Shown: positions 1-64,000 of the stretch, one piece after another
Layout of the letters: the number at the start of each line of letters is the position of its first letter
How positions within the stretch are numbered: position 1 is the stretch's first letter
Made by a program: the position numbers and the translations under genes
Assembly (NCBI GenBank): GCA_965655095.1
Contig: OZ296649.1
Location: 97,216,001-97,280,000 of the forward strand
Direction: 5' to 3'
Origin: Haplodiscus bocki
Lineage: Eukaryota
Length of the DNA: 64,000 nt
Notes under the pieces: generated by a model
Databases searched by the model: none
What the model was told of the DNA's origin: nothing
The model's input: the letters and a program-made list of their open reading frames with translations, nothing else

Positions 1-597
1 CACTTTTCCGCTTCTTAGGCACACACCGCATGTCCCAAATAATGAACAACTGTCAATAAACTTACGCATTTGTTGAAGGTAACTAAGGTATTCTGTTTAT
101 GTTTGAAAGAAGAGTAAAGGTGCAGAGGTTTTTACTGGTGTTTAAGGTTTTTTACTATTCTGCATCTGCGCGTACCGCACGCTGTCAATAAAATTACGCA
201 ATTGTCTAAATTGATCGTGATCATGTATGACCTTCAAAATTTTTGGAGTACGTTGTACCATTTGAACTATACTAGCAATAATTATGCAGTTGCAAATGGT
301 ACCTAGTAGCAATGGACCTAGGTGCATTTTACGTCGTAGCCAATGAACTAGTACCAAAAGTCCTGTAACTATCAAAAACGCTGGAAAATTCACCGGCTAA
401 TTCTTTTCGACGACCCAGCGGACTGAAAAGCTAACTTTTGAATGAAAAAGCGTTGGAATTTGAATCAAGTTCTCAAACTTTGCAATTCAAACAAGATATT
501 TTGATCACTTTGTGGTCACGCTGAAAAGTTTATCAGTTTTTGGCATGAACGCTCAGCAAAACGTTAGTCAGAATTTTCATGCCACTAGAAGCAGAAA

Positions 598-615
598 TGG
601 TGACAGGAGTGGGAT
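598..615 (+). promoter_or_regulatory. Primer-binding site (PBS) complementary to the 3' 18 nt of a tRNA-Leu; belongs to a truncated LTR element whose LTR would end near 597
   Basis: TGGTGACAGGAGTGGGAT. Its reverse complement ATCCCACTCCTGTCA-CCA resembles a eukaryotic tRNA-Leu 3' end plus CCA. The same TGGTGACAG core follows the LTR of element C and, degenerately, of element B. Confidence 0.75.
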
Positions 616-617
616 TA

Positions 618-2364
618 TGTGATGAATCTCTTCTTTTTCTGAATCATTTATATTATTAGAGTTGTAAGTAGAGAACACCACTTCAGGACAGGGATCGCCT
701 AGGAAACGATTCCCAGTGGGTTCCCGGTTTTCCGAGTCGTTGTTACTGGAAGTTCCCGGAACAGCTATGGAACAAGTCCGAACTTGTGGGTTGAGAAGAC
801 ATTCGTTAAGCTTAGACAAAGCATCCAAAATGCGTGACTCCTCCCGGCTGAATTCTTTAGAAATTTTTTAAATGACCCTGCCGTTAATTTCCTCAAAAAC
901 CTGGGAGATGTACTCTTGAGCCTTCCCCGGATCAAATATGTTTTGTGACTGACTGTTCCTTGTATCTTCAGGTGTTTCCCTCGAAACTGCCGCCAAATTG
1001 CTCTCATTCCTTAAAGTTGCTATGATGCTAAGCGAAAAGTTCTGTCAGTTATGGAAACTGAATTGGATTTTTAATTCTATAACAAGGGCAAACATCTCCT
1101 CCTAATATGGGGGAAAGTTTCAATCAAAGCAAACAGTTAACATTTTCAAGAAAAATGATACAGTAACAAAGGCTACAAAGTTTTATAACAATAGTAGTAG
1201 TTTCATTTCTCCTATTTGTACCTTTTGCTTGGCGGTAAGCATAATTGTTTACACGCCAATTCAAGGTACAATTAGGGCAAAGAACTTTAATTTTTTTATC
1301 TATAAAGGAAAAATGCCGACTCTGGCGGGAAATAAGCATTTCTCTGTCCACTTCTTCCTTCATGGCCCGCGTCTTTTCCATCTTTGAACGTAAAAGGTAC
1401 GGGTCTAATCCGTCAGAAAAGGACATTGAAGTAGCTATTCCCGCGCCGAAACGTTGAAAAAAACATAAACAAAAGATCAAACATGTTTTCCACAAGAGGA
1501 AAGTAGTAAAAACTCATCAAAAAATAAATAAAATACTTATAACAAAGTACATATATTGATAGATAAAATTCATTTTTAGATGGGTTTACATACTGAATCG
1601 GTTAAATCCACTGCTGGGAACAAAACTATGTTTTTTCTTATCCCGTTCCACATTGCTATCAGCTCGCACCTCACTTTGGCCGAAGCGTTCCGGAACGACC
1701 ACGTAGCCCGTTGTAGGTCTGCTCTCCGGAGTTCTACTGAGTAGAATTAATCAGGTGGCTACGTAACAGCATGGTGGCGCGGCGGATTGGTTTAAATTCT
1801 AGTGATGTCAGCAGATTGGTACAACGGAACACAAACGGAACAAATATTCACTATTAAAGTCAAGCTCTGTAATATTAGCCGTACTAGTTATTGCAAACTT
1901 GTTGACACTGCCAATCTTGGTTTAAAATACTGCACTAGTCAATTTAAAAGGTGGATTTTTGTAATCATCAGTTAAATTACTTATAAAAATAGCCCCTAAT
2001 AAAGAAATAAAAATACAGTTGGGAAAATAGATGAATATCCTTTTTTCCCGTATTTGCTCCGTCCCAATCTGGATCAATTCACCGGAATTACACGTACACG
2101 ATACCTGCTTTTACATGAAGTACATGTTATGGAAGGATACGTAACTACTACGTAATGTTTAAATGAATTACATATATGTGCATAAGGTTGATACGTAACT
2201 ACTACGTATCGTTTATATACAGTTGATGAAAAATAATGTACTATATGCAAATGAATAAAATTTTGAGTTTATTGGCATGTATATGTTTAGGTCTAGTGTT
2301 TGTAAAGTTTCAGTGCTTAGTAGACGGTCCTGGAATGTCCTTTTTCGGGGGACATGTTGCGACA
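618..2364 (-). mobile_element. Solo LTR (~1.75 kb) of a sister subfamily of element B, inverted
   Basis: Minus strand starts TGTCGCAACA (element B 3' LTR starts TGTCGCAGCA) and ends CATCACA. Reverse complement of 1310-1455 aligns with 27198-27345. It encodes the same Gag N-terminal peptide as 27638-28048. No convincing TSD (GATTA vs GTAAG). Confidence 0.8.
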
Positions 2365-3481
2365 GTAAGCTATGGCATCGAAGATTAAGAAAACATGGGA
2401 TACAAAAGCGTTCAATTCAGTGAGATAGTTGCGTTACCATTTTTGGAAGAGTGAATTGCATCACGGCCATACCTTTCTATTGAAATGCACAAGGCGTGGT
2501 ACACTGCAAGGGGTCCATGTTTGAAAAAACCATTGAGCCCAAAAGTTTTTAGAGCGCAGATTGCCATTGTGGCTAATTTTTAATAGGAACGGGTTGGGTT
2601 AATTTTTGGAGCAAATATGACTTTGGAGCTCAATTTTTATGATTAGCTAATTAAAATTATGCTGGTGCCTGGAGGAACAACCATGATGCTTAAAGATTGC
2701 ATCCGATAAGACAATGCAGATCCAGAGGTGGGAGTTTTTATAAATTGCAGGCAGTGGCACCCTGTAAGAAGGCACTGTCAAACCGATTTTGCGAAGTTAT
2801 TTTGTCCTGGAAATGCCGATCACCAATACGTCTTTTTTTGCAGGGTGATAGTCCATAAGAAAAGTTGATCAGTTCAGCGCATATTTAGTATGAAACATAT
2901 AAATGTGAATAGGGGAAAGGCTGAATTAACAGGTTCATCTCAACAATTGGGTTTTGTCACAAAAGTTTTAGAGATCCGCTGCTTTCACGTACTGTTGAAA
3001 GGTTTGAGAATGTCGAGACTTCGGATCGAATAAAATGTTCTGTGGTAATTCAGTCGATAGCAGTCTTGATTTGTCTCAAATAGAACTGTCAGACCCAAAG
3101 ATGCCAAAGCTTGGTTGTCGGTGAGGATGTGGAAATATGTGAAACTTATCGTATAAATATTTGCAAGAGTTATTTGGTAGCTTTGAAATAGAGATGAATT
3201 AATTGCAAGTACCTGTTTTCCAATTATTAATGGCAATTATTAGATGCAAAAGTATGAAAATGTTGGTGTCTGTCTTCCAGGTAGCCTGCTCGATAAAACG
3301 TTGCTTGAACTCTGCTGAAGCTAAATTAAATGAAGAAATCAAAAACAATGTTTGCCCTCCTGCATTTACTTGCAGGCTGTAGCATTAAGGTTACGACAGC
3401 AGGGCAAGCATTCTATATTCCAGTTGTTAAAAAAGCGACAGAAAATAGTTGGAGTATATTAGAAAGAAGTATAATGAGATT

Positions 3482-3880
3482 TGTCATCTACTGAAAAATT
3501 TGTTTCGTTGATGACAGATGAACTTCAAACTAAACTCCGAATGCCTTGATATTTAACTTTAAATATTCAACGTTAAATAAATTTTTACTCTCTTAAATAT
3601 TTTTTCACGATGTTTATTTAATATTGACGAGAGCTGATCTCAAAATCAACAGCTCAGAAGACTATCAATTGAAATATTGAAAAGAATCTCTCTATTAACA
3701 AAAAACAGGAATGTGCCCATGCACCGAAGCAAGAACTTCTCTGCTTGCGAAAACATAACGTTCTCATATTTAAACAATCAAGACCTGAAATAGCGATAAA
3801 TAACGTGCTGACAGTTGGAAGACAATTCTCAAAATTCAAAAAAAAGAACTATCCTTTTTGGGTTAAAAAGCCCTCTGGTG
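3482..3880 (+). repeat. 5' LTR of element A (may extend to TTGACA at 4039)
   Basis: 3482-3810 aligns with 17690-18010, e.g. CAAAATCAACAGCTCAGAAGACTATCAATTGAAATATTGAAAA vs CAAAATCAACAACCCAGAAGACTAACAATTGAAATATTGAAAA. Confidence 0.75.
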
Positions 3881-4859
3881 CTCCCTACCGACCACCCATT
3901 GCGATGTCTTCACGTCATCCACCAAACACAGCCACATCATCAATGTGGAGATCCACTTTCACGCTGAAACCCATTTCCAGAACCAAGGAGCTGCACAACT
4001 GCAACAAAACGCTGATGAGAGTATCGTTCAACCTTGACAAACAATGTACATTTGTCTGAGGTTGGTGCTGTGCGCTTTCACGGAAAATTTCCGACAGAAA
4101 ATTACTGGAAATCAACTCAGTCTGGAGTGCGAAAATTTTCTTGATAAAAATTTGGAAAAGCTCTGTGCAATAGAGTTTTTGACGCAAAAGACGAGCAGTT
4201 GAACATTGGTGGAGAAACCCTACGATTGATGTTCGATTGATGTTCAGTTGGGACAAGACAACGACGCGACATTGGGAAGTTTCGACTTCCATTCAGGCGT
4301 TCTATATGATATTCCAATTCAATGCCGAAAATTCAGTGCTGTCGATGAGTTAAAAACCAGTTTTCATGTAGTGAGTTCTATGATGTTTGAAACGTTTCAT
4401 TCCGTTCGTTTGCCTTCATGCAGCATGAAACGCCTTTTTTCCTTCAACTTCTTGAATCCGAGATTGTTTTTCTTTGAATCATTGGAACATCCAACAGAGT
4501 GTCAAGAAGTTTTTTTCAAGTTTCTGAGTTTCTGTTTTATATTTGCAAAAACGGAATTCGCGCACCTACTCTGATTTTTTGAAGTGATTTTATTTATCTA
4601 ATTGCGTGCCGCTGTAATGGTAAGCTTAGTGTTTTCGTCATATGTTGATCTTTCAACGGTTTTTACAAAAAAACTGATAGAAAAACTCTTCAAAGAACTT
4701 TCCGCAGCAAATATTTCTAATATCTTCCAGAAATTTACTTTCGTAAAGTAGCAGAATTGTTTCACGAAGTAATTTTATTTTTTCAACGTTAACTTCCCTT
4801 CGAACAGTTTCCAGTTTTTCCTCCTAACTTATTTTAATCCTAACTTCAAATTAAAAATT

Positions 4860-6133
4860 ATGGCTCCACCTCAACTTTAGCTCAACCCTTATTCTGGTTC
4901 TTGCGAATTTGAAAATTTATTGCGCAGTATTGTAGCTGTAACAGCAGTTCCTAAAATCCAACAGGCTATTTTTCTACAATTGCATCTCTGTGATGCAGCG
5001 TAACGATTTTTTTAAACCTTACCTTTGGCAACGCGTCAAAATTTGGAACTCTCAAAAAAAGATTTGCGGGATCGCTTTTATAATCCTGAATTAAAAGGAT
5101 AACATGTCTTAAAACTGGAAACCATGATTTTTGATTCAAAAACAGACAGTCCTCACAGTTTTGTGGTCACGTTAGAAACCAAAATAATGAAAGACATTTT
5201 GGTTTCAAATCTTCCGGTTGTTGGTCCACTTGATGATCATGTAGCGGATGCGGCTAATGAACCAACTATGTTCGACCGAAAAACGGCGCGCCGCGCAGAA
5301 ATCAAACGTTCGAATTACGGAGCCCGTTTTGTTCAATTTAGACGACAGTATACTATAAAATGCCTGGCTGGCTGCCTGCATAATTGTTAGAGCAACCTAG
5401 AAAAAACTACAGTGGAGGACTTATGATCTTTTGCGCGAAAACATGTGGCAACTCATATTCTTTGCCGAGCAGACGTTTCTGTCATGGACGCATTCAGGAC
5501 GCCTCCGGTTACAGATACACTCGTTACTGCTTCGACAAAACTGAGCACGATTCAAGAAGCAATGGACAATAGACTAAATGGAAAGCCAAAAAAGTAACAG
5601 AAAACGAAACACTACTCCATCGAATCAATTCAACGACCTCCCGAAAAATCAAACATAACAACCCAGGAGCGGCTCTTTTTATCAAACCGGTGGCCAACAC
5701 CCAATTTGTCCAAGAAGTAAAAACTGCGCACTTTTTAGAAGTCACTTCAGCTGAGTGCCTCCAAACCTTCCAACACCTCAGTGACCAAATCAAAACCCAA
5801 TTAGTTACACGCATCGACAACAGTCAAAAAAATTTTTCCTAATCGCAAAACTCGAATTCCTTTTTTCAGCCGCAAAACTTGAACTTTCCGCTGCAAAATC
5901 AAATTTTTCAGCAACAAAATCAGAGTTCTTAAGCTCAGATCTCTATCTATCAACCAAAATCTTCCTTTGAAGTCTTTGCGCTTGATCCTAATTACATACC
6001 TTTTACACAACAAGCTCAGTTTACATGTCGAACATTTGTTCATCAAACCAACCTAGCGACAAATAGTACAGTATTAGAAAATCTTACGCCACGCGGAGCA
6101 CAAATTCTTTTTATTCAAAATCCCAAAAAATAA
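4860..6133 (+). pseudogene. gag: gag remnant of element A
   Basis: ATG at 4860. EFENLLRSIVAVTAVPKIQQAIFLQLHLCDAA matches QFEELFRGIIGVAGIAGAQQANFLHLHLKDDA of element C. Ends CCCAAAAAATAA, like CCAAAAAACTAA in C. Many stops and frameshifts. Confidence 0.8.
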
Positions 6134-9100
6134 TTACGCAGCACAAGGATCCAAAGGCAAAACTTGTAAAGAAATTCCGGTAAAAAAATTCTGACACACT
6201 CAATGAATCTTCGCTCGAATACCTGCCAGAAGTGTGTGCTGTACTTACAATTGGGGAGAAAATCTTTCCTGTGTTCGCTGAATAATTGCTGATCCACTGA
6301 AACGAAGAGTCTAATCGATACGAACTTTTTTGCTATTGTCCTACTTGAATACCTATTCAACGACCTTAACCTGATTATTTTTAGTTTTTCCTCTTTAGAA
6401 AAACCATCCTTTACTTCTGTCAGAAAGGCTTCTGGTCAGAGAGTTCCCATTAATAAACAAACAAAATTTTCAACTCAGATCGTTCCTCATTCTTTCCAAG
6501 ACACCTTCTTCGATAATACTTAATATAAACAGTGTTATTCTTGGCAATCATTTTTTCAAAAACGAAAGATTCCAATTGATCCAAAACATACTTTTGTTAC
6601 ATTCTCCCAATTTAATGGTACAACGAAATCAAATATTGTTTGAACAGTGTAAAAACTGATACACAAAGAAATTACCGAAAGTTTCTTCAAATTTGGCGAA
6701 AAAAATACAAATACCGCTTTAGTCGTAAGCACTTTTTGAACGTCGTTTGTAGAAATGTTTCGAGCAGTATCAATCTTTTACCGGTCTTTTAACACCGAGC
6801 AACCACTTTACAATATGTAGTTTTGCTTTTTTTTCGTCTTTTGTCAAAACTGATGACAACGGTAAAGTTTTTGTTTCTGCTACAATTGTTTCTGAACATC
6901 AAATAGCACTCTTTGACCTAACGAAAAAAATTCACGTTGAAAGTTTGAATAAACCACAAGATGATAATCTCATTGAGATTGATCTACGTTTAATTTAATT
7001 AGCAAAATTGATTACTCGATTAACTTCGAAGGCATACTGAACCCGTTAATTCAAGGTTTTAACTTTCAAAGAAATTGATACACCAAGAAGTCGCCCACAT
7101 CCGGATTACTCAATACGCTGATTTCTAGTTCCAGTGACATGATTTTTTTTTCCAATTCAACACCTCCGCGACGACAAAATATCATCAATTTTTGCAGCTT
7201 CGGAGACAACAAATAGTGGACCCTAATAACGTAGACGCGGAGAAATTAGATTTTTCAGAGAAAATTTTCATGGGACATTTGTGTACTAAGTGCTGATCAA
7301 AAAAGAAACCTGAGGAATCTCTGGTTTCATACCATGACGTGTTTGCCAAACGTCGTTTTCATGTATGTTATAGCACAGAACTCAAAATTAACCAAACACC
7401 TGAACACCCACTTCCTGTGTACGTTCAACGTCGCCCAGCTCCATTTCACCTGCGTGATGAAATTTCTTTCGAGTTGTCATTATTGTAATACTTTAAAAAT
7501 ATAGTAAACTTTTCATATTCCAAAAAAACAATCCGTTATTTGTTCCCCCATATCATCAAGCAAACTCTGAATTCTTTTTGGTTCAAGAACAGTTAACTAT
7601 CTCCTTTTCCTACGAAATGATTTCTTAGGAAACAATTTTTCAATCATAAATATGAATGCCACCAACAACTTCGTCGAAAAAGAATTGTTTCGTAAATTAG
7701 ATTTTTCACAAGCATACCATTGAGTTCAAATGGCAGATGACCTTTCGAGCCAAATTTCGACTTTTACAATTCGATCTTTAGCGTACAATTGCTTACCGCA
7801 AGGCTTGAGAAGTTTGGTCACGGATTCAGCTCCTTTGTCAAGCACTACCTTGACACCTGCCTTGCATCAAGAATTTGTACGCAACTCGTGGAAGATAACG
7901 CTGCTGGAGTGAATATTCTCGACGAATTGATTCCAGCAATCAAAAATATTGATTGTTTGAGACAATCGCGTTTGGAACTTTCAGCGCATAGAAGTGAATT
8001 TGGAACAATGAAAATTAGCTACTTATGTCGTACATTTGATCCGAAAAAAATTAAGCCGAAGCTGCAAAAACTGAAAAAAAAATGGAGTAAGTTACAACGC
8101 CCATCACAATGAAACAAATGGAATGCCTAAGAGTTCAAATTTTTTTTCCTAATTTTGGACAAAAAATTTTGCAATTTTAGTAACTTTTACGGAAAGATAA
8201 CACGTTTTCACAATAAAAAAGATCCCCATGAATCTTCCAACATTTTGGGAGCTGACTTATCACGTGCTACACGTGTATTAATACCTTTAGAAAAACGAGA
8301 CATTCAGTATGTCAATATTTGTGATTCCACTTTTCGCCGCAATGGATTTGTATTGAAGCTTGAAGATTACTTGATTGATCTGAAAGGCAAAACAAAGAAC
8401 TTATGCTCCAGTGTCTTTTGATTTGAGATTTTTTACAACAACACAACTCAATTTTTCTGTTTAGTCAAAAAAACTCTGTACTTTGCCTTAGATTATTTTG
8501 CACTTTTCATTTGAAGCGCAACAGAACCAGTCCTCTTTTTGACTGTTAGCTGCAAATAAACACAGTTTTCATGTCAAAAAGCATTCATCCATCCCTATGG
8601 AAATGTTTAGACAGATTTCCTACTTTTAATTTTGTACTTGCTCACATGCCCGGGAACAAAAATCTGCTGAGAATTCTCTCTCACGCCTGTAAATCGATCC
8701 TATCTTCACCTTACAGATAAAACTTACGGACCAAGTATTTGTGAAGGAGAGCGAAATGACAACGGATGCAAAAACGTTGTCAAGTTTTAGTGAACTACCC
8801 GATTTTCTGAGGACAAACAACCTGTTGATGATAAACAATTCAACAATCAATTGAAGGCGAAAGGTCTGTACGACCAATTTTTAGTAAAACAATCTAGCTA
8901 CGACCCGGATGTCGATTCACGCATTTTTTCTCTCGTTCATGAATTAAACTTGTGAATTTGATCAGAACAAATTCTTTTGAAGACACTTTGAAGGGTTTAC
9001 CGAACCATACACAAACTCTTAAAATGGTACAGGAGCAAAAATGTGATGAAGTTATCTAGGAAATAGTTTCAAAGAAAAATTGGGGTATCACAGATGAACC

Positions 9101-11570
9101 AACAAACTTACCCCAACTTGACTGAAGTAACGGAAAAGTTTAACCAACTGTTTGTTGAAAATGAATTTTTAGATAGTTTATTTTATGAATACTCCGGTAA
9201 ATTAAATTACAAACAAAATTATGTACCGACAACTCTTTGACGTGAAGTTGTCCGCCTTGATAATTCAAAATTTAGCTAACTTTCTGGCGTAGCCAAAACG
9301 TTTGAACAATTTTGGAAACGTTTTTTTCCGAAATTCACAATTTTTAACCTCTACGATCCAAAATTGCCTAGCCTGCTGACAACTTAAACGCCTTTCATCT
9401 AAAAATTTGAAAACGCCCTTAAAGCCAGGTTCGTCTGAAACATCCTACCCTTGTGAAGTTTTTCAAATCGACCTGATTGGACCAAAAAAGTCATAAGTTT
9501 ACTGACATAAGTTGACAACTATCGTGGTTTTTACCAGATACTTCTTCGCTGTTCCTTTGACAAATGTGAGAGCAGACACTATTTCCTGTTAACTAACATC
9601 CATTTTCTTCAGACACTGTTGTTACCCGACAACAAATGTTTCTGACCCAAAAACTGCCTTAGTTTTTGAAACACCGGAACGGAAAAGCAAAAAAAGAACA
9701 AGAACATGCAAGTTTAAAACATTCACGAAAAGAAGGAGTTGTTGAACACTCCAATAGTGCACGTAAACTTTTACTGAAGTCAAGTACTAATGAGGAATGG
9801 AACGTATGGTTTATGTCGGTACAATTAGCATTTTTCTATTCATAATAACTGACTGTAGCCCTACAGTTCTTTTTGGTGGACGTGAAATATCAAAATTATT
9901 AGATCTACGAATCAAAAACACTTTGTTGGAACGTATTTTTTCGAAAATTTTTTACGTTTTCGCAGTACCAGATGCAATGAACAAATATTCTTCCGAAACA
10001 AAACTCAATTTGACAAATATTTACAATAATTACCACGATCATTATCATAGTAAAGATAAAACGTAGCCGTTGGCTCTCTTTCCCATGTCTCTTTTACTAA
10101 ATTCAAACCAAATAAAGCAAATGATTTTGCGAAAAAACCGTTGCTCTTTTGGCTTCCCGTCTATCTTCTAATCACAAAAATTGCAAAGTTGGCACGAACT
10201 AAACACAATGTGTCCAGAGAATTCGCCTAAGACCTGTGACTCCACAAAGTTGCGTTGATGATCTAATAATCAGCAGTTTCGGAAATTACCAAAGAGTTTT
10301 ATCGTTTGGCCACATTCCTGAAGAACCAACGTTGTTTGATGAAATCAATCTTTTTTTGTTGGGACCTCCCACCACAGAGGCCGCAACACATCCTGTGACG
10401 GAAGATCAGCCACCCGTCACTGTTAGTAATCGTTTTCCGATCGCTTCAGCGCCCGTAACAGTCGACCTGACAGATGCAACGGCTTCTTTGACTCTACCTC
10501 CTGCGGCCGCGGCCCCATTTCCTTTGGTGCCAACTGTCACAGCGACTGTTGACACGGGAGAGTCACAAGTCCAAGAGCGACTTTAACTTCCTAGTCAAGA
10601 TGCTCTATCAACAATTGATAACCATTCACAAAATGATTAATTACCTAATTTTTTTCAAGTGGCAGCATTGACAGCTCCGACTACGCCACACGAGAAAATT
10701 CCGTGTACTCGCATACTTTCTCAAATGCTACAGTTTTTGAAAGCCTACAGAACTCATCTTCTAGTTAAAATTTACCTACCTCTTTAGATCTCAGACCAAG
10801 ACTACCTTATCGGGACTATCATGAGAAAGAAAAGTTGGGACTATCATCATAAATTGTGCTGTTTTTCGTTTAGTGACCCGTTTGCTTTGCCAAATAAGTT
10901 GATCCAGAGTCAAAAACGATATGTGATCATTGAATTGTGTCAACGAATCCAAACACTTCCAAATACTTCTAAAGTACATAAAGACACATATGTAGACAAT
11001 ACTTGAACAGTTTTATGCATACGAACCAGTTGACACCACATGGGTATTGAAAACGCCAAAAACTGGTGAAGGAACGGTACTTCATGAAAAATTTACAAAA
11101 AAAGGTTATTGCAACAGAATGACGTCAACGAAGTAAAAGATGCATTTTCACATCCAAAATTTTTTTCACAGTCAGTTATATTAAGCGCTGCTACATGCAT
11201 AACACGTTGCGTTTGTTTCGATTTTTTGTGGTCAGAAGATTAACTTTTACGCTCGGTTGTTGTTATCTTCAACTGCAGGAGGTGCGAAAATTGTCTTTGA
11301 ATCTTTTTCGACATGATTCCCTGGTAGTTTGTTTTGATCAATGGAACAATCGATAACTTTACAAGCTGGTAACAGAAGGCAATTTTTTCAAGAACCAACC
11401 TTAAAACACTAAAAATGGGCCTCCAGACGCTAAAGCAATACTTGAAGTGGCCTAACCCTGGTTAAGGTTCAAAAGATTCATAAACCCGGTTGTTGCTATG
11501 CCCAACAACATTGGCCAACATTTGTTTTAATTTTTTTTCCGGTTCAAACTATAAATCTACATTTTTTCAA
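6134..11570 (+). pseudogene. pol: pol remnant of element A (PR-RT-RH-IN plus C-terminal extension)
   Basis: SLIDT at ~6308 (protease site). LFRKLDFSQAYH*VQMAD at ~7685. GHGFSSFVKHYLDTCLASRICTQL (RT). VNICDSTFRRNGFVLKLED (RH). Integrase fragments ~9100-10250. Heavily disrupted. Confidence 0.8.
11150..11570 (+). pseudogene. Macrodomain (TARG1/OARD1/Poa1p-like) remnant at end of element A pol
   Basis: Manual translation across frameshifts gives LSAATCITRCVCFD ... DSLVVCFDQWNNR*LYKLVTEGNFF/QEPTL ... VQKIHKPGCCYAQQHWPTF. This matches the family order LAHCxSxD / YIYxLVTK...KPT / PxIGCGLDxLxW. Confidence 0.6.
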
Positions 11571-14500
11571 ACCGCACTCTAGCCCAACCTGTCACTTCGG
11601 CTGTCGAACACTTGTCTGGGTAGTAAGCCTTCGTTTATGTTTTCAAAGTTTAGGCTAGTTTCGTCCAAAGGATCCGATATCTCTATTTGACCTCTACTAA
11701 AACCTAATCCCCTGAAGGAAACGCACCGTACGATCGCAATTTTTTTACTGGACTACACATCAGATATTTCGAAATTGACCCATACATGATAATTTTCTCC
11801 AGGTCACAAGTTAGAAAGATAAAAATTATCATCAACAAAAGTCGCCTTCATCTCTTATTGTCTTGCTAGTATTTTTTATTTTCTTTAGAAACAGTCTCAG
11901 TATAAGCAAAAGCTTTTTCCCAAACAAATCAAAGTCTATACTTAAACTCAATTCGTTGTACATTACGCAACAATTCCTTTTTCTCTTTGAAAGAGAGACA
12001 CCAAAGGTTACGGCTGGCATGGAAAATTTTCAACTCGCTTGGTAGCCAAACCAATCGTTAGATAAATAAAGACCTATACATGCAGAAAAATCTCGCTTTT
12101 ATTCTGTCATTTTTTACATTTGCATAGCTAGATTTTTGAAAACTTTTTTTCGCTTCGAGGCCCCAGACGTACAGCGCCGTTTGTTTTAGTTCCAGGAACC
12201 GATCCATGCCTCCTTCAGATGTAGTCAACCTTAGGAAAAACGCAAATCACTTGACTTTGTTTGGTCCAAAGCTTTGGTGACGTCATCTCGTTTTTTGGGA
12301 CATTTTTTATGTCACTCAAGGTACCGTTCCTGATTGCAAGGCCGCATTATTTTATAACTCGTTTGATCTCCATGAATCTTTGTATTTCAAACCTCCCAGC
12401 GCTTAAGCATCGAACTACCTTTGCTCAACGTCAAAACAGAATGGGCGCTGAGAGCGGGCTGCACAAGTAAACTATTATGATCGCCTATTTAAGAAAAACA
12501 CCTTGTTGTCACAATTTTAGGGTGGCACACGGGTCAACAAATCCATACTTTTATTCGCACACCGTGTTCGAGGCGTGAGATAGCAGGAGGCAGCCAGACG
12601 TTACGCAATTACGAAAATTTTTTCCCCAACACGGACATGCGCCACCGATTCGTTGCGAGCAATTTCATTGTGGACCTCTGTGAACAAGCCACCCCAAGTA
12701 GTTTTTACAATCAGTTCTTTCTTGAACCTCCGAAGAAATTGGGTTTTTCACGGTATTCGGGCTAAACATTCCCATTGAACATCCATTGGAAGCTTCAAAA
12801 GTTGCATCGACGCAAGTCAACTTTTTGATGGCCACAGTTTTATAATGATTATTTACTCACTTTTTAAAAGCATCAGCTAAATCACGTCGTAAGTTTTCTG
12901 TAATTGAACGCTCAGTAATGAACTCTTCATTCAATGTGAAGTAGGGCGAACTATTTTCTTAACTAAAAGTTTTAGCGCCAATGAAACGGATGGCCTGGAT
13001 CTCTTCCTAGGAAAAATATTTGCTCCGTTATTTAGTGACACTAGTACCCGTCGTACCTTTCCCCATTCCACCAAAATTTCGAATTTTTTCACGAACCGAC
13101 GGTACCGAAGCCACATTGACTCTTTTTATTTCCTTTTGTTGCTTTTGTAACCATTCTCCAATTGGTCAAAACTTGAAAATTACATGATCGGAAAGTGGTG
13201 GTGAATAATTGTTCAAACCATCCTTGAAACCAGCTGTACAATTGTGCCAAACAAAAAACTTGTTGTTTTAAATCGCTGAGTGCATTCCCCTGAAATCGAT
13301 TTCCTTGTTTGCTCTTGAAAACCTTCCTTTCGTTTATCTAATTGGCATTCGTTTTCTAAACAATCTTATTCACTCTTCTATTCGGCCTCTAATTTCTCTT
13401 TCTGGAAGTAAGAATTACTCTCTCTGGCACGAAAAATTTTCATTCAACGGCTGCATCGTTCGATGTTACGCCACAACTGGTGGTTTTCAATATCCTGATC
13501 TAGGATGCTAGATACAAACGAATTCGCAATGCATTTCGAATGGAAGTTCCTAAAGACTCATTAACATATATCGTCATCCGTCTTTCTTGCGGAGCGGACC
13601 CTGATCTAGGATTGACCCTCCACGACGAGGACTTCTTGCCGCTGGACGCAGGTGCACCAAATTGGAGTGAGTTCGTATCCCTTGTCCACTCCAGCGAATT
13701 TTCCGCCCTCGATCGCATGAATTGCGTGGCTTCGTCAAATTTCACCAATTCAGAAGAAAACTCCTGACAACGTTCGAGCAACTGTGCGAATCTTATAATC
13801 TCGGGCCGCTGTTCTGCGTAACTATTAAAATGAAATATTTGAACACACTATTTCAAAAAAAATGCCTCACTATGGATAAAAAAATGCTCTCTCAATATGT
13901 TTGAGAAAAATGAAAATTCTCGAATTCATGGTCTTCCTAATTCTTTTAGTTACTTTCGAAAAAAATTTGACTTGCCTAAGTTTTAGCCGCTGGATCCTTT
14001 CTGCTGTTTTTGTCCAGATTTGTTTTGGGAAAACTTTGAAACTAATTCGAAAGCATTGTTCCACCAAAAAAAATCCCTCTCCTGCACTATCGCTTGCGCC
14101 AAACTGCGATTCAGATCGTAGCTCCATGTACTACAAAAGTAACTTTACTGTAAATTCAACAACAAAAGTCAACCAAAAAAGTAAAAAAAACACTCCGACA
14201 ACCTATGTTTTTGCGAACTCGTTTTTTTTACAAAATCAATAGCCAGCTCTTTTTTCCTCAGCACGTTTGAAATTTTTTCACCCAAAAATTTAGTGCAAAT
14301 GTCGGATCAGACAAAAAGCCAGACACGCCACGATTTAGCATAGTTGGAATGCAATGCAGTCAAAACTTCTCAGAAATACTGCAATCATAGTTGCCAGAGT
14401 AACCTTGTTTATAGCCAAGCTGATCTCAAGTGGACCATAATTTTTTGGTTTATGCTGTTTCCTTGCCCAGTTTCATTTGTGAGCCTTAACGGCGGAATCC

Positions 14501-14959
14501 TGTTGACATTACAGTTTCCTGTAATTTTTCGAAGTTCTTTTTCCGCAAAAAGCAATTATCCTTGCCGAAATTGCGAACACCATTGTCCATGAATGAAAGG
14601 TTTTCACTTTCAGCTGAAAAACTTGAACTTCCTTTGAATTTTTTGCCAACACAATTAACACAAAAAAGGTCAGGGCGGCGAACGGAAAAGTTTCATTTAT
14701 GGCCAAGTTCAATGTGCCTTTTTTCATTTTTTCTTTTCGATCGTTCGGGTTGGAATTTTCTCAACGTTACCCAACTTTTTAAAAGTGTGACCGTCCTGTT
14801 TAAATGTCATGTTTAGTTCCATCAAAAAATTACGTCCTCGGACTTTTAACACAACGCTTAAAATTGACTTTTACAAAACTTTGACTTGTGCGAATTTTTG
14901 CCCCGACATTTGTGTTGATTACTTTTTTTGTTTACCCTGTGAGAAAGGTTCTCAGTTGA

Positions 14960-17170
14960 ATGCAGCTAAAATCTCATACAAAACTTCTACGTTTTTCTCT
15001 TCGTATTATCCACTCCGACTTCTTTTTGAAGTGACTGGGCCTCCAATATCTAAGCCGCCACGAATGTTGCTGATATTATTGAAAAAAGCATTTTGTTTAC
15101 TGAGGTCAAAAAGATCTAATTGACTGAAAAATTGATACGCGTCGAATTTCTTGTTCTGTTTTCGATCTGCGAAGTACTTATGAAGCTGGATATCGAAAAC
15201 AAATTACACAATTTTCCTTAATGTGGAAAAACACCTTCTCTTTTTTCCTCTCAGTCTTTTGAGCCCCTTCGCGACCAACGCTTCTGGATTCATTCCTAAT
15301 TGCAGGTTACATCATAGTGTTTTTGAAACATCCTCCGCGCACCATTCCCTCAGACAAATCCGCAACGAAATCGCTTTGTTTTTAACAAGTCCTAAGCCTC
15401 CTAAGTCTAGTCGACAACGGCGCGATAATAGTTTGGGCCTGGCTGCTCTTGCCGCCGTTGGGCACTCCGTTTGGTGTCTTGCTGTAGTTGGGTCCACTTC
15501 GTGTGGTTCATGGGGATTTTTGGGAATTGCCAAGATCAATCTACGGTAATTGCTGAAAATTTACGTCACTTTGCTGGTTTCCAAAATCTTCTCTTACCGA
15601 CAACGTTACCAACTTACTGACAGTCACGAATGGCAGGTTTTATTGTCGCAAATGAATTAGCAGACCTCAATTCAATTCAATCTGAAATGGCCTCGATGCA
15701 ATATAAGAACAAGATTATCATCCAAGAACAGTTGGCTATTTATGAACAAATTTTTCACATTTCGCCCGATTGCGACCGACAAACTCTTTTTCCCGCAACA
15801 GCGGCCTAATTTCAATTCTCATACTGTCTCTTTTTTGCTTTCAATGGTTCATGCTAACGTGAAAAACTACCGTTCAGGTTTGTTCAATTTTCGCCTAAAC
15901 ATTGTATATTTAATTCCTGGTTTGCCTGAAGGACATTTGCCGATCTCGATTATACCTATTGTGTCGTTTCTAATGATCATGGATAAAGTTTTTGTCCGGC
16001 AGTCGAAACCCGCCAATCGGTTAACCGTCGCCATCTCTGCGGGTGGTTTTTTGTCCCATATGATTTCTTGCTTCCTGGTTGATACTATTGCGTTATCAGA
16101 AGAACCCCTTTTGACCTTTAACATACCACTTGCTTGACAGCAAACTTTTCCGCATGCTTTTTCCGGACGACCCTCAGACGGCTCTCACATGGAAAACAGA
16201 AGCTCCATATTGAGCCCTCGTTCAGAACAAAATTGATACGTATGTTTTATCTGTGGTACAAGTTGAGCACTATCTGGGTTTGTCGAAGTACCAAATTTGT
16301 TCCGAAGCATTCCCAACACAGGTAAGACACCCCTCTTGTACTGAGAAATTGCAATATTTTAGCCCTGATGTTGATTTAGCTGTTTATGGAAATGATGCTG
16401 TTACATTACCCGGTTTTGAACAAGGAACCAACCTAGGATTTGTTATATGTTTTATTACATATACCAATGGTGATTTCATGTTCCGAGAAACATCCTCCTA
16501 GGCAACATCAACGTCTTCAAGATCATTTGTCGTTTGTCATATTTGCAACATCACCCTTCCGTGTGGCATGCAAGTCCACACGAAGCCTATCATCATAAGA
16601 TCAGATGCTGCATCATGTTCAACTTTCCCTGCAATTAGGTTGCGCTTGTCTTTGCCAGATCCGCTTGAATCATTGATCATGCAAATCACCCCGTTAGACG
16701 ACCTAATTTTATAAAATTGAAAGCCCAAGACGAGGTTTTTTTTACAAAGCAATACGAAAAAGCTGATAAGAGTCTGCCAAGTCAATCAATTGGTGGAAAT
16801 AGCACGTCTTTTCGGAAAAGAAATGATTTTCTTCAAAACTTAGCTGACGAGAAAAGTTAATCATTATGTACAGGTCAAGGTGTTTTTTTACCTCGACACT
16901 CATTGTTTCCATCGTCTCAGCAGTTCTACATCTTTTTTTCATGTATCTCTATTACCAGCTTAATTTTATAGATCGAATTTTTGCGAAATCATCCAGTAAA
17001 GTCATTACTAAAAAACTGGTGCTCCAAGTTCCAAACGAATGCTCAAAGTAACTTTAGAACAAACTCTCGGAAGGCTATCTTTTGCTTGGTACTAATGCGA
17101 TTGAAGTATCACAGAAAACTCAGGACGTCCCTCATAAGGAAACGCCGAACCTAACCTACAAGCAGCTACT
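14960..17170 (+). pseudogene. env: env-like class I fusion glycoprotein remnant of element A
   Basis: ADIIEKSILFTEVKKI*LTEKLIRVEFLV aligns with the element C env N-terminus. RQRR cleavage motif is followed by hydrophobic LGLAALAAVG (~15412-15460). TM segment TSTLIVSIVSAVLHLFFMYLYY at ~16890-16955. Confidence 0.8.
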
Positions 17171-17689
17171 TCAGCTTCATCTGCTGCTTTAAAACCCACC
17201 TATGAGAATCGATCGCGCATGGTTGTGATTGATATCGTGGCTCAACAGGAAAACCCTCACTCGTCAATCGAGAAAATTCTTGTGACCCAAACTTCCAGAG
17301 CATCATTGACTTGATGTCTCCTTTAACATTAATGTGATCAATAACCAAACAAGCCTTTCTCTCAAAATTTAGATGTACCAATCAATTTGTAAATGTAACA
17401 AATTTCGGGCCAAAAAACGCCACATTACACGATGATACAACAAATTTGGACTGGCACAACATCTCCGTCTCAAAACGAGCACTTAACAAAATCCGGACAC
17501 TTTACAATCTTGTGCTATCTATCATCTTAGTATCTCCTTCTACTTATATGAAAACTGTTTGGATATCGTCTCCTTCTTACGATCTACTCAACTTGAGCGT
17601 TTCAGACAAATCCACCAACATCCACACTGGATCCTTCCCAGCGGAAGATGGTCTTTTTCCACAGAATGGAAGGATTTAAGGTTGAGAAG

Positions 17690-18146
17690 TGTCATGTACT
17701 GAAACATTACCTTCGTTGAGGACAGACGAATTTGAAACTAAACTCCGTTTGATATGATATTTTTTCAACTATTGAACTTTATATCAATATCAGTTATCTT
17801 ATTTTTTTGTTCACAATGTGTACTTATTATTGATGAAAGTTGATATCAAAATCAACAACCCAGAAGACTAACAATTGAAATATTGAAAAATTTTTCTCTA
17901 CTGACCAAAAGGAGTATTGCGCCCATGCTCCGGAGGAAGAGCTTCTACGCTCGCCATAAAAATATTTCTCCCGTTTAGAAAAAAAGACTTGAAATAACGA
18001 CATATAAATAGACGTTCAACCATAAACCCAACGGATTCAAGTTTTCAGAAGGTTTCACAAATTCTCAGGATTTTCAGAGAAATTTACCTCAAAAAAATGT
18101 ATATGAGAAGAGACAACACTCTAAGTGCCCTAAAGAGAACTTGAAA
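17690..18146 (+). repeat. 3' LTR of element A (end approximate)
   Basis: TGTCATGTACTG start preceded by GGAAGGATTTAAGGTTGAGAAG (degenerate PPT); direct repeat of 3482 onward. Confidence 0.75.
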
Positions 18147-18189
18147 AAAATTGAATATCAACTTAAGCGTTAGACTAGTAGGCCGTTTT

Positions 18190-18389
18190 NNNNNNNNNNN
18201 NNNNNNNNNNNNNNNNNNNNNNNNNNNNNNNNNNNNNNNNNNNNNNNNNNNNNNNNNNNNNNNNNNNNNNNNNNNNNNNNNNNNNNNNNNNNNNNNNNNN
18301 NNNNNNNNNNNNNNNNNNNNNNNNNNNNNNNNNNNNNNNNNNNNNNNNNNNNNNNNNNNNNNNNNNNNNNNNNNNNNNNNNNNNNNNNN
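18190..18389. other. Assembly gap (200 N)
   Basis: Run of N; true adjacency across it is unverified. Confidence 0.99.
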
Positions 18390-19600
18390 TATCCAGTTAA
18401 TCCTACTGCAGCATGACCAGATGTTGAAAATTTTAATTTTTTGTGTTGAGAAATATCAAACTACTGATGATGACGTAAATCCAAAACATACAAATTATAA
18501 CCAGGTTCATATTCATTTGCTAAATATTCATTAGAGGTGGTTAATTTTATTTGCAATATATGGTTGAAGCGTGATTTTTTTAATCAAAAGTCCAAAACAA
18601 GGGACAATCTCACGACATGCTTGAGAATAATCCTCATGTTCAAAACCACAATTTTTAGCTACATCTGTGTTTTTTTCGTTACCTACAGTTTTTTGAGCAA
18701 TTGTAACACTGGGTTGATCAAATTATTCAATATTTTGTAATTGTAGGTCAAAATGTTCACCGTGCTTGAATCCTATTCTGACATAAAATGGAACATCAGC
18801 TCTTCATTCGAAAATCCATTTTTTTCTGTTGATACATCTTTTTTATCAACGCATCTTTTTTTCATGCTAATACTGTTGCTATTCTTGATACGTTTCGCTT
18901 TATCAATAAATCTTCTTTGGGAAACGTTGGGTGTGAAAGGTGGGACGTACCAACTAAAATAACTGATATGAAATCTTCTCTCTTTATCTCTATTACAAGT
19001 TAGTCTATTAACAGAAAAAGCTCCAGCTCCAGGTTGTTTCTTGAACAAAATATAGCATTTTCTTCATGCTTTGCAGAGCCAAAAACTTTTTAAAAAGAAA
19101 ATCTAGCTGAGTATTTTCCTCTGGTTCTTTCATTCTGAGTGAATTCTTGTTTCGAGTTTCAAAATCTCAATGAGAGCCAATTGACAAATTGTCATTTTGT
19201 TTGCTACTGTTAAATAAATTGTACATCGATCATGCATTTTTAGCATTCTCAATGTTTTCTATTTCCTTTCCAAAGCCAGTACTCAACCTAATGGTGTCCA
19301 GGAGTAAAAGTATCATCAGTTAAAACGTCATGATCATCATTTAGGGAGAGATTCGCACTCTCTGTGTTTCTGGTCATACCTTTTTTTGGAGATTTATGTT
19401 TTCAAGTTCTACTTGTTACTTTCATCTGATTCCCTCTCAAATAAAATATCTGCTTTTGAGGTTTTTGGAAGATCAGATTTTGGTCTTTTTTCCTAATTAT
19501 AAAAAATGACTTGCAGTAGTATCTCGAAAATCTGGTCTAACAAGCTATGTTTTGAAACTCATTTGCTTTAGCAAAACATGTAAAGTGCCAGCATCAGTAG
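18390..19600 (-). pseudogene. Major capsid protein-like remnant (Polinton/adintovirus type)
   Basis: SWYVPPFTPNVSQ...KRCVDKKDVSTEKN (ORF 18773-19048), then GNEKNTDVAKNCGFEHEDYSQACREIVPCF...TLQPYI and GYNLYVLDLRHHQ. These resemble Polinton-like MCP C-terminal motifs as I recall them. Confidence 0.55.
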
Positions 19601-20289
19601 AGTTTTTTTTATTGAAAATCATATAAGCTAAGATTTCCGGAAATTCATCTTTCGAAACTTGAGACTTAAAATGCTTAACCTTAGCATCTTTCCAGAAAAC
19701 ATTATGCTACTCAATTTCGTTTGGATGTTTTTTTTAAAAAAAAGTAATGTACATGATTTTTTATATCTGCATATCTAGGATCCGGTTCTAACATGAATTG
19801 ACGTTTAATGGTTTTCTGTACTGTTACCCGAAATAAATTTTGTATGGTATTTTGTTCTGTTAGTACTTTCGTTTTTTCTTGAAACGTCTGGTGACTTTTT
19901 GAAAGTTGGCTGTTTGCTTGTTGGCTGTAACCGAAACATTACTAGTTCATGGAAAATAGTTAGTGACGTTCTCAGTTTTTGCAGTTGTGGCTTTGTATTC
20001 TTCAAAAACATTTCGCTCTTTTTGTTAACTTTTCTTGTAACTGGTTCGAAAAGTGTTCCAGAAAACCTAGCGTTTTCTCCAAACGCAATTGTGTCAGTTT
20101 TGACTTCAATTCTGCTGTTTTTTCTCAATCTCTTAGATCAGTTATATGTACAACTGAAAAAAATCATCCTTTTTTCCTTCCGAAAAACGTATATTCTCAT
20201 ATTATACGTTTTTGAAAAAGATTCGTTTCTTGTATGCATACACTACACACATCCAGTCTGTTTTCATTACAATCACATAATTAACTTCA

Positions 20290-20800
20290 TTTCTTTTTTA
20301 AACCTATCATTGTGAATCTAAAAACGTTTCTCAAAATTCCATGCTCTTTAACAAAGGATTAATTCACCATATCTCTTATCAATTCCAGCAAAGTCTCGAT
20401 AAAAACTTTGAACATCATTTGAAGTTTGCTTAAACAAGTTAAGTACGTTACTGTTATTTCTTTTTGTTAGGTTTAGTAGATCAAAACACCACTGAATTTG
20501 TTGATATTTCAAAACAACAAACATTAAACAGCTGACATTTTATGCCTTCCCTTGTGAAGATTAGATTAACATGTTTTTGATTAGAATCTAACATAACATC
20601 AAAAACTACAAAACCAACTTCAAAATCAATCATTTTCCTAAATTCTCCTTCGGTATTGAATTCACAAATGTATTGTTGAAGAGATCTAATTGATTTAAAA
20701 AAATGGTCTAGCAAAAAGTGTTCTCAGTTTTTCCAATGAGGATTTTACCGGAAAAAGAAGGACCACCTATCAAAGTTCTAGTATCAATGATAATAGTTCT
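20290..20800 (-). pseudogene. A32/FtsK-like DNA packaging ATPase remnant
   Basis: Walker A RTLIGGPSFSGK at ~20745-20780; Walker B-like GFVVFDVMLDSNQK followed by IFTR(EG), the degenerate FTRGRH arginine motif. Confidence 0.75.
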
Positions 20801-22089
20801 CTCTAATTAAAGTTTTGGTAACGTTTTTTTTCAAGTGAAGCTAAAATAATTTCACAATAGTGTTAATCATTTTCCTTTATATAATTCAATTTTTTATACG
20901 TATATAATTTTTTCAAAGATAGTTATCTCTTCTTAGGAATTCTTTTGTCTACAAACATAAAAAGTCATATTTAAAAACAAAAAATGTCATGTCTTAATTC
21001 TAGATTTATGTCGAGGTTTGGTTCTGCGTTCACTTCTCGTAAAGTTTCCTTTTTTTCCGGAGCGACATTTAATTTTTCTATTTTGTTTACTGAAGAAGTT
21101 TCTGTATTTGACTTTGTTTTTGGAACAAAATTGTCTCTGGTTTCAATTGTATAATTTGTAGAGGCAATACGAAGAAAATAGTAACATTTTTCAACAAAAA
21201 CATTAACTCCTAGACTCTTTCTAAGGATTCTAACAAAAATTTTGTTTGTTTTTTCAGATCTCTCATTATCATTTTTAAATTTTTTTCATTTCAATTTTTG
21301 TCGTAATAAACTTTATTAGCTAACGTTGATGACCCAGTTTCCACAGTAGAAATTGGTATCAAAATCAGACCAATGCCAGTTATTGATGATGTTAAAGAAT
21401 TGGAAAAGGTAGCATTATTAACGAAACAATCAACTGCTTTTCATATAATCGAAAATTTTTGATAGGAGAGATATTTTTGTTTCAAACTACGACTTTGATC
21501 TGCGAAAGAGGTGATCACTTCCTTAAAAATAATAGTAGACTTTTCATAGCTGCTATTATCCTGTTTTTTTTTCAATTCTCTGCGCAACAATTGTAATCGG
21601 TTCTTTTGGTCAGATAGATGTTAAATTTTAGCAGACATATAAACCTATATCTGAAAAAATGTTTCTTTTTAAATATTTAAAAAGTTCAAAGTTTCCAAGA
21701 TACAATTTTTTACCAGTATGGTAAAAAATTGGCACACCCGGAATAGTAAACATAGCTGCTTTGGGACTTTTATATACAGGTGCGGAACATTTTTGTGCTC
21801 CAGTTTCTAAAACTCTTCCAATATTTATCTCATTATTAGTTGCTGGTTCTTAGAAAGCTTCAGCAAAGACTTTGCTTGTATTTTTAAAGAGTTTCCCCAG
21901 TTTTCCAGCTTGTATCGTATTATCACCAACAATCAATTGTTTTTTTTCCTTTTACGTAGAATACATTTACCAAATACTAAACTTTTGACCTGTTTCATCT
22001 GAAGGACCAACGGGAGAAAAATTTTGCAGATTGATGCCGAACGCCGACAAATTAAGAATTGGTTTTTCATAATTCAATTCTATTTCTGA

Positions 22090-23160
22090 TTTTTGTTATT
22101 ATTAAAGTGAAGGTTTAGGTTTCATCAATAAATCCAACAATACATCTGTGATCATCTTCCGAATAGAATGTTAATTTAGTGAACACAGGTTTATTCTTTT
22201 CTCAATAATGTGTTGTTTCTGCTTCACAAAAATTCAGGAATGCAGGTTGTTTATCTAAAATGAAACAATGAAATATTTTTTTCAAAAAACATTTAAATAA
22301 GGTCTGTCTGTGCAATCGCACTTTAAAAGACTTTTATCTAACGTAGTTTTTCAAATTGTTTTGAGCAAAAGATGTGAAAATAGGTTTTCAAGGCCAATTA
22401 AAGCTAATTCTTACTATTGTATTAGAAAAAACGATTTTTCAATTCATCGTAAGTTTTTTTTCAAATTGTGATTTCAGAGTGATAAGTTTTTTGGAAGTGT
22501 TTGCTTTAACGAAAACATCTAAAGCGTTAAATATTTCACTGACTTCTTGGATACTTGGTGGTATCTAGTAGGAGAGGAAGTTTGATCTACATTTTTGTAA
22601 AAAAAAATTATTCTCAAGCTCTTCTATTTGCTTTGTTCTATGAAAATTTTCAAGATCTTGGGAAACAGATTGCTCAAAAATCCTCATAATGCAATCATAA
22701 AAAGAATCTTTAGCTTTGTTACTACATGCAATAGACTTCATTTCCTCTTCCGTTAGAGAGGATTGATTCCTCATTATATTACTATCATCAAACTCAACAT
22801 TCTTCATATTGTCAACAATAAAAGGTCTTGAATAATCATCTTTAAGATCGTCTGAGTGCATGTTTTTCTATCAATTTTAACATTTTTTAAGGAACAATTT
22901 TTCGCCTTCCTCGCAATGGTTTTCGATATATTTAACATTTCTTCTTCTCTTGTTATATTTGAAGCAGAGTTAAAAACTTCTAAACTACTAAATCCTACCA
23001 TCCAAAAACCGTTTTCTAAATGTTATGCTATGTCAAAAAGGAAAGGTTCTCTTGGTTTTGTTATTTTAATACCGAAGGTTTCTTGTGCTTCTGTTTGAGT
23101 CTATTGAATGAGTGTACCAGAAATTTTAAAGAATAAAAGTAACAAAACTTCAGTTACTGT
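22090..23160 (-). pseudogene. Minor capsid (penton)-like remnant, copy 2
   Basis: TQTEAQETFGIKITKPREPF...WMVGFSSLEVFNSASNIT at the N-terminus; NKPVFTKLTFYSEDD at the C-terminus; paralogous to 23330-24380. Confidence 0.5.
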
Positions 23161-23329
23161 TTTAGTTTATAAACATTTAGACACACCTTCAATATTATTC
23201 AGGGTACATAAGTTTTATCCAAAACATAGTACGTCCCCTAAAATTCAGGGTGTAAGATCAGCTTTACCAGCCTTTCTCACTTATTTATTATTTCATAGGA
23301 CCACTACTACCGATTACTTTAATTCCAAA

Positions 23330-24380
23330 ATTTCAATATCAATGTAAAAGTTAAGGTTCTACCATTAGAAACAACTCTGTTGTTTTTATCCTCCTCTACA
23401 TAAAACATAATCTTATTCAAAACAGATAGGTTTATTTCTCTGTAGTGTTTCATTTCATGTTTTTTCACTGTTGTTTAACCAGGAAATTCATCTAAAACAA
23501 AGCTACCCAAAATTGATTGTCTAATTCTTTTTGCAATAAATTCAGCAATGTGAGCATATTTCAAGTGAACCGTAACCATTTCACTAATACTAAATTATTT
23601 TTCGCTAATAGAAGTCACCTAAGCATATTCAGGTCTCGCAAACCCTTACCGTGTATGAAAAAGATTTCTTTTGATAAAATTCAACATTTAAGCCTTTTTT
23701 GGCAAGTATATTCAAAACGATTTTCATTGTAAACTCAGTCGCCATTTTATCAATTTTCACTTTTCCCTGTAAAATAGAATTTGAAGTACTTTCATTTTTG
23801 TTTCTTTTAATTTATATAAACCAAAAATGAGTGGAAAAATTTCGACTTCACCAATAGGTATTTTTATCAACGTATATTCTACTTCATCATATGTTGAAAT
23901 CATTCCAAACACCATATCTTTAAGTTCAGTATAGTTCTTTTCTTAAGTGCTTTGACGAACACAGTTTTTTAATGTAATTTTCGACGTCTGATATTTGCTA
24001 AGTCATTAACACAACTTTTGTTTCTAATCATTTTTTGTTGACTTCTTCCACATGTAAAAGTTTTGATTTGACTTTCTTTCGTCTCTTTTCTTTTTTAATT
24101 TTTCAATTTTGTCAGGATCCTCCCAATTTACTAGTGTAGAGAATAAAAACAAACTGTAATGTTCAAATATTGTGGAAACTGGTTATATGTACTTCTGAAT
24201 TAGTCCTAATTTTCATATTTTTTCTCTTCTACTTCTTAAGATGGGTTTATTGAGAAAGTATCCATTGACTTTGTGAAGTTGAACTCTATGGTCTCTTGTG
24301 TTTTTGTTTTCTTTTGTTAAATTAGCGTATCAGTGTTAATATTTTAAATATATGTTGCAATTCATCTGATTTTTCAAAGT
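23330..24380 (-). pseudogene. Minor capsid (penton)-like remnant, copy 1
   Basis: QETIEFNFTKSMDTFSINP near the start. C-terminal VHLKYAHIAEFIAKRIRQSILGSFVLDEFPG...INLSVLNKIMFYVEEDKNNRVVSNGRTLTFTL resembles Polinton minor capsid C-termini. Confidence 0.55.
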
Positions 24381-24599
24381 TCATTTAATAACCGTAAATC
24401 GTCTATCAGACATATTCTTTTCAATGTTTTTTTTATTAGGATCTAGTGAACGTTTGTTTTTGTCGCTTCCCAATTTGGAGAAATATTGAAACTATATATG
24501 ACAGTTTCACTACGGTGAGCGCTTCGAGCCCGTTCAAAGGGTGAATGTCTCTTACACTGTTATCTGTTTCTATTTTTCTTTGTGACATTTTTTTGCAAA

Positions 24600-24950
24600 A
24601 TATAAATGTAATACATTAGACATAAATCAACCTATTCTTAATATTTTGATTAAGTCGAATTTTTTTTGGAAAAGGCAGCAGAATAACGGTCTTTTTCTTG
24701 GCTTTTATTTGCCGACAAAAAACACATTTCTGTTTTCTTAATAGAATAAACTGCTAAGAAGTTTGATGGTACACAGCGATAAGAATCAAAAGAGGTTTCT
24801 TTTAAATATGCTATCCATTGTGTCTCTGTGAAACTTTGAATATTAACAGTACCGTCTTTTTTCAAAAATTTGTTCTCTAAGGTGTAAAATTTTAATTAAA
24901 ATCCCAGAGTTTTTAGTACTTCTTTTGTGTTAATATCTGATCAAGTTTAA
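24600..24950 (-). pseudogene. Adenain-like maturation cysteine protease remnant
   Basis: GTVNIQSFTETQWIAYLKETSFDSYRCVP...SQEKDRYSAAF matches the adenain pattern xVN...GTHW...FDSYG...Q...C; the catalytic His and Cys positions are mutated. Confidence 0.6.
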
Positions 24951-26317
24951 CAAATCGAAAATAAACAAAGTTTGTGCATGTCATCATTCTTTTTCTTCTC
25001 GTTCTCCTCTTCGTCTTTCATTAGAGGTTGAATAATCCTCGAAAATTTCATCTTTATTTTAAGACCTACCAAGAAGACTGACATCATAAATTAATTGTTT
25101 GATTCTTTGATAGATTTATATTAAAAAAATTTGTATTCTTTTTGCAAAATTTGTGAAGACAACGCAAACGCTTTCAAAGATGCTGCAACAGTTTCAGTTA
25201 ACGAGTTTTTGGCTTCTCTCAATTCTTTAACTTCATAAAAATTAATTTTTTTTTCAAAATCGCAAAATGTTTCAAAAAAAAGTTTTATACTAACTGGAGT
25301 AGTTTTTTATTGTTTTAGGTAAATGTTTTTCTGTGAGAAAAATGAACATGTAGTAATTTATTAACTTTATCAATGTTTTCATCTTGTAGTTAATGTTTTC
25401 CTGATACATTTTTGTAAAAATTCTTTTCTAGCAAGTTTGTCATAGCCTATATAACTAATTTAAAAATGGTGTTTTTAGGAAAAAAGAGAAGTAACTAGAT
25501 AATATTGATGATGGCTTACTCCGAAAAAAACAAAAAAACCTATAAATTTATTTATTACCAATATTGTTGTTTCAGTTCTCAAAATTTTTGTGTTTTATGG
25601 GAGTTTCCCTTAGTCTTTTTATAACTCCATCTGTTCTATCCCAACTTCTAAGTATATTTACTTTTTCTATCTGTTTCATAATTTCTTCATCTGAATATCC
25701 TATTTTATTAGGTTAAAAGTTAATGAAATTGTCCCTAAGTTCAATTTCTTTGTCCATTTTTTCAGTAGCTTCTCCCAATAACACTTTTGCTACTTCGAAA
25801 ATGGCATCTGGGACTAAAACACTATGGCGTGTTTGAGATCGAGTTTTAATAGGTTCATTTGACTTTTCGTCAACAATTAGTTCTTTAACTTCTTTTCTCT
25901 TTCGATAATTTTTAATTTTTGGTTAAATTCCCTCTTTTACTTTACGAAAAGCTTTTTCAGTTAATATTTGAACAGAAACAATCTCACTATTTCAATATTA
26001 TTATCATCAATTTAGTCGCATTTGCCAGCTACTAGAGAATGTTCTAAGAGTTCTTTCTCCTTTAATATCCATTTTATAGGTTGTTCAATTTTATGGCATT
26101 TCTGTATCTTTTAATTGTAATTCTTGAAAGTCTCATTTGTTTTGCTATCTAAAGTTGAGTTATTTTCTCATCAATAATTTCTGTATTCATAAATTTTAAA
26201 AACATACTTTGTTTATATGGTCGCATTATTGATTTTGAGTCTATGTGCTGTAATTTGAAAGCTGAATCAATGATAAAAGCAGCCGAAATTTCTTTTGTAA
26301 AAAATGATTTACTTCAC

Positions 26318-28048
26318 AGTCCCAGCACACCTCCGAGGCATGCGAGCAATCCTTACCAGACAAAAAGACACCCTGATGCTCAGGAGAAACTCAAACATTA
26401 TATATTTTTAAATAGACTCTTACTATAATTATGTCATGTATTTTTAACTGTTGTGCATATATACGGATACGTATAAAATACGTTTCCGTACCAATGCACA
26501 TACATATGGGTACGTATTTATACGGAACCAAACTGAGCCGGACTTGTACCGAACCGCTACGGAACAAACAAGTATTCATAGAGTAATATTAACCTAAAAG
26601 GTGCTATTTCTAATTTAATTAAACAATTTAATCATTAAATATAAAGCCACCTTCTCCAATGAAATCGGACGGTTTGATTGATTGCAAGAAGTGCAGTTTT
26701 ATTAGAAAGTGCGATTGGATCTATGCTATAAGCACAACAACTGATTTCAAGTGTATTGATTCTCGGAGTGAACATTTGATCCGTACGTGTTCCGTCGCTA
26801 GTAGTCTGGTGACGTCACTAATACTATTCTTACTGTGCCGTGCTGTAGTGGGTACGGAATGATTCCGGAATCACTCCTCTTTTGAGCACAGACCATTACC
26901 ACTACTGGTGAATACGGAAATATCTGGAAACCAGTAGTTGCTACTCGTACGAATGCGGAGTAAACTACTGGTTCTACTAGTTTCTCCTCCTTTTCAAAGA
27001 GTAAAGACTTATGAACAGTTACTAATACTGATGAACTGAGTGGGAGGGTGTTGAATATTTATTTTATCCATATTATCCAAAAATTTAAAGTCATGCATTC
27101 TGTAATTTTTATTTTTATTTTTTTTTTCACTTTTTCAATTAGGGAAATGTTTTTGCCTTTTTCCATTTACCGAATATACCTTTTTAGTTTGTGAACAAAA
27201 CGTCGGCGCGGGAATAGACTTTTTGATGTCTATCTCTGACGGATTGGGACCGTCTATTTTCTGTCGAAAGATGGAAAAGGCGCGTCTTATGAAGGCAGAG
27301 ATGGATCGAAAAGTTTTTTATTTCCCGCCAGAGTCGGCATTCTTACTTTTGATGTTATACTTTTCGACAGTACTTTTTCCTATTTGTACCTTGACTTGGC
27401 GTGTACACAATTATGTTTCCCGCGCCAGCAGAAGGTGTAAATTGGAGAAATGAAAAAAAAATTAAAAACTTTTCAGAACTTGAGGAACATTTATCATTAC
27501 TTTTTGTAGTACTGACGGTATTTAACCAGTATTTATTAATTTGTATGTCCACTACTGGAAACTGTAACCACCATTCTGATTTTCCTTCACGAAAAAACAA
27601 TAATTTACTTATCACTGAAAACACTTTTCCCGTAGAAATGGCAACTCTAAGCAAAAGGAAACTAGCAGCCTTAAACAGAAAAAACTGTGAGGAACACCCT
27701 AGGAACAAGTTGGGAAAAAACTCGAATGTTCCCAGATAACAAGAGTACTACATAACTCAAGTCCCTGAGCAAATTGAGGGAAGAGTCACTAAAAAGTTGT
27801 CGCAACAAATTAGCAGAACGGAAAACCGCATAATAGGTGCATTAGCAAGGCTTGATGATTTCCTCACGAACCCGCAAATTCAGGGCCACTCCGGAACCGC
27901 TCCGGAACCGCTCCGGAGACGTCTCGGAACATTTTTAATATAAACCAGGGAGCGAATGAGGATGACTCCCAGAGTAACCCTCATCCTTAAGCGGGCATCT
28001 TCAACAACCAGATGGCACAAAACACTGGCCCAGAAGATGACCACCACA
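26318..28048 (+). repeat. 5' LTR of element B
   Basis: Colinear with 39718-41375 (AGTCCCAGCAC... vs TGTCGCAGCAC...); ends ...CCACA before TGGTG. Confidence 0.9.
26810..26817. promoter_or_regulatory. CRE/ATF palindrome TGACGTCA in LTR (also 40210-40217)
   Basis: GTGACGTCAC is conserved in both LTRs, and a variant GTGATGTCAG lies at the equivalent position in the solo LTR (~1802). Function untested. Confidence 0.35.
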
Positions 28049-29183
28049 TGGTGGAAGGATTTCCGAGAGAAAGAATCTCTGCGGCCACGACATTGTAACA
28101 GGAGCTGCAGAACAGATTCCCAATCGCCACGACATGACCGGAGTTCACGAAGGAGTCACTTACTGCTCCCCTAGTACATCTTCAGGAAAGCAGAATAAGA
28201 ACAGCTCTACAAGTCAACCACAATTCCGCAGTGAAATCCTTCCTGCGACGATTGAAGCAGACCAAATTTTGTTGGCCCTTCAGCAGTTGGCAAACAATAA
28301 CAATTCTGCAAACTTCCATAACAATGTTAAGATAATTTCCAAATTGCCAAAGTCACTTACGACAACGACACACATGATCGAGGGGAAATCTGAAAAGTTC
28401 GAGTTGCTTCAAGATCTTTTCCAAACGAGCCTCAAAATCTATAATCAGCTGACTGAAGAGGACAGAATCAGCTACTTCCAATGTATTTTGAGGGGAGACG
28501 CATTATAAACATTCAAAAACATTGATGGCCCTAACCGAGAGAATCTGGGAGAATCTCTGGCAGTTTTTCGGAGGAAGTATAGAGAACCCCATCAATGGCG
28601 ACAGCAAAACACAATTTACAGAAATTTGTTTGCAGCCCAGCAAATCACAAGTTAGTAGAGTTTCTTGATGAACTCCAAAAACTGGCTAAAGACGCATTCG
28701 GAATTGCTGCCCACGCCATCGTTGAACAATTCATATATGCCAAAATGCCACTACACCAGAAGAAATCAATAAATCAAACCCACTTGGAGAACGGCACATA
28801 TGAACACAGATAAAAACTGTCAGTCACAATACTGCAAACACAAATGCTGATAGACCCGAATCAACGTGCCACCACTGTGAAAAAACCAGGACACTACAGA
28901 AATCATTGTAGATTGTTGAACAAACAGCGAGAACAACATGAAAATAATCAAAAGAAACCCGGAAACAAAAACGGTGACGTCAACAATAATAACAACCACA
29001 ACGAAAAAAGTAACAGAGCCGAAGGAAAACCGAAAAACCGAAAACTGTTTATCCACCAAGTGAAACTTGTGGGAAGACAAACCACTCCACAGAAAACCGG
29101 AAAGACAGAATCAGGTCCAAGAAAGAGCCAATCAAAATGACTCGAATGAAACTACTCAGGCTGCAGCCCAAAATTTACACTGA
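27638..29183 (+). pseudogene. gag: gag of element B, initiating inside the 5' LTR
   Basis: ATG 27638 MATLSKRKLAALNR..., continuing past the PBS into EGKSEKFELLQDLFQTSLKIYNQLTEEDRISYF. Frameshifted zinc knuckle CHHCEK/PGHYRNHC at ~28865-28908. Confidence 0.8.
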
Positions 29184-32100
29184 AAATACCACGTCTTTTT
29201 TCCGGAGCTGCGATTGACAGACCAGAGACAATTAATTCAAAACCTCCACCAATCACTGAAGTTGTCTGGCAGCAACCCCAGAAGACTGATTTGATTGATA
29301 CACATAAAAACTCAACTATTAATATTAAACACAAAAATGATGTAGAAGCACAAAGCTGGCCATTAAATTAAACCTCATTTCAAGTATCCGGATCCGATAC
29401 GGAGTTGTTCCTGGAAAACCAAACTAGGAGCAAAACAGTAAAATGCCCCAATGATTCCAAGAAACAACAACACGGAACACGGAATTCAACGAAATGCAAC
29501 TGACTTGACAACCCATGACAGTGGAGATGATAATATTTCCTCTCCCAAAATAACAACTTCAAAAATCCAGGAACGACTTGTGGGGAATGATATTGCCAAT
29601 GATTTCTACATGCCACTATCCTCCACCATTGTCCTAAAACGAAAGAAAGAAATGTTGTATGTCCCTTTGGATTTCCAGAATGGCTTGACAAAAGATGCCC
29701 TTTGTGACTCGGGAGCCTATGTTAGTGCAAAAACTCAGAACAAATTGGACAGAATTAAACAACAAGCTCAACCTAAAACCCTAAAAATCGATGAACCAAC
29801 TAATTCTCAAATTCAAGTAGCAAACGGTCAGTTAGAAAAACCAATAGCAAGAGCCACAACTTAATTTGACATTGGAGATCACATTTTTACAGGACTTTTT
29901 GTCGTGATGGAGAAACTGACAGGATCAATTACAGGGTTGCACTTTATGAAACATAACAGTGTGGTCATCGATACCATGCACGGTCTCATCCATTTTCCAC
30001 ATTCGAAAATGCGAGTCAAAAGTGCATTGAGTCAAACAAGTGCCATACCCCAAGTTGTTCTCATCCGTGACAAAATAACGATACCACAAATGACAACAAA
30101 AACAATCACAGCATTTGTTGACCACTTATCGGAATTGAATACATCAGTGACCTTGACTCCAGTGGAAAAATTCACAGAAGCCGCGAGTTTGATAATATCC
30201 CATTCAATGTCAACAATATTTGACAGCAAAATAGCAGTCAGAGTAACCAACACAACGGAATCACCTTATACAGTCAACAAAAACACACAAATTTCCGAAT
30301 TCTCCGTAGTCACTCTGGAGCAATCCAAGTTTATTAAACCAGTGGCAACGGCAATTCTTAGTATGATTCCTGAAGGCGACCCAGACCTGATTAATTACTT
30401 GACTGAGCTACTAAAAACGAAAAAACCAGACCAACAGAACAAAACTTTCTGGTTTACGACACCCGGAAATCCTGGCAACATACAGAATCATACACCAATT
30501 CATACACAAATCCTGAAAGAACTTCATGAATTGCAACTGAAAGAAAAACTGAACCCAAAAAATGACATCCAGTCACGGACGGATGTTTAAAAGCGATTCG
30601 ATTGGACAGAAACACTGCTCATAGAAACTAAAGACAAGCATTTGAAGATATTCCAGTCGAATATCATGACATATTTGCTAGACATAGAATGGATATCGGG
30701 ATGAACACAGAATTCAAGGTGAAACTCACACCAAAGGATGATAAAGCTGTCTGCACCTGAAAGAGGACTTTATTGATGAGCTCTTCCTTACGCAAAAATA
30801 TGGGATCATAACAGTTTTACCGTTCTCAAAATACGCATGTCCCATTTTTGCATAGAGGAAACCCAACGCAAAAACACGTCTCCTTGTGGATCTTAGGAAA
30901 ATGAACACACTGATAGTGGATGAATACACTAACAAAATTCACCCAGTCAGCATTTTGACAGATGCAGCACAACACCTGGCAGGGAAGTCACTATTCTGCA
31001 AGCTCGACTGCTCCCAAGCTTACCACTGCTTGCAGATGGCAGAGCAACGTTCGATGGGAATGCTTGCATTCAATTTTGCTAGCAGAAAGTTTGCTTAAAA
31101 AAGAATTGCACAAGGTCTCAGCAGACCTGTGTCTGGTTTTTCTAGCTTCATTCGCGAGTACTTGGACACAGTTGTCAAGGCTGAACAATTCGCTCAATAC
31201 GGGGACGACATTGGAATCGCAGCAAAAAATGCTAAGTACCTTACCCGGAGCATACGGGCAGTCTTCAAGTGTATTCGCCAGGCAGGATTGAAATTGACAA
31301 TTGAAAAGTGCCGCTTTGGAGTCAGACAAGTTGAATTCCTAGGCAGAACCATTTCATCCGGAGGAGTATCACCACAACCTAACAAAAATCAAAATTTTCT
31401 CAGCAAATTGAGATTCCCCAAATCCAGAAAGGCTTTGCAGCGCTATCTGGGCTCTGTAATTTATTACAGAAATTATCTTCCCAGAATGACTGAAAAGCTC
31501 ATTCCATTTTCCAAACTTTTGAAACTAGAAGTCCCAATCAACATCACCTCAGAATTGAAAGAAACCTTTGATTGAGTAAACAAGGCATTGACTGATGCTT
31601 GCGATTTACCATTGAAACAATTTATTCCTGGAAAAAAGCTAGTCTTAATGACTGATGCAAGCTTCAGACGTGCAGGCAATGTCGTCATGATTGAAGATAA
31701 CCCGGACCAAAAGATCCAATCAAAAAGGAAAACTTACGCACGTGTCGCGTTTGGATCAAATGTCTTTTACACCGCACAGCTCAATATGTCAATTTACTCA
31801 AAAAAAATTTTGGCAATCTACTTGGCATTTCTTGAGTTTGCACACATTCTGTGGGAAGCATCAAAACCGACAATTGTCTTAGTGGACAAGAAATCAGTCA
31901 CCCGGTTGTTCCAGACAAAAGCCATACCACCATCTTTGTGGAACGCATGTAATTATTTGCTGCAATTTAACTTTGAAATAGCACATATCGCTGGTTCAGT
32001 TAACACAGCAGCGGACTTTTTCTCCAGGCTAAAACTCAAAGCCACGGCGAAAATCCATCTCAAACTCCGGGAGGATGTACAAACAACACCCATAGAAATG

Positions 32101-33999
32101 ACAACATCTTCCTCAGATGTTGCAGATGAAGAAAATTTCTTCTTCACGCAAGAAGATGGACAAGTTAAATCAGAAGAACAGATCCACCAATGAAAAGAGC
32201 AATCTCAGAAAAAAGCAACAGAATGGGTAGTAAGTCAGGAACCATGATCAATGAAGCTAAGTATCAAAGAAGTCACAAAAAGCAACGGACACACTACGTC
32301 GTATTCCATCAATGGAATCAAAGCAAACGCATGAGTACGAGAAGAGCAAGATGCTGATCCAGTACTGAACAATCTAAAACTCAAAATATTTGGCCAACTA
32401 CACGATGATGTTCTATTGACAACGAACAACTGTTTCAGCACTACAAAGCAAACGAGGATCGCATTATCCTCAAAGATGGACTCCTATTCCGGAAATACTG
32501 CGGAAAGACTGGTACCGTCAAATAATACCAAATTCTCATACCGAAGCAGCTAGTTAATGAAGTACTCTAGAGTCTCCACGGAGATTTTGGAAAACATCCT
32601 GGAATTACCAAAACAGTAATTGCATACAGGGAAGTATTCTTAACCAAAAATGGCTGAACTAATCAGGGAGTGGATTATGTCATGTGAGCAACGCTTTAGA
32701 GAATCAGGGAATAATCCTCGACTCATTGGCCTTCCCCTGCAAAACCCTAAAAAGTATATTACTGTGGCAGAAGACGCCATGCAAAATGAATTGATACCGG
32801 GATTACCTCCGTCCGGTAGCTTTGAAAACATTATGACAGCCATGTACGTGTTTTCCCGCCATTTATTTGCATAGCCGACATCAAATCAGGACGCCAAAAC
32901 AATCGCTAATGTGATAAATAACATCATGACTAAGCACGCCTACTTGTCAACAACACTTATCTCAGATAAAGGTACAGCCTTCATGTCTCATCTAAATAAA
33001 GAGGTGGCGGGCGTCCTTGGCATTAGTCTGAAGCACGCCACAACAAAGCACGCTCAAACAATTGGGCTACCTGAGTGATCTCACGCGTCAATCAAACAGA
33101 CATTGGAGATAGAGACAGGCCATCGGAGATCATTGTGGCATAAATACGTCAGCATTGCGGTCCTTAATCACAACACATCTTATCACATGATTATTGGCTG
33201 TGAACCAAGTAGAGTGTTCCATGGACGCATTCCTTACAATGTCCCTGGTTTGAAAATGGGTATTTTTCCACAAAAAATTCCCTCTCCAGACTCACAGATT
33301 GCCCAAGATGTGCTTGAACAGAGGGAAATGATTTTCCAGGGCGTCCGCAGAAATGCCATGCAAGCCTATATCAAATGCAAAGATTACTATGATAAAAAAA
33401 AGTTGATTACGTATACATTTTACAGCCGAAAGCAGAACACCAAGGAAGCAAAATTCCTCTTACAGAATTTCGGTGGACTAGACCTTATATTATTGAAAAG
33501 TTGTTACCGAACAATAATTATTTGGTACGCAAAATTGGCACCAATAAGACGCAAATACTTCATCGAATGAGGCTACGCCAACTCACACCCCGCCAGCCCA
33601 TCCCAGACTTACCAATCACACCACGCGAATGGCAACCAGACTCGGAAGTTATCATTAAACATGATGATTTATACGCCAGAGCATGGGAGTGCGATTATGA
33701 CAAGACAAAATTTGATAGCAATTACAATAATCTGGTAGCGCCTAATTCACCCGAAATCAGAATACGATCTCATGAAGCAGCTGATTAAATGCATTCCGGG
33801 AACCATACGAGAGAATTCCACAGAAATTGTCACTCAGACAGACAGATCGTATGACGGAACGGATACGGATCACTATATGCAGCTTGATGCGGATACTAGT
33901 TTAAAGCAACCTGACCATACGCCTACCAACCCCCGCAGCTCAAAATACGATCTACGTCATAATACAAAGCCAAACTCTAATGACGATTACAGAAATTGA
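29184..33999 (+). pseudogene. pol: pol of element B (PR-RT-RH-IN)
   Basis: ALCDSGA (protease, ~29700). KLDCSQAYH and QYGDDIG (RT). MTDAS and AHIAGSVNTAADFFSR (RH). HGDFGKHPGI...C (IN zinc motif), ISDKGTAF (IN core). Multiple stops and frameshifts. Confidence 0.92.
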
Positions 34000-34559
34000 C
34001 TCTGTCCCACAACCGTCTACGGAACGCACACGCACACTTTCTCGAAATCCTAGGAACGTGTTATGGAACTGATATGCGGAAAGCCTACTTATTCTTCCAA
34101 GCGCCTAACCGCCTTTCAGAAACAACTATTGAACACTGCAGATCGATCGAGCAATAGAAAGTTTTGGCCTTTGCAGATACTGGGAATCAGATCCTCATCA
34201 CATCGCCGTAATATATCCCCAGATGATATACGGATCGTTTCAGGAACCATTCCGGAAAATCTACCCAAATTTGACTCCGGATACAATACGGAATACAAAC
34301 AAATATTCCTAGTATTCTGAGGAAAATTCCTGTACAGCGACATGTTTCCTACTCATTCCACCCATGTACAAAAGATGGATACTCTAACTGAATTCAAACT
34401 ATTACTAAATTTCAAATGCGAGAAGTCTATACATACATACAATTAAATTGTTAATGATATCCCCCTTGGAAAACCGGGGCATTATGGAGATCACGACCTC
34501 TTTTTCTCGCACAAGACTTCGCAAAACTCTTCTCAAGAGCAGACTCAAATGAAGGACGG

Positions 34560-37439
34560 CTACCAGACAGACTTTCAACAGAAAACAGTTTTCCTTTCAA
34601 CACCAGGACTCACTGGCACTCGCCTCTTTCTGCTCTTCCTGGTACTTGACGCAGATCGCCTGCAACAAAGGAGACCAAGCTTTTCATGCTCCTCAACATA
34701 TTACACATCACCTACCTCAACGACATCAGAGATGCGAACAGTAGTGCCTGGTGCAGTCTCTGCAACAGCTGATGATGCTACAGTTTCTGCACCAAACCAA
34801 AGTTCCCGTGTATCTTTGACCGCCCTCTTTCGTGATACAATTTTCTCTCGGCATGACTTCAGATCTGCAATTACGGGGCCAGCTTCTACACCAATTGCTC
34901 CCCAAGGGTCAAACTTAGCACTGTTCCGAACAGCATCTGCGGCAGTGACAGCAGTGTTCAGCATGCTGATCCCAATCTCGGAAAAGAAAGTTCTCTCCGT
35001 GAACAGAAGATGACACACAAAATCCAGCCCATCCCACTAACACCTTCACTTTCTCATGACTGATTGCAACCCCGCTGAGAGCCACAGTAAGGATGGGATG
35101 CAACTCTGAAGGACTCTTCACCAGTAATGCTGCCTACTGGAAGATCTGAAAGCAGCACCTGTGTTAGGTCATGAGAATGTTGAGATGGATTCAAAGCACT
35201 ATAATACTAAATTTGTGCAAATTCCGCCGAAAACGGAAGCCAGGCTGGTTGCAGAATGCAAAGACGCTATTGATTGGCACAGGAGACATATTTCCACTCG
35301 CTTCCACATGTCGTTTCTCGCGGACGGAAGAATGGAACTCAGCCTTTGCAGGTTCCTTTTCTGACCCCCTAACCCAGCCAAGTTCAAGCAGCCTATCCCG
35401 AAGTTGCCCAAAGAGGTGGAAAAAAGAATAATCGCCGCTTCAAACGACAATCTCAGGACAAAAACAGCTCAGTCCTTGCCCAACTGCAGAACGCGCGGCA
35501 GCTGTAGAGAGGATGGTGCTCACGACATCCTCATGGAAGCGACGACAGTCCCTAAGGAACACTTTTCGGAGGAAGCTGCTGTTTATTTTTTCAAGGGACG
35601 ATAAAAGACGGGTCCCTTCCAAGTAACGCTCCTCTGCGATCGCGCCAAAGCATGAATGATTCGGGAGCATGTACGCCTCCCACTTCTCTATGACGGGTAA
35701 ATCGCTACTCCGCATCACTTTTTGTAGAAAACAATACACAAATTGGGAGAGCTCCCTGAATGCCAGGTAGCCATATTAGGCACGCCCAGAGTCGAATTCG
35801 GTGAAATTGTGTGCAACTAAAACAACACAAACAATGGCCAGAGAAAAACTAGGAAATGTGCCACAAGTTTCGAAAAGTTTCCTACTAATTTTCCGGAATC
35901 CATACGTACCAACGTGAATCAGATGAAGAAAGTGCAAGAAGCCGGACATACAGATCTCGAGAATCAGATGAAAGAGGCGAAGTTTGCTTCTTGCCATCTG
36001 ATGGATATAAAAGTAGCCATCGATTCCCTTCTTCTAAAAGAAAACAGCAAGGGGAAGGCGTGAAAAAAATTGCAAGTGAATTAAAAAAGAGAATGTATTG
36101 TACCACTAAGCTGTTGCCGTCGGTCTTTCTACCAGTCTCCCTGAGGTAGACCACAATGAGATGCCACACTCGCACCTTGTTGCTGACGACCTCAACCAGC
36201 GATGGCATCGACAGCTCTCCTGTGATGATGATATGACGAAGACTGGAGCGTGACATCATCCAGTCGCAATGCTCTGCCCCCTTCAAACGCGTGACAATAA
36301 ACTCCGTCATCGAGATGGGATCCAACGATCCGAAGACGGAAGAGGACACCTTTTGCAGGCATCTTTTCAGTAGACGCAGGTCAAACACTGGGTACTCTAC
36401 AGGCTTGTGACTCTACCCAATTCACAAATATTCACCGTAAGTGTCGGCCAACACATGCGACCCACCAGAAACTGCAACGAGGGACGCCGAACCATCCACA
36501 GCAGCCAGGACCGACCGAGCACTGACAACTCGTATGTGGCATCAATGGAGAAGCGGTCTGTGCGGCGACAGCAACCCGACGGAAAGTGTCCTTCTTTCAC
36601 GTTCGCATGAAGGCCCACAATGCCACACCACGCTCCACGAATTCAAAGCTGTAGAAATGCTGAGCCTTAGCCCAACCAACCACACAAGACGGAATTTGGG
36701 GTGCAATTCCAATTATGATGATTGACTGAAAGCGAAACAACAACGTGAATCAGGAATGAGATGAAGTGGTTCCGGGAATCTATGGAACTTACCAGAACTT
36801 CGTCACGTGTCCAGGCTACCTCAGTATTGACTGGCCCGGCGGTTGGCAAAAACTGCACCCACAGCTTCTCAATGAGTTCATGGCTGCCTCCCATCTTCAG
36901 CGCATCCACCAAGCAATACACTTTTGTCAGAACTGGCAATTGAGGGGCAGTGACACTAGCTTCATCGGTGATCAAGTCCTCTGCAAACAGATGTTCACGG
37001 TTACGTACTACAAGAGTACCCTCTCTGATTTTCTCCCTCTGACGCTCCAGCTCATTCTCACTTATTGGATTTCCTTGGAAATCCAAAACGCGCGACCGTT
37101 GTGTTTCCAGACGCAATCGCTGATGACGGGCAAAGTGACGACTGCCTTCGAAATGACGCAACATTTCATGATGTTCATGTGTGAGCACAGAGACATTCTT
37201 CCGGCACACCCAACAGCAAAAATGGCTTGGCATGTTGGCAGCGTTTGATGGTCCTGTCACAGAGAACATGCCAAGCTCTGTTGCCGCGTACACTTACTTT
37301 ATGCGGAAAGTTCTTTTATACAGATTTTTCCGACGCCCCTTGCTAGCGTCTGTCTCATCTCCGCTGGTGTCTGACGTCTCAACTCTCTATGGACTTTGGG
37401 ATGGCCGTTGCTTTAGCTTGTCCAGCACTTCATTCAGGT
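34560..37439 (-). pseudogene. Antisense multi-exon cargo gene of element B: BED-like zinc finger plus hAT-transposase-like body
   Basis: HFCCWVCRKNVSVLTHEHHEMLRHFEGSRH zinc finger. GT-AG introns at 36726-36792 (67 nt) and 36034-36103 (70 nt), both phase 0. Further acceptors at 37440 and 35146. C-terminal FLRDCRRFHEDVVSTIL...LSCFCPE and RRNLHK/IFQ*AALL. Confidence 0.65.
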
Positions 37440-37709
37440 CTGTCAACAGAAAAACGTATAATGGATACCATGCACGAAACTGTTGAAACCGATTGAGGCG
37501 AAAATACTAACTATTTCCTAAGGGAAACAGCAGTTGCATTTTCTCCTCCTCACAAACGGAGCGAGACAAGGACATTGTCTGATGATCAGTGGCACGAATT
37601 ACAGTAGCGGTAAGGATCGGTGACGAGTTGATATAAAAGGCAAGAAATGTGGTAAAATTTTGGAGTCAACATAGAACAACACTAGTAAATATTTGATTTG
37701 AACACAAAT

Positions 37710-38722
37710 ATTACCATGACCAGACGCCTGCTTCAAGAAGTCTCTGCTTCGACCTCGACTGTGGACAGCCTCAAGGACATCATGCTGGGGCCCCCCAGCC
37801 AACGGTACCAGGCTCGTGGTAACAACACTGTGACGCCCCTCAACTGCCCATTAGTCTCCACGCCGGTAGACGCAACCTCAATTCCGGAAACTCCCGGAAT
37901 CGTTTCGGCATCACATGGAAACAAACAGAAACTGAGCCACTGAGATGACCAAAAACCTGCAATGTTGATTAGGGAGCAAGAAACTCTCAAGAACAGCCGT
38001 GAGAAGACTCTTCGGTGTTCGCTTTGTCCGACTCTTCTTCTACTCAACATCTTCTTCCGAAGTCGGCGAGCCAATCTCAAACTCAGAATCAAACACGTCT
38101 GTCCGGGGCAATCCAGGCTCATTGGAATGAACCACTGGTTCACCGGAGCCTTCATACACTAACACACAACAGCTTCACGAAGTCATCTTCATGTTTCAGC
38201 GCGCGCAGCACAACTAGTTTAGAAAAATTCAGTCACTGGCAACAAAAGGAATTGTAAGAGCAAGGCTAATGGTAAAAGATGAAGATTTGAAAGCTCACAT
38301 TGTGGAAGGTGAGCGGTGTCAACGACACCCTCGGACACAATCTTCTTCGCCAGTCTCTCTCGACGAAAGACTTCTGAGAGCGTGAATCCCCCAGACTCAT
38401 ACCCAAAGACCCCAGACTCGTCAACGCCATCAACAACATCAACGTCCTCATCTTCGTCCTCCATATTTGCCTCAGAGCCAGCTTCGGCCTCGCACACACC
38501 ACTTACTTCGTTTTGTCCCTCTGGACCTCTCACAGGACTCTCCTCCCCTCTTTCTCCAGCAACTTTCTCTACGGGGACATCAAAAGGGGAAGGGGAAACA
38601 GCAGCTTGAACAGCTGACTTATAGTCCGCTTGGGACGAACAAATCTCCTCAAGCAAGAGGACGCTCTCTTCAGACATACTTCGGAATTCAATTCGAAGAA
38701 CGTGGCTAATAAGCCACTGCAT
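37710..38722 (-). pseudogene. Upstream antisense exons / second antisense gene of element B (acidic, low complexity)
   Basis: ORF 38219-38722 with EDEDEDVDVVD; candidate 63-nt intron GTGAGC...CCAG at 38236-38298; ORF 37733-38155. Confidence 0.4.
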
Positions 38723-39089
38723 GGTGGATTTCTAGCTTCATTCATGAAAGTCATTATTATTTTAGTTTTTACCCTGAGCGATTTGTCTGCCAGCAATGAC
38801 GTCATCATAATATTTTCATGGATACATTGAGGGAAGGAACTCACAATTCTTCATTTTTCACTTTTCCACTGTCGTTCCTTGATTTGTTTACAAGTCATCA
38901 ACTTCAGCTATACCACCAACTACTTGCTCTCAGCAATTAGAATGCTACCGCCGGAACTTCAAAGCATCTCCCGCCTGGCCAGGCATGCCGACTAACTTTT
39001 GTTTGTATTATCATTTCTTCAAGTAACTTCATCAAATTCAACAGCTCATATTACCTCCCAAACTTCCTTGTCTCCAATAAATTATCGCG

Positions 39090-39756
39090 ATGAACCCACT
39101 TCTCTCTTTGGATTCATCATCTACAGAATCAGATGTTTTTTATGTGGTGCGCTCATCGGAAGAAGGTAGCCCTATCAGAAATACCTTGGCAGTCCTCAAT
39201 TCTACGGAACTATCAGGAGCTGTGGCAGTGAGACAATCACAATTTCCTCCGTTGCCTCTCCGGAACCACGAATTGTGATGGTAGGTTCAGACTCTAACGA
39301 ACCCACAATTCCATATGGTTTTGGCAGTCAACATCCAATTGTGCCACCCAGCCTCAATGATTTCAACATGCCGCCCAACCCATTCAATGTGTTGACTACT
39401 ATGGCCGTGGTCGATTGCATGAGGAATACAGCCCCCAATCACCGGAGCCATCCATCCCGTCTCCAATTTCGACGCCCCCAATGTATGTGAGTACCATTGA
39501 AGGCTGGGAGACAACGCGCACAACAACGGACATTGCCACATTCTATACTGACGATGAGCCCACACGAATCTTTTGGGATGTTTCTTCAAGCCACACTTTT
39601 AACACCAATGAGCCAAGAAATGTATCTGTCGCTTCGAGCCCTTCCTGCATACCGCCGCGTCCACGACAACAAATAAGGAAGCTGAGGATGGGGATGTCTT
39701 TTCACAGAAAAGAGGAATGTCGCAGCACAGCTGCGAGGCATGCGGCTAACACTTAG
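39090..39756 (+). pseudogene. Ser/Pro-rich sense ORF crossing the PPT into the 3' LTR of element B
   Basis: Three overlapping ORF pieces (39090-39278, 39275-39490, 39415-39756) of similar S/P/T-rich composition, consistent with one frameshifted ORF. Confidence 0.4.
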
Positions 39757-41375
39757 CAGGCAAAAAGACAACACGATGCCCAGGAGAAACGCAGACATTA
39801 TATACATTTAAAAAGAATCTAACTATATATAGACCATGTACTTTTAACTGTTGTGCATATATACGGATACGTATAAAATACGTATCCCTGCCAATGCACA
39901 TATATATGGGTAAGTATTTATACGGAACCAAACTGAGCCGGACTAGGACGGAACCGCTGCGGAACAAACAAGTATTCTTGGAGTATTATTAACCTAAAAG
40001 GTGCTTTTTCTATATTAATATACTTGTTCAATTAATAAACATTAACCCGACCTTTTCAATGGAATCTGACAGTTAGATTGATTGCAAGAAGTGCAGTTTA
40101 AGTAGAAAGTACGGTTAAATCGATGCTATAAGCACAACAACTGGTTTGAATTATTTTGACTATCGGAGTGAAAATTTGATCCGTACGTGTTCCGTCTTTA
40201 CTAGTCTGGTGACGTCACTAAAATTATTTCTATTACGCCGTCCTTTAGTGAATACGGAATCATTCCGGAATCACTCCTCCTTTGAGCACAGACTACTACC
40301 ACTACTAGTGAACACGGAAAAATCCGGAAACCACTAGTTGGTTGCTACTCATACGAATGAGGAGTAAACTAGTAGTGCTACTAGTTTCTCCTCATTTCCA
40401 AAGAGTAAAGATTTATGAATTGTTACTAATACTGATGAGGTGAGTACGAGGGTGATGAGTGTTTATATTTTCTGTATTATCCTTAAATTTAAAGTCACGA
40501 ATTCTGTATGTTTTACTTTTAATTTATTTCACTTTTTTAACTGGGGAAATATTTTGCTTTTTTTCAATTACGGAATGTACTTTTTAGACTGTAAACAGAA
40601 CGTCGGTCGAAAAATGGAAAATGCGCGTCCTATGAAGGAAGAAATGGATGGAAAGGTTGTTTAATTACCCTGCCAGAGTCGGCATTTTTAACTTTGATGC
40701 CACATTTTAGAAAGTACTTTTCCTGTTTGTACCTTGAATTGGAGTTTGAACAATTTTGTTTCTCGCCAGAAAAAGGTATAAAAAGTACAAATGAAAGTAA
40801 AAGTTTAGAGTTTTTTGAGGAACACTTAACTTGAGGAACACTTATCTTTTTTCTGTAGCACTGACGATTTTTAACCAGTATTTACTCATTTGTATTTCCA
40901 CTACTGCAAACTGTAACCACCAATCTGATTTTCCCTCCACGAAAAAACAATCAATTACTTATCACTGAAAACATGTTTCCCGTAGAAATGGCAAATTGAA
41001 ACAAAAAGAAAATAGAAGCCTTAAACAAAAAAAACTGTGAGGAACATCCCAGGAGCAACTTGAGAAAAAACTCGAATGTTTATTGATCACAGGAGTTCTA
41101 CATAACTAAAGTTTCTGAGGAAAATGAGGAAAGAGTCACTAAAAAGTTGTCACACGAATTCAGCAGAACGGAAAACCGCATACTAGATGCATTGGCACGT
41201 CTTGATGACTTCCTCACAAACCAGCAAATTCAGGGCCACTCCGGAACCGCTCCGGAACATTTTTAGTGTAAACGAAGTTGCGAATAAGGATGACTCCCAG
41301 AGTAACCCTCATCCTGGAGCGGGCATCTTTAACAACCAGATGACACAAAATCTGGCCCAGAAGATGACAACGACA
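39718..41375 (+). repeat. 3' LTR of element B
   Basis: TGTCG...CGACA, preceded by the PPT; direct repeat of 26318-28048. Confidence 0.92.
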
Positions 41376-42899
41376 TTTACTTTTTCCTATCTTTTCAGGA
41401 CAAAATTTCTACTTAAGAATATAGTTTTTACTTCAACAGCACCCTGAGAGTAAACGCAAAAAAAAGTCTATTGAATGTAGTTTCGACGAAGTTTTTCCGG
41501 TTAGGTTTTCAAAATTGTTTGAAAAACTTATAGGAAAGTTTGTGAAACTTTGTAAATGGAACAGATAAGGCGAAAAGATGAAACACGAGACTGAGAAGAG
41601 ACGTTATTATGAGATAAAAGAAAGCATATCAGATCATAACTTCAGATTATCATCTGCTTTTAGAAGTCAGACAAAACAAAGTTTCAAAATAAAACAAAGT
41701 CCGAAAAAAGATGAATTTACTCACTTGTTCGCTCAGAAGATTTCCTCAAAAATGATTACATTCACAGAAGATTTGACAGCTGAGAATCAAAGTTCAATTG
41801 GGCACTGTGAACATAATTCTCCATGCTCAATTTTATCTCTTTCCGATGAAAATTAAATGAGAAAATGTTTCAATTGGATTATTTTACGTCCAAGGCTGAT
41901 GAAATATTTTTTTTGAACTGAAACAAAGTAGATCATCAATTATATTTTTTGAGGGAACTAAGGCTCATCAATTTTTCAAACTGAATAAGTAAAAACAAAT
42001 CCTTTAATTTTGTGTTTCATTCAAAATAATCTGAGTTACATTTTAGTCTTCAAAATTGTTATTAATTAGACATTTAGATGTTGTTTTACGTTTCCTCGTA
42101 CACCGTTGGTCAGTAATGTACCAAACATGAACATTGATAGTTGTTATTTCACCTCTGTAAGTGTCAATTTTCGGAGTTAGATTCGAAAACAGATTATCTA
42201 AAGTGTAAAAACAAAGAGAAAAGTGGAAACTTTTGAGTTTTCATTCGAAATTGGTAGTATTTGTACACTAATAAAGGATATTACATCATTTCTGAGTCAA
42301 CGACGGTCGATGTTTTACGATCCCTGCTTATGGATAGTCAGATTTTCAACGTGTTGGGATCAAAATTTGCCTATCAGTATACTCAGATTTAGTGTTGAAC
42401 AACCAAAGCAAAAACATTACAATCTTTACGTTTTTATCTTCCCTCATTTTTCTATGTTCTAACATTTGATTCATTTCTTTTCTATTCAACAAATGACTTT
42501 TAAAAAAGGGAAAGATATCCACAAAGAAATGAAGAAATTTGTGTATTATTTCTGAGAGAAATGAGAAAAAATACAAGGGTATAGGTGGTGTTATACTTAT
42601 AGGAATAGCCTAATTGTTGTGATAAACTTATTAATTAGATCTTTTCAGGGATTTGATGCGGAGGTGGCAGTTGACACTCCAGATCGTTTGATTCCTATAT
42701 TTACTTCTCGGTTTTGCCATAGTACTATCGGTATTGCCGTAGTACTATCGGTATTGGCGTAAAAACATGGAGAAGTTTCCAATACCCTACTATAATATTC
42801 TCAACCCTCAAGACACAAAGTACAACAACAGGCCACCTTGATAGGTTCCAAAAACGTTTTGTATTGATATAAATTGGTTGCAAACATTATTTCTACAAT

Positions 42900-43654
42900 A
42901 TGGTCAAAAAAGGCAAAAAAAGTTCAACAAAAACCTGTCTATGCTCTACATGCTCTGCTGAATTATCAGACAATTCCAATTCCATATGTTGCGATTCGTG
43001 TAATAACTGGCATCATGGGTCTTGTGTGAACTTATCTGCTGAAAATATTTCTTTCCTTGGGAGTAGTAATAACCTTTTTGGAAATGCAACAGTTGTATTT
43101 CCATTAAGGTTACGCCACTTAAAACACTGGAAGCGAAAATTGACTCCGTCCTATTCAAACTAGAAGAACCCAGACCTGAAATACAACCAGCTCAACCCTC
43201 AAAACCTATAGAAGTATTACAAAACAATAAATATGATCATCACTATAGAGTTCGTATTTCCGGAATTAGTGAAAGCAAAGAAAAATCATTTATTGATAGA
43301 CAATTTGCTGATAAAGAAAAAGTGGAAGAAGTCTTCAAAAAACTAAATGTCAATTGTCCAATTATCGAAACAAACAGACGTGGTAAATTCATTGAAGATC
43401 GCCAAAGAAAACTAATAGCTACTTTCTCATCACCATGGGATGGGCGTTTAGTAATATCTAGTGCAATTCAGAAAAAATTATTTGAAACCGATAAAATTCT
43501 TATTACAACGGATTTATCGCCATCAGATCTTGCAATAGAAAGAAAACTATTATCAAAGCGCTATGAACTGATATCCAATGGTGTGCCAAAAGAAACTCTG
43601 AAAATACGTTACTTGAAACTTTATCAAGGCAATAAAGAAGTAAACGTCGACTGA
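42900..43654 (+). pseudogene. LINE ORF1 with N-terminal PHD finger (one frameshift near 43080)
   Basis: CSTCSAELSDNSNSICCDSCNNWHHGSCVNL (PHD) and RISGISE...RRGKF...RKLIATF...ITTDLS (L1/CR1 ORF1-type RRM/CTD). Confidence 0.85.
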
Positions 43655-46430
43655 CTAAATAAAGAAGCAAAATGTCTTTTAATCAATTGTCCGAGCCTTC
43701 CCTCACTTAATCGTCGCTTATCGTTACTATCAAAGGTAAATTTAATATCCGCCGACATTGTTTTGTGCACCGAAACTTGGCTCGATGAAAATTTTACACA
43801 AAATATTTTTCCTGACGACAATTATTCAATTATAAATCGTTCCGACAGATATAGTGGTTCACACGGCGGTGTATTGGTTCTGTCTAGAAAATGTTTAAAA
43901 GTGCGCAAAATATCTCTAAATGGCGATTTTATGTGCTCAGTTATCTATAACAATGTACTTATTATTACCATATACAATCCACCCCTTACCAGTGATTTTC
44001 GCATCAAAGATATTATTCTGACAGAGAATATCGATACAACTATTTCCAAAGCCAAATGTGTCAACTTTATTATTTTTGGTGATTTTAACATGCCAAAAAT
44101 CGATTGGAACAGCATGACTGAAAGCACAACTTCAGAGTAACTCTTATTCCTCGAAATGTTAACTAATAACGGCTATGAACAAATTATTACTTCGCCCACC
44201 CATCAATCTGGAAATATTCTCGACTGTGTGTTTATAAATTATGGGTCAACGCATTTTACAATAGATGAAAATTCATTTTCCGATCACTATTTTGTTGAGT
44301 TCGACATTCCGAGAACACACCCTTCATGTGACTCTACATCTCAGCCTATACTTTCCCTTAAACCAGATTACCCAATAATAAATCAGTGTATCGGATCTAA
44401 TTTACTCTCATCTTTTATACCTGATACGACTGCCTCTTATTCCCACCGGATTGGAGAATTAACCTCCATTATTCAACCCTTCTTCAAACGTAAGCGGCAA
44501 AGAAGAACCCAATTTCCTAGCTTTTACAGTTCGCACACTATTCACATGCTCAACAAGCTCCATACTACACACAGAAGAATCAATCGACAACCAACGTATA
44601 TTACCACACCATCAGTTCAAATATCAACCACCAATGTACTACAATCTATTGCTCTTGATACCCATATATTCATTGAAAAATTTGCAGACGCGAATCTGAA
44701 CTTTAATGATTGCTATAAACTGATCAATTCTTTCCAACGCAGCAATAAATTACCAGCTTGTATGACTCCAAACGATGAAATCCTAATTGATGATCTTAAT
44801 AAAGCGAATGGTTTCAACAAACATTTTTGCAGTGTTTTTAAGAGAGATGGTCTACCATTTTCTGATTTCTCTGAAAATACCCTAAACAATATTGAATTCA
44901 CAATTCAAGACGTCGATAAGGCTCTACGACAAACAAAACGTGGTTCTAGTACAGATGCTTTTAATGGTGATTTCATCTTACAGACTTCTAATGCACTGGG
45001 TATCCATTACCATAATTTATTAAAGAATTTGTTAAAACACTCATATTGGCCAAATGAATGGAAGCAAGCTATAATAACACCCCTTCATAAATCTGGTAAT
45101 ATCGAATGGATATGTAAATATAGACCAATTTCTTGTTCATTAAAATTATCAATAGTATTTGAGCGCTTACTGTTCAACAAGTTATATGATTTCTTCTCCC
45201 CCCAACTATCCGGCTCCCAATTTGGTTTTATGAGACGCAAATCCACGGTGCTACAACTAATAATTTATTTGCAGGCTATCTACAATAACGTTGACACAAA
45301 TACAGATTGTTATGCACTTTATCTCGATTTCTCAAAAGCATTTGATAGCGTATCTCACGCGACGTTGCTCGAAAAATTACGCCTTTTTGGTATTGGAGGA
45401 TCTTTGCTAAGGTTGCTATCGAGCTACCTAACAAATCGCCTTCAATGCGTTAAACTCAACAATATTATATCAGCGTCATTACCAGTCACCAGTGGTGTGC
45501 CTCAGGGATCGGTTTTGGGTCCACTCCTATTTTTGGTTTTTATCAACGACCTGCCAATCCAAGTATCGCACTCAAAAACATTCCTGTATGCCGATGATCT
45601 TAAGCTTAATCATAACAACCTTGTAGAATTGCAAAATGTTATATTAGCACTTTCTCAGTGGTCACAGGTAAACAAATTATCATTCAATGCCAAAAAGACA
45701 CAGCTCATTTCATTCGATTTTCGGTCTCAAGACTGCATCACAGATAATCCAGTTCTTATCCTGGATGACCATGAAATATTTCTTGAAAAAAGCGTGGTTG
45801 ATCTTGGTCTATTTTTTTCAAGCAACTTAGCTTGGTCAAAACACATATCTGATCGTCTAAAGGCATGTTACATTAGAATTATATCCCTAAGAAGATGTCT
45901 ACCGCTGCATTTACATAGCCAAACCAAGACTAAATTGTATAAGACCTATATTTTGCCAGAATTACTTTACGGGTCACAAGTTTGGTCCCCGAATCGGAAA
46001 GACCTATCTAAATTAGAACAGTTCCAGAAAAACGTCTCAAAGTGGATATGCAAGGGTGCTACATACAAGACTAGATTAATCTCGTCCGGTTTACTTCCTA
46101 TAAATCTTCTCCTGAAAATAAACGATCTGCTATTTCTCAACCGAATCCTAAATGGCATGTATGATTTTGATTTTCATAACTTTTTATCGATCATTTACCC
46201 CTGTGACAGTTTTTACTACAACACTAGATCTACCCTGAAGCCCGTTCTCAAGGTTAAATCAACTCGTACAAAACAGGCCGACAATCACTTTCCAGCGAAT
46301 TGTTCCCCTGTCAAACTGGTTGATGAAGGAGCACAATGTCGACTCTTTCGTTGAGCCTAACATCTTCAAACCTCGAGTGAAACAGTTGTTCAAACGCTTA
46401 TTTGCATCAGTTGAATATGTTTTATAATTT
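43655..46430 (+). pseudogene. LINE ORF2: apurinic-like endonuclease plus reverse transcriptase
   Basis: EN motifs TETWL, GDFNMP, ILDCVF, SDH. RT motifs YLDFSKAFDSVSH, SGVPQGSVLGPLLF, YADD. One stop at 44138 and a probable late frameshift near 46290. Confidence 0.92.
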
Positions 46431-49400
46431 TTAGTTTGTCATTTTGTTTAATTTTTAGTCCATACGATTAGTAATAAAGTCTTACATACATACATACATA
46501 CATACTTGTCTCAATTGTTCAACACTATATCTGACTATCTATTGCTTTGAACCTGCTACTAACCGTTATGCCTATAGAGCTTTCAATCAACCAACACAGC
46601 CTACTTTTCTGAAGGGCGGCCAAGCTTTACTACAATCGACATTTTGCATATATGGATTGTGAAACTACCAAAAATGCGATTGAAACATTGCAAAGGAAAC
46701 TCGATTTTTCACTTGGAATAAAACGAGTTTTTGGAACGCGGCTATATTATTACAAGAAAACCGGAACAATTTCTAGCGAAAATTGCTAAGTGCCGTGAAG
46801 ATTGGCCTGTACAAGTAGAGCATTGGACCGTTGAACAAAGAAACATATGATTCTGCTTTTGAAAAAACAGTTGGAATTTCTTCAGCAGAAAGCTATCATA
46901 GCTTTGTTAGAGTTTCCTATAAAGTGGCGAAACTTACACAAAAATGCACCATGAAGCACGAGCATGAACTACCGATTTGCATTAAATTTCAGCCAAGAAA
47001 GTTTTGAACCACGTCCAGGAAAATTAAAGTTGACCGAGATTAAAATGGATCTAAATCTCAGCAGGAATAGATGCCCAGCAACAGAAAAACAAAAAGGGTT
47101 GAACTGATAACTTTCTTCGGTCAGTTTTTCATATAGGAAAATTCCGGCGAATGGATTGTCTTCAAGAACAGAACATCCCGTCTCACGAATTGAACCTCTC
47201 AGAGCAAATAATCCGGGTTGCGTATGAAAAAAGTTTGATATTATGTCAAGGGGACCAGAAAGCCTGCATCCTAGGATTCTATGGCAAATAAGATAGAAAT
47301 AGCTTCCACTCCGAGCTTTTTTGAACAATCATGAGAAAACCGTGAAATTTTTGACAATGTTTTTGTGCTAAAGGCAGCGATAGACGAAAAAGTAAAAAAA
47401 ACTTCTGAACAATTACAGACCTGTGAGCTTGACCTCTGGAGAATATCTTCTTTAGACTGCAAAATTAAACTCAGAGATGTGGAGTGAGAACAAGCAGAGA
47501 GCAATAGAAGGCATCAAACTCTACTTCTGCGATCACCTTGCCAGGAAAACAGAAATAGTTAATAGGATGGTCGCACTAATGAAAAATTTTTATCATCGTT
47601 ACCAAGGACATTGTAGAACCCTTGACAAAGTTTCGGCGAGGGAACATCCTGAATACGCAAATAAGACTTAGAACCATCATCTGAAAATAAAAACGATTAT
47701 TTCACGCTTGACAATGTACGGCGGGACGGTGATCCACCAAGCTGATAGCAACACTGAGGAAGATGAGGTCCCTGAGAGACTCAGCTTTGAAGCTCCACAG
47801 TCTAGAACACAATAGGCAACGTGAACGCATGATACAAGTATTCAAATTTTTAAACAGAGTATTACTGCGCAACCAATTATGAAATGTTCATTGAACTCAA
47901 AGCATCGCTACTATAACGAACTGGAACTCACCACCGGAAGCTATAATACTCCGTGACAACATCAACACATTTAAAAAGAGGATGGTATGAACGAAATGAG
48001 GTGCACAAACAATTTAGAATGATATTTTATGAACATAAAATAAAGTTCCACGAAGCGAAAAACTTAAAAGCTAGATTAATTAAACTCATGTGGGAATTTG
48101 TGGAGAAGAAGTTCTCATCTTCAAACGTCTGCACCTGGCAATTGTGTTGCGACTGTCAAAAGTGTAGAAATCTGTGGACGATATTTTAAAAACTCTACCG
48201 GGAGAAATCGCTCCTTTACGGAAATTCACATTAACAACAACAACAACATATGGATGTCCAAGGAAGCAGCTGATCGACTGAGGCCGGACAGCCTCCAGAT
48301 CAGAAATCTCCCTGTGTAATACGCAAATTATGTAATTGGCAGAGATCATCATATTGAGGCTGTTGAGGAAGATTTTTAAATCATCCTCCATTTACCGAAA
48401 GCTTCCAATTGTTGCGAGGGGTGCCGCTCCGAGTCAGTTGAAACTGCACGAAACCTGCACAGGTTCAATTATGGTCAGACAGAAGCCTCAAAACCCTGAC
48501 ACTCATATTTGCTGTTGCGCTTTTCTTTCAGATTCCATGCAATTAGCGCGTTGAATGATGTAGCATCAAAAGCTGTCACTACAAACTACTGTGTCGATTG
48601 TACGAACTGCATCCCTTGGCATTCTACTTATTTTTTCATGGATGGCACTGACGAAAAACAAATCAATTTTGTAGACCCTTCAGACAGCTTTGAGAAGAAA
48701 TTATACGTCTTCATCGGTTGCGTCTTGTTAATATTAGCATGTCTCGCTCTGGGAGTTACTTTTTTCAAATTTAAATTTTGAAATAGCTGATTTGTATTTC
48801 TCTATTGATCTCTTGGTTGCTATCTTTTTCTGATAGATTTTTTAGCTTCAACCTTGTATCCTATGCAATATCCTTTAAATCTTCATCTCTGTTCGAGTTT
48901 CAGTTAATGATGATCTCGGTTTTCCAACGAACGATATCCGTTTTCCAACGAATGATCAGTTTTTCAATATGGTTATGTTCGAGAAATCACAGCTAATGTC
49001 TCACAGCGGGTTAATTACGGTAAGAGCTTTTGTCTATTTTGAATCTCAAGTGTACTTTTTTTTCCGAAGTTTGATGTTGAAAATCAAGTGGTGGCAAGTC
49101 ACAAATAACATGACTTCACCGTGCCTTCTTTTAAATTCGTATCTGGACATTTAGTTCTTCTGATTAAATGTTGCAATTTGAGGTATTTTTAAGCGGAAAA
49201 TCCATATTTTCAGATCTACGACAGTACTGACGTTTGGAGGGCCATAGTACAGGCTTTGTCCGATAAGTCCAACAGTTTGGGAGTCAACTCTACGCATATC
49301 GAATGGAGTACATCGAAACTAATCGAAGATTACATTAGTGCTAACTGTGTCGTTCGTCTCCCAGGGACACGGCCAGGAAGCAACTCCTGCATAGATGTTC

Positions 49401-50183
49401 GCAACATGCTACGAAGAGCTCTCAAATCAGCTCACGAAGAGGGTAAGATTTACGCTTTGTGGACTGAGTATACATTATTTGCATGCGAAAAAGATGCAAG
49501 GGTGGAGCTCATCATTTTTAAATCCCTTCTAAATAGTTTTAGATATGATGATCTTCTATTTGTCGGCGAAAACCTGGAATGCTTACGTCAAAATAATATC
49601 TTTGGTCAAATATCTGTGATATCTTTACGTCAGTAATGCAATTTTCTCAAAAATGCTTTTTAGGCGTCTTTCAAGCATATTTATATATCGAAACCGCATT
49701 TATTAATTTTGAGGAAATATATCCTTTGTATATTAGCGAGTTTTAAAGCCATGCTTGTCTCGTTAGATAATTCTACGCCGTTTTTAATGGCAAATTCGAA
49801 GGTACACTTCTTGACCTCTTGTAGGTGACCTATTGTAGATACACCTCTCGACCTTTTGCCCGACATCTGAAACGTCTGATTGTAACTTGATTGTAGTATT
49901 GTAAACTGCTTATCGCTGACATGGCAATACAGCACTGCTTAAATTCTTACCACTGTTAAACTAGTGATGTGGAACTGGAAACGTTGCTTGAATACAATAC
50001 ATGGTCAGATACAAAACTTCAATCCCGATTATCCGCCTCAAATTTCCGCTTTAAACGTCAAAATTGGAACATTGTAATTTTATAAAATTGTTGTGTTTGT
50101 ATTCTGCATACCACAACTGAGTGTTTTAGAGTGGTATCGTAAATTTTACTAGTAGGTGATGTTTTTCTGCGGAAACAAGAGGG

Positions 50184-50828
50184 TGTCATGTGAAATATCT
50201 GTTTTACATTTTTTGCAGATTTTTTGGTCAATGCAAAGTTATCGAAATATCCGGTTGTGACGTACCTGAAAAATATACGTCATACTGTCCCTTGATAAAA
50301 CTACCAAAAAAATATATACATGAGTGAATGAACTTTGATGAAAGGTCAATGTAACTTGAATATTTATGACTCATGATCAGATTGGAGAAATTGGAAAGGA
50401 AGTGGGCCGAGCAGAACAACACAACACGAGTGCTGAGGAAACATCAGAGATTACCAACAAATACAGCACCCCCTCGCCCAGAAGGAACTAACAACAAAAC
50501 AAACAAATTCTCCTGAATATTTGAACTTTGATATTTGTACGTATATATACATTTCTTCTATATTTAACCATAGTGTTGAGAAAAGTGAGAAATTATAAAA
50601 AACAACAAGAAGAACGAACCAGACCCGAGAACAGTTGAAAAATAATCTTACCTTCATCGCTGTTTTAAATCACCGAGCTGTGAGTAGTAATAAATCAGTT
50701 CCAGTCTGTGGCCATCTAATAAAATCGCGTCTTGAGATACTCACTAAATCAGTGTCCTCCGCTCACCCAAAAGGGGACAAAAATTCTAGACATGGAAACA
50801 AAAACAAGGACATGAGAAGTTCTTGACA
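50184..50828 (+). repeat. 5' LTR of element C
   Basis: TGTCATGT start (same as the element A 3' LTR) and TTGACA end directly followed by TGGTGACAG at 50829. The partner LTR is not in the window. Confidence 0.7.
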
Positions 50829-51275
50829 TGGTGACAGTCGATAATTGATCGGACCAATATCCAACACCTACGGGATTCACTCTACACACAGCTCTCACGA
50901 TACATTGTGATTGACATCAATACACTGTGACAAACACTAACCAAATGGGACATCACTGATGACTATACAAATGCGATGCGGTAACAGAGACGCCTTTCAT
51001 CTAGACGAAATTGCAGCCTGATGACAATATACAGCGTATTCTACATGGAAGGATGATGGTAGTGTGAACACAATAAAGTGCAGATAAACTGTTAGATACA
51101 ACCATATGTTCTGTTTTATTAGTCACCTAAAGCTTAAATATGGTGCTAAAGTGCTTAATTCCTAGTGCTAATTACACTTACTAATCTTATCGGGGTACTT
51201 TGCTCAGCTTACCAGAAAGCTCAAGGCGATCTCTCTAAATCGTTAACGTGATTGACAAAGTGAATAGTGTGAAAA

Positions 51276-52510
51276 ATGGCACAAGCTAACGTGACAATTA
51301 CACCTTTTACGGGAGAAACGAAAGAGGATTTTAACCAATTTGAAGAATTATTCAGAGGAATTATTGGTGTAGCAGGAATTGCAGGCGCACAACAAGCAAA
51401 TTTTTTGCACTTACATTTAAAAGATGACGCACTTAGTTTTTTCCAAGAATTGCCAGTGGCAGTTGGAACAGACTTAGATCAGAGTCTTGCTGCATTGCGA
51501 ACACGGTTCGTTAATAATGAATTGCAACAGATCCATGTATTAAAATTAGAAAACCAAAAAATCGACACAAAAACGGACACACCAGAAAATTTTCTTGTAC
51601 AACTACAAGCACTTGCAAAAAAGCATATCCAACGCCCGTAATACCGCCGTTGCTCCAATTGATGCACATGCAGCTGATGCCGCAGCAGAAGCCGCTCGAT
51701 TTGCAACAGAAACAGCCATAAATGTAACAACATTAGCAGAGGCTGAAACCTTTAAAGATAATCAAATCCGTCGAGTTTTCATAAAAGTAATGCCGGGATG
51801 GCTACGGTCAAAATTGATGGAGCGACCGGCAACAGACACAATTCAGGATTTGTGCACTTTTGCGAGTAGACAAATCACTATTCGTGATATGTGTCGAAAA
51901 GACGATTATCCGGAAGATGGATTTAATCAAATTGAAAATCACTTGTCGGACACTCTAATTAATGTACTTTCTAAAATTAGCCAAACTCAGGATAATCTTC
52001 AACAAAAAATAACCGACATGAGCAACAATGCTAACAAACAACCAGAAAACTTTCAAGCAAAACAAAATACAGCGCAAATTTTAGTTCCTTATGACCAACA
52101 GACTCCATTGGGACAATTTAACCGTAATCCAAATCCATTTCGACAACGACCTCCACGTTTTCAATCTATAAGTTTTCAACATCGACAACAACGACCGTGG
52201 AGTAGTAACAACCAAAATAATCAGAATCCACGACTTAACTTTGGTGGTAACCAAATGCTTCGAGTTCCTCCTAATGCAAATGGTTGATATAATCCAGTAC
52301 ATAGCCAACAACCAGTAATGAACCGCCAACAAAAACCAATAATATCAGCCACAACAACAATCATACCAGCATATGTTTTTTACAACGTCTTCACAGATTG
52401 TTTGTCATAATTGTGGTTACTCAAACCATAAAGCTAGCCAATGTGCCGCTTATAAACGTCATACACAGTCAGGCGTGCGGTTTCCTTTTAATCGTATTCC
52501 AAAAAACTAA
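51276..52510 (+). pseudogene. gag: gag of element C
   Basis: MAQANVTITPFTGE...; Q/N/P-rich linker; zinc knuckle CHNCGYSNHKASQC (~52403-52444); ends IPKN*. A few frameshifts and stops. Confidence 0.88.
52501..52507 (+). promoter_or_regulatory. -1 ribosomal frameshift slippery site A AAA AAC at gag-pol junction
   Basis: CCA AAA AAC TAA in the gag frame, an X XXY YYZ heptamer immediately before the gag stop. Confidence 0.75.
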
Positions 52511-55500
52511 TGGAGCCACCCGTTACTTCTTTACATATACCAGAATCTTATAGTAACCTTTCCAATTTACATGTACGTAATCATACTATCTATAGTATCT
52601 TACTCTCTACCTCCTAAAGCTTTATATTTATATAATATTAACGGCACACGTGCTCCAGTTTTATCTTATATTAAAAAGTCTTCAAAAGCGGCATTAAAGT
52701 CTTTGGTAAAATTTTTCTGACATTTCAATTAGCGCAGCGTGTATTTTGCGAACCTTTTCTTATTTGAGACACTACTACTCCTATTAATCTGGGTCAACCT
52801 TTTTTTCTTAAACATGATGTCACTATTCGAGCGGCACGAAATCTTCGTTTTCCGGACTTAGCAGTGCATATTAACGAAATCAAACCAATTGATGGTCTGC
52901 GACGGACGATTAAACCAACAAAAGTTTCAGTTCGGAACGCGAAGAAAATAGTCATACCATCATATGAACAGAGAACAATCCCATTTGCTTTACGTACAGA
53001 GGATGCATTAACCGATTTGAGTGGACTGATTATTCCCAATGATAATCTTGAGCGCGAATTTGATATTTCCATTATGTCTTCAATGAGTACAGTGGAAAAA
53101 GACAATCTCGTATACATAATTGTGCTTAATATCACTGACACCCAGTAACGATTACTCGTGATAACGAATCAGCGAAATTTGCGATTTTAACAGCGAATCA
53201 AACTGATAAATTGACACCAATCGATCCAAATTTGTTAAACGTTTCTTATAGCATGGGCCCTGAACAGTTTGAGTCGACCATCAACCAATTAATTCGTGAC
53301 GAAAATTTCGTTGTTCCTTTACAACCGCCAAAACCGGAGCCTGAGTTTAAAACCTTTTGGTTTCCTACCCCAGAAACATGTGAGGACCCGAATCAGTTAG
53401 CGCCGATTCAATGTGAGATTTATAACCAGATTTTACGAATCAAACAATTAGAGCCACGGGATCCACAGAACAATGAAATGGATTGACGGGAATTTTTGGA
53501 TCTATTTCCATGGGACAAGTCAGTCCTAACGTCAGAACAGCGTGCGGAAGTTCATCAGCTTTTAACTAAATATCACGATGTTTTCGCAAAACATCGTTTT
53601 GATATTGGACACAACACAGAATTCAAAGTAAAGTTGACTCCGGAACATGACCAACCGGTCTACACACAAGGTCCGCCGAGTCCAATTCATTTACGAGACG
53701 AATTACATGTACAATTGGCTCTGTTTCATTATTTTGGTCTTATAACGACGCTACCGTACTCCAAGTATAGTAGCCCTGTTTGCACAACGCAAGAGTAATG
53801 GAAAACTTCGTTTGTTGAGGGATTTGCGACGCATCAATCATCTTTTACGTAATGATTATCATAACACCATTTTTCCTATTTCAAATTTGCATGACGCAAT
53901 TAACCATTTTGCGGGCAAACGACTTTTTACGAAGTTGGATTGCTCCCAGGCTTACCATTGTGTCCAGATGGCAGACGGAACGTCAGTGCAATTCTTTGCA
54001 TTCAATTATTCATCACGCACATATGCCTATCAACGATTGGCGATGGGCCTGAGCAAATCCGTAACCGGGTTTAGTTCGTTAATCCGCCATTATCTTGATG
54101 GATGTTTAGCTGCAGGCCTCTGTACGCAATTCATGGATGTTATCGGCAGTGCCGTATCCTCTTTTGAAGAGCTTATACCTGCCCTTGATGCTATTTTCGC
54201 CGCGATTCGTCGCTCAGGACTTAAACTAGTCCCCGAAAAGTGCAAAATTGCCACAGCATCCATGCAGTTTTTGGGAAATGTGATCTGTGAAAATGGAATT
54301 ACCCCGGAGAGTGAGAAAATTACGAAATTTTTAAATAGAATACGTTTGCCGCGTACTGTGAAACAAGTGAAAAACGTCTTATTGGGTTTGTCCAGTTTTC
54401 CAGTAATTTTTTCTCTAATCTTGGAACTAAATTAATACCATTTTGTAAATTGTTGGAAAAGGAGGCGAAGCTTAAAGTTGATGAAACTCATGTTGAGGCA
54501 TTGGGAGTTCTTAAACGAGACTTGCTGGACGAAACAAACACCACTCTCAGGTTAGCCAAACCTGGTTTGCAATACGTCCTACTTTGCGACGCAAGTTATC
54601 ATGGCGCCGGATTTGTCCTAATGGTTGAGGATGACACAAAAGTCCTCCCTTCCGGAACAGCTATGCCCCTGTTTCGTTTGGTTCTCATTTAATACCGCTC
54701 AGCTGAAATTTTCTATTTATTATAAGGAGTTTCTTGCTGTTTATTTTGCCTTTGATACGTTTGCACACTATCTTTGGGAATCAAGTAAACCAGTCATTAT
54801 TCTTACCGACAACAAAAGTCTTACGAGTTTTTTTCAATCAAAAACAGTACCACCTTCGTTATGGAATCGTTTAGACAGGGTTCTGTCGTTCAATTTAACA
54901 ATTGCGCATATTCCAGGTCGAGCCAATTATGCCGCTGATTTCCTATCACGTATAGAAACAGATAAATCGTCGCACTTAGAACTAAAATTAACTGATAAAA
55001 TTCCAGTGAGAGAAATCGAAAATGAGACAGAAGCGAAACAACCTGATGCTTCGTCGGCACATAATGAGTCCTTCGATGAACTTTTCTCGGAAGAGCCTTT
55101 GGACCCGAAGTTGGAAGTCCAGTTGAGAAATTTGGGCGTCTATGATGCATATGTTGAACAACGCCCGCAGCGGGCTAGAGTCGATGGATCGTCAGTGGTT
55201 GGTTTCATCCACCTCGTTCAAAAGCGCCCTAGCTTAATGTTGTTCAGGAACCAGATTCTATGGATTCTTTTTTGACGACCGAGCATTTTGGCGAACTGAA
55301 TTTGGCTCAGGAACAAGCGAAAGACCCTGACATTCAAGAAGTCTTACGTTAGAAAGAAGCCAACACTGTTCCTTCTTTACGATATGCTAATAATACACTG
55401 CGAAAATACGCAAAGCATTTTGCAAGCTTGGTTGTGACAGACGGTGTTCTTTACCGCCAGTTTTTCGACGCAGTGGGTGCGGTCCAAGCTGATCAATTTT

Positions 55501-57765
55501 GCGTTCCAAGACATTTGTGGAAGGAAATTATTTATCGACTTCATAATTCCGCCACCGCGGGTCACCTAGGAATAGTTAAAACCATTCATGAATTTCGTAA
55601 AAGATTTTACTATCCTAGTTTTACTGAACATTATGCTGACTTTATCAAAAATTGTTTCACATGTCTTCAGCTAGAGCGAGTACTGCAAAAACAAATCCGC
55701 CCCTCGTTAGGGTCGTTGACGACTCAACAATCTTTTCCGGGCGACATGTTCCAAGCAGATTTGGTAGGACCCTTACCGAGTGATGTGTAGAAGTTTGTTC
55801 TGACCGGTGTTGATGTTTTTACCAAATATTTGTTTGCGCCTCCACTTACTAACGCTAGTGCTGACACTGTTCCTCGAGAACTTGTTCGATTCTTTTTTCA
55901 ACACAGTTATTTTCCGCGTACCATTGTAACCGAATCAGGTACCAATTTCACTTCTGAGCTTATGAAGGAATTGGCTACCTTGCTTGAAATTAATTTAAAA
56001 CATGCTTCTCTTAAGCATCCACAAACCATTGGAGTAGTGGAACGATCACATGCCATGCTTAATCTTATTTTGAAATGTAATACTGATGAACATTGGACTG
56101 ATTGGCTCAAGTATGTCCCATTAGCTACGTTTCTTCATGATACCAGCTATCACTCTGCTATAGAATAAAGTCCATCTACACTTTTCGTTGGACGTGAGCC
56201 GATTGAACCCCTTGTTTTGCGTTTTTCTCGAAAAGCTTTAGAAGCAGTGGAAGCTGGTCCTGATTTTGTACAAGAACTTCAGGTTGCGATGTTACGAAAG
56301 TTTGAACTGACTCAACGGAAACTTGTTGAGTCCTATCATCGGTATCGTTCTTATTACGATCACAAAGCCACTGCATAACCGCTTGTGTTGCATCATTTTT
56401 GTCTGCTTTTGAATCCTAAAATACTTACTCAAAAAGCAGGTACTCCGAAATCCTGGCCAACTTGGATTCCGCTGTACCGCGTGGAAAAGGTTTTAACGCA
56501 TTCTAACTATATTGTTAGAAAATTCGGCACGTTTTTTACGCAGTGTGTACATCGTATACGCCTGCGACCAGTTTCTCGTCATACTCCTCCTGCGGACCTT
56601 ACAGTTGTCGATCCGTCGAATTTTACTCCGGATCCGTCCCGACGTACTACCGGTATGGAACCTGAAGTGTTTGATGAACATTTCCCTGCGTTGTTTATTG
56701 AGGATCCTGTTTCTTCACCGCCGCGTCTTGCGCCTCCGCCGCCGGCGACAGTGTCACTTCCATTTTGAGCACCGCCAGCGGGCGCTCCCGTAACATTACC
56801 TCCGAATCCAGTTGACGCTCCATTTGAAGCGCAAGGGTCTAGTACCTCTTCTTCGCAATCATCGTCTCCACAGCTGTCGAGCGATGAAAATACTTCGAGC
56901 TCATCTGGTGAGGCTCCTCCTCCCTCTCCTATTATGTTGCGCCCGCGACCTACAACTCGTAGTGTCCCAGTGTCGTCGTCACAATCTAGCGACACAACAC
57001 GCCCCAAAGTTACTTTTAACCCATTCAAGAAAGTCCGTACGTTCTCTACCGTACCCTATTCGGAACTTGAAGCTTCCTTAGCTGCAGGTGCAAAGCTTCC
57101 CTCTGCATCGTCGCCACATATACCGAATTCGCCACTGACGGCGAGTGCAAAACGGCACTGCGATGAAGCAGTCTATTTTACGTAATCGTACTTCATTTAC
57201 TCCTTCGCGAGCGACTAAACTTGATCTGGTACGTGCTAGTATTCAGAAATATGCTACAGGAAAGTCCTCAACCGCCTCGTCCACGTCCACAATGGATCCA
57301 GATTCTAGTCTTAATTCTTTAGTGACCCCTGAGACCGACCACTTTACATTGGTCGAAGCATTTATTTCTAGATCTCCTTCACCTATCATTCATTGTATTG
57401 GTGGAGATCACTTCCTACATTATTCGCATAAGGACTCGTTTTCCTGGCTTAATAAACCGTGGGATACGTCCTTGCAACACTGTCAATCTTTTCCGATCGG
57501 TACAGTAATTCCGATTTTTGATCGTTATGGTTATCCAGTTCTTTTTTACTTAGTCACTTGTGACTTGAGTTTTCAACCGGATGACCCGCCCACGCGTATG
57601 AGTGCCTTCTCCGCATTTTTTTACACTACCTATCATTTTGACTTTCCTACATTGGCTTTAGAACGTAATAATTTTTCTTATGATGACAATCTTTTACAAA
57701 GTGCGTATAACATTCTTGATCACCATGCATCTCTAAATGGTGTTCATTTTTACCTCTATAAATAG
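52508..57765 (+). pseudogene. pol: pol of element C (PR partly deleted, RT, RH, IN, Pro/Ser linker, macro-like tail)
   Basis: LGQPFFLKH (PR C-terminus). KLDCSQAYH and QFMDVIG (RT). LCDASY and AHIPGRANYAADFLSR (RH). HNSATAGHLG...CFTC (IN zinc motif). QADLVGP, TIVTESGTNF and GVVERSH (IN core). Confidence 0.92.
57330..57765 (+). CDS. Divergent macrodomain-like module at the end of element C pol
   Basis: SPSPIIHCIGGD...GTVIPIFDRYGYPVLFYLVTCDLSFQPDDPPT...PTLAL...VHFYLYK; same position and motif order as the element A remnant. Confidence 0.55.
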
Positions 57766-58649
57766 TTTCTGTATCTTCCTAGTACTGGTACCTTTTAATT
57801 CGCTATTTAGGACATTGCAGTTCTCCCTAGGTTTTTTCTTGCTTCAATCGTTGCCGTTTTGGTCTCTAAAGACGGAATTTTCTTCCACACGAGACTTGAC
57901 CTCTCTTAACCCTCGAGATCTTCTGTATTTTTTTCATCATTTTCCCCCTTCTCACCCTTTTGATCGCCCTCAGGCTTTTCCTATTTTTGCGTGGCAATGC
58001 CCTACGCCATTTTTCCGAGTGCTGCGTGAGACTTTCGGCTGTAAAGTGGCAATATTTGTCGAAATTTTGACGATTTTCCCCTTATTTCCCCCGATTTTTC
58101 GAACAAAATTTAGGTTCTCGACTTCTAGATTTCCGATCGACCCCAAATTTCCACCGTGCACTAGTTTAGTGCCCTAGATTCGATTCCCATTCTTAAAATT
58201 GCCAAAATCGAACATTTTATATGCCATGCTACTGGTTGCGCTATACTCAAATTTCCGCAAAATGACCACAAAATCGATCACAATCTTCCGGTTTTGATCG
58301 CACAATCTCGTTTTCATCCTTGCTTTTGCCTTCTGGGACCTTCTTGCCCCAATCCCAGACCCATCAAGGCAGTTTGTACTTGTCCTTAGCCTTTTACCGG
58401 TATTCTTACGATATTTTCCGGATTTTCACACGTTTTGAATGACCATGTTCTCATTCAATCTTGCATGTTTTGCCTGTGTGGGTATCGACTTTTTCTCCCT
58501 GTTTTTTTTTCCGGTTGCTTCCCCGCATTCGAGGACATTCATCCAGCTGCGTTCGACCCACCTCTTGGTGGAGATTTTATGGTTTTACCTACATTTTTCC
58601 TAGAAATCATTATATGTCCCTTAGTTTTATTTTACATGATGCTGAATTT

Positions 58650-59587
58650 CAGTACCGATCTTCTCCCCTCATTTCGGCGACGTCCTCTGTGCCCTGCGCC
58701 GCCAGTTTCGATAGTCAGGCAGTAGACGGCCCGGCTTCGTCCTCTCTCCTGACTCCCCTTGTCGCTCCTTCCGCGGGTTGCTGCTCCTCATCCTCTTCTT
58801 CACGTTCATCGTCATCACTAAAATATCAACTGACTTTGTCCTTTACTGCGTCCGTGTTTTTGCCCCGTTAACCTCGTTTTTTTTGTAATTCCTAACCTAT
58901 CGTCAAAGGCGAGTGGTTGCGTATGGTACTGGGCCACTAACTGGTTGCGAGGTCCAACGCAACAACAAACTGCATGAAAGAAGACGGCTCACTCCTTCTT
59001 TGACCTAATCGTGTGGGGATAAAACGCACATCTTTTTCCATTTGGGTATTGCCAGTACACTATGCATTTGACTCCTAGTGTATAGGCCATGCCTAGGAAC
59101 TGAAACAATCAACGCTTAGTGTTGTATTTTGAACTTGTTTCTTCATTTTTCATATGACTTTCACTTACCCAGAATTCTTGCACACTGCCACCTGTCCGGC
59201 TTTCGTGCACATCGAAGACTGAGAGGTGGTAGCCGAGGTGCGCCTTTGCCAACTCGAAGAACTCTGGGGATCGCATTGATGTGAACAGGCCTTGACAAAG
59301 CTTGGTGCACGACTCGGTGCCTTCCTTATATTTCGGATCTACAATGCACGTTCTTTCAATTGTCCCTGTTTTTGGGCAAATAGATTATACTGAATGTACC
59401 TTTACTCACTTGAACGTCTACCTGTCAACACATATTGCAGTGCACTGATGGCACAGTCCCCTCCTCCTTCAGCATGATTGGAACGATGGGAGATGGATTT
59501 TGGCTCCTCCAACTTAAAACTAGGACCCCGCAAAGCGTTCATAGTGTCCTTGTGGAACGTATACCCAAACTTCTTGCACCATTTTTA
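58650..59587 (-). pseudogene. Antisense spliced OTU-like cysteine protease (putative deubiquitinase) in element C
   Basis: AEGGGDCAISALQYVLTG, then intron 59366-59409, an open 197-nt exon ending GGSVQEFW, intron 59100-59168, then FLGMAYTLGVKCIVYW...QYHTQPL. One TGA in the third exon. Acidic tail; upstream exons probably extend to ~60230. Confidence 0.6.
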
Positions 59588-61290
59588 AGCTGAAAAGTCT
59601 CAGGAGGCTTGGCACAGATGGTTTGGCCTTGAGTGATTGTGAGGAAACAATCAGACACTCTCGCAGTACTTTGACACACCATAGGACTGGATGTGACAAG
59701 CGACCCAAACCACTGTTACACATTCAATCGTTTATAACCATGAGTGACCAATAAATTTTATACTATATGAACAGTGACTAACCGAGCATTAGCAGCTTGG
59801 TTGCCTCCAAGGAAGTCAGGAAGCTCAAACCCCTTCTCATTTAGAAGTGCAGCGTGGGCCCGCACGTTTCGTGAATGTCCTGTCGTCGTCTCCGGCGGAT
59901 GTAAATCTTCAAGAGCATCCAGACATTCTGAAACAGTTGGTACCAACTTGCCTTGGTATAAAAACTTCCCAGCGACAGACTCCGCGAACGATCCCACATC
60001 AGCTGCCGATCTTCCTGACTTAGAAGATAGGGCCATTTGAAGTCCTCCTCCGAGTCTTTTGAACGTAGCGGGGCAATGTAACACGCACGTTCAGCAGAAT
60101 GCATTGCTTCTCTGAAAACCAGCACAACATGTAACCCTGATAGAACCGTCCAAATAACACCATTTTACAAAAGAATAGATCAGACCCAAGCGATTGATAA
60201 GTAGTTGAGGCCTTAGTTAGAACGGTTAGCAACGAAAACTATAGAACTTAGTCCTTTAGACAATAGTTGAAAAAGGTAACTCAAATAAATAAAAACGAAA
60301 AGGTGTAAATGAAAAATTCCCTAAATTAAAATATAAACAAAACCGAAATTAATTAATATAAATCTGTATCTACAAAGATATTATAACGGGTGCTATCTAC
60401 AATACATACTGTCTAACTACATAATACAACTTATGACTAATAATAATTGTTTATATAACGACTTTAGCATCTACAATTAATAATATTCACTAGACTAAAT
60501 TGACAGTAATAATGATAGAAACTACGGACTGTCTACATATGTATGAAGCTACGGTATGTACAATTTACACTATTCTTTCGAGCTACGGTTTCGTCTACAG
60601 TATCTACGTATCTACAAGCTAAGTATATACAAATAAATAGAATTAGAATTACTATGACTAAAATTGTAAAACTTGCTCGAGTATCGGATTGTCCATTGTC
60701 TATCTGTGGACTACTACTGATGATTAAACTTCTACAGAGAGGATATAATCTTCTACTAAAAGCTCTACCACTATGACTACTGACTATGGTGCCGTTGCTA
60801 CAACAGTAAATACTAAAGCTACCAGAAGGGAGAAACGGGCACGACGACATTTTCAAGCGTTTCTGAAAGTTTCGCAAAACCTCATTTGTTTATGTTAATA
60901 TCATTAAACTTGCAAGTAAATAAATATGAATTACAAACTTGTTCAATTTTGTGAATTTTCGAAGATCAAGGAAACTATGACTTCAAATGGAAGAGTACAT
61001 AACAAGTCAAAATAGTTAGTATTTACGACGTAGACTATAAAAGGAATGAATTCAAACATTAACAACGCCCACGGTTCGGTAAAAGTTGATAGTTGAAGTA
61101 TGCCTTACTTATTTTGGTGTGTGGTTGACTATTTGATTACATACATGACCTTTGGTTAGTCAACAGGAAGAACGAGTCACCAACCCAAAAAGAATTCCGA
61201 CGCAGGAACATAATTGCGATAGATTCTTGCCTTCAAATCAGCTCACACATTCCTAGTTTTGTAATTTTGCCACCGACATTCTTGCATTCG

Positions 61291-63632
61291 ATGAAAATGA
61301 GTAAAATCTTTTTCCTCATTATAACATCTAACCTCATATACTTAACTCTACATCTGACTGCTTCGGATCAGTACGCAGAAGTTTTGGCAAGTGGAATCAT
61401 GTTTCACGAGGTGTCAAAAATACTTCGCGTTAAAAAATGTGTAAATATCGAATTTTTAGTCCCGTTTCCAAAGTACACGTTTGAAGTCAAATCGCAGATT
61501 GAAAAACGATTACAAACATTTGCTGAGATGTGGGCGACGCCTACAATCTTTTGCCCAATGGACGAATCGCGCCCATTTAATGCATCTAGCAAACCCTTCA
61601 ATGTAAATTGGTTGTATACAAAACTCTTGGCGGAGCTGCAAGCCGCGAAGAATGATGTATTTGAGATGGGTAACGAAACTGCAATCCTTCTGACAATGGA
61701 AGAACAACGTCAAAGACGTCAGAAGCGAGGTCTACCACCAGCCGCGGTAGCATTAGCTGGCATAAGTGTCTTCGGATCTGGAATCCTGATGGGAATCAGT
61801 GCATTGGTATCACTGAAATCTTTGGATCTTGCCAAGACACAGGCCGCCAGAATGGTGAGAACATCGACCGATTGCAGCAACACGCCTCAGCGCTTACGAA
61901 TTTTGTTATGGAAGTTGCTCAAGAACACGACGAGAAGTTTTTCCTGATCTACAATGAATTAAAAAGGATTCACCAGATACAGCAGGAAATGGAAACAAAT
62001 CAGAATCGCAATTGGGATATAGTCGATTAGCAATTCGAGGTCTTCAATAATAATTTCCATAGTTAGAGGGATTGTACACAATTACTGTACACACAACAGC
62101 AACTTAATTTCAATTACGATACTGTAACTGCCTTATTGTTGACACTTTATGCAGATATCAAGAGCTACAGAGCAGCACTGTATGGCTACAGACTCAACTT
62201 GATAAATGCAGTTCCCAGCTTGTTTGATAAACGCCTTCCCGTATCGCTAGTGCCACGTGCTTCCTTAAGTGTCATTCTTGAATCTGTTCACGAAGCACAA
62301 ATGAAAAATCTGGATCGTCTCACGCTAGCAATCCCTTTGCAAGACATTACGTCTTACTATGACGCCAAGCTAGTACGAGAGATCTCTACAGTACCACAGG
62401 GTCTCCTGCTCACATTAGCGATTCCATTGGCATCTAGTGAGACAATTTCGATGTGTTTCGAGCACATTTAATACCGATGCCCAAAAAGGATCCTGATGTG
62501 GCCTTGCAATGGAAAATTGAAGGACCTTATTTGGCTGTGAGCGAAAATACGATGGAAACAACTGTATTGTCATTCGAACAGATTGAGGATTGTCTCGGCT
62601 CCGCAAGATACAAAATCTGCCATAAGACTATGGAAACGCATTTGTGGCAGAGTTCTTGTCTGGCGACTCTCTATTTCGACAATGCGATCGCTGCATTGCA
62701 AGTGTGTGAGCCAGAGCAAGTTTCTCTCCCGACACCTGAGAAAACAACTAATCTTGGATATGGAATCTGGCTGATAACCTCAGCATCTGATGCCTTCACC
62801 TTGCGAGAATTCACGCGGGGAACAACCAATTCGGTCCAACGAACCGCTATCCCTGGGTGTACCATTTGTATTATCACGCTGGAGTGTGGAATTCAGATGG
62901 CCAGTAAGCATATCAAGGTTCGGCCGGACTTGGAAAGTTGTGATAAAATCCCAGCAAAACGGCTAACAATTCAATTACCGGATCTATTGGCAGGAATACT
63001 CAGCAAAATTCCGCTGATTGAAGAACTTCCGTATTATTGGACACGCGCGGAAGCAACATCAGCACTTCTCACTGAAGTCCGAGCGGAGCTAGTTAAGTCT
63101 CAACATGTAGTGGATGTCACTCATCTCGACAAATTGGCTACTCCGATCGCTGCCCGCATGACAAAATTGAAACCAACGCTAGTTAATAAATTCAAAACTT
63201 ATGTTCCCATACTTACCTCTTTAACTTTGACAGCAGTTGTATTTGTTGCAAATCTCCTTCTTCATCTCCTGGTTATATATCTATATTATAGATTTCTTCA
63301 TCGATTTCTCTGCATTCGAGATTTGGTTCCACATTTCATAGGCACCCCAACTGGAAATGTCCCGCTCAAGCCGCTGGTTACGGTGGACAGTTCCCATAGT
63401 AAGGCAGCTGCCACCTACCTGGCCAGGAAAGAAAAGAAAGTTCGCATTAGTACAGGCAACTGCACTTGCCAATTTACAGACAGAAAAACTCATCAATTTG
63501 CGGAAGTCACTTTCTGACCCTCGAAAGTCGGCTCCTAACTTACATGAAAGTGGATCGTCTCAGACCACAACTGCCCTTCCTCTCACGCTCTCGCGAGTCG
63601 AAATCGTAAACGACGCGGAGAGCAGCATGTGA
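61291..63632 (+). pseudogene. env: env-like class I fusion glycoprotein (baculovirus F / paramyxovirus F / errantivirus Env type)
   Basis: Signal peptide KIFFLIITSNLIYLTLHL. Furin site RRQKR (61714-61728) followed by fusion peptide GLPPAAVALAGISVFGSGILMG. Heptad-like helix, Cys-rich ectodomain, TM LTSLTLTAVVFVANLLLHLLVIYLYY. A few frameshifts and one stop. Confidence 0.88.
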
Positions 63633-64000
63633 ATCTTGGATGGTGATTTTGAGTAGAGCACCCTGTTATGAAACAGTACCTTTATGCAGTTTATACGCAA
63701 ACTTAATATAATCTCAACAAAACTTTAACAGAACATTAACAGTTTTAACGTAAACAACTTTACTGTGCTTACTTTAATGCAGTGTAACAGTTTTTCAAAA
63801 CTCTTTAATTCTCATTGTAAGCGTTTTTAATATAATATTCTGGGTGGCTCCCAAAATCAAAACAAAAAAAAACACATTTTGCATTACGTTTATTCATTCT
63901 TTCTCTGTCGATATTGTATTCGATGCTTTGTTGCCTTCATAATTTTTCTTCTAATTGGCATTTCTTAACAATCATTATTCATTGACTTGCTTTGTGACGC

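Follow-up and report, generated by a model that had tools for sequence, protein, structure and literature searches.

A dead env-carrying Ty3/gypsy element with predicted spliced antisense genes in Haplodiscus bocki

Anatomy of the element

The window analysed here is a stretch of 64,000 nucleotides of the Haplodiscus bocki genome (contig OZ296649.1, positions 97,216,001 to 97,280,000, forward strand), the last part of which is occupied by an LTR element. The order read from the sequence is LTR, gag, pol with a C-terminal macrodomain, two antisense genes, env and LTR, over 14.4 kb and with a gap of 3.5 kb between pol and env. The 5′ LTR (50256..50828, + strand) is 573 bp long and has TG...CA ends; these were set by matches to the LTRs of other copies, which move the start from 50184, as given in an earlier note on this DNA, to 50256. 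It is followed by a primer-binding site (50829..50837, +), a 9-nt match to the 3′ end of tRNA-Leu(CAG). Copy L002 has a longer match, and its pattern is the end of a tRNA-Leu(CAG) gene in two of the 12 loci fetched; a tandem array carrying the same pattern has no tRNA inside. At the other end, the 3′ untranslated region (63518..64000, +) reaches the window end, past which come a purine-rich tract and the 3′ LTR (L014:1115-1687), whose identity with the 5′ LTR is 98.8%.

The gag gene (51276..52510, +) is broken into ORF pieces with a weak DUF1759 match, and one sister gag shows a weak zinc-knuckle match. Directly 5′ of the gag stop is an A-AAA-AAC heptamer (52501..52507, +), where we infer −1 ribosomal frameshifting; this candidate site is present in the window and in five of seven other copies, the remaining two having been read at premature stops. 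The broken pol (52501..57765, +) encodes PR, RT, RNase H, integrase, a linker and the macrodomain, with matches to PF00078, PF17917, PF17921 and PF00665. Both the Pfam order PR-RT-RNase H-IN and the combination of TG...CA LTRs, primer-binding site and target-site duplication are those of Ty3/gypsy elements (Metaviridae), the 5-bp duplication having been seen in both of the copies with both ends present, neither of which is the window copy. A quick tree of 85 rows contains a long-branch lineage of 65 unnamed rows.

The window copy is disrupted: the pol alignments contain 10 in-frame stops and three frame changes, env has two stops and two frame changes, and every copy read of the window's family is broken. 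A selection signal is carried by env, the macrodomain and both antisense genes; a conserved patch at 58120-58310 has no codon signal. The element is a dead member of a complex Ty3/gypsy lineage that carries env, and its anatomy and predicted splicing, taken together, can be read with high confidence. The LTR, gag, and pol with RT, RNase H and integrase (all three by Pfam) are confirmed, and an accessory-gene-rich, env-bearing gypsy lineage is supported, which has no name in the databases searched. Pfam searches with the window pieces returned no Macro, OTU or env family match.

The envelope protein

The third ORF, env (61291..63517, +; broken), is predicted to encode an F-type class I fusogen and has a dN/dS of 0.09. 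As in errantivirus-like F-type proteins there is a signal peptide, a furin site (61708-61728, +), a fusion peptide (from 61729, +) and a TM helix (about 63203-63290, +); the earlier note had already recognized a furin-cleaved class I fusogen. The furin motif R-x-[KR]-R is found in 35 of 41 long relatives. Kinship to the baculovirus and paramyxovirus F proteins is suggested by weak but concordant signals: PF12259 was matched on three of the 120 relatives listed and, separately, on two of 33 at E 0.003, and the Atlas score was 0.95, a score of low recognition value. Matches to influenza HA2 (E 0.01) reflect likeness of the fusion peptide and heptads only. IMG/VR contained no env relative, and metagenomes yielded one 3.8-kb contig.

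The macrodomain of Pol

The C-terminus of Pol (57322..57765, +; dN/dS 0.34) carries a TARG1/OARD1-type macrodomain, identified by profile and by structure model. A macro profile of nine relatives scores the window piece at 19.8 bits, compared with at most 8.0 in 2000 shuffles, and for a relative the sequence likeness to human TARG1/OARD1 and bacterial DarG macrodomains reaches E 4e-19. The top match of the model is human TARG1 (Z 14.0, rmsd 3.0, 135 aligned), which is not independent of the profile score because canonical relatives sat in the model's alignment. Fold and TARG1 subclass both emerge from these comparisons, and the earlier call of a macrodomain-like piece survives strongly.

TARG1-type catalysis uses a lysine and glycine-rich phosphate loops. 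These motifs are missing in the window's family, with lysine at the catalytic position in none of nine copies, and are kept in sister families and database relatives. A word-based search with the degenerate piece found no match among 180 candidates, and Atlas gave scores of 0.84 only. In the window's family the domain probably has a non-catalytic binding or scaffold role. The element had been credited with two candidate erasers of host protein modifications; both domain calls stand, the macrodomain strongly and the OTU moderately, but the pair fails as erasers in the window's family because the lysine is lacking in all nine copies.

The antisense genes

Between pol and env lies a gene on the opposite strand (58715..60104, −; broken in the window copy) of about 356 codons, encoding an HHCC zinc motif, an OTU-like Cys/His domain and an acidic tail. 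It consists of five exons (60104-59783, 59670-59410, 59338-59169, 59099-58897 and 58817-58715, −) separated by four GT-AG introns. Across eight decayed copies, GT is present at 27 of 32 and AG at 26 of 32 splice positions. The exon path is 1074 nt long and in frame, its mismatches per codon position are 0.25/0.19/0.50, and its dN/dS is 0.17, against 1.12 and 1.71 in shifted frames. At the level of the sequence, purifying selection has shaped this gene. All nine sister-family loci have donors 1-3, and also acceptors 1 and 3, in the same alignment columns as the window's family and share three intron positions with it; intron 4 does not align between lineages. Three of these nine loci have a stop-free frame of 271 codons with both the Cys and His motifs, and ORF pieces in the protein library stop at the donors or just beyond. 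We infer splicing from this conservation; contigs from four runs of one study contain no join at the predicted introns and are silent on expression. The earlier note had named an antisense OTU. Antisense coding sequence bearing a Cys motif like that of OTUs is confirmed, not as a single ORF but as a gene predicted to be spliced from five exons.

A second antisense gene (60533..60850, −) encodes a small, cysteine-rich, single-pass membrane protein of about 90-110 aa. Its dN/dS is 0.39, against 1.3 in shifted frames, and it has a signal peptide in sister families. A match to Pfam Orthoreo_P10 is not significant (E 0.12), and neither the N-myristoylation motif nor the ectodomain of about 30 residues of FAST/sORF2 fusogens was found. 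This gene and the introns of its neighbor had been overlooked at first reading. Directly 5′ of both antisense start codons there are unpaired acceptors, given which the two genes may form a polycistronic, trans-spliced unit.

The arrangement recurs. In all six sister loci examined the layout is gag, pol with macrodomain, antisense gene and env. Among 54 env loci the antisense gene lies upstream on the opposite strand in 27 and on the same strand in none. At least one further assembly contains related proteins. That element A shares the layout, as the earlier note held, is true in part only. The element at about 3475-18007 contains pol together with a related env at 15039-17102 and a macro match that is weak (11.8 bits), but the antisense profile finds no match in it; in the element at 26319-41376, env, macro and the antisense gene are all without a match. 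That the antisense region is a passenger, whether a nested insertion or decayed host DNA of no function for the element, would fit the broken state of every copy read of the window's family. This is very improbable: the dN/dS values of 0.17 and 0.39 already contradict it, and the place and intron positions of the gene are common to at least five lineages whose products are about 25-60% identical.

The OTU-like domain and the zinc motif

The larger antisense product likely has an OTU fold. With hhalign, the domain reaches a probability of 82% and a score of 39, compared with at most 26 in 100 shuffles, and a multi-family profile scores about 20 bits, compared with at most 8.7 in 3000 shuffles. 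With the multi-family profile only, a Cys box, helical core and His box appear in OTU order. A real, spliced protein of some other kind, resembling an OTU in its Cys/His spacing by coincidence, is rather unlikely. Such a reading would agree with the profile from the window's family alone, which is not significant (6.4 bits), and with the failure to find an OTU match with Pfam on the intron-containing translations or with the protein in a PDB profile search. Against it, two separate blocks of the product match OTU domains verified by Pfam, in the same order and with scores higher than in any shuffle. Kinase matches in the PDB search (E 0.3) were dismissed, as was, as chance, a HIPIP match at E 0.0015. 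A model that included the intron-coded stretches had a mean pLDDT of 39 and no structural match with a Z of 5 or more. In the HHCC motif, H, H and C are present in 12 of 12 sequences and the last C in 10.

Proposed life cycle and role

The sense RNA would start in the 5′ LTR, be primed by tRNA-Leu and yield Gag and, via the −1 frameshift, Gag-Pol; integration would leave the 5-bp duplication. Cleavage of Env by furin would allow particles to pass from cell to cell. Transcription of the antisense genes would start at a promoter within the element, on the other strand. Whatever passes through an RNA genome normally loses its introns, but introns lying opposite the genomic RNA strand would survive reverse transcription: they would be removed only from the antisense RNA, and the packaged sense RNA would therefore keep them. 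In the most plausible role, the zinc-OTU protein would act as a papain-like protease that removes ubiquitin or SUMO, while the macrodomain of Pol would handle ADP-ribose marks, the two jointly protecting Pol or the integration complex against modification by the host. This functional reading is tentative, with somewhat less than even chances. It is possible, if doubtful, that this invertebrate lineage has turned into a complex retrovirus by an undescribed route, with an antisense intron-bearing accessory cluster whose active deubiquitinase and surface protein, together with a Pol-borne ADP-ribose hydrolase, oppose ubiquitin and ADP-ribose defence of the host.

The antisense unit might instead be regulatory, an antisense RNA or a zinc-domain integrase decoy that limits or tunes the element. 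HBZ of HTLV is a parallel, and the gene is antisense in all 27 pairings found. Antisense ORFs of plant elements are nuclear and proposed to be regulatory (PMC7264820). A regulatory unit is nonetheless unlikely, as neither a decoy nor a non-coding role needs the Cys and His motifs that are kept across lineages.

OTU domains are common in DNA transposons (Ginger1 and Helitrons: PMC2836005), which makes an origin from a transposon as good a fit as the analogy with RNA viruses. The gene could have been captured from a Ginger1-like DNA transposase; it would have lost the DDE core, kept zinc module, OTU and introns, and would now serve integration or chromatin targeting and no immune counter-defence. 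Ginger1 transposases are described with H2C2, DDE and OTU and with one to four GT-AG introns (PMC2836005), the zinc motif precedes the OTU domain here as well, and it is other long-ORF elements in this genome that contain the nearest OTU matches. Against such a capture, the zinc module has no significant profile match to the integrase N-termini tested (18.2; shuffles, 21.6). It is conceivable, with the odds clearly against it, that the gene was acquired in this way.

With its ubiquitin-protease-like and small membrane-protein genes, the element has virus-like extras unusual for a retrotransposon. A multi-intron antisense gene kept across diverged families suggests a general route by which LTR elements take up complete spliced genes, which standard ORF callers split into unnamed pieces. 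The elements also make it possible to test whether retrotransposons are countered in animal hosts by means of ubiquitin and ADP-ribose marks, canonical- and degenerate-macrodomain families being natural contrasts.

Comparison with known systems

Env-bearing gypsy elements are already known across animals (PMC13524379). The 'ancient errantiviruses' described there (Chary and Hayashi, eLife) share the Ty3/gypsy pol order, gag-pol-env, an F-type env in which a furin site and a fusion peptide are likewise present, and non-insect animal hosts. The words macro, OTU, antisense and accessory are missing from the main text of that paper, whose first filter admitted a pol-env gap of 1 kb and a total of 10 kb, both exceeded by the window element. 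The literature search found no gag-pol(macro)-antisense-env layout; Repbase, Dfam and GyDB lay outside this search. In the results described for the Oikopleura elements Tor3b/4b, no macrodomain or antisense coding gene is mentioned (PMC4402516). In the plant gypsy elements Grande, RIRE2 and Retand, too, the interval from pol to the 3′ LTR contains a conserved antisense ORF, with its own promoter in Grande (PMC7264820, PMC11963269). The products are described as having no clear database similarity (PMC7264820), and the word intron is missing from both main texts; in contrast to these elements, the window element also has an F-type env after the antisense genes.

As in the larger antisense gene, an OTU domain comes after a zinc motif of H2C2 type in the Ginger1 and Helitron OTU proteins, and there are GT-AG introns. 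Ginger1 differs in its DDE core and its terminal inverted repeats, the antisense gene in being carried as cargo within an LTR element (PMC2836005). The FAST-like sORF2 of Drosophila MDG1-group elements is, like the small antisense protein, about 100 aa long with one TM helix followed by basic residues (PMC11952523); the latter differs in being antisense and cysteine-rich, with no myristoylation motif, a longer ectodomain and an env present besides. The macrodomain resembles human TARG1/OARD1 and that of bacterial DarG in sequence and fold. In contrast to both, it is fused to a retroelement Pol, and its catalytic motifs are gone in the window's family and retained in sister families.

Structure and spread of the antisense genes

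The env-carrying element harbors an antisense gene pair that has several predicted introns, is under selection and is common to several env-bearing families, an unusual arrangement that can be tested. In an alignment of nine copies, the minus-strand gene at 60104-58715 consists of conserved blocks parted by variable, GT/AG-bounded stretches of 63-112 nt (13 nt in one copy). Among the eight copies spanning these stretches, 27 of 32 donor positions read GT and 26 of 32 acceptor positions AG. Joined together, the five exons yield 1074 aligned columns in a single frame. Between lineages the exons are ~69% identical and the introns 48% (boundaries 1-4 nt off), with mismatch frequencies of 0.25, 0.19 and 0.50 at the three codon positions. 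The dN/dS ratio is 0.17, compared to 1.12 and 1.71 in shifted frames.

The second antisense gene (60850-60533, minus strand) encodes ~100 residues with a C-C-x-N-G motif and one TM helix, followed by a basic tail in other copies. Its dN/dS of 0.39 compares with 1.3 in shifted frames. In both genes a pyrimidine-rich AG lies shortly upstream of the start codon, with no matching donor established.

A protein search of the genome with the spliced gene gives 45 matches, some of them distant (25-41% identity). In all nine distant loci aligned, the columns of donors 1-3 and of acceptors 1 and 3 coincide. With acceptor 2 picked by script among nearby AGs, three of these loci are stop-free and carry both catalytic motifs, one has a single stop and five are frameshifted. 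Six of ten fetched distant loci were extended, and all six show the order gag-pol(macro)-antisense-env. Homologues of the membrane protein occur at the same place in all six (two frameshifted, several with a signal peptide). The spliced gene lies within 6 kb upstream of env on the opposite strand at 27 or more of 54 env loci, a lower bound with 115 of 731 candidates scored, and on the same strand at none. A third antisense ORF of ~100 aa between the two genes is seen at two sister loci (L087:6439-6756 and L092:3220-3513); it has no significant Pfam match and is absent from the window family as read.

The earlier note had extended the layout to another element. This holds only in part. The decayed LTR element at 3475-18007 has pol at 6483-10343, a related env at 15039-17102, a weak macro match at 11318-11395 and a 3.5-kb spacer without match to the antisense profiles.

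Eleven protein-library matches to the spliced product are exon-sized pieces, several of which stop just past a donor. For two library relatives tested, the best match in this genome is no more than 63% and 44% identical, respectively; related proteins therefore stem from at least one other assembly.

Domains encoded by the spliced gene

Exons 1-2 encode an H-x7-H-x35-C-x2-C motif (H, H and C in 12 of 12 rows), whose profile gave no match above shuffles to the integrase N-termini tested. Exons 2-4 encode a Cys box followed by a helical part and then a His box. In an hhalign comparison with Pfam-verified OTU domains of the same genome, the probability is 82% and the score 39 (shuffles ≤26). Of three OTU pieces tested with the antisense profile, two score ~20 bits, versus ≤8.7 in 3000 shuffles; a family-only profile was not significant. 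The product is likely, though not proven, to be OTU-like. The antisense OTU of the earlier note is moderately supported by the boxes and the profile match, but as a predicted five-exon gene with GT-AG introns instead of a single ORF, and Pfam and PDB searches for OTU found none.

Elsewhere in the genome (loci L065-L084), Pfam OTU matches number 104. Many fall in ORFs of 2000-2800 aa that form tandem arrays with a 15-17 kb period; one of these proteins looks like a Helitron Rep protein.

Macrodomain and envelope

A macrodomain is present at the Pol C-terminus in 10 of the 120 Pol relatives listed, one of which matches human TARG1 at E 4e-19. On a profile built from nine of the ten, the window piece scores 19.8 bits versus ≤8.0 in 2000 shuffles. 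Its model (pLDDT 80), from an alignment that included those relatives, has TARG1 as its top match (Z 14.0, rmsd 3.0, 135 aligned). The lysine of TARG1 is catalytic; at this position none of nine window-family copies has Lys, and the glycine-rich loops are lost. The family's macrodomain dN/dS is 0.34, and sister families keep the canonical form. Of two proposed erasers of host modifications, the macro fold is borne out, but the catalytic motifs are absent from the window family.

Genome-wide, long ORFs very commonly contain TARG1-type macrodomains (150 of 150 scored among 5873 candidates match). At some sites (e.g., C7:3329857 beside C7:3330565) an integrase zinc domain is found ~300 nt downstream, which suggests that in other families the macrodomain sits within Pol, upstream of integrase. 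In four Pol relatives (P0129, P0130, P0154 and P0164) the stretch separating protease from RT matches dUTPase weakly (E 0.0002-0.03).

The window env piece has a furin site, a fusion peptide and a TM helix, in line with the furin-cleaved class I fusogen of the earlier note. At least 132 env relatives occur among 8000 candidates scored, with Baculo_F on 3 of 120 listed and, in a separate scan, a weak match on 2 of 33. In Atlas, a full-length relative reaches 0.95 with Baculo_F and Fusion_gly clusters, at a low recognition value. Of 41 long relatives, 35 have a basic furin motif; env dN/dS is 0.09. These features point to an F-type env, ordinary for its class; such env genes are already described across animals in an eLife survey (PMC13524379).

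State of the window copy and neighboring elements

The genome, taken to be an animal's, spans 1.5 Gb in 6626 contigs. Searched at the DNA level with the element, it gives 57 matches, from copies 84-93% identical down to relatives near 70%. The LTR element is real, but its 5′ LTR, with ends set by matches to LTRs of other copies, spans 50256-50828 on the plus strand and begins 72 nt after the proposed start at 50184. A plus-strand primer site matching tRNA-Leu(CAG) follows directly. An A-AAA-AAC heptamer and a stop at the gag end, the same in five of seven other copies printed, suggest a -1 frameshift into pol, whose Pfam domains are in gypsy order. The window copy is dead because pol carries 10 stops and 3 frame changes, and env 2 of each.

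The 3′ LTR, beyond the window end, shares 98.8% identity with the 5′ LTR. Just past the window (L014:1115-2450) it is followed by a PBS and 765 bp of leader/gag start, 99.0% identical to the 5′ end. This repeat is a tandem duplication or an assembly artefact, and the LTR identity may therefore date duplication instead of insertion. Two other copies are flanked by 5-bp target duplications, with 100% and 95% identity between their paired LTRs, and thus point to fairly recent movement of the family. In an internally deleted copy without gag and env (L002), the two 597-bp LTRs are identical, which suggests that it was recently mobilized in trans.

A non-coding patch at 58120-58310, kept in 70%-identical relatives and containing short palindromic motifs, is possibly a promoter or RNA element. 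Three partial copies stand in tandem (period 7.6 kb) at G000:C1:33380000-33402000 (L033-L036). An array of ~424-bp period at G000:C1:161097000-161130000 contains the 15-nt PBS pattern but no called tRNA.

A decayed LTR element of the macro-less branch occupies 26319-41376, with LTRs of ~1.7 kb that are 81-84% identical and no match to env. Its ~5.5 kb after pol contain antisense coding-like remnants, with C-x2-C...H...H near 37300-36670, that may derive from another antisense cargo gene. At 43073-46354, a further ORF for a reverse transcriptase (737 aa, PF00078) probably belongs to a non-LTR element. The assembly gap at 18190-18389 is 200 N.

Relationships and prior descriptions

A quick RT tree places the window family inside a clade of 16 rows with 100% support, in which 11 rows bear a macrodomain label; the clade is nested in a long-branch lineage of 65 rows, none informatively named. 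No named member was found among members read in 10 clusters.

The paper library searched yielded no LTR element with this layout and nothing on macrodomain, retrotransposon, LTR and OTU together; Repbase, Dfam, GyDB or a subscription journal may already hold an annotation. The eLife survey's main text lacks the words macro, OTU, antisense and accessory, and elements with a 3.5-kb pol-env gap would tend to escape its first filter. Its seven supplements, in cells of up to 400 characters, have no match to one RT motif. Term searches of PMC7264820, PMC11963269, PMC5408684 and PMC6431247 gave no intron-bearing antisense cargo.

Possible function and origin

The antisense genes would be read from an internal antisense promoter. 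Because the packaged RNA would be the sense strand, their introns would stay unspliced and survive reverse transcription, by the established logic of retrotransposition reporter cassettes. In the simplest function, ubiquitin-type and ADP-ribose marks on Pol or the integration complex would be removed or bound. ADP-ribosylation is mentioned in L1 silencing in PMC4695847. A Ginger1-like transposase combines H2C2, OTU and introns (PMC2836005). Capture from such a transposase explains the origin of the spliced gene well, and it weakens the analogy drawn by the earlier note with the macrodomain-protease pairing of RNA virus counter-defence.

Follow-up and report, generated by a model that had tools for sequence, protein, structure and literature searches.

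An env-bearing Ty3/Gypsy (Metaviridae) element of Haplodiscus bocki carries, antisense between its integrase and env, a gene whose product is a divergent, non-canonical member of the OTU superfamily. This cassette is an accessory gene of the env-bearing Gypsy clade to which the element belongs, and it is almost certainly a real spliced gene. It occupies 60104-58715 on the minus strand of the window (the whole 64,000-nucleotide stretch of DNA analysed) and comprises five coding exons and four GT-AG introns. The original prediction of an antisense, intron-containing gene inside an env-bearing Gypsy element identified a real gene, but a larger one than the three exons it proposed. Element features are listed by window position, those of the cassette in order of its reading direction.

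50256..50828, plus strand: 5' LTR (TG...CA), 98.8% identical over 573 nt to the second copy at L014:1114-1685
50829, plus strand: primer-binding-site-like TGGTGACAG, directly after the 5' LTR
51273..52287, plus strand: gag, broken; open reading frames with a weak DUF1759 match and a counterpart in sister elements
52768..56768, plus strand: pol, broken; domains in the Gypsy order RT, RNase H, integrase zinc finger, integrase core (RVT_1, RT_RNaseH, Integrase_H2C2, rve)
57250..57765, plus strand: pol tail, degenerate, macrodomain-like (weak colinear alignment to the macrodomain of distant relatives)
59783..60104, minus strand: exon 1, ATG at 60104, integrase-N-terminal-like with two His; frameshift near 59972
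59713..59782, minus strand: intron A, 70 nt, phase 2, GTTAGT...CAG; alternative in-frame acceptor at 59671
59410..59712, minus strand: exon 2, with CxxC, pre-OTU helix and the loop of the catalytic Cys (codon 59455-59453); frameshifted twice
59339..59409, minus strand: intron B, 71 nt, phase 1, GTGAGT...TAG; acceptor placed by copy alignment
59169..59338, minus strand: exon 3, encoding the helical arm of the OTU part; from copy alignment
59100..59168, minus strand: intron C, 69 nt, phase 0, GTAAGT...TTTCAG; from sequence and copy alignment
58897..59099, minus strand: exon 4, encoding beta strands and the loop with the His (codon 58925-58923); TGA in frame at 58991-58989
58818..58896, minus strand: intron D, 79 nt, phase 2, GTTAGG...TTTTAG; from copy alignment
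58715..58817, minus strand: exon 5, short acidic tail up to the stop; AATAAA downstream at 58631
61129..63517, plus strand: env-like gene, broken; about 1.0-1.2 kb from the cassette, to which it lies head-to-head

The LTRs, primer site, gag, RT-RNase H-integrase order and target duplication identify the carrier as a Ty3/Gypsy element, 5-bp duplications flanking both of the two sister copies inspected. Its second LTR copy is located immediately past the window end, and behind this 3' LTR the primer site and the beginning of gag recur at 98.9% identity (L014:1114-2449). The repeat is a recent tandem partial duplication, which makes LTR identity unusable for dating the insertion. Further tandem partial copies were seen at G000:C1:33.38-33.40 Mb and C3:3.855-3.864 Mb. 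As judged from its sequence, env is a third sense frame related to F-type fusion proteins, with predicted fusion-peptide-like and membrane stretches: an R-x-K/R-R site precedes one hydrophobic stretch and a second is C-terminal. One of 16 database homologues of env gave a Baculo_F match (E 3.6e-7), and a PDB profile search with env returned weak rows only. An OARD1/TARG1-type macrodomain is found at the same pol-end position in a distant clade of elements (PDB E 1e-23; Pfam Macro E 0.017), to which the window tail shows a weak colinear alignment (hhalign E 0.007, probability 5.6%).

Splicing, genomic copies and selection

Alignment of nine copies resolved the cassette into five conserved blocks and, between them, four diverged blocks with GT/AG at the borders. 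Across 37 loci, counting placeable sites only, GT or AG stood at the predicted place for the seven internal splice sites in 29/35, 30/36, 22/34, 25/34, 32/36, 33/36 and 31/37 cases, against a background of 7%; several misses were one base off, next to a frameshift. Conservation this far above background led us to reject chance splice sites. Exon identity between the window's group and diverged full-match copies was 60-74%, versus 39-59% for introns. One copy, L013, is without a homologous exon 1. Ahead of exon 1, a conserved acceptor-like TTTCAG ending at 60112 suggests an upstream non-coding exon. None of the 9 joints listed in four contig sets (all 30 bins) was a cassette intron, a result without bearing on expression.

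The minus-strand peptides NHAEGGGDCAISALQYVLTGRRS, ...SVQEFW and FLGMAYTLGVKCIVY...YHTQPL that drew attention to the gene are present in the sequence, as are the donors GTGAGT (59409) and GTAAGT (59168) and the acceptor TTTCAG (59100). Other details of the three-exon model were revised. Its acceptor at 59366, implying a 44-nt intron and a 197-nt exon, is less well placed than one at 59339: AG occurs at 59340-59339 in 8/8 aligned copies and at 59367-59366 in 5/8, and the 27 nt between the rival acceptors are 40% conserved, compared with 46% for the intron and 67% for the exon. Intron B is therefore 71 nt long and exon 3 170 nt. Two more introns (59782-59713 and 58896-58818) and two more exons had been overlooked, and the proposed branch-like CTAAG is found at that place solely in the window copy among the nine aligned. 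The single internal TGA reported for this copy lies in frame in exon 4, but three frameshifts accompany it, near 59972 in exon 1 and near 59650 and 59585 in exon 2. Thus, the window copy is a pseudogene.

Searched at the DNA level, the 1.5-Gb genome yielded 13 matches, with three near-full copies at 87-89%; a protein search revealed a second, distant cassette clade. One member of that clade used as query gave at least 168 genome matches, a figure in which exon pieces are counted separately and 150 of 596 candidates were scored. Flanks were read at 23 other places (8 + 5 + 10). An opposite-strand env was found upstream at 22 of them and pol downstream at 21, every place having at least one of the two. 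All 23 are Gypsy-linked and antisense; the segment is common to sister elements, and a one-off insertion, one of the outcomes that would have refuted the original prediction, is rejected. No related loci were found in JGI metagenome contigs or IMG/VR.

Comparison of substitution rates, suggested along with the prediction, revealed purifying selection on the cassette inside elements, maintained long enough for synonymous sites to saturate. Between subfamilies pS was 0.72-0.97 versus dN of 0.16-0.55 for nearly all comparisons, with a single pair across the two clades at dN 0.81. Third codon positions were 37% identical, versus 56% and 66% for the other two. Three close pairs had dS/dN of 0.16/0.02, 0.16/0.03 and 0.20/0.07, while in others dN was about equal to dS (0.06/0.06, 0.07/0.07) and in one, over a single exon, dN exceeded dS (0.16/0.09). 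Close pairs with dN near or above dS reflect decay after insertion.

OTU fold, N-terminal region and origin

We are confident that the cassette protein has an OTU fold, which profile and structure searches support and a low-confidence model accompanies. Alignment by hhalign with Helitron OTUs of the same genome gave a probability of 91.8 and E 7e-7. A profile search of 1.84 billion proteins returned 107 matches, mostly exon-sized pieces starting or stopping at exon borders, with a tail of canonical OTU proteins (E 2.6e-4 to 8.8e-4). Four longer tail proteins were scanned and all four had Pfam OTU above cut-off, one of them behind a DDE_1 fragment. An exon-only profile scored 24-36 bits on these four versus a best of 7.5 in 700 shuffles, in a partly circular test, and 9.8, -0.5 and -0.5 on three Helitron frames. 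The OTU-part model, built on a read-through still containing two introns, had a mean pLDDT of 41.5. When 48,161 chains were searched by structure, the best 28 of 45 rows were all OTU-family proteases; the top row had Z 5.3, a value around 5 being within the range that the search tool calls common, with rmsd 4.5 and 94 residues aligned, and the first unrelated row had Z 2.4. Nairovirus OTUs were among the structural neighbours.

Other searches were less productive. Foldseek with the OTU-part model, a check proposed at the outset, listed mostly OTUs, but none reached E 0.001, and against viral models it returned nothing at E<=0.001. The proposed match to PF02338 did not materialize: cassette pieces, both intron-split and read-through, gave no Pfam OTU or integrase match at E<=10. 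A below-cut-off HIPIP match on one read-through was taken as chance. Nothing was found in a PDB sequence-profile search with the OTU part, and nothing informative in an ESM Atlas search.

The expected conservation of catalytic residues was borne out. Among frame-intact exons of the 37 loci, the Cys is present without exception (27/27), as is the His (30/30), and the residue two after His is Glu in 28/30 and Gln in 2/30, including the window copy. In the predicted model a helix (72-82) begins with the catalytic Cys, and the His follows on a C-terminal strand (238-246). The order C...H-x-E of the triad agrees with the one usual in OTUs, in which an acidic residue stands two after His (PMC7396840, available portion). 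Other hallmarks have diverged. The loop Asp of GDGNC is replaced by Gly in 24/27, the residue after His is Cys or Thr, and the W-G-x-x-x-E and H-aromatic motifs are altered; the anticipated WGG..E motif is unconserved, the junction reading EPW/MLGTA or EFW/YLGMA. Because the loop Asp and these two motifs are altered, ubiquitin recognition may be lost or changed. In OTUs the backbone amide of the loop Asp is credited with the oxyanion hole (PMC3968130, available portion). The kept triad argues that intact elements probably encode an active protease, and a ubiquitin or ubiquitin-like substrate is somewhat favoured.

In its predicted model the N-terminus weakly resembles an integrase N-terminal domain. 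Its H, H, C and C are kept in 26/35, 29/35, 24/27 and 24/27 copies, respectively. The model had a pLDDT of 59.9, and its first three structure rows were the integrase N-termini of foamy virus, MLV and Ty3 (Z 3.7, 3.5 and 3.4; next 2.6). Foldseek placed Ty3 integrase first at E 0.8. Against local Gypsy zinc fingers, hhalign gave the N-terminus a score of 13.7, less than the 18.9 of the best shuffled control, and nothing useful came from searching PDB sequence profiles with exon 1. Among 7,999 scored, no longer database protein contained exon 1 at E<=1, which is weak evidence.

The gene is about 370-380 codons long, and its OTU Cys falls within about 65 residues of the CxxC, with no DDE core or GPY/F motif between. 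Ginger1 transposases have an N-terminal Gypsy-integrase-like H2C2 zinc finger, a C-terminal OTU and 1-4 GT-AG introns (PMC2836005, available portion). The cassette, with its putative zinc finger, OTU and introns, recalls this layout, but is without DDE core or GPY/F and travels within an LTR element. Descent from a Ginger1-like transposase through loss of the DDE core is a serious candidate, to which we assign slightly under even odds. Capture of a plain host OTU gene does not account for the integrase-like N-terminal part, and the nearest canonical relatives are transposon-type OTUs. Genome searches with PF02338 and P0111 gave 21 and 36 matches; three long frames scanned were Helitrons, and no Ginger1 was identified among the matches examined (these three scanned, some others by eye). 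Like the cassette, Helitron and Helentron OTUs are transposon-borne and have a similar pre-domain helix (PMC6431247, available portion), in line with the profile match above; unlike it, they are intronless, sit in Rep-helicase frames of 2000+ residues and have GDGNC intact.

Two further OTU-bearing arrangements were seen in the genome. At L087:1422-6424, env is followed on the same strand by an OTU that was considered as a cassette relative and set aside, being part of a Helitron-like insertion 68-70% like L085; nesting of this kind could have seeded the cassette. A multi-copy family (L150 and L146, e.g. G000:C1:134996492) has frames of 2,600-2,780 codons with a canonical OTU preceded by a LLLRSGIETNPGP stretch, which we take to resemble a 2A ribosome-skipping peptide. 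The family, probably Helitron-like, forms tandem arrays of about 15 kb.

Cassette exchange and candidate roles

Eight elements of the distant clade share 92-95% identity in integrase and 92-98% in env, but only 50-66% in their cassette exons in 27/28 pairs, a count that shows seven types on one backbone and gives no frequency of swaps, loci having been picked one per cassette subfamily. The remaining pair shares its cassette at 94-95%, and in another pair the cassettes are 90-91% identical despite 78% identity in integrase. The seven cassette versions on one backbone have 41-67% amino-acid identity. Pairwise BLAST revealed long blocks of 87-94% ending either side of the roughly 3-kb cassette region. 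These patterns are most simply read as recombination on either side of the cassette, because faster protein evolution cannot explain saturated synonymous sites on a backbone about 7% diverged; from these comparisons, exchange by recombination between near-identical elements appears very likely. Integrase and cassette trees have the same two clades, with a Mantel r of 0.77 (136 pairs) versus 0.94 for integrase and env. In the window's own family (four copies) no swap was seen, the three closest copies being 85-90% alike over the whole element. At least seven versions on one backbone suggest balancing selection on a transposon gene, and such versions form a natural series for finding the host target.

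We propose that an antisense promoter inside the element, near the start of env, would drive transcription of the cassette, and that the transcript would be spliced like an ordinary mRNA. Packaged genomic RNA would bear its reverse complement, from which the introns are never spliced, and they would pass through reverse transcription intact. Protection of introns by antisense orientation, part of the original prediction, would follow from what is established about retroelements, and the retention of splice sites agrees with it. Cassettes would be swapped through template switching between genomes packaged together. The intact protein would act as a cysteine isopeptidase that strips a ubiquitin or ubiquitin-like tag from host or element proteins, probably at chromatin or the integration complex via its N-terminal domain; tag removal would counter host restriction, and host pressure would keep many old cassette versions circulating. 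For the explanation as a whole (an accessory gene of the element, spliced antisense, swapped by template switching and encoding a ubiquitin-type isopeptidase that counters host restriction) we see about an even chance; counter-defence as the selected role falls a little below that. A broader and more tentative version would make the site a phage-like hypervariable accessory slot, in which an integrase finger and OTU of DNA-transposon descent, swapped in ancient versions and joined by the pol-fused macrodomain, are engaged in an arms race with ubiquitin-based restriction. OTU and macrodomain form an eraser pair used by RNA viruses.

Among other explanations, the cassette could help integration, docking by its integrase-like N-terminus on the element's integration complex or target chromatin, trimming ubiquitin and steering post-insertion DNA repair, with no part in counter-defence. 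Ginger1 transposases and Helitron proteins carry fused OTU and Ulp1 domains, for which a repair role in transposition has been proposed (PMC2836005, available portion), and the closest canonical relatives of the cassette are transposon OTUs joined here to an integrase-like N-terminus. We nonetheless consider such a helper unlikely: seven versions at 41-67% identity on one backbone are unexpected for the housekeeping partner of a conserved integrase, and a related env-bearing Gypsy in the window (3475-18007) has no OTU cassette match. Less likely again is an OTU-fold protease directed at a non-ubiquitin substrate, for example an element protein or one specific host protein. Retention of Cys, His and Glu while the Cys-loop Asp and Trp motif changed would fit such a protease, as would the broad specificity, extending to polyprotein, of arterivirus and tymovirus OTUs (PMC3968130, available portion); its structural neighbours, however, are deubiquitinases, and Gly need not abolish activity, because the loop Asp acts through its backbone amide (same source).

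Many old cassette types on a single young backbone could also be explained by a self/non-self or copy-control module, in which cassette types restrain or exclude elements of their own or another type, rare types are favoured and antisense RNA may contribute. A coreless integrase N-terminus could by inference be a dominant inhibitor, and a regulatory role has been proposed for antisense ORFs and RNAs (PMC7264820, available portion), but strictly kept catalytic residues need an enzymatic role, and we regard this module as improbable, slightly more so than the non-ubiquitin protease. Least credible is a functionless passenger, the old remnant of a nested DNA transposon. Although the domain order recalls intron-bearing Ginger1 transposases and many copies are broken, purifying selection to synonymous saturation, the keeping of splice sites and phases, a single fixed position and orientation in two element clades and the lack of a DDE core between CxxC and OTU leave a passenger very little probability. 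Functions of LTR retrotransposon accessory genes are mostly unknown; a recognizable enzyme fold with kept catalytic residues makes a retrotransposon fight against ubiquitin-based host control, like that of viruses, testable.

Related systems and neighbouring elements

Parts of this arrangement are separately known, namely DNA-transposon OTUs, plant Gypsy antisense ORFs (PMC7264820) and the spliced antisense genes of deltaretroviruses (PMC10186651), as described in the available portions of these papers. Plant Gypsy elements with Grande gene23, RIRE2 and Retand likewise have, downstream of pol, an antisense gene that is conserved and has an internal promoter (PMC7264820, PMC11963269). As far as the available text goes, these ORFs have no clear homology to known proteins, whereas the cassette has four introns, an enzyme fold and env downstream; the terms intron and protease are absent from the accessible parts of both papers. 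HTLV-1 hbz and its deltaretrovirus relatives are also spliced antisense protein genes of an env-bearing retroelement, but according to the available portion of PMC10186651 they are driven by the 3' LTR and encode bZIP-type regulators, in contrast to the internal, multi-intron, variable cassette with its transposon-derived predicted enzyme. Nairovirus, arterivirus and tymovirus OTUs share with it an OTU fold in a mobile genome; in the accessible part of PMC3968130 they are domains of RNA-virus polyproteins with demonstrated activity, whereas the cassette OTU is predicted from sequence and model. Bdelloid rotifer LTR elements have likewise captured genes that lie downstream of pol, some of them between pol and env (available portions of PMC5408684 and PMC6431247), and the terms intron, OTU and opposite are absent from what is accessible of PMC5408684. 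Our search of the full-text literature, outside which lie Repbase Reports, supplements and most subscription journals, found no antisense multi-intron OTU gene in an LTR element and no such cassette polymorphism; earlier annotation is possible. The arrangement offers a route by which an RNA-copied element retains a normal multi-intron gene, hidden from ORF-based annotation.

A second Gypsy element in the window (LTR pair 26319-28049 and 39719-41376), without an env match, has a different conserved antisense region after pol (34700-39300, minus strand), and the antisense slot may therefore be general in this genome. That region is common to 32 further long matches at 79-85%. Its minus-strand frames contain a CxxC...H...H zinc-finger-like stretch and gave no Pfam match; the region looks like another antisense cargo, possibly of hAT/BED-like origin. 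The env-bearing Gypsy at 3475-18007, the third in the window, is decayed and has a macrodomain remnant near 11135-11389, about 3.6 kb from env. Parts of this gap have 20 other matches at 66-74%, and a minus-strand frame is present at 13500-13847. A LINE-like element at 43073-46354 has endonuclease-like and RT frames (RVT_1).
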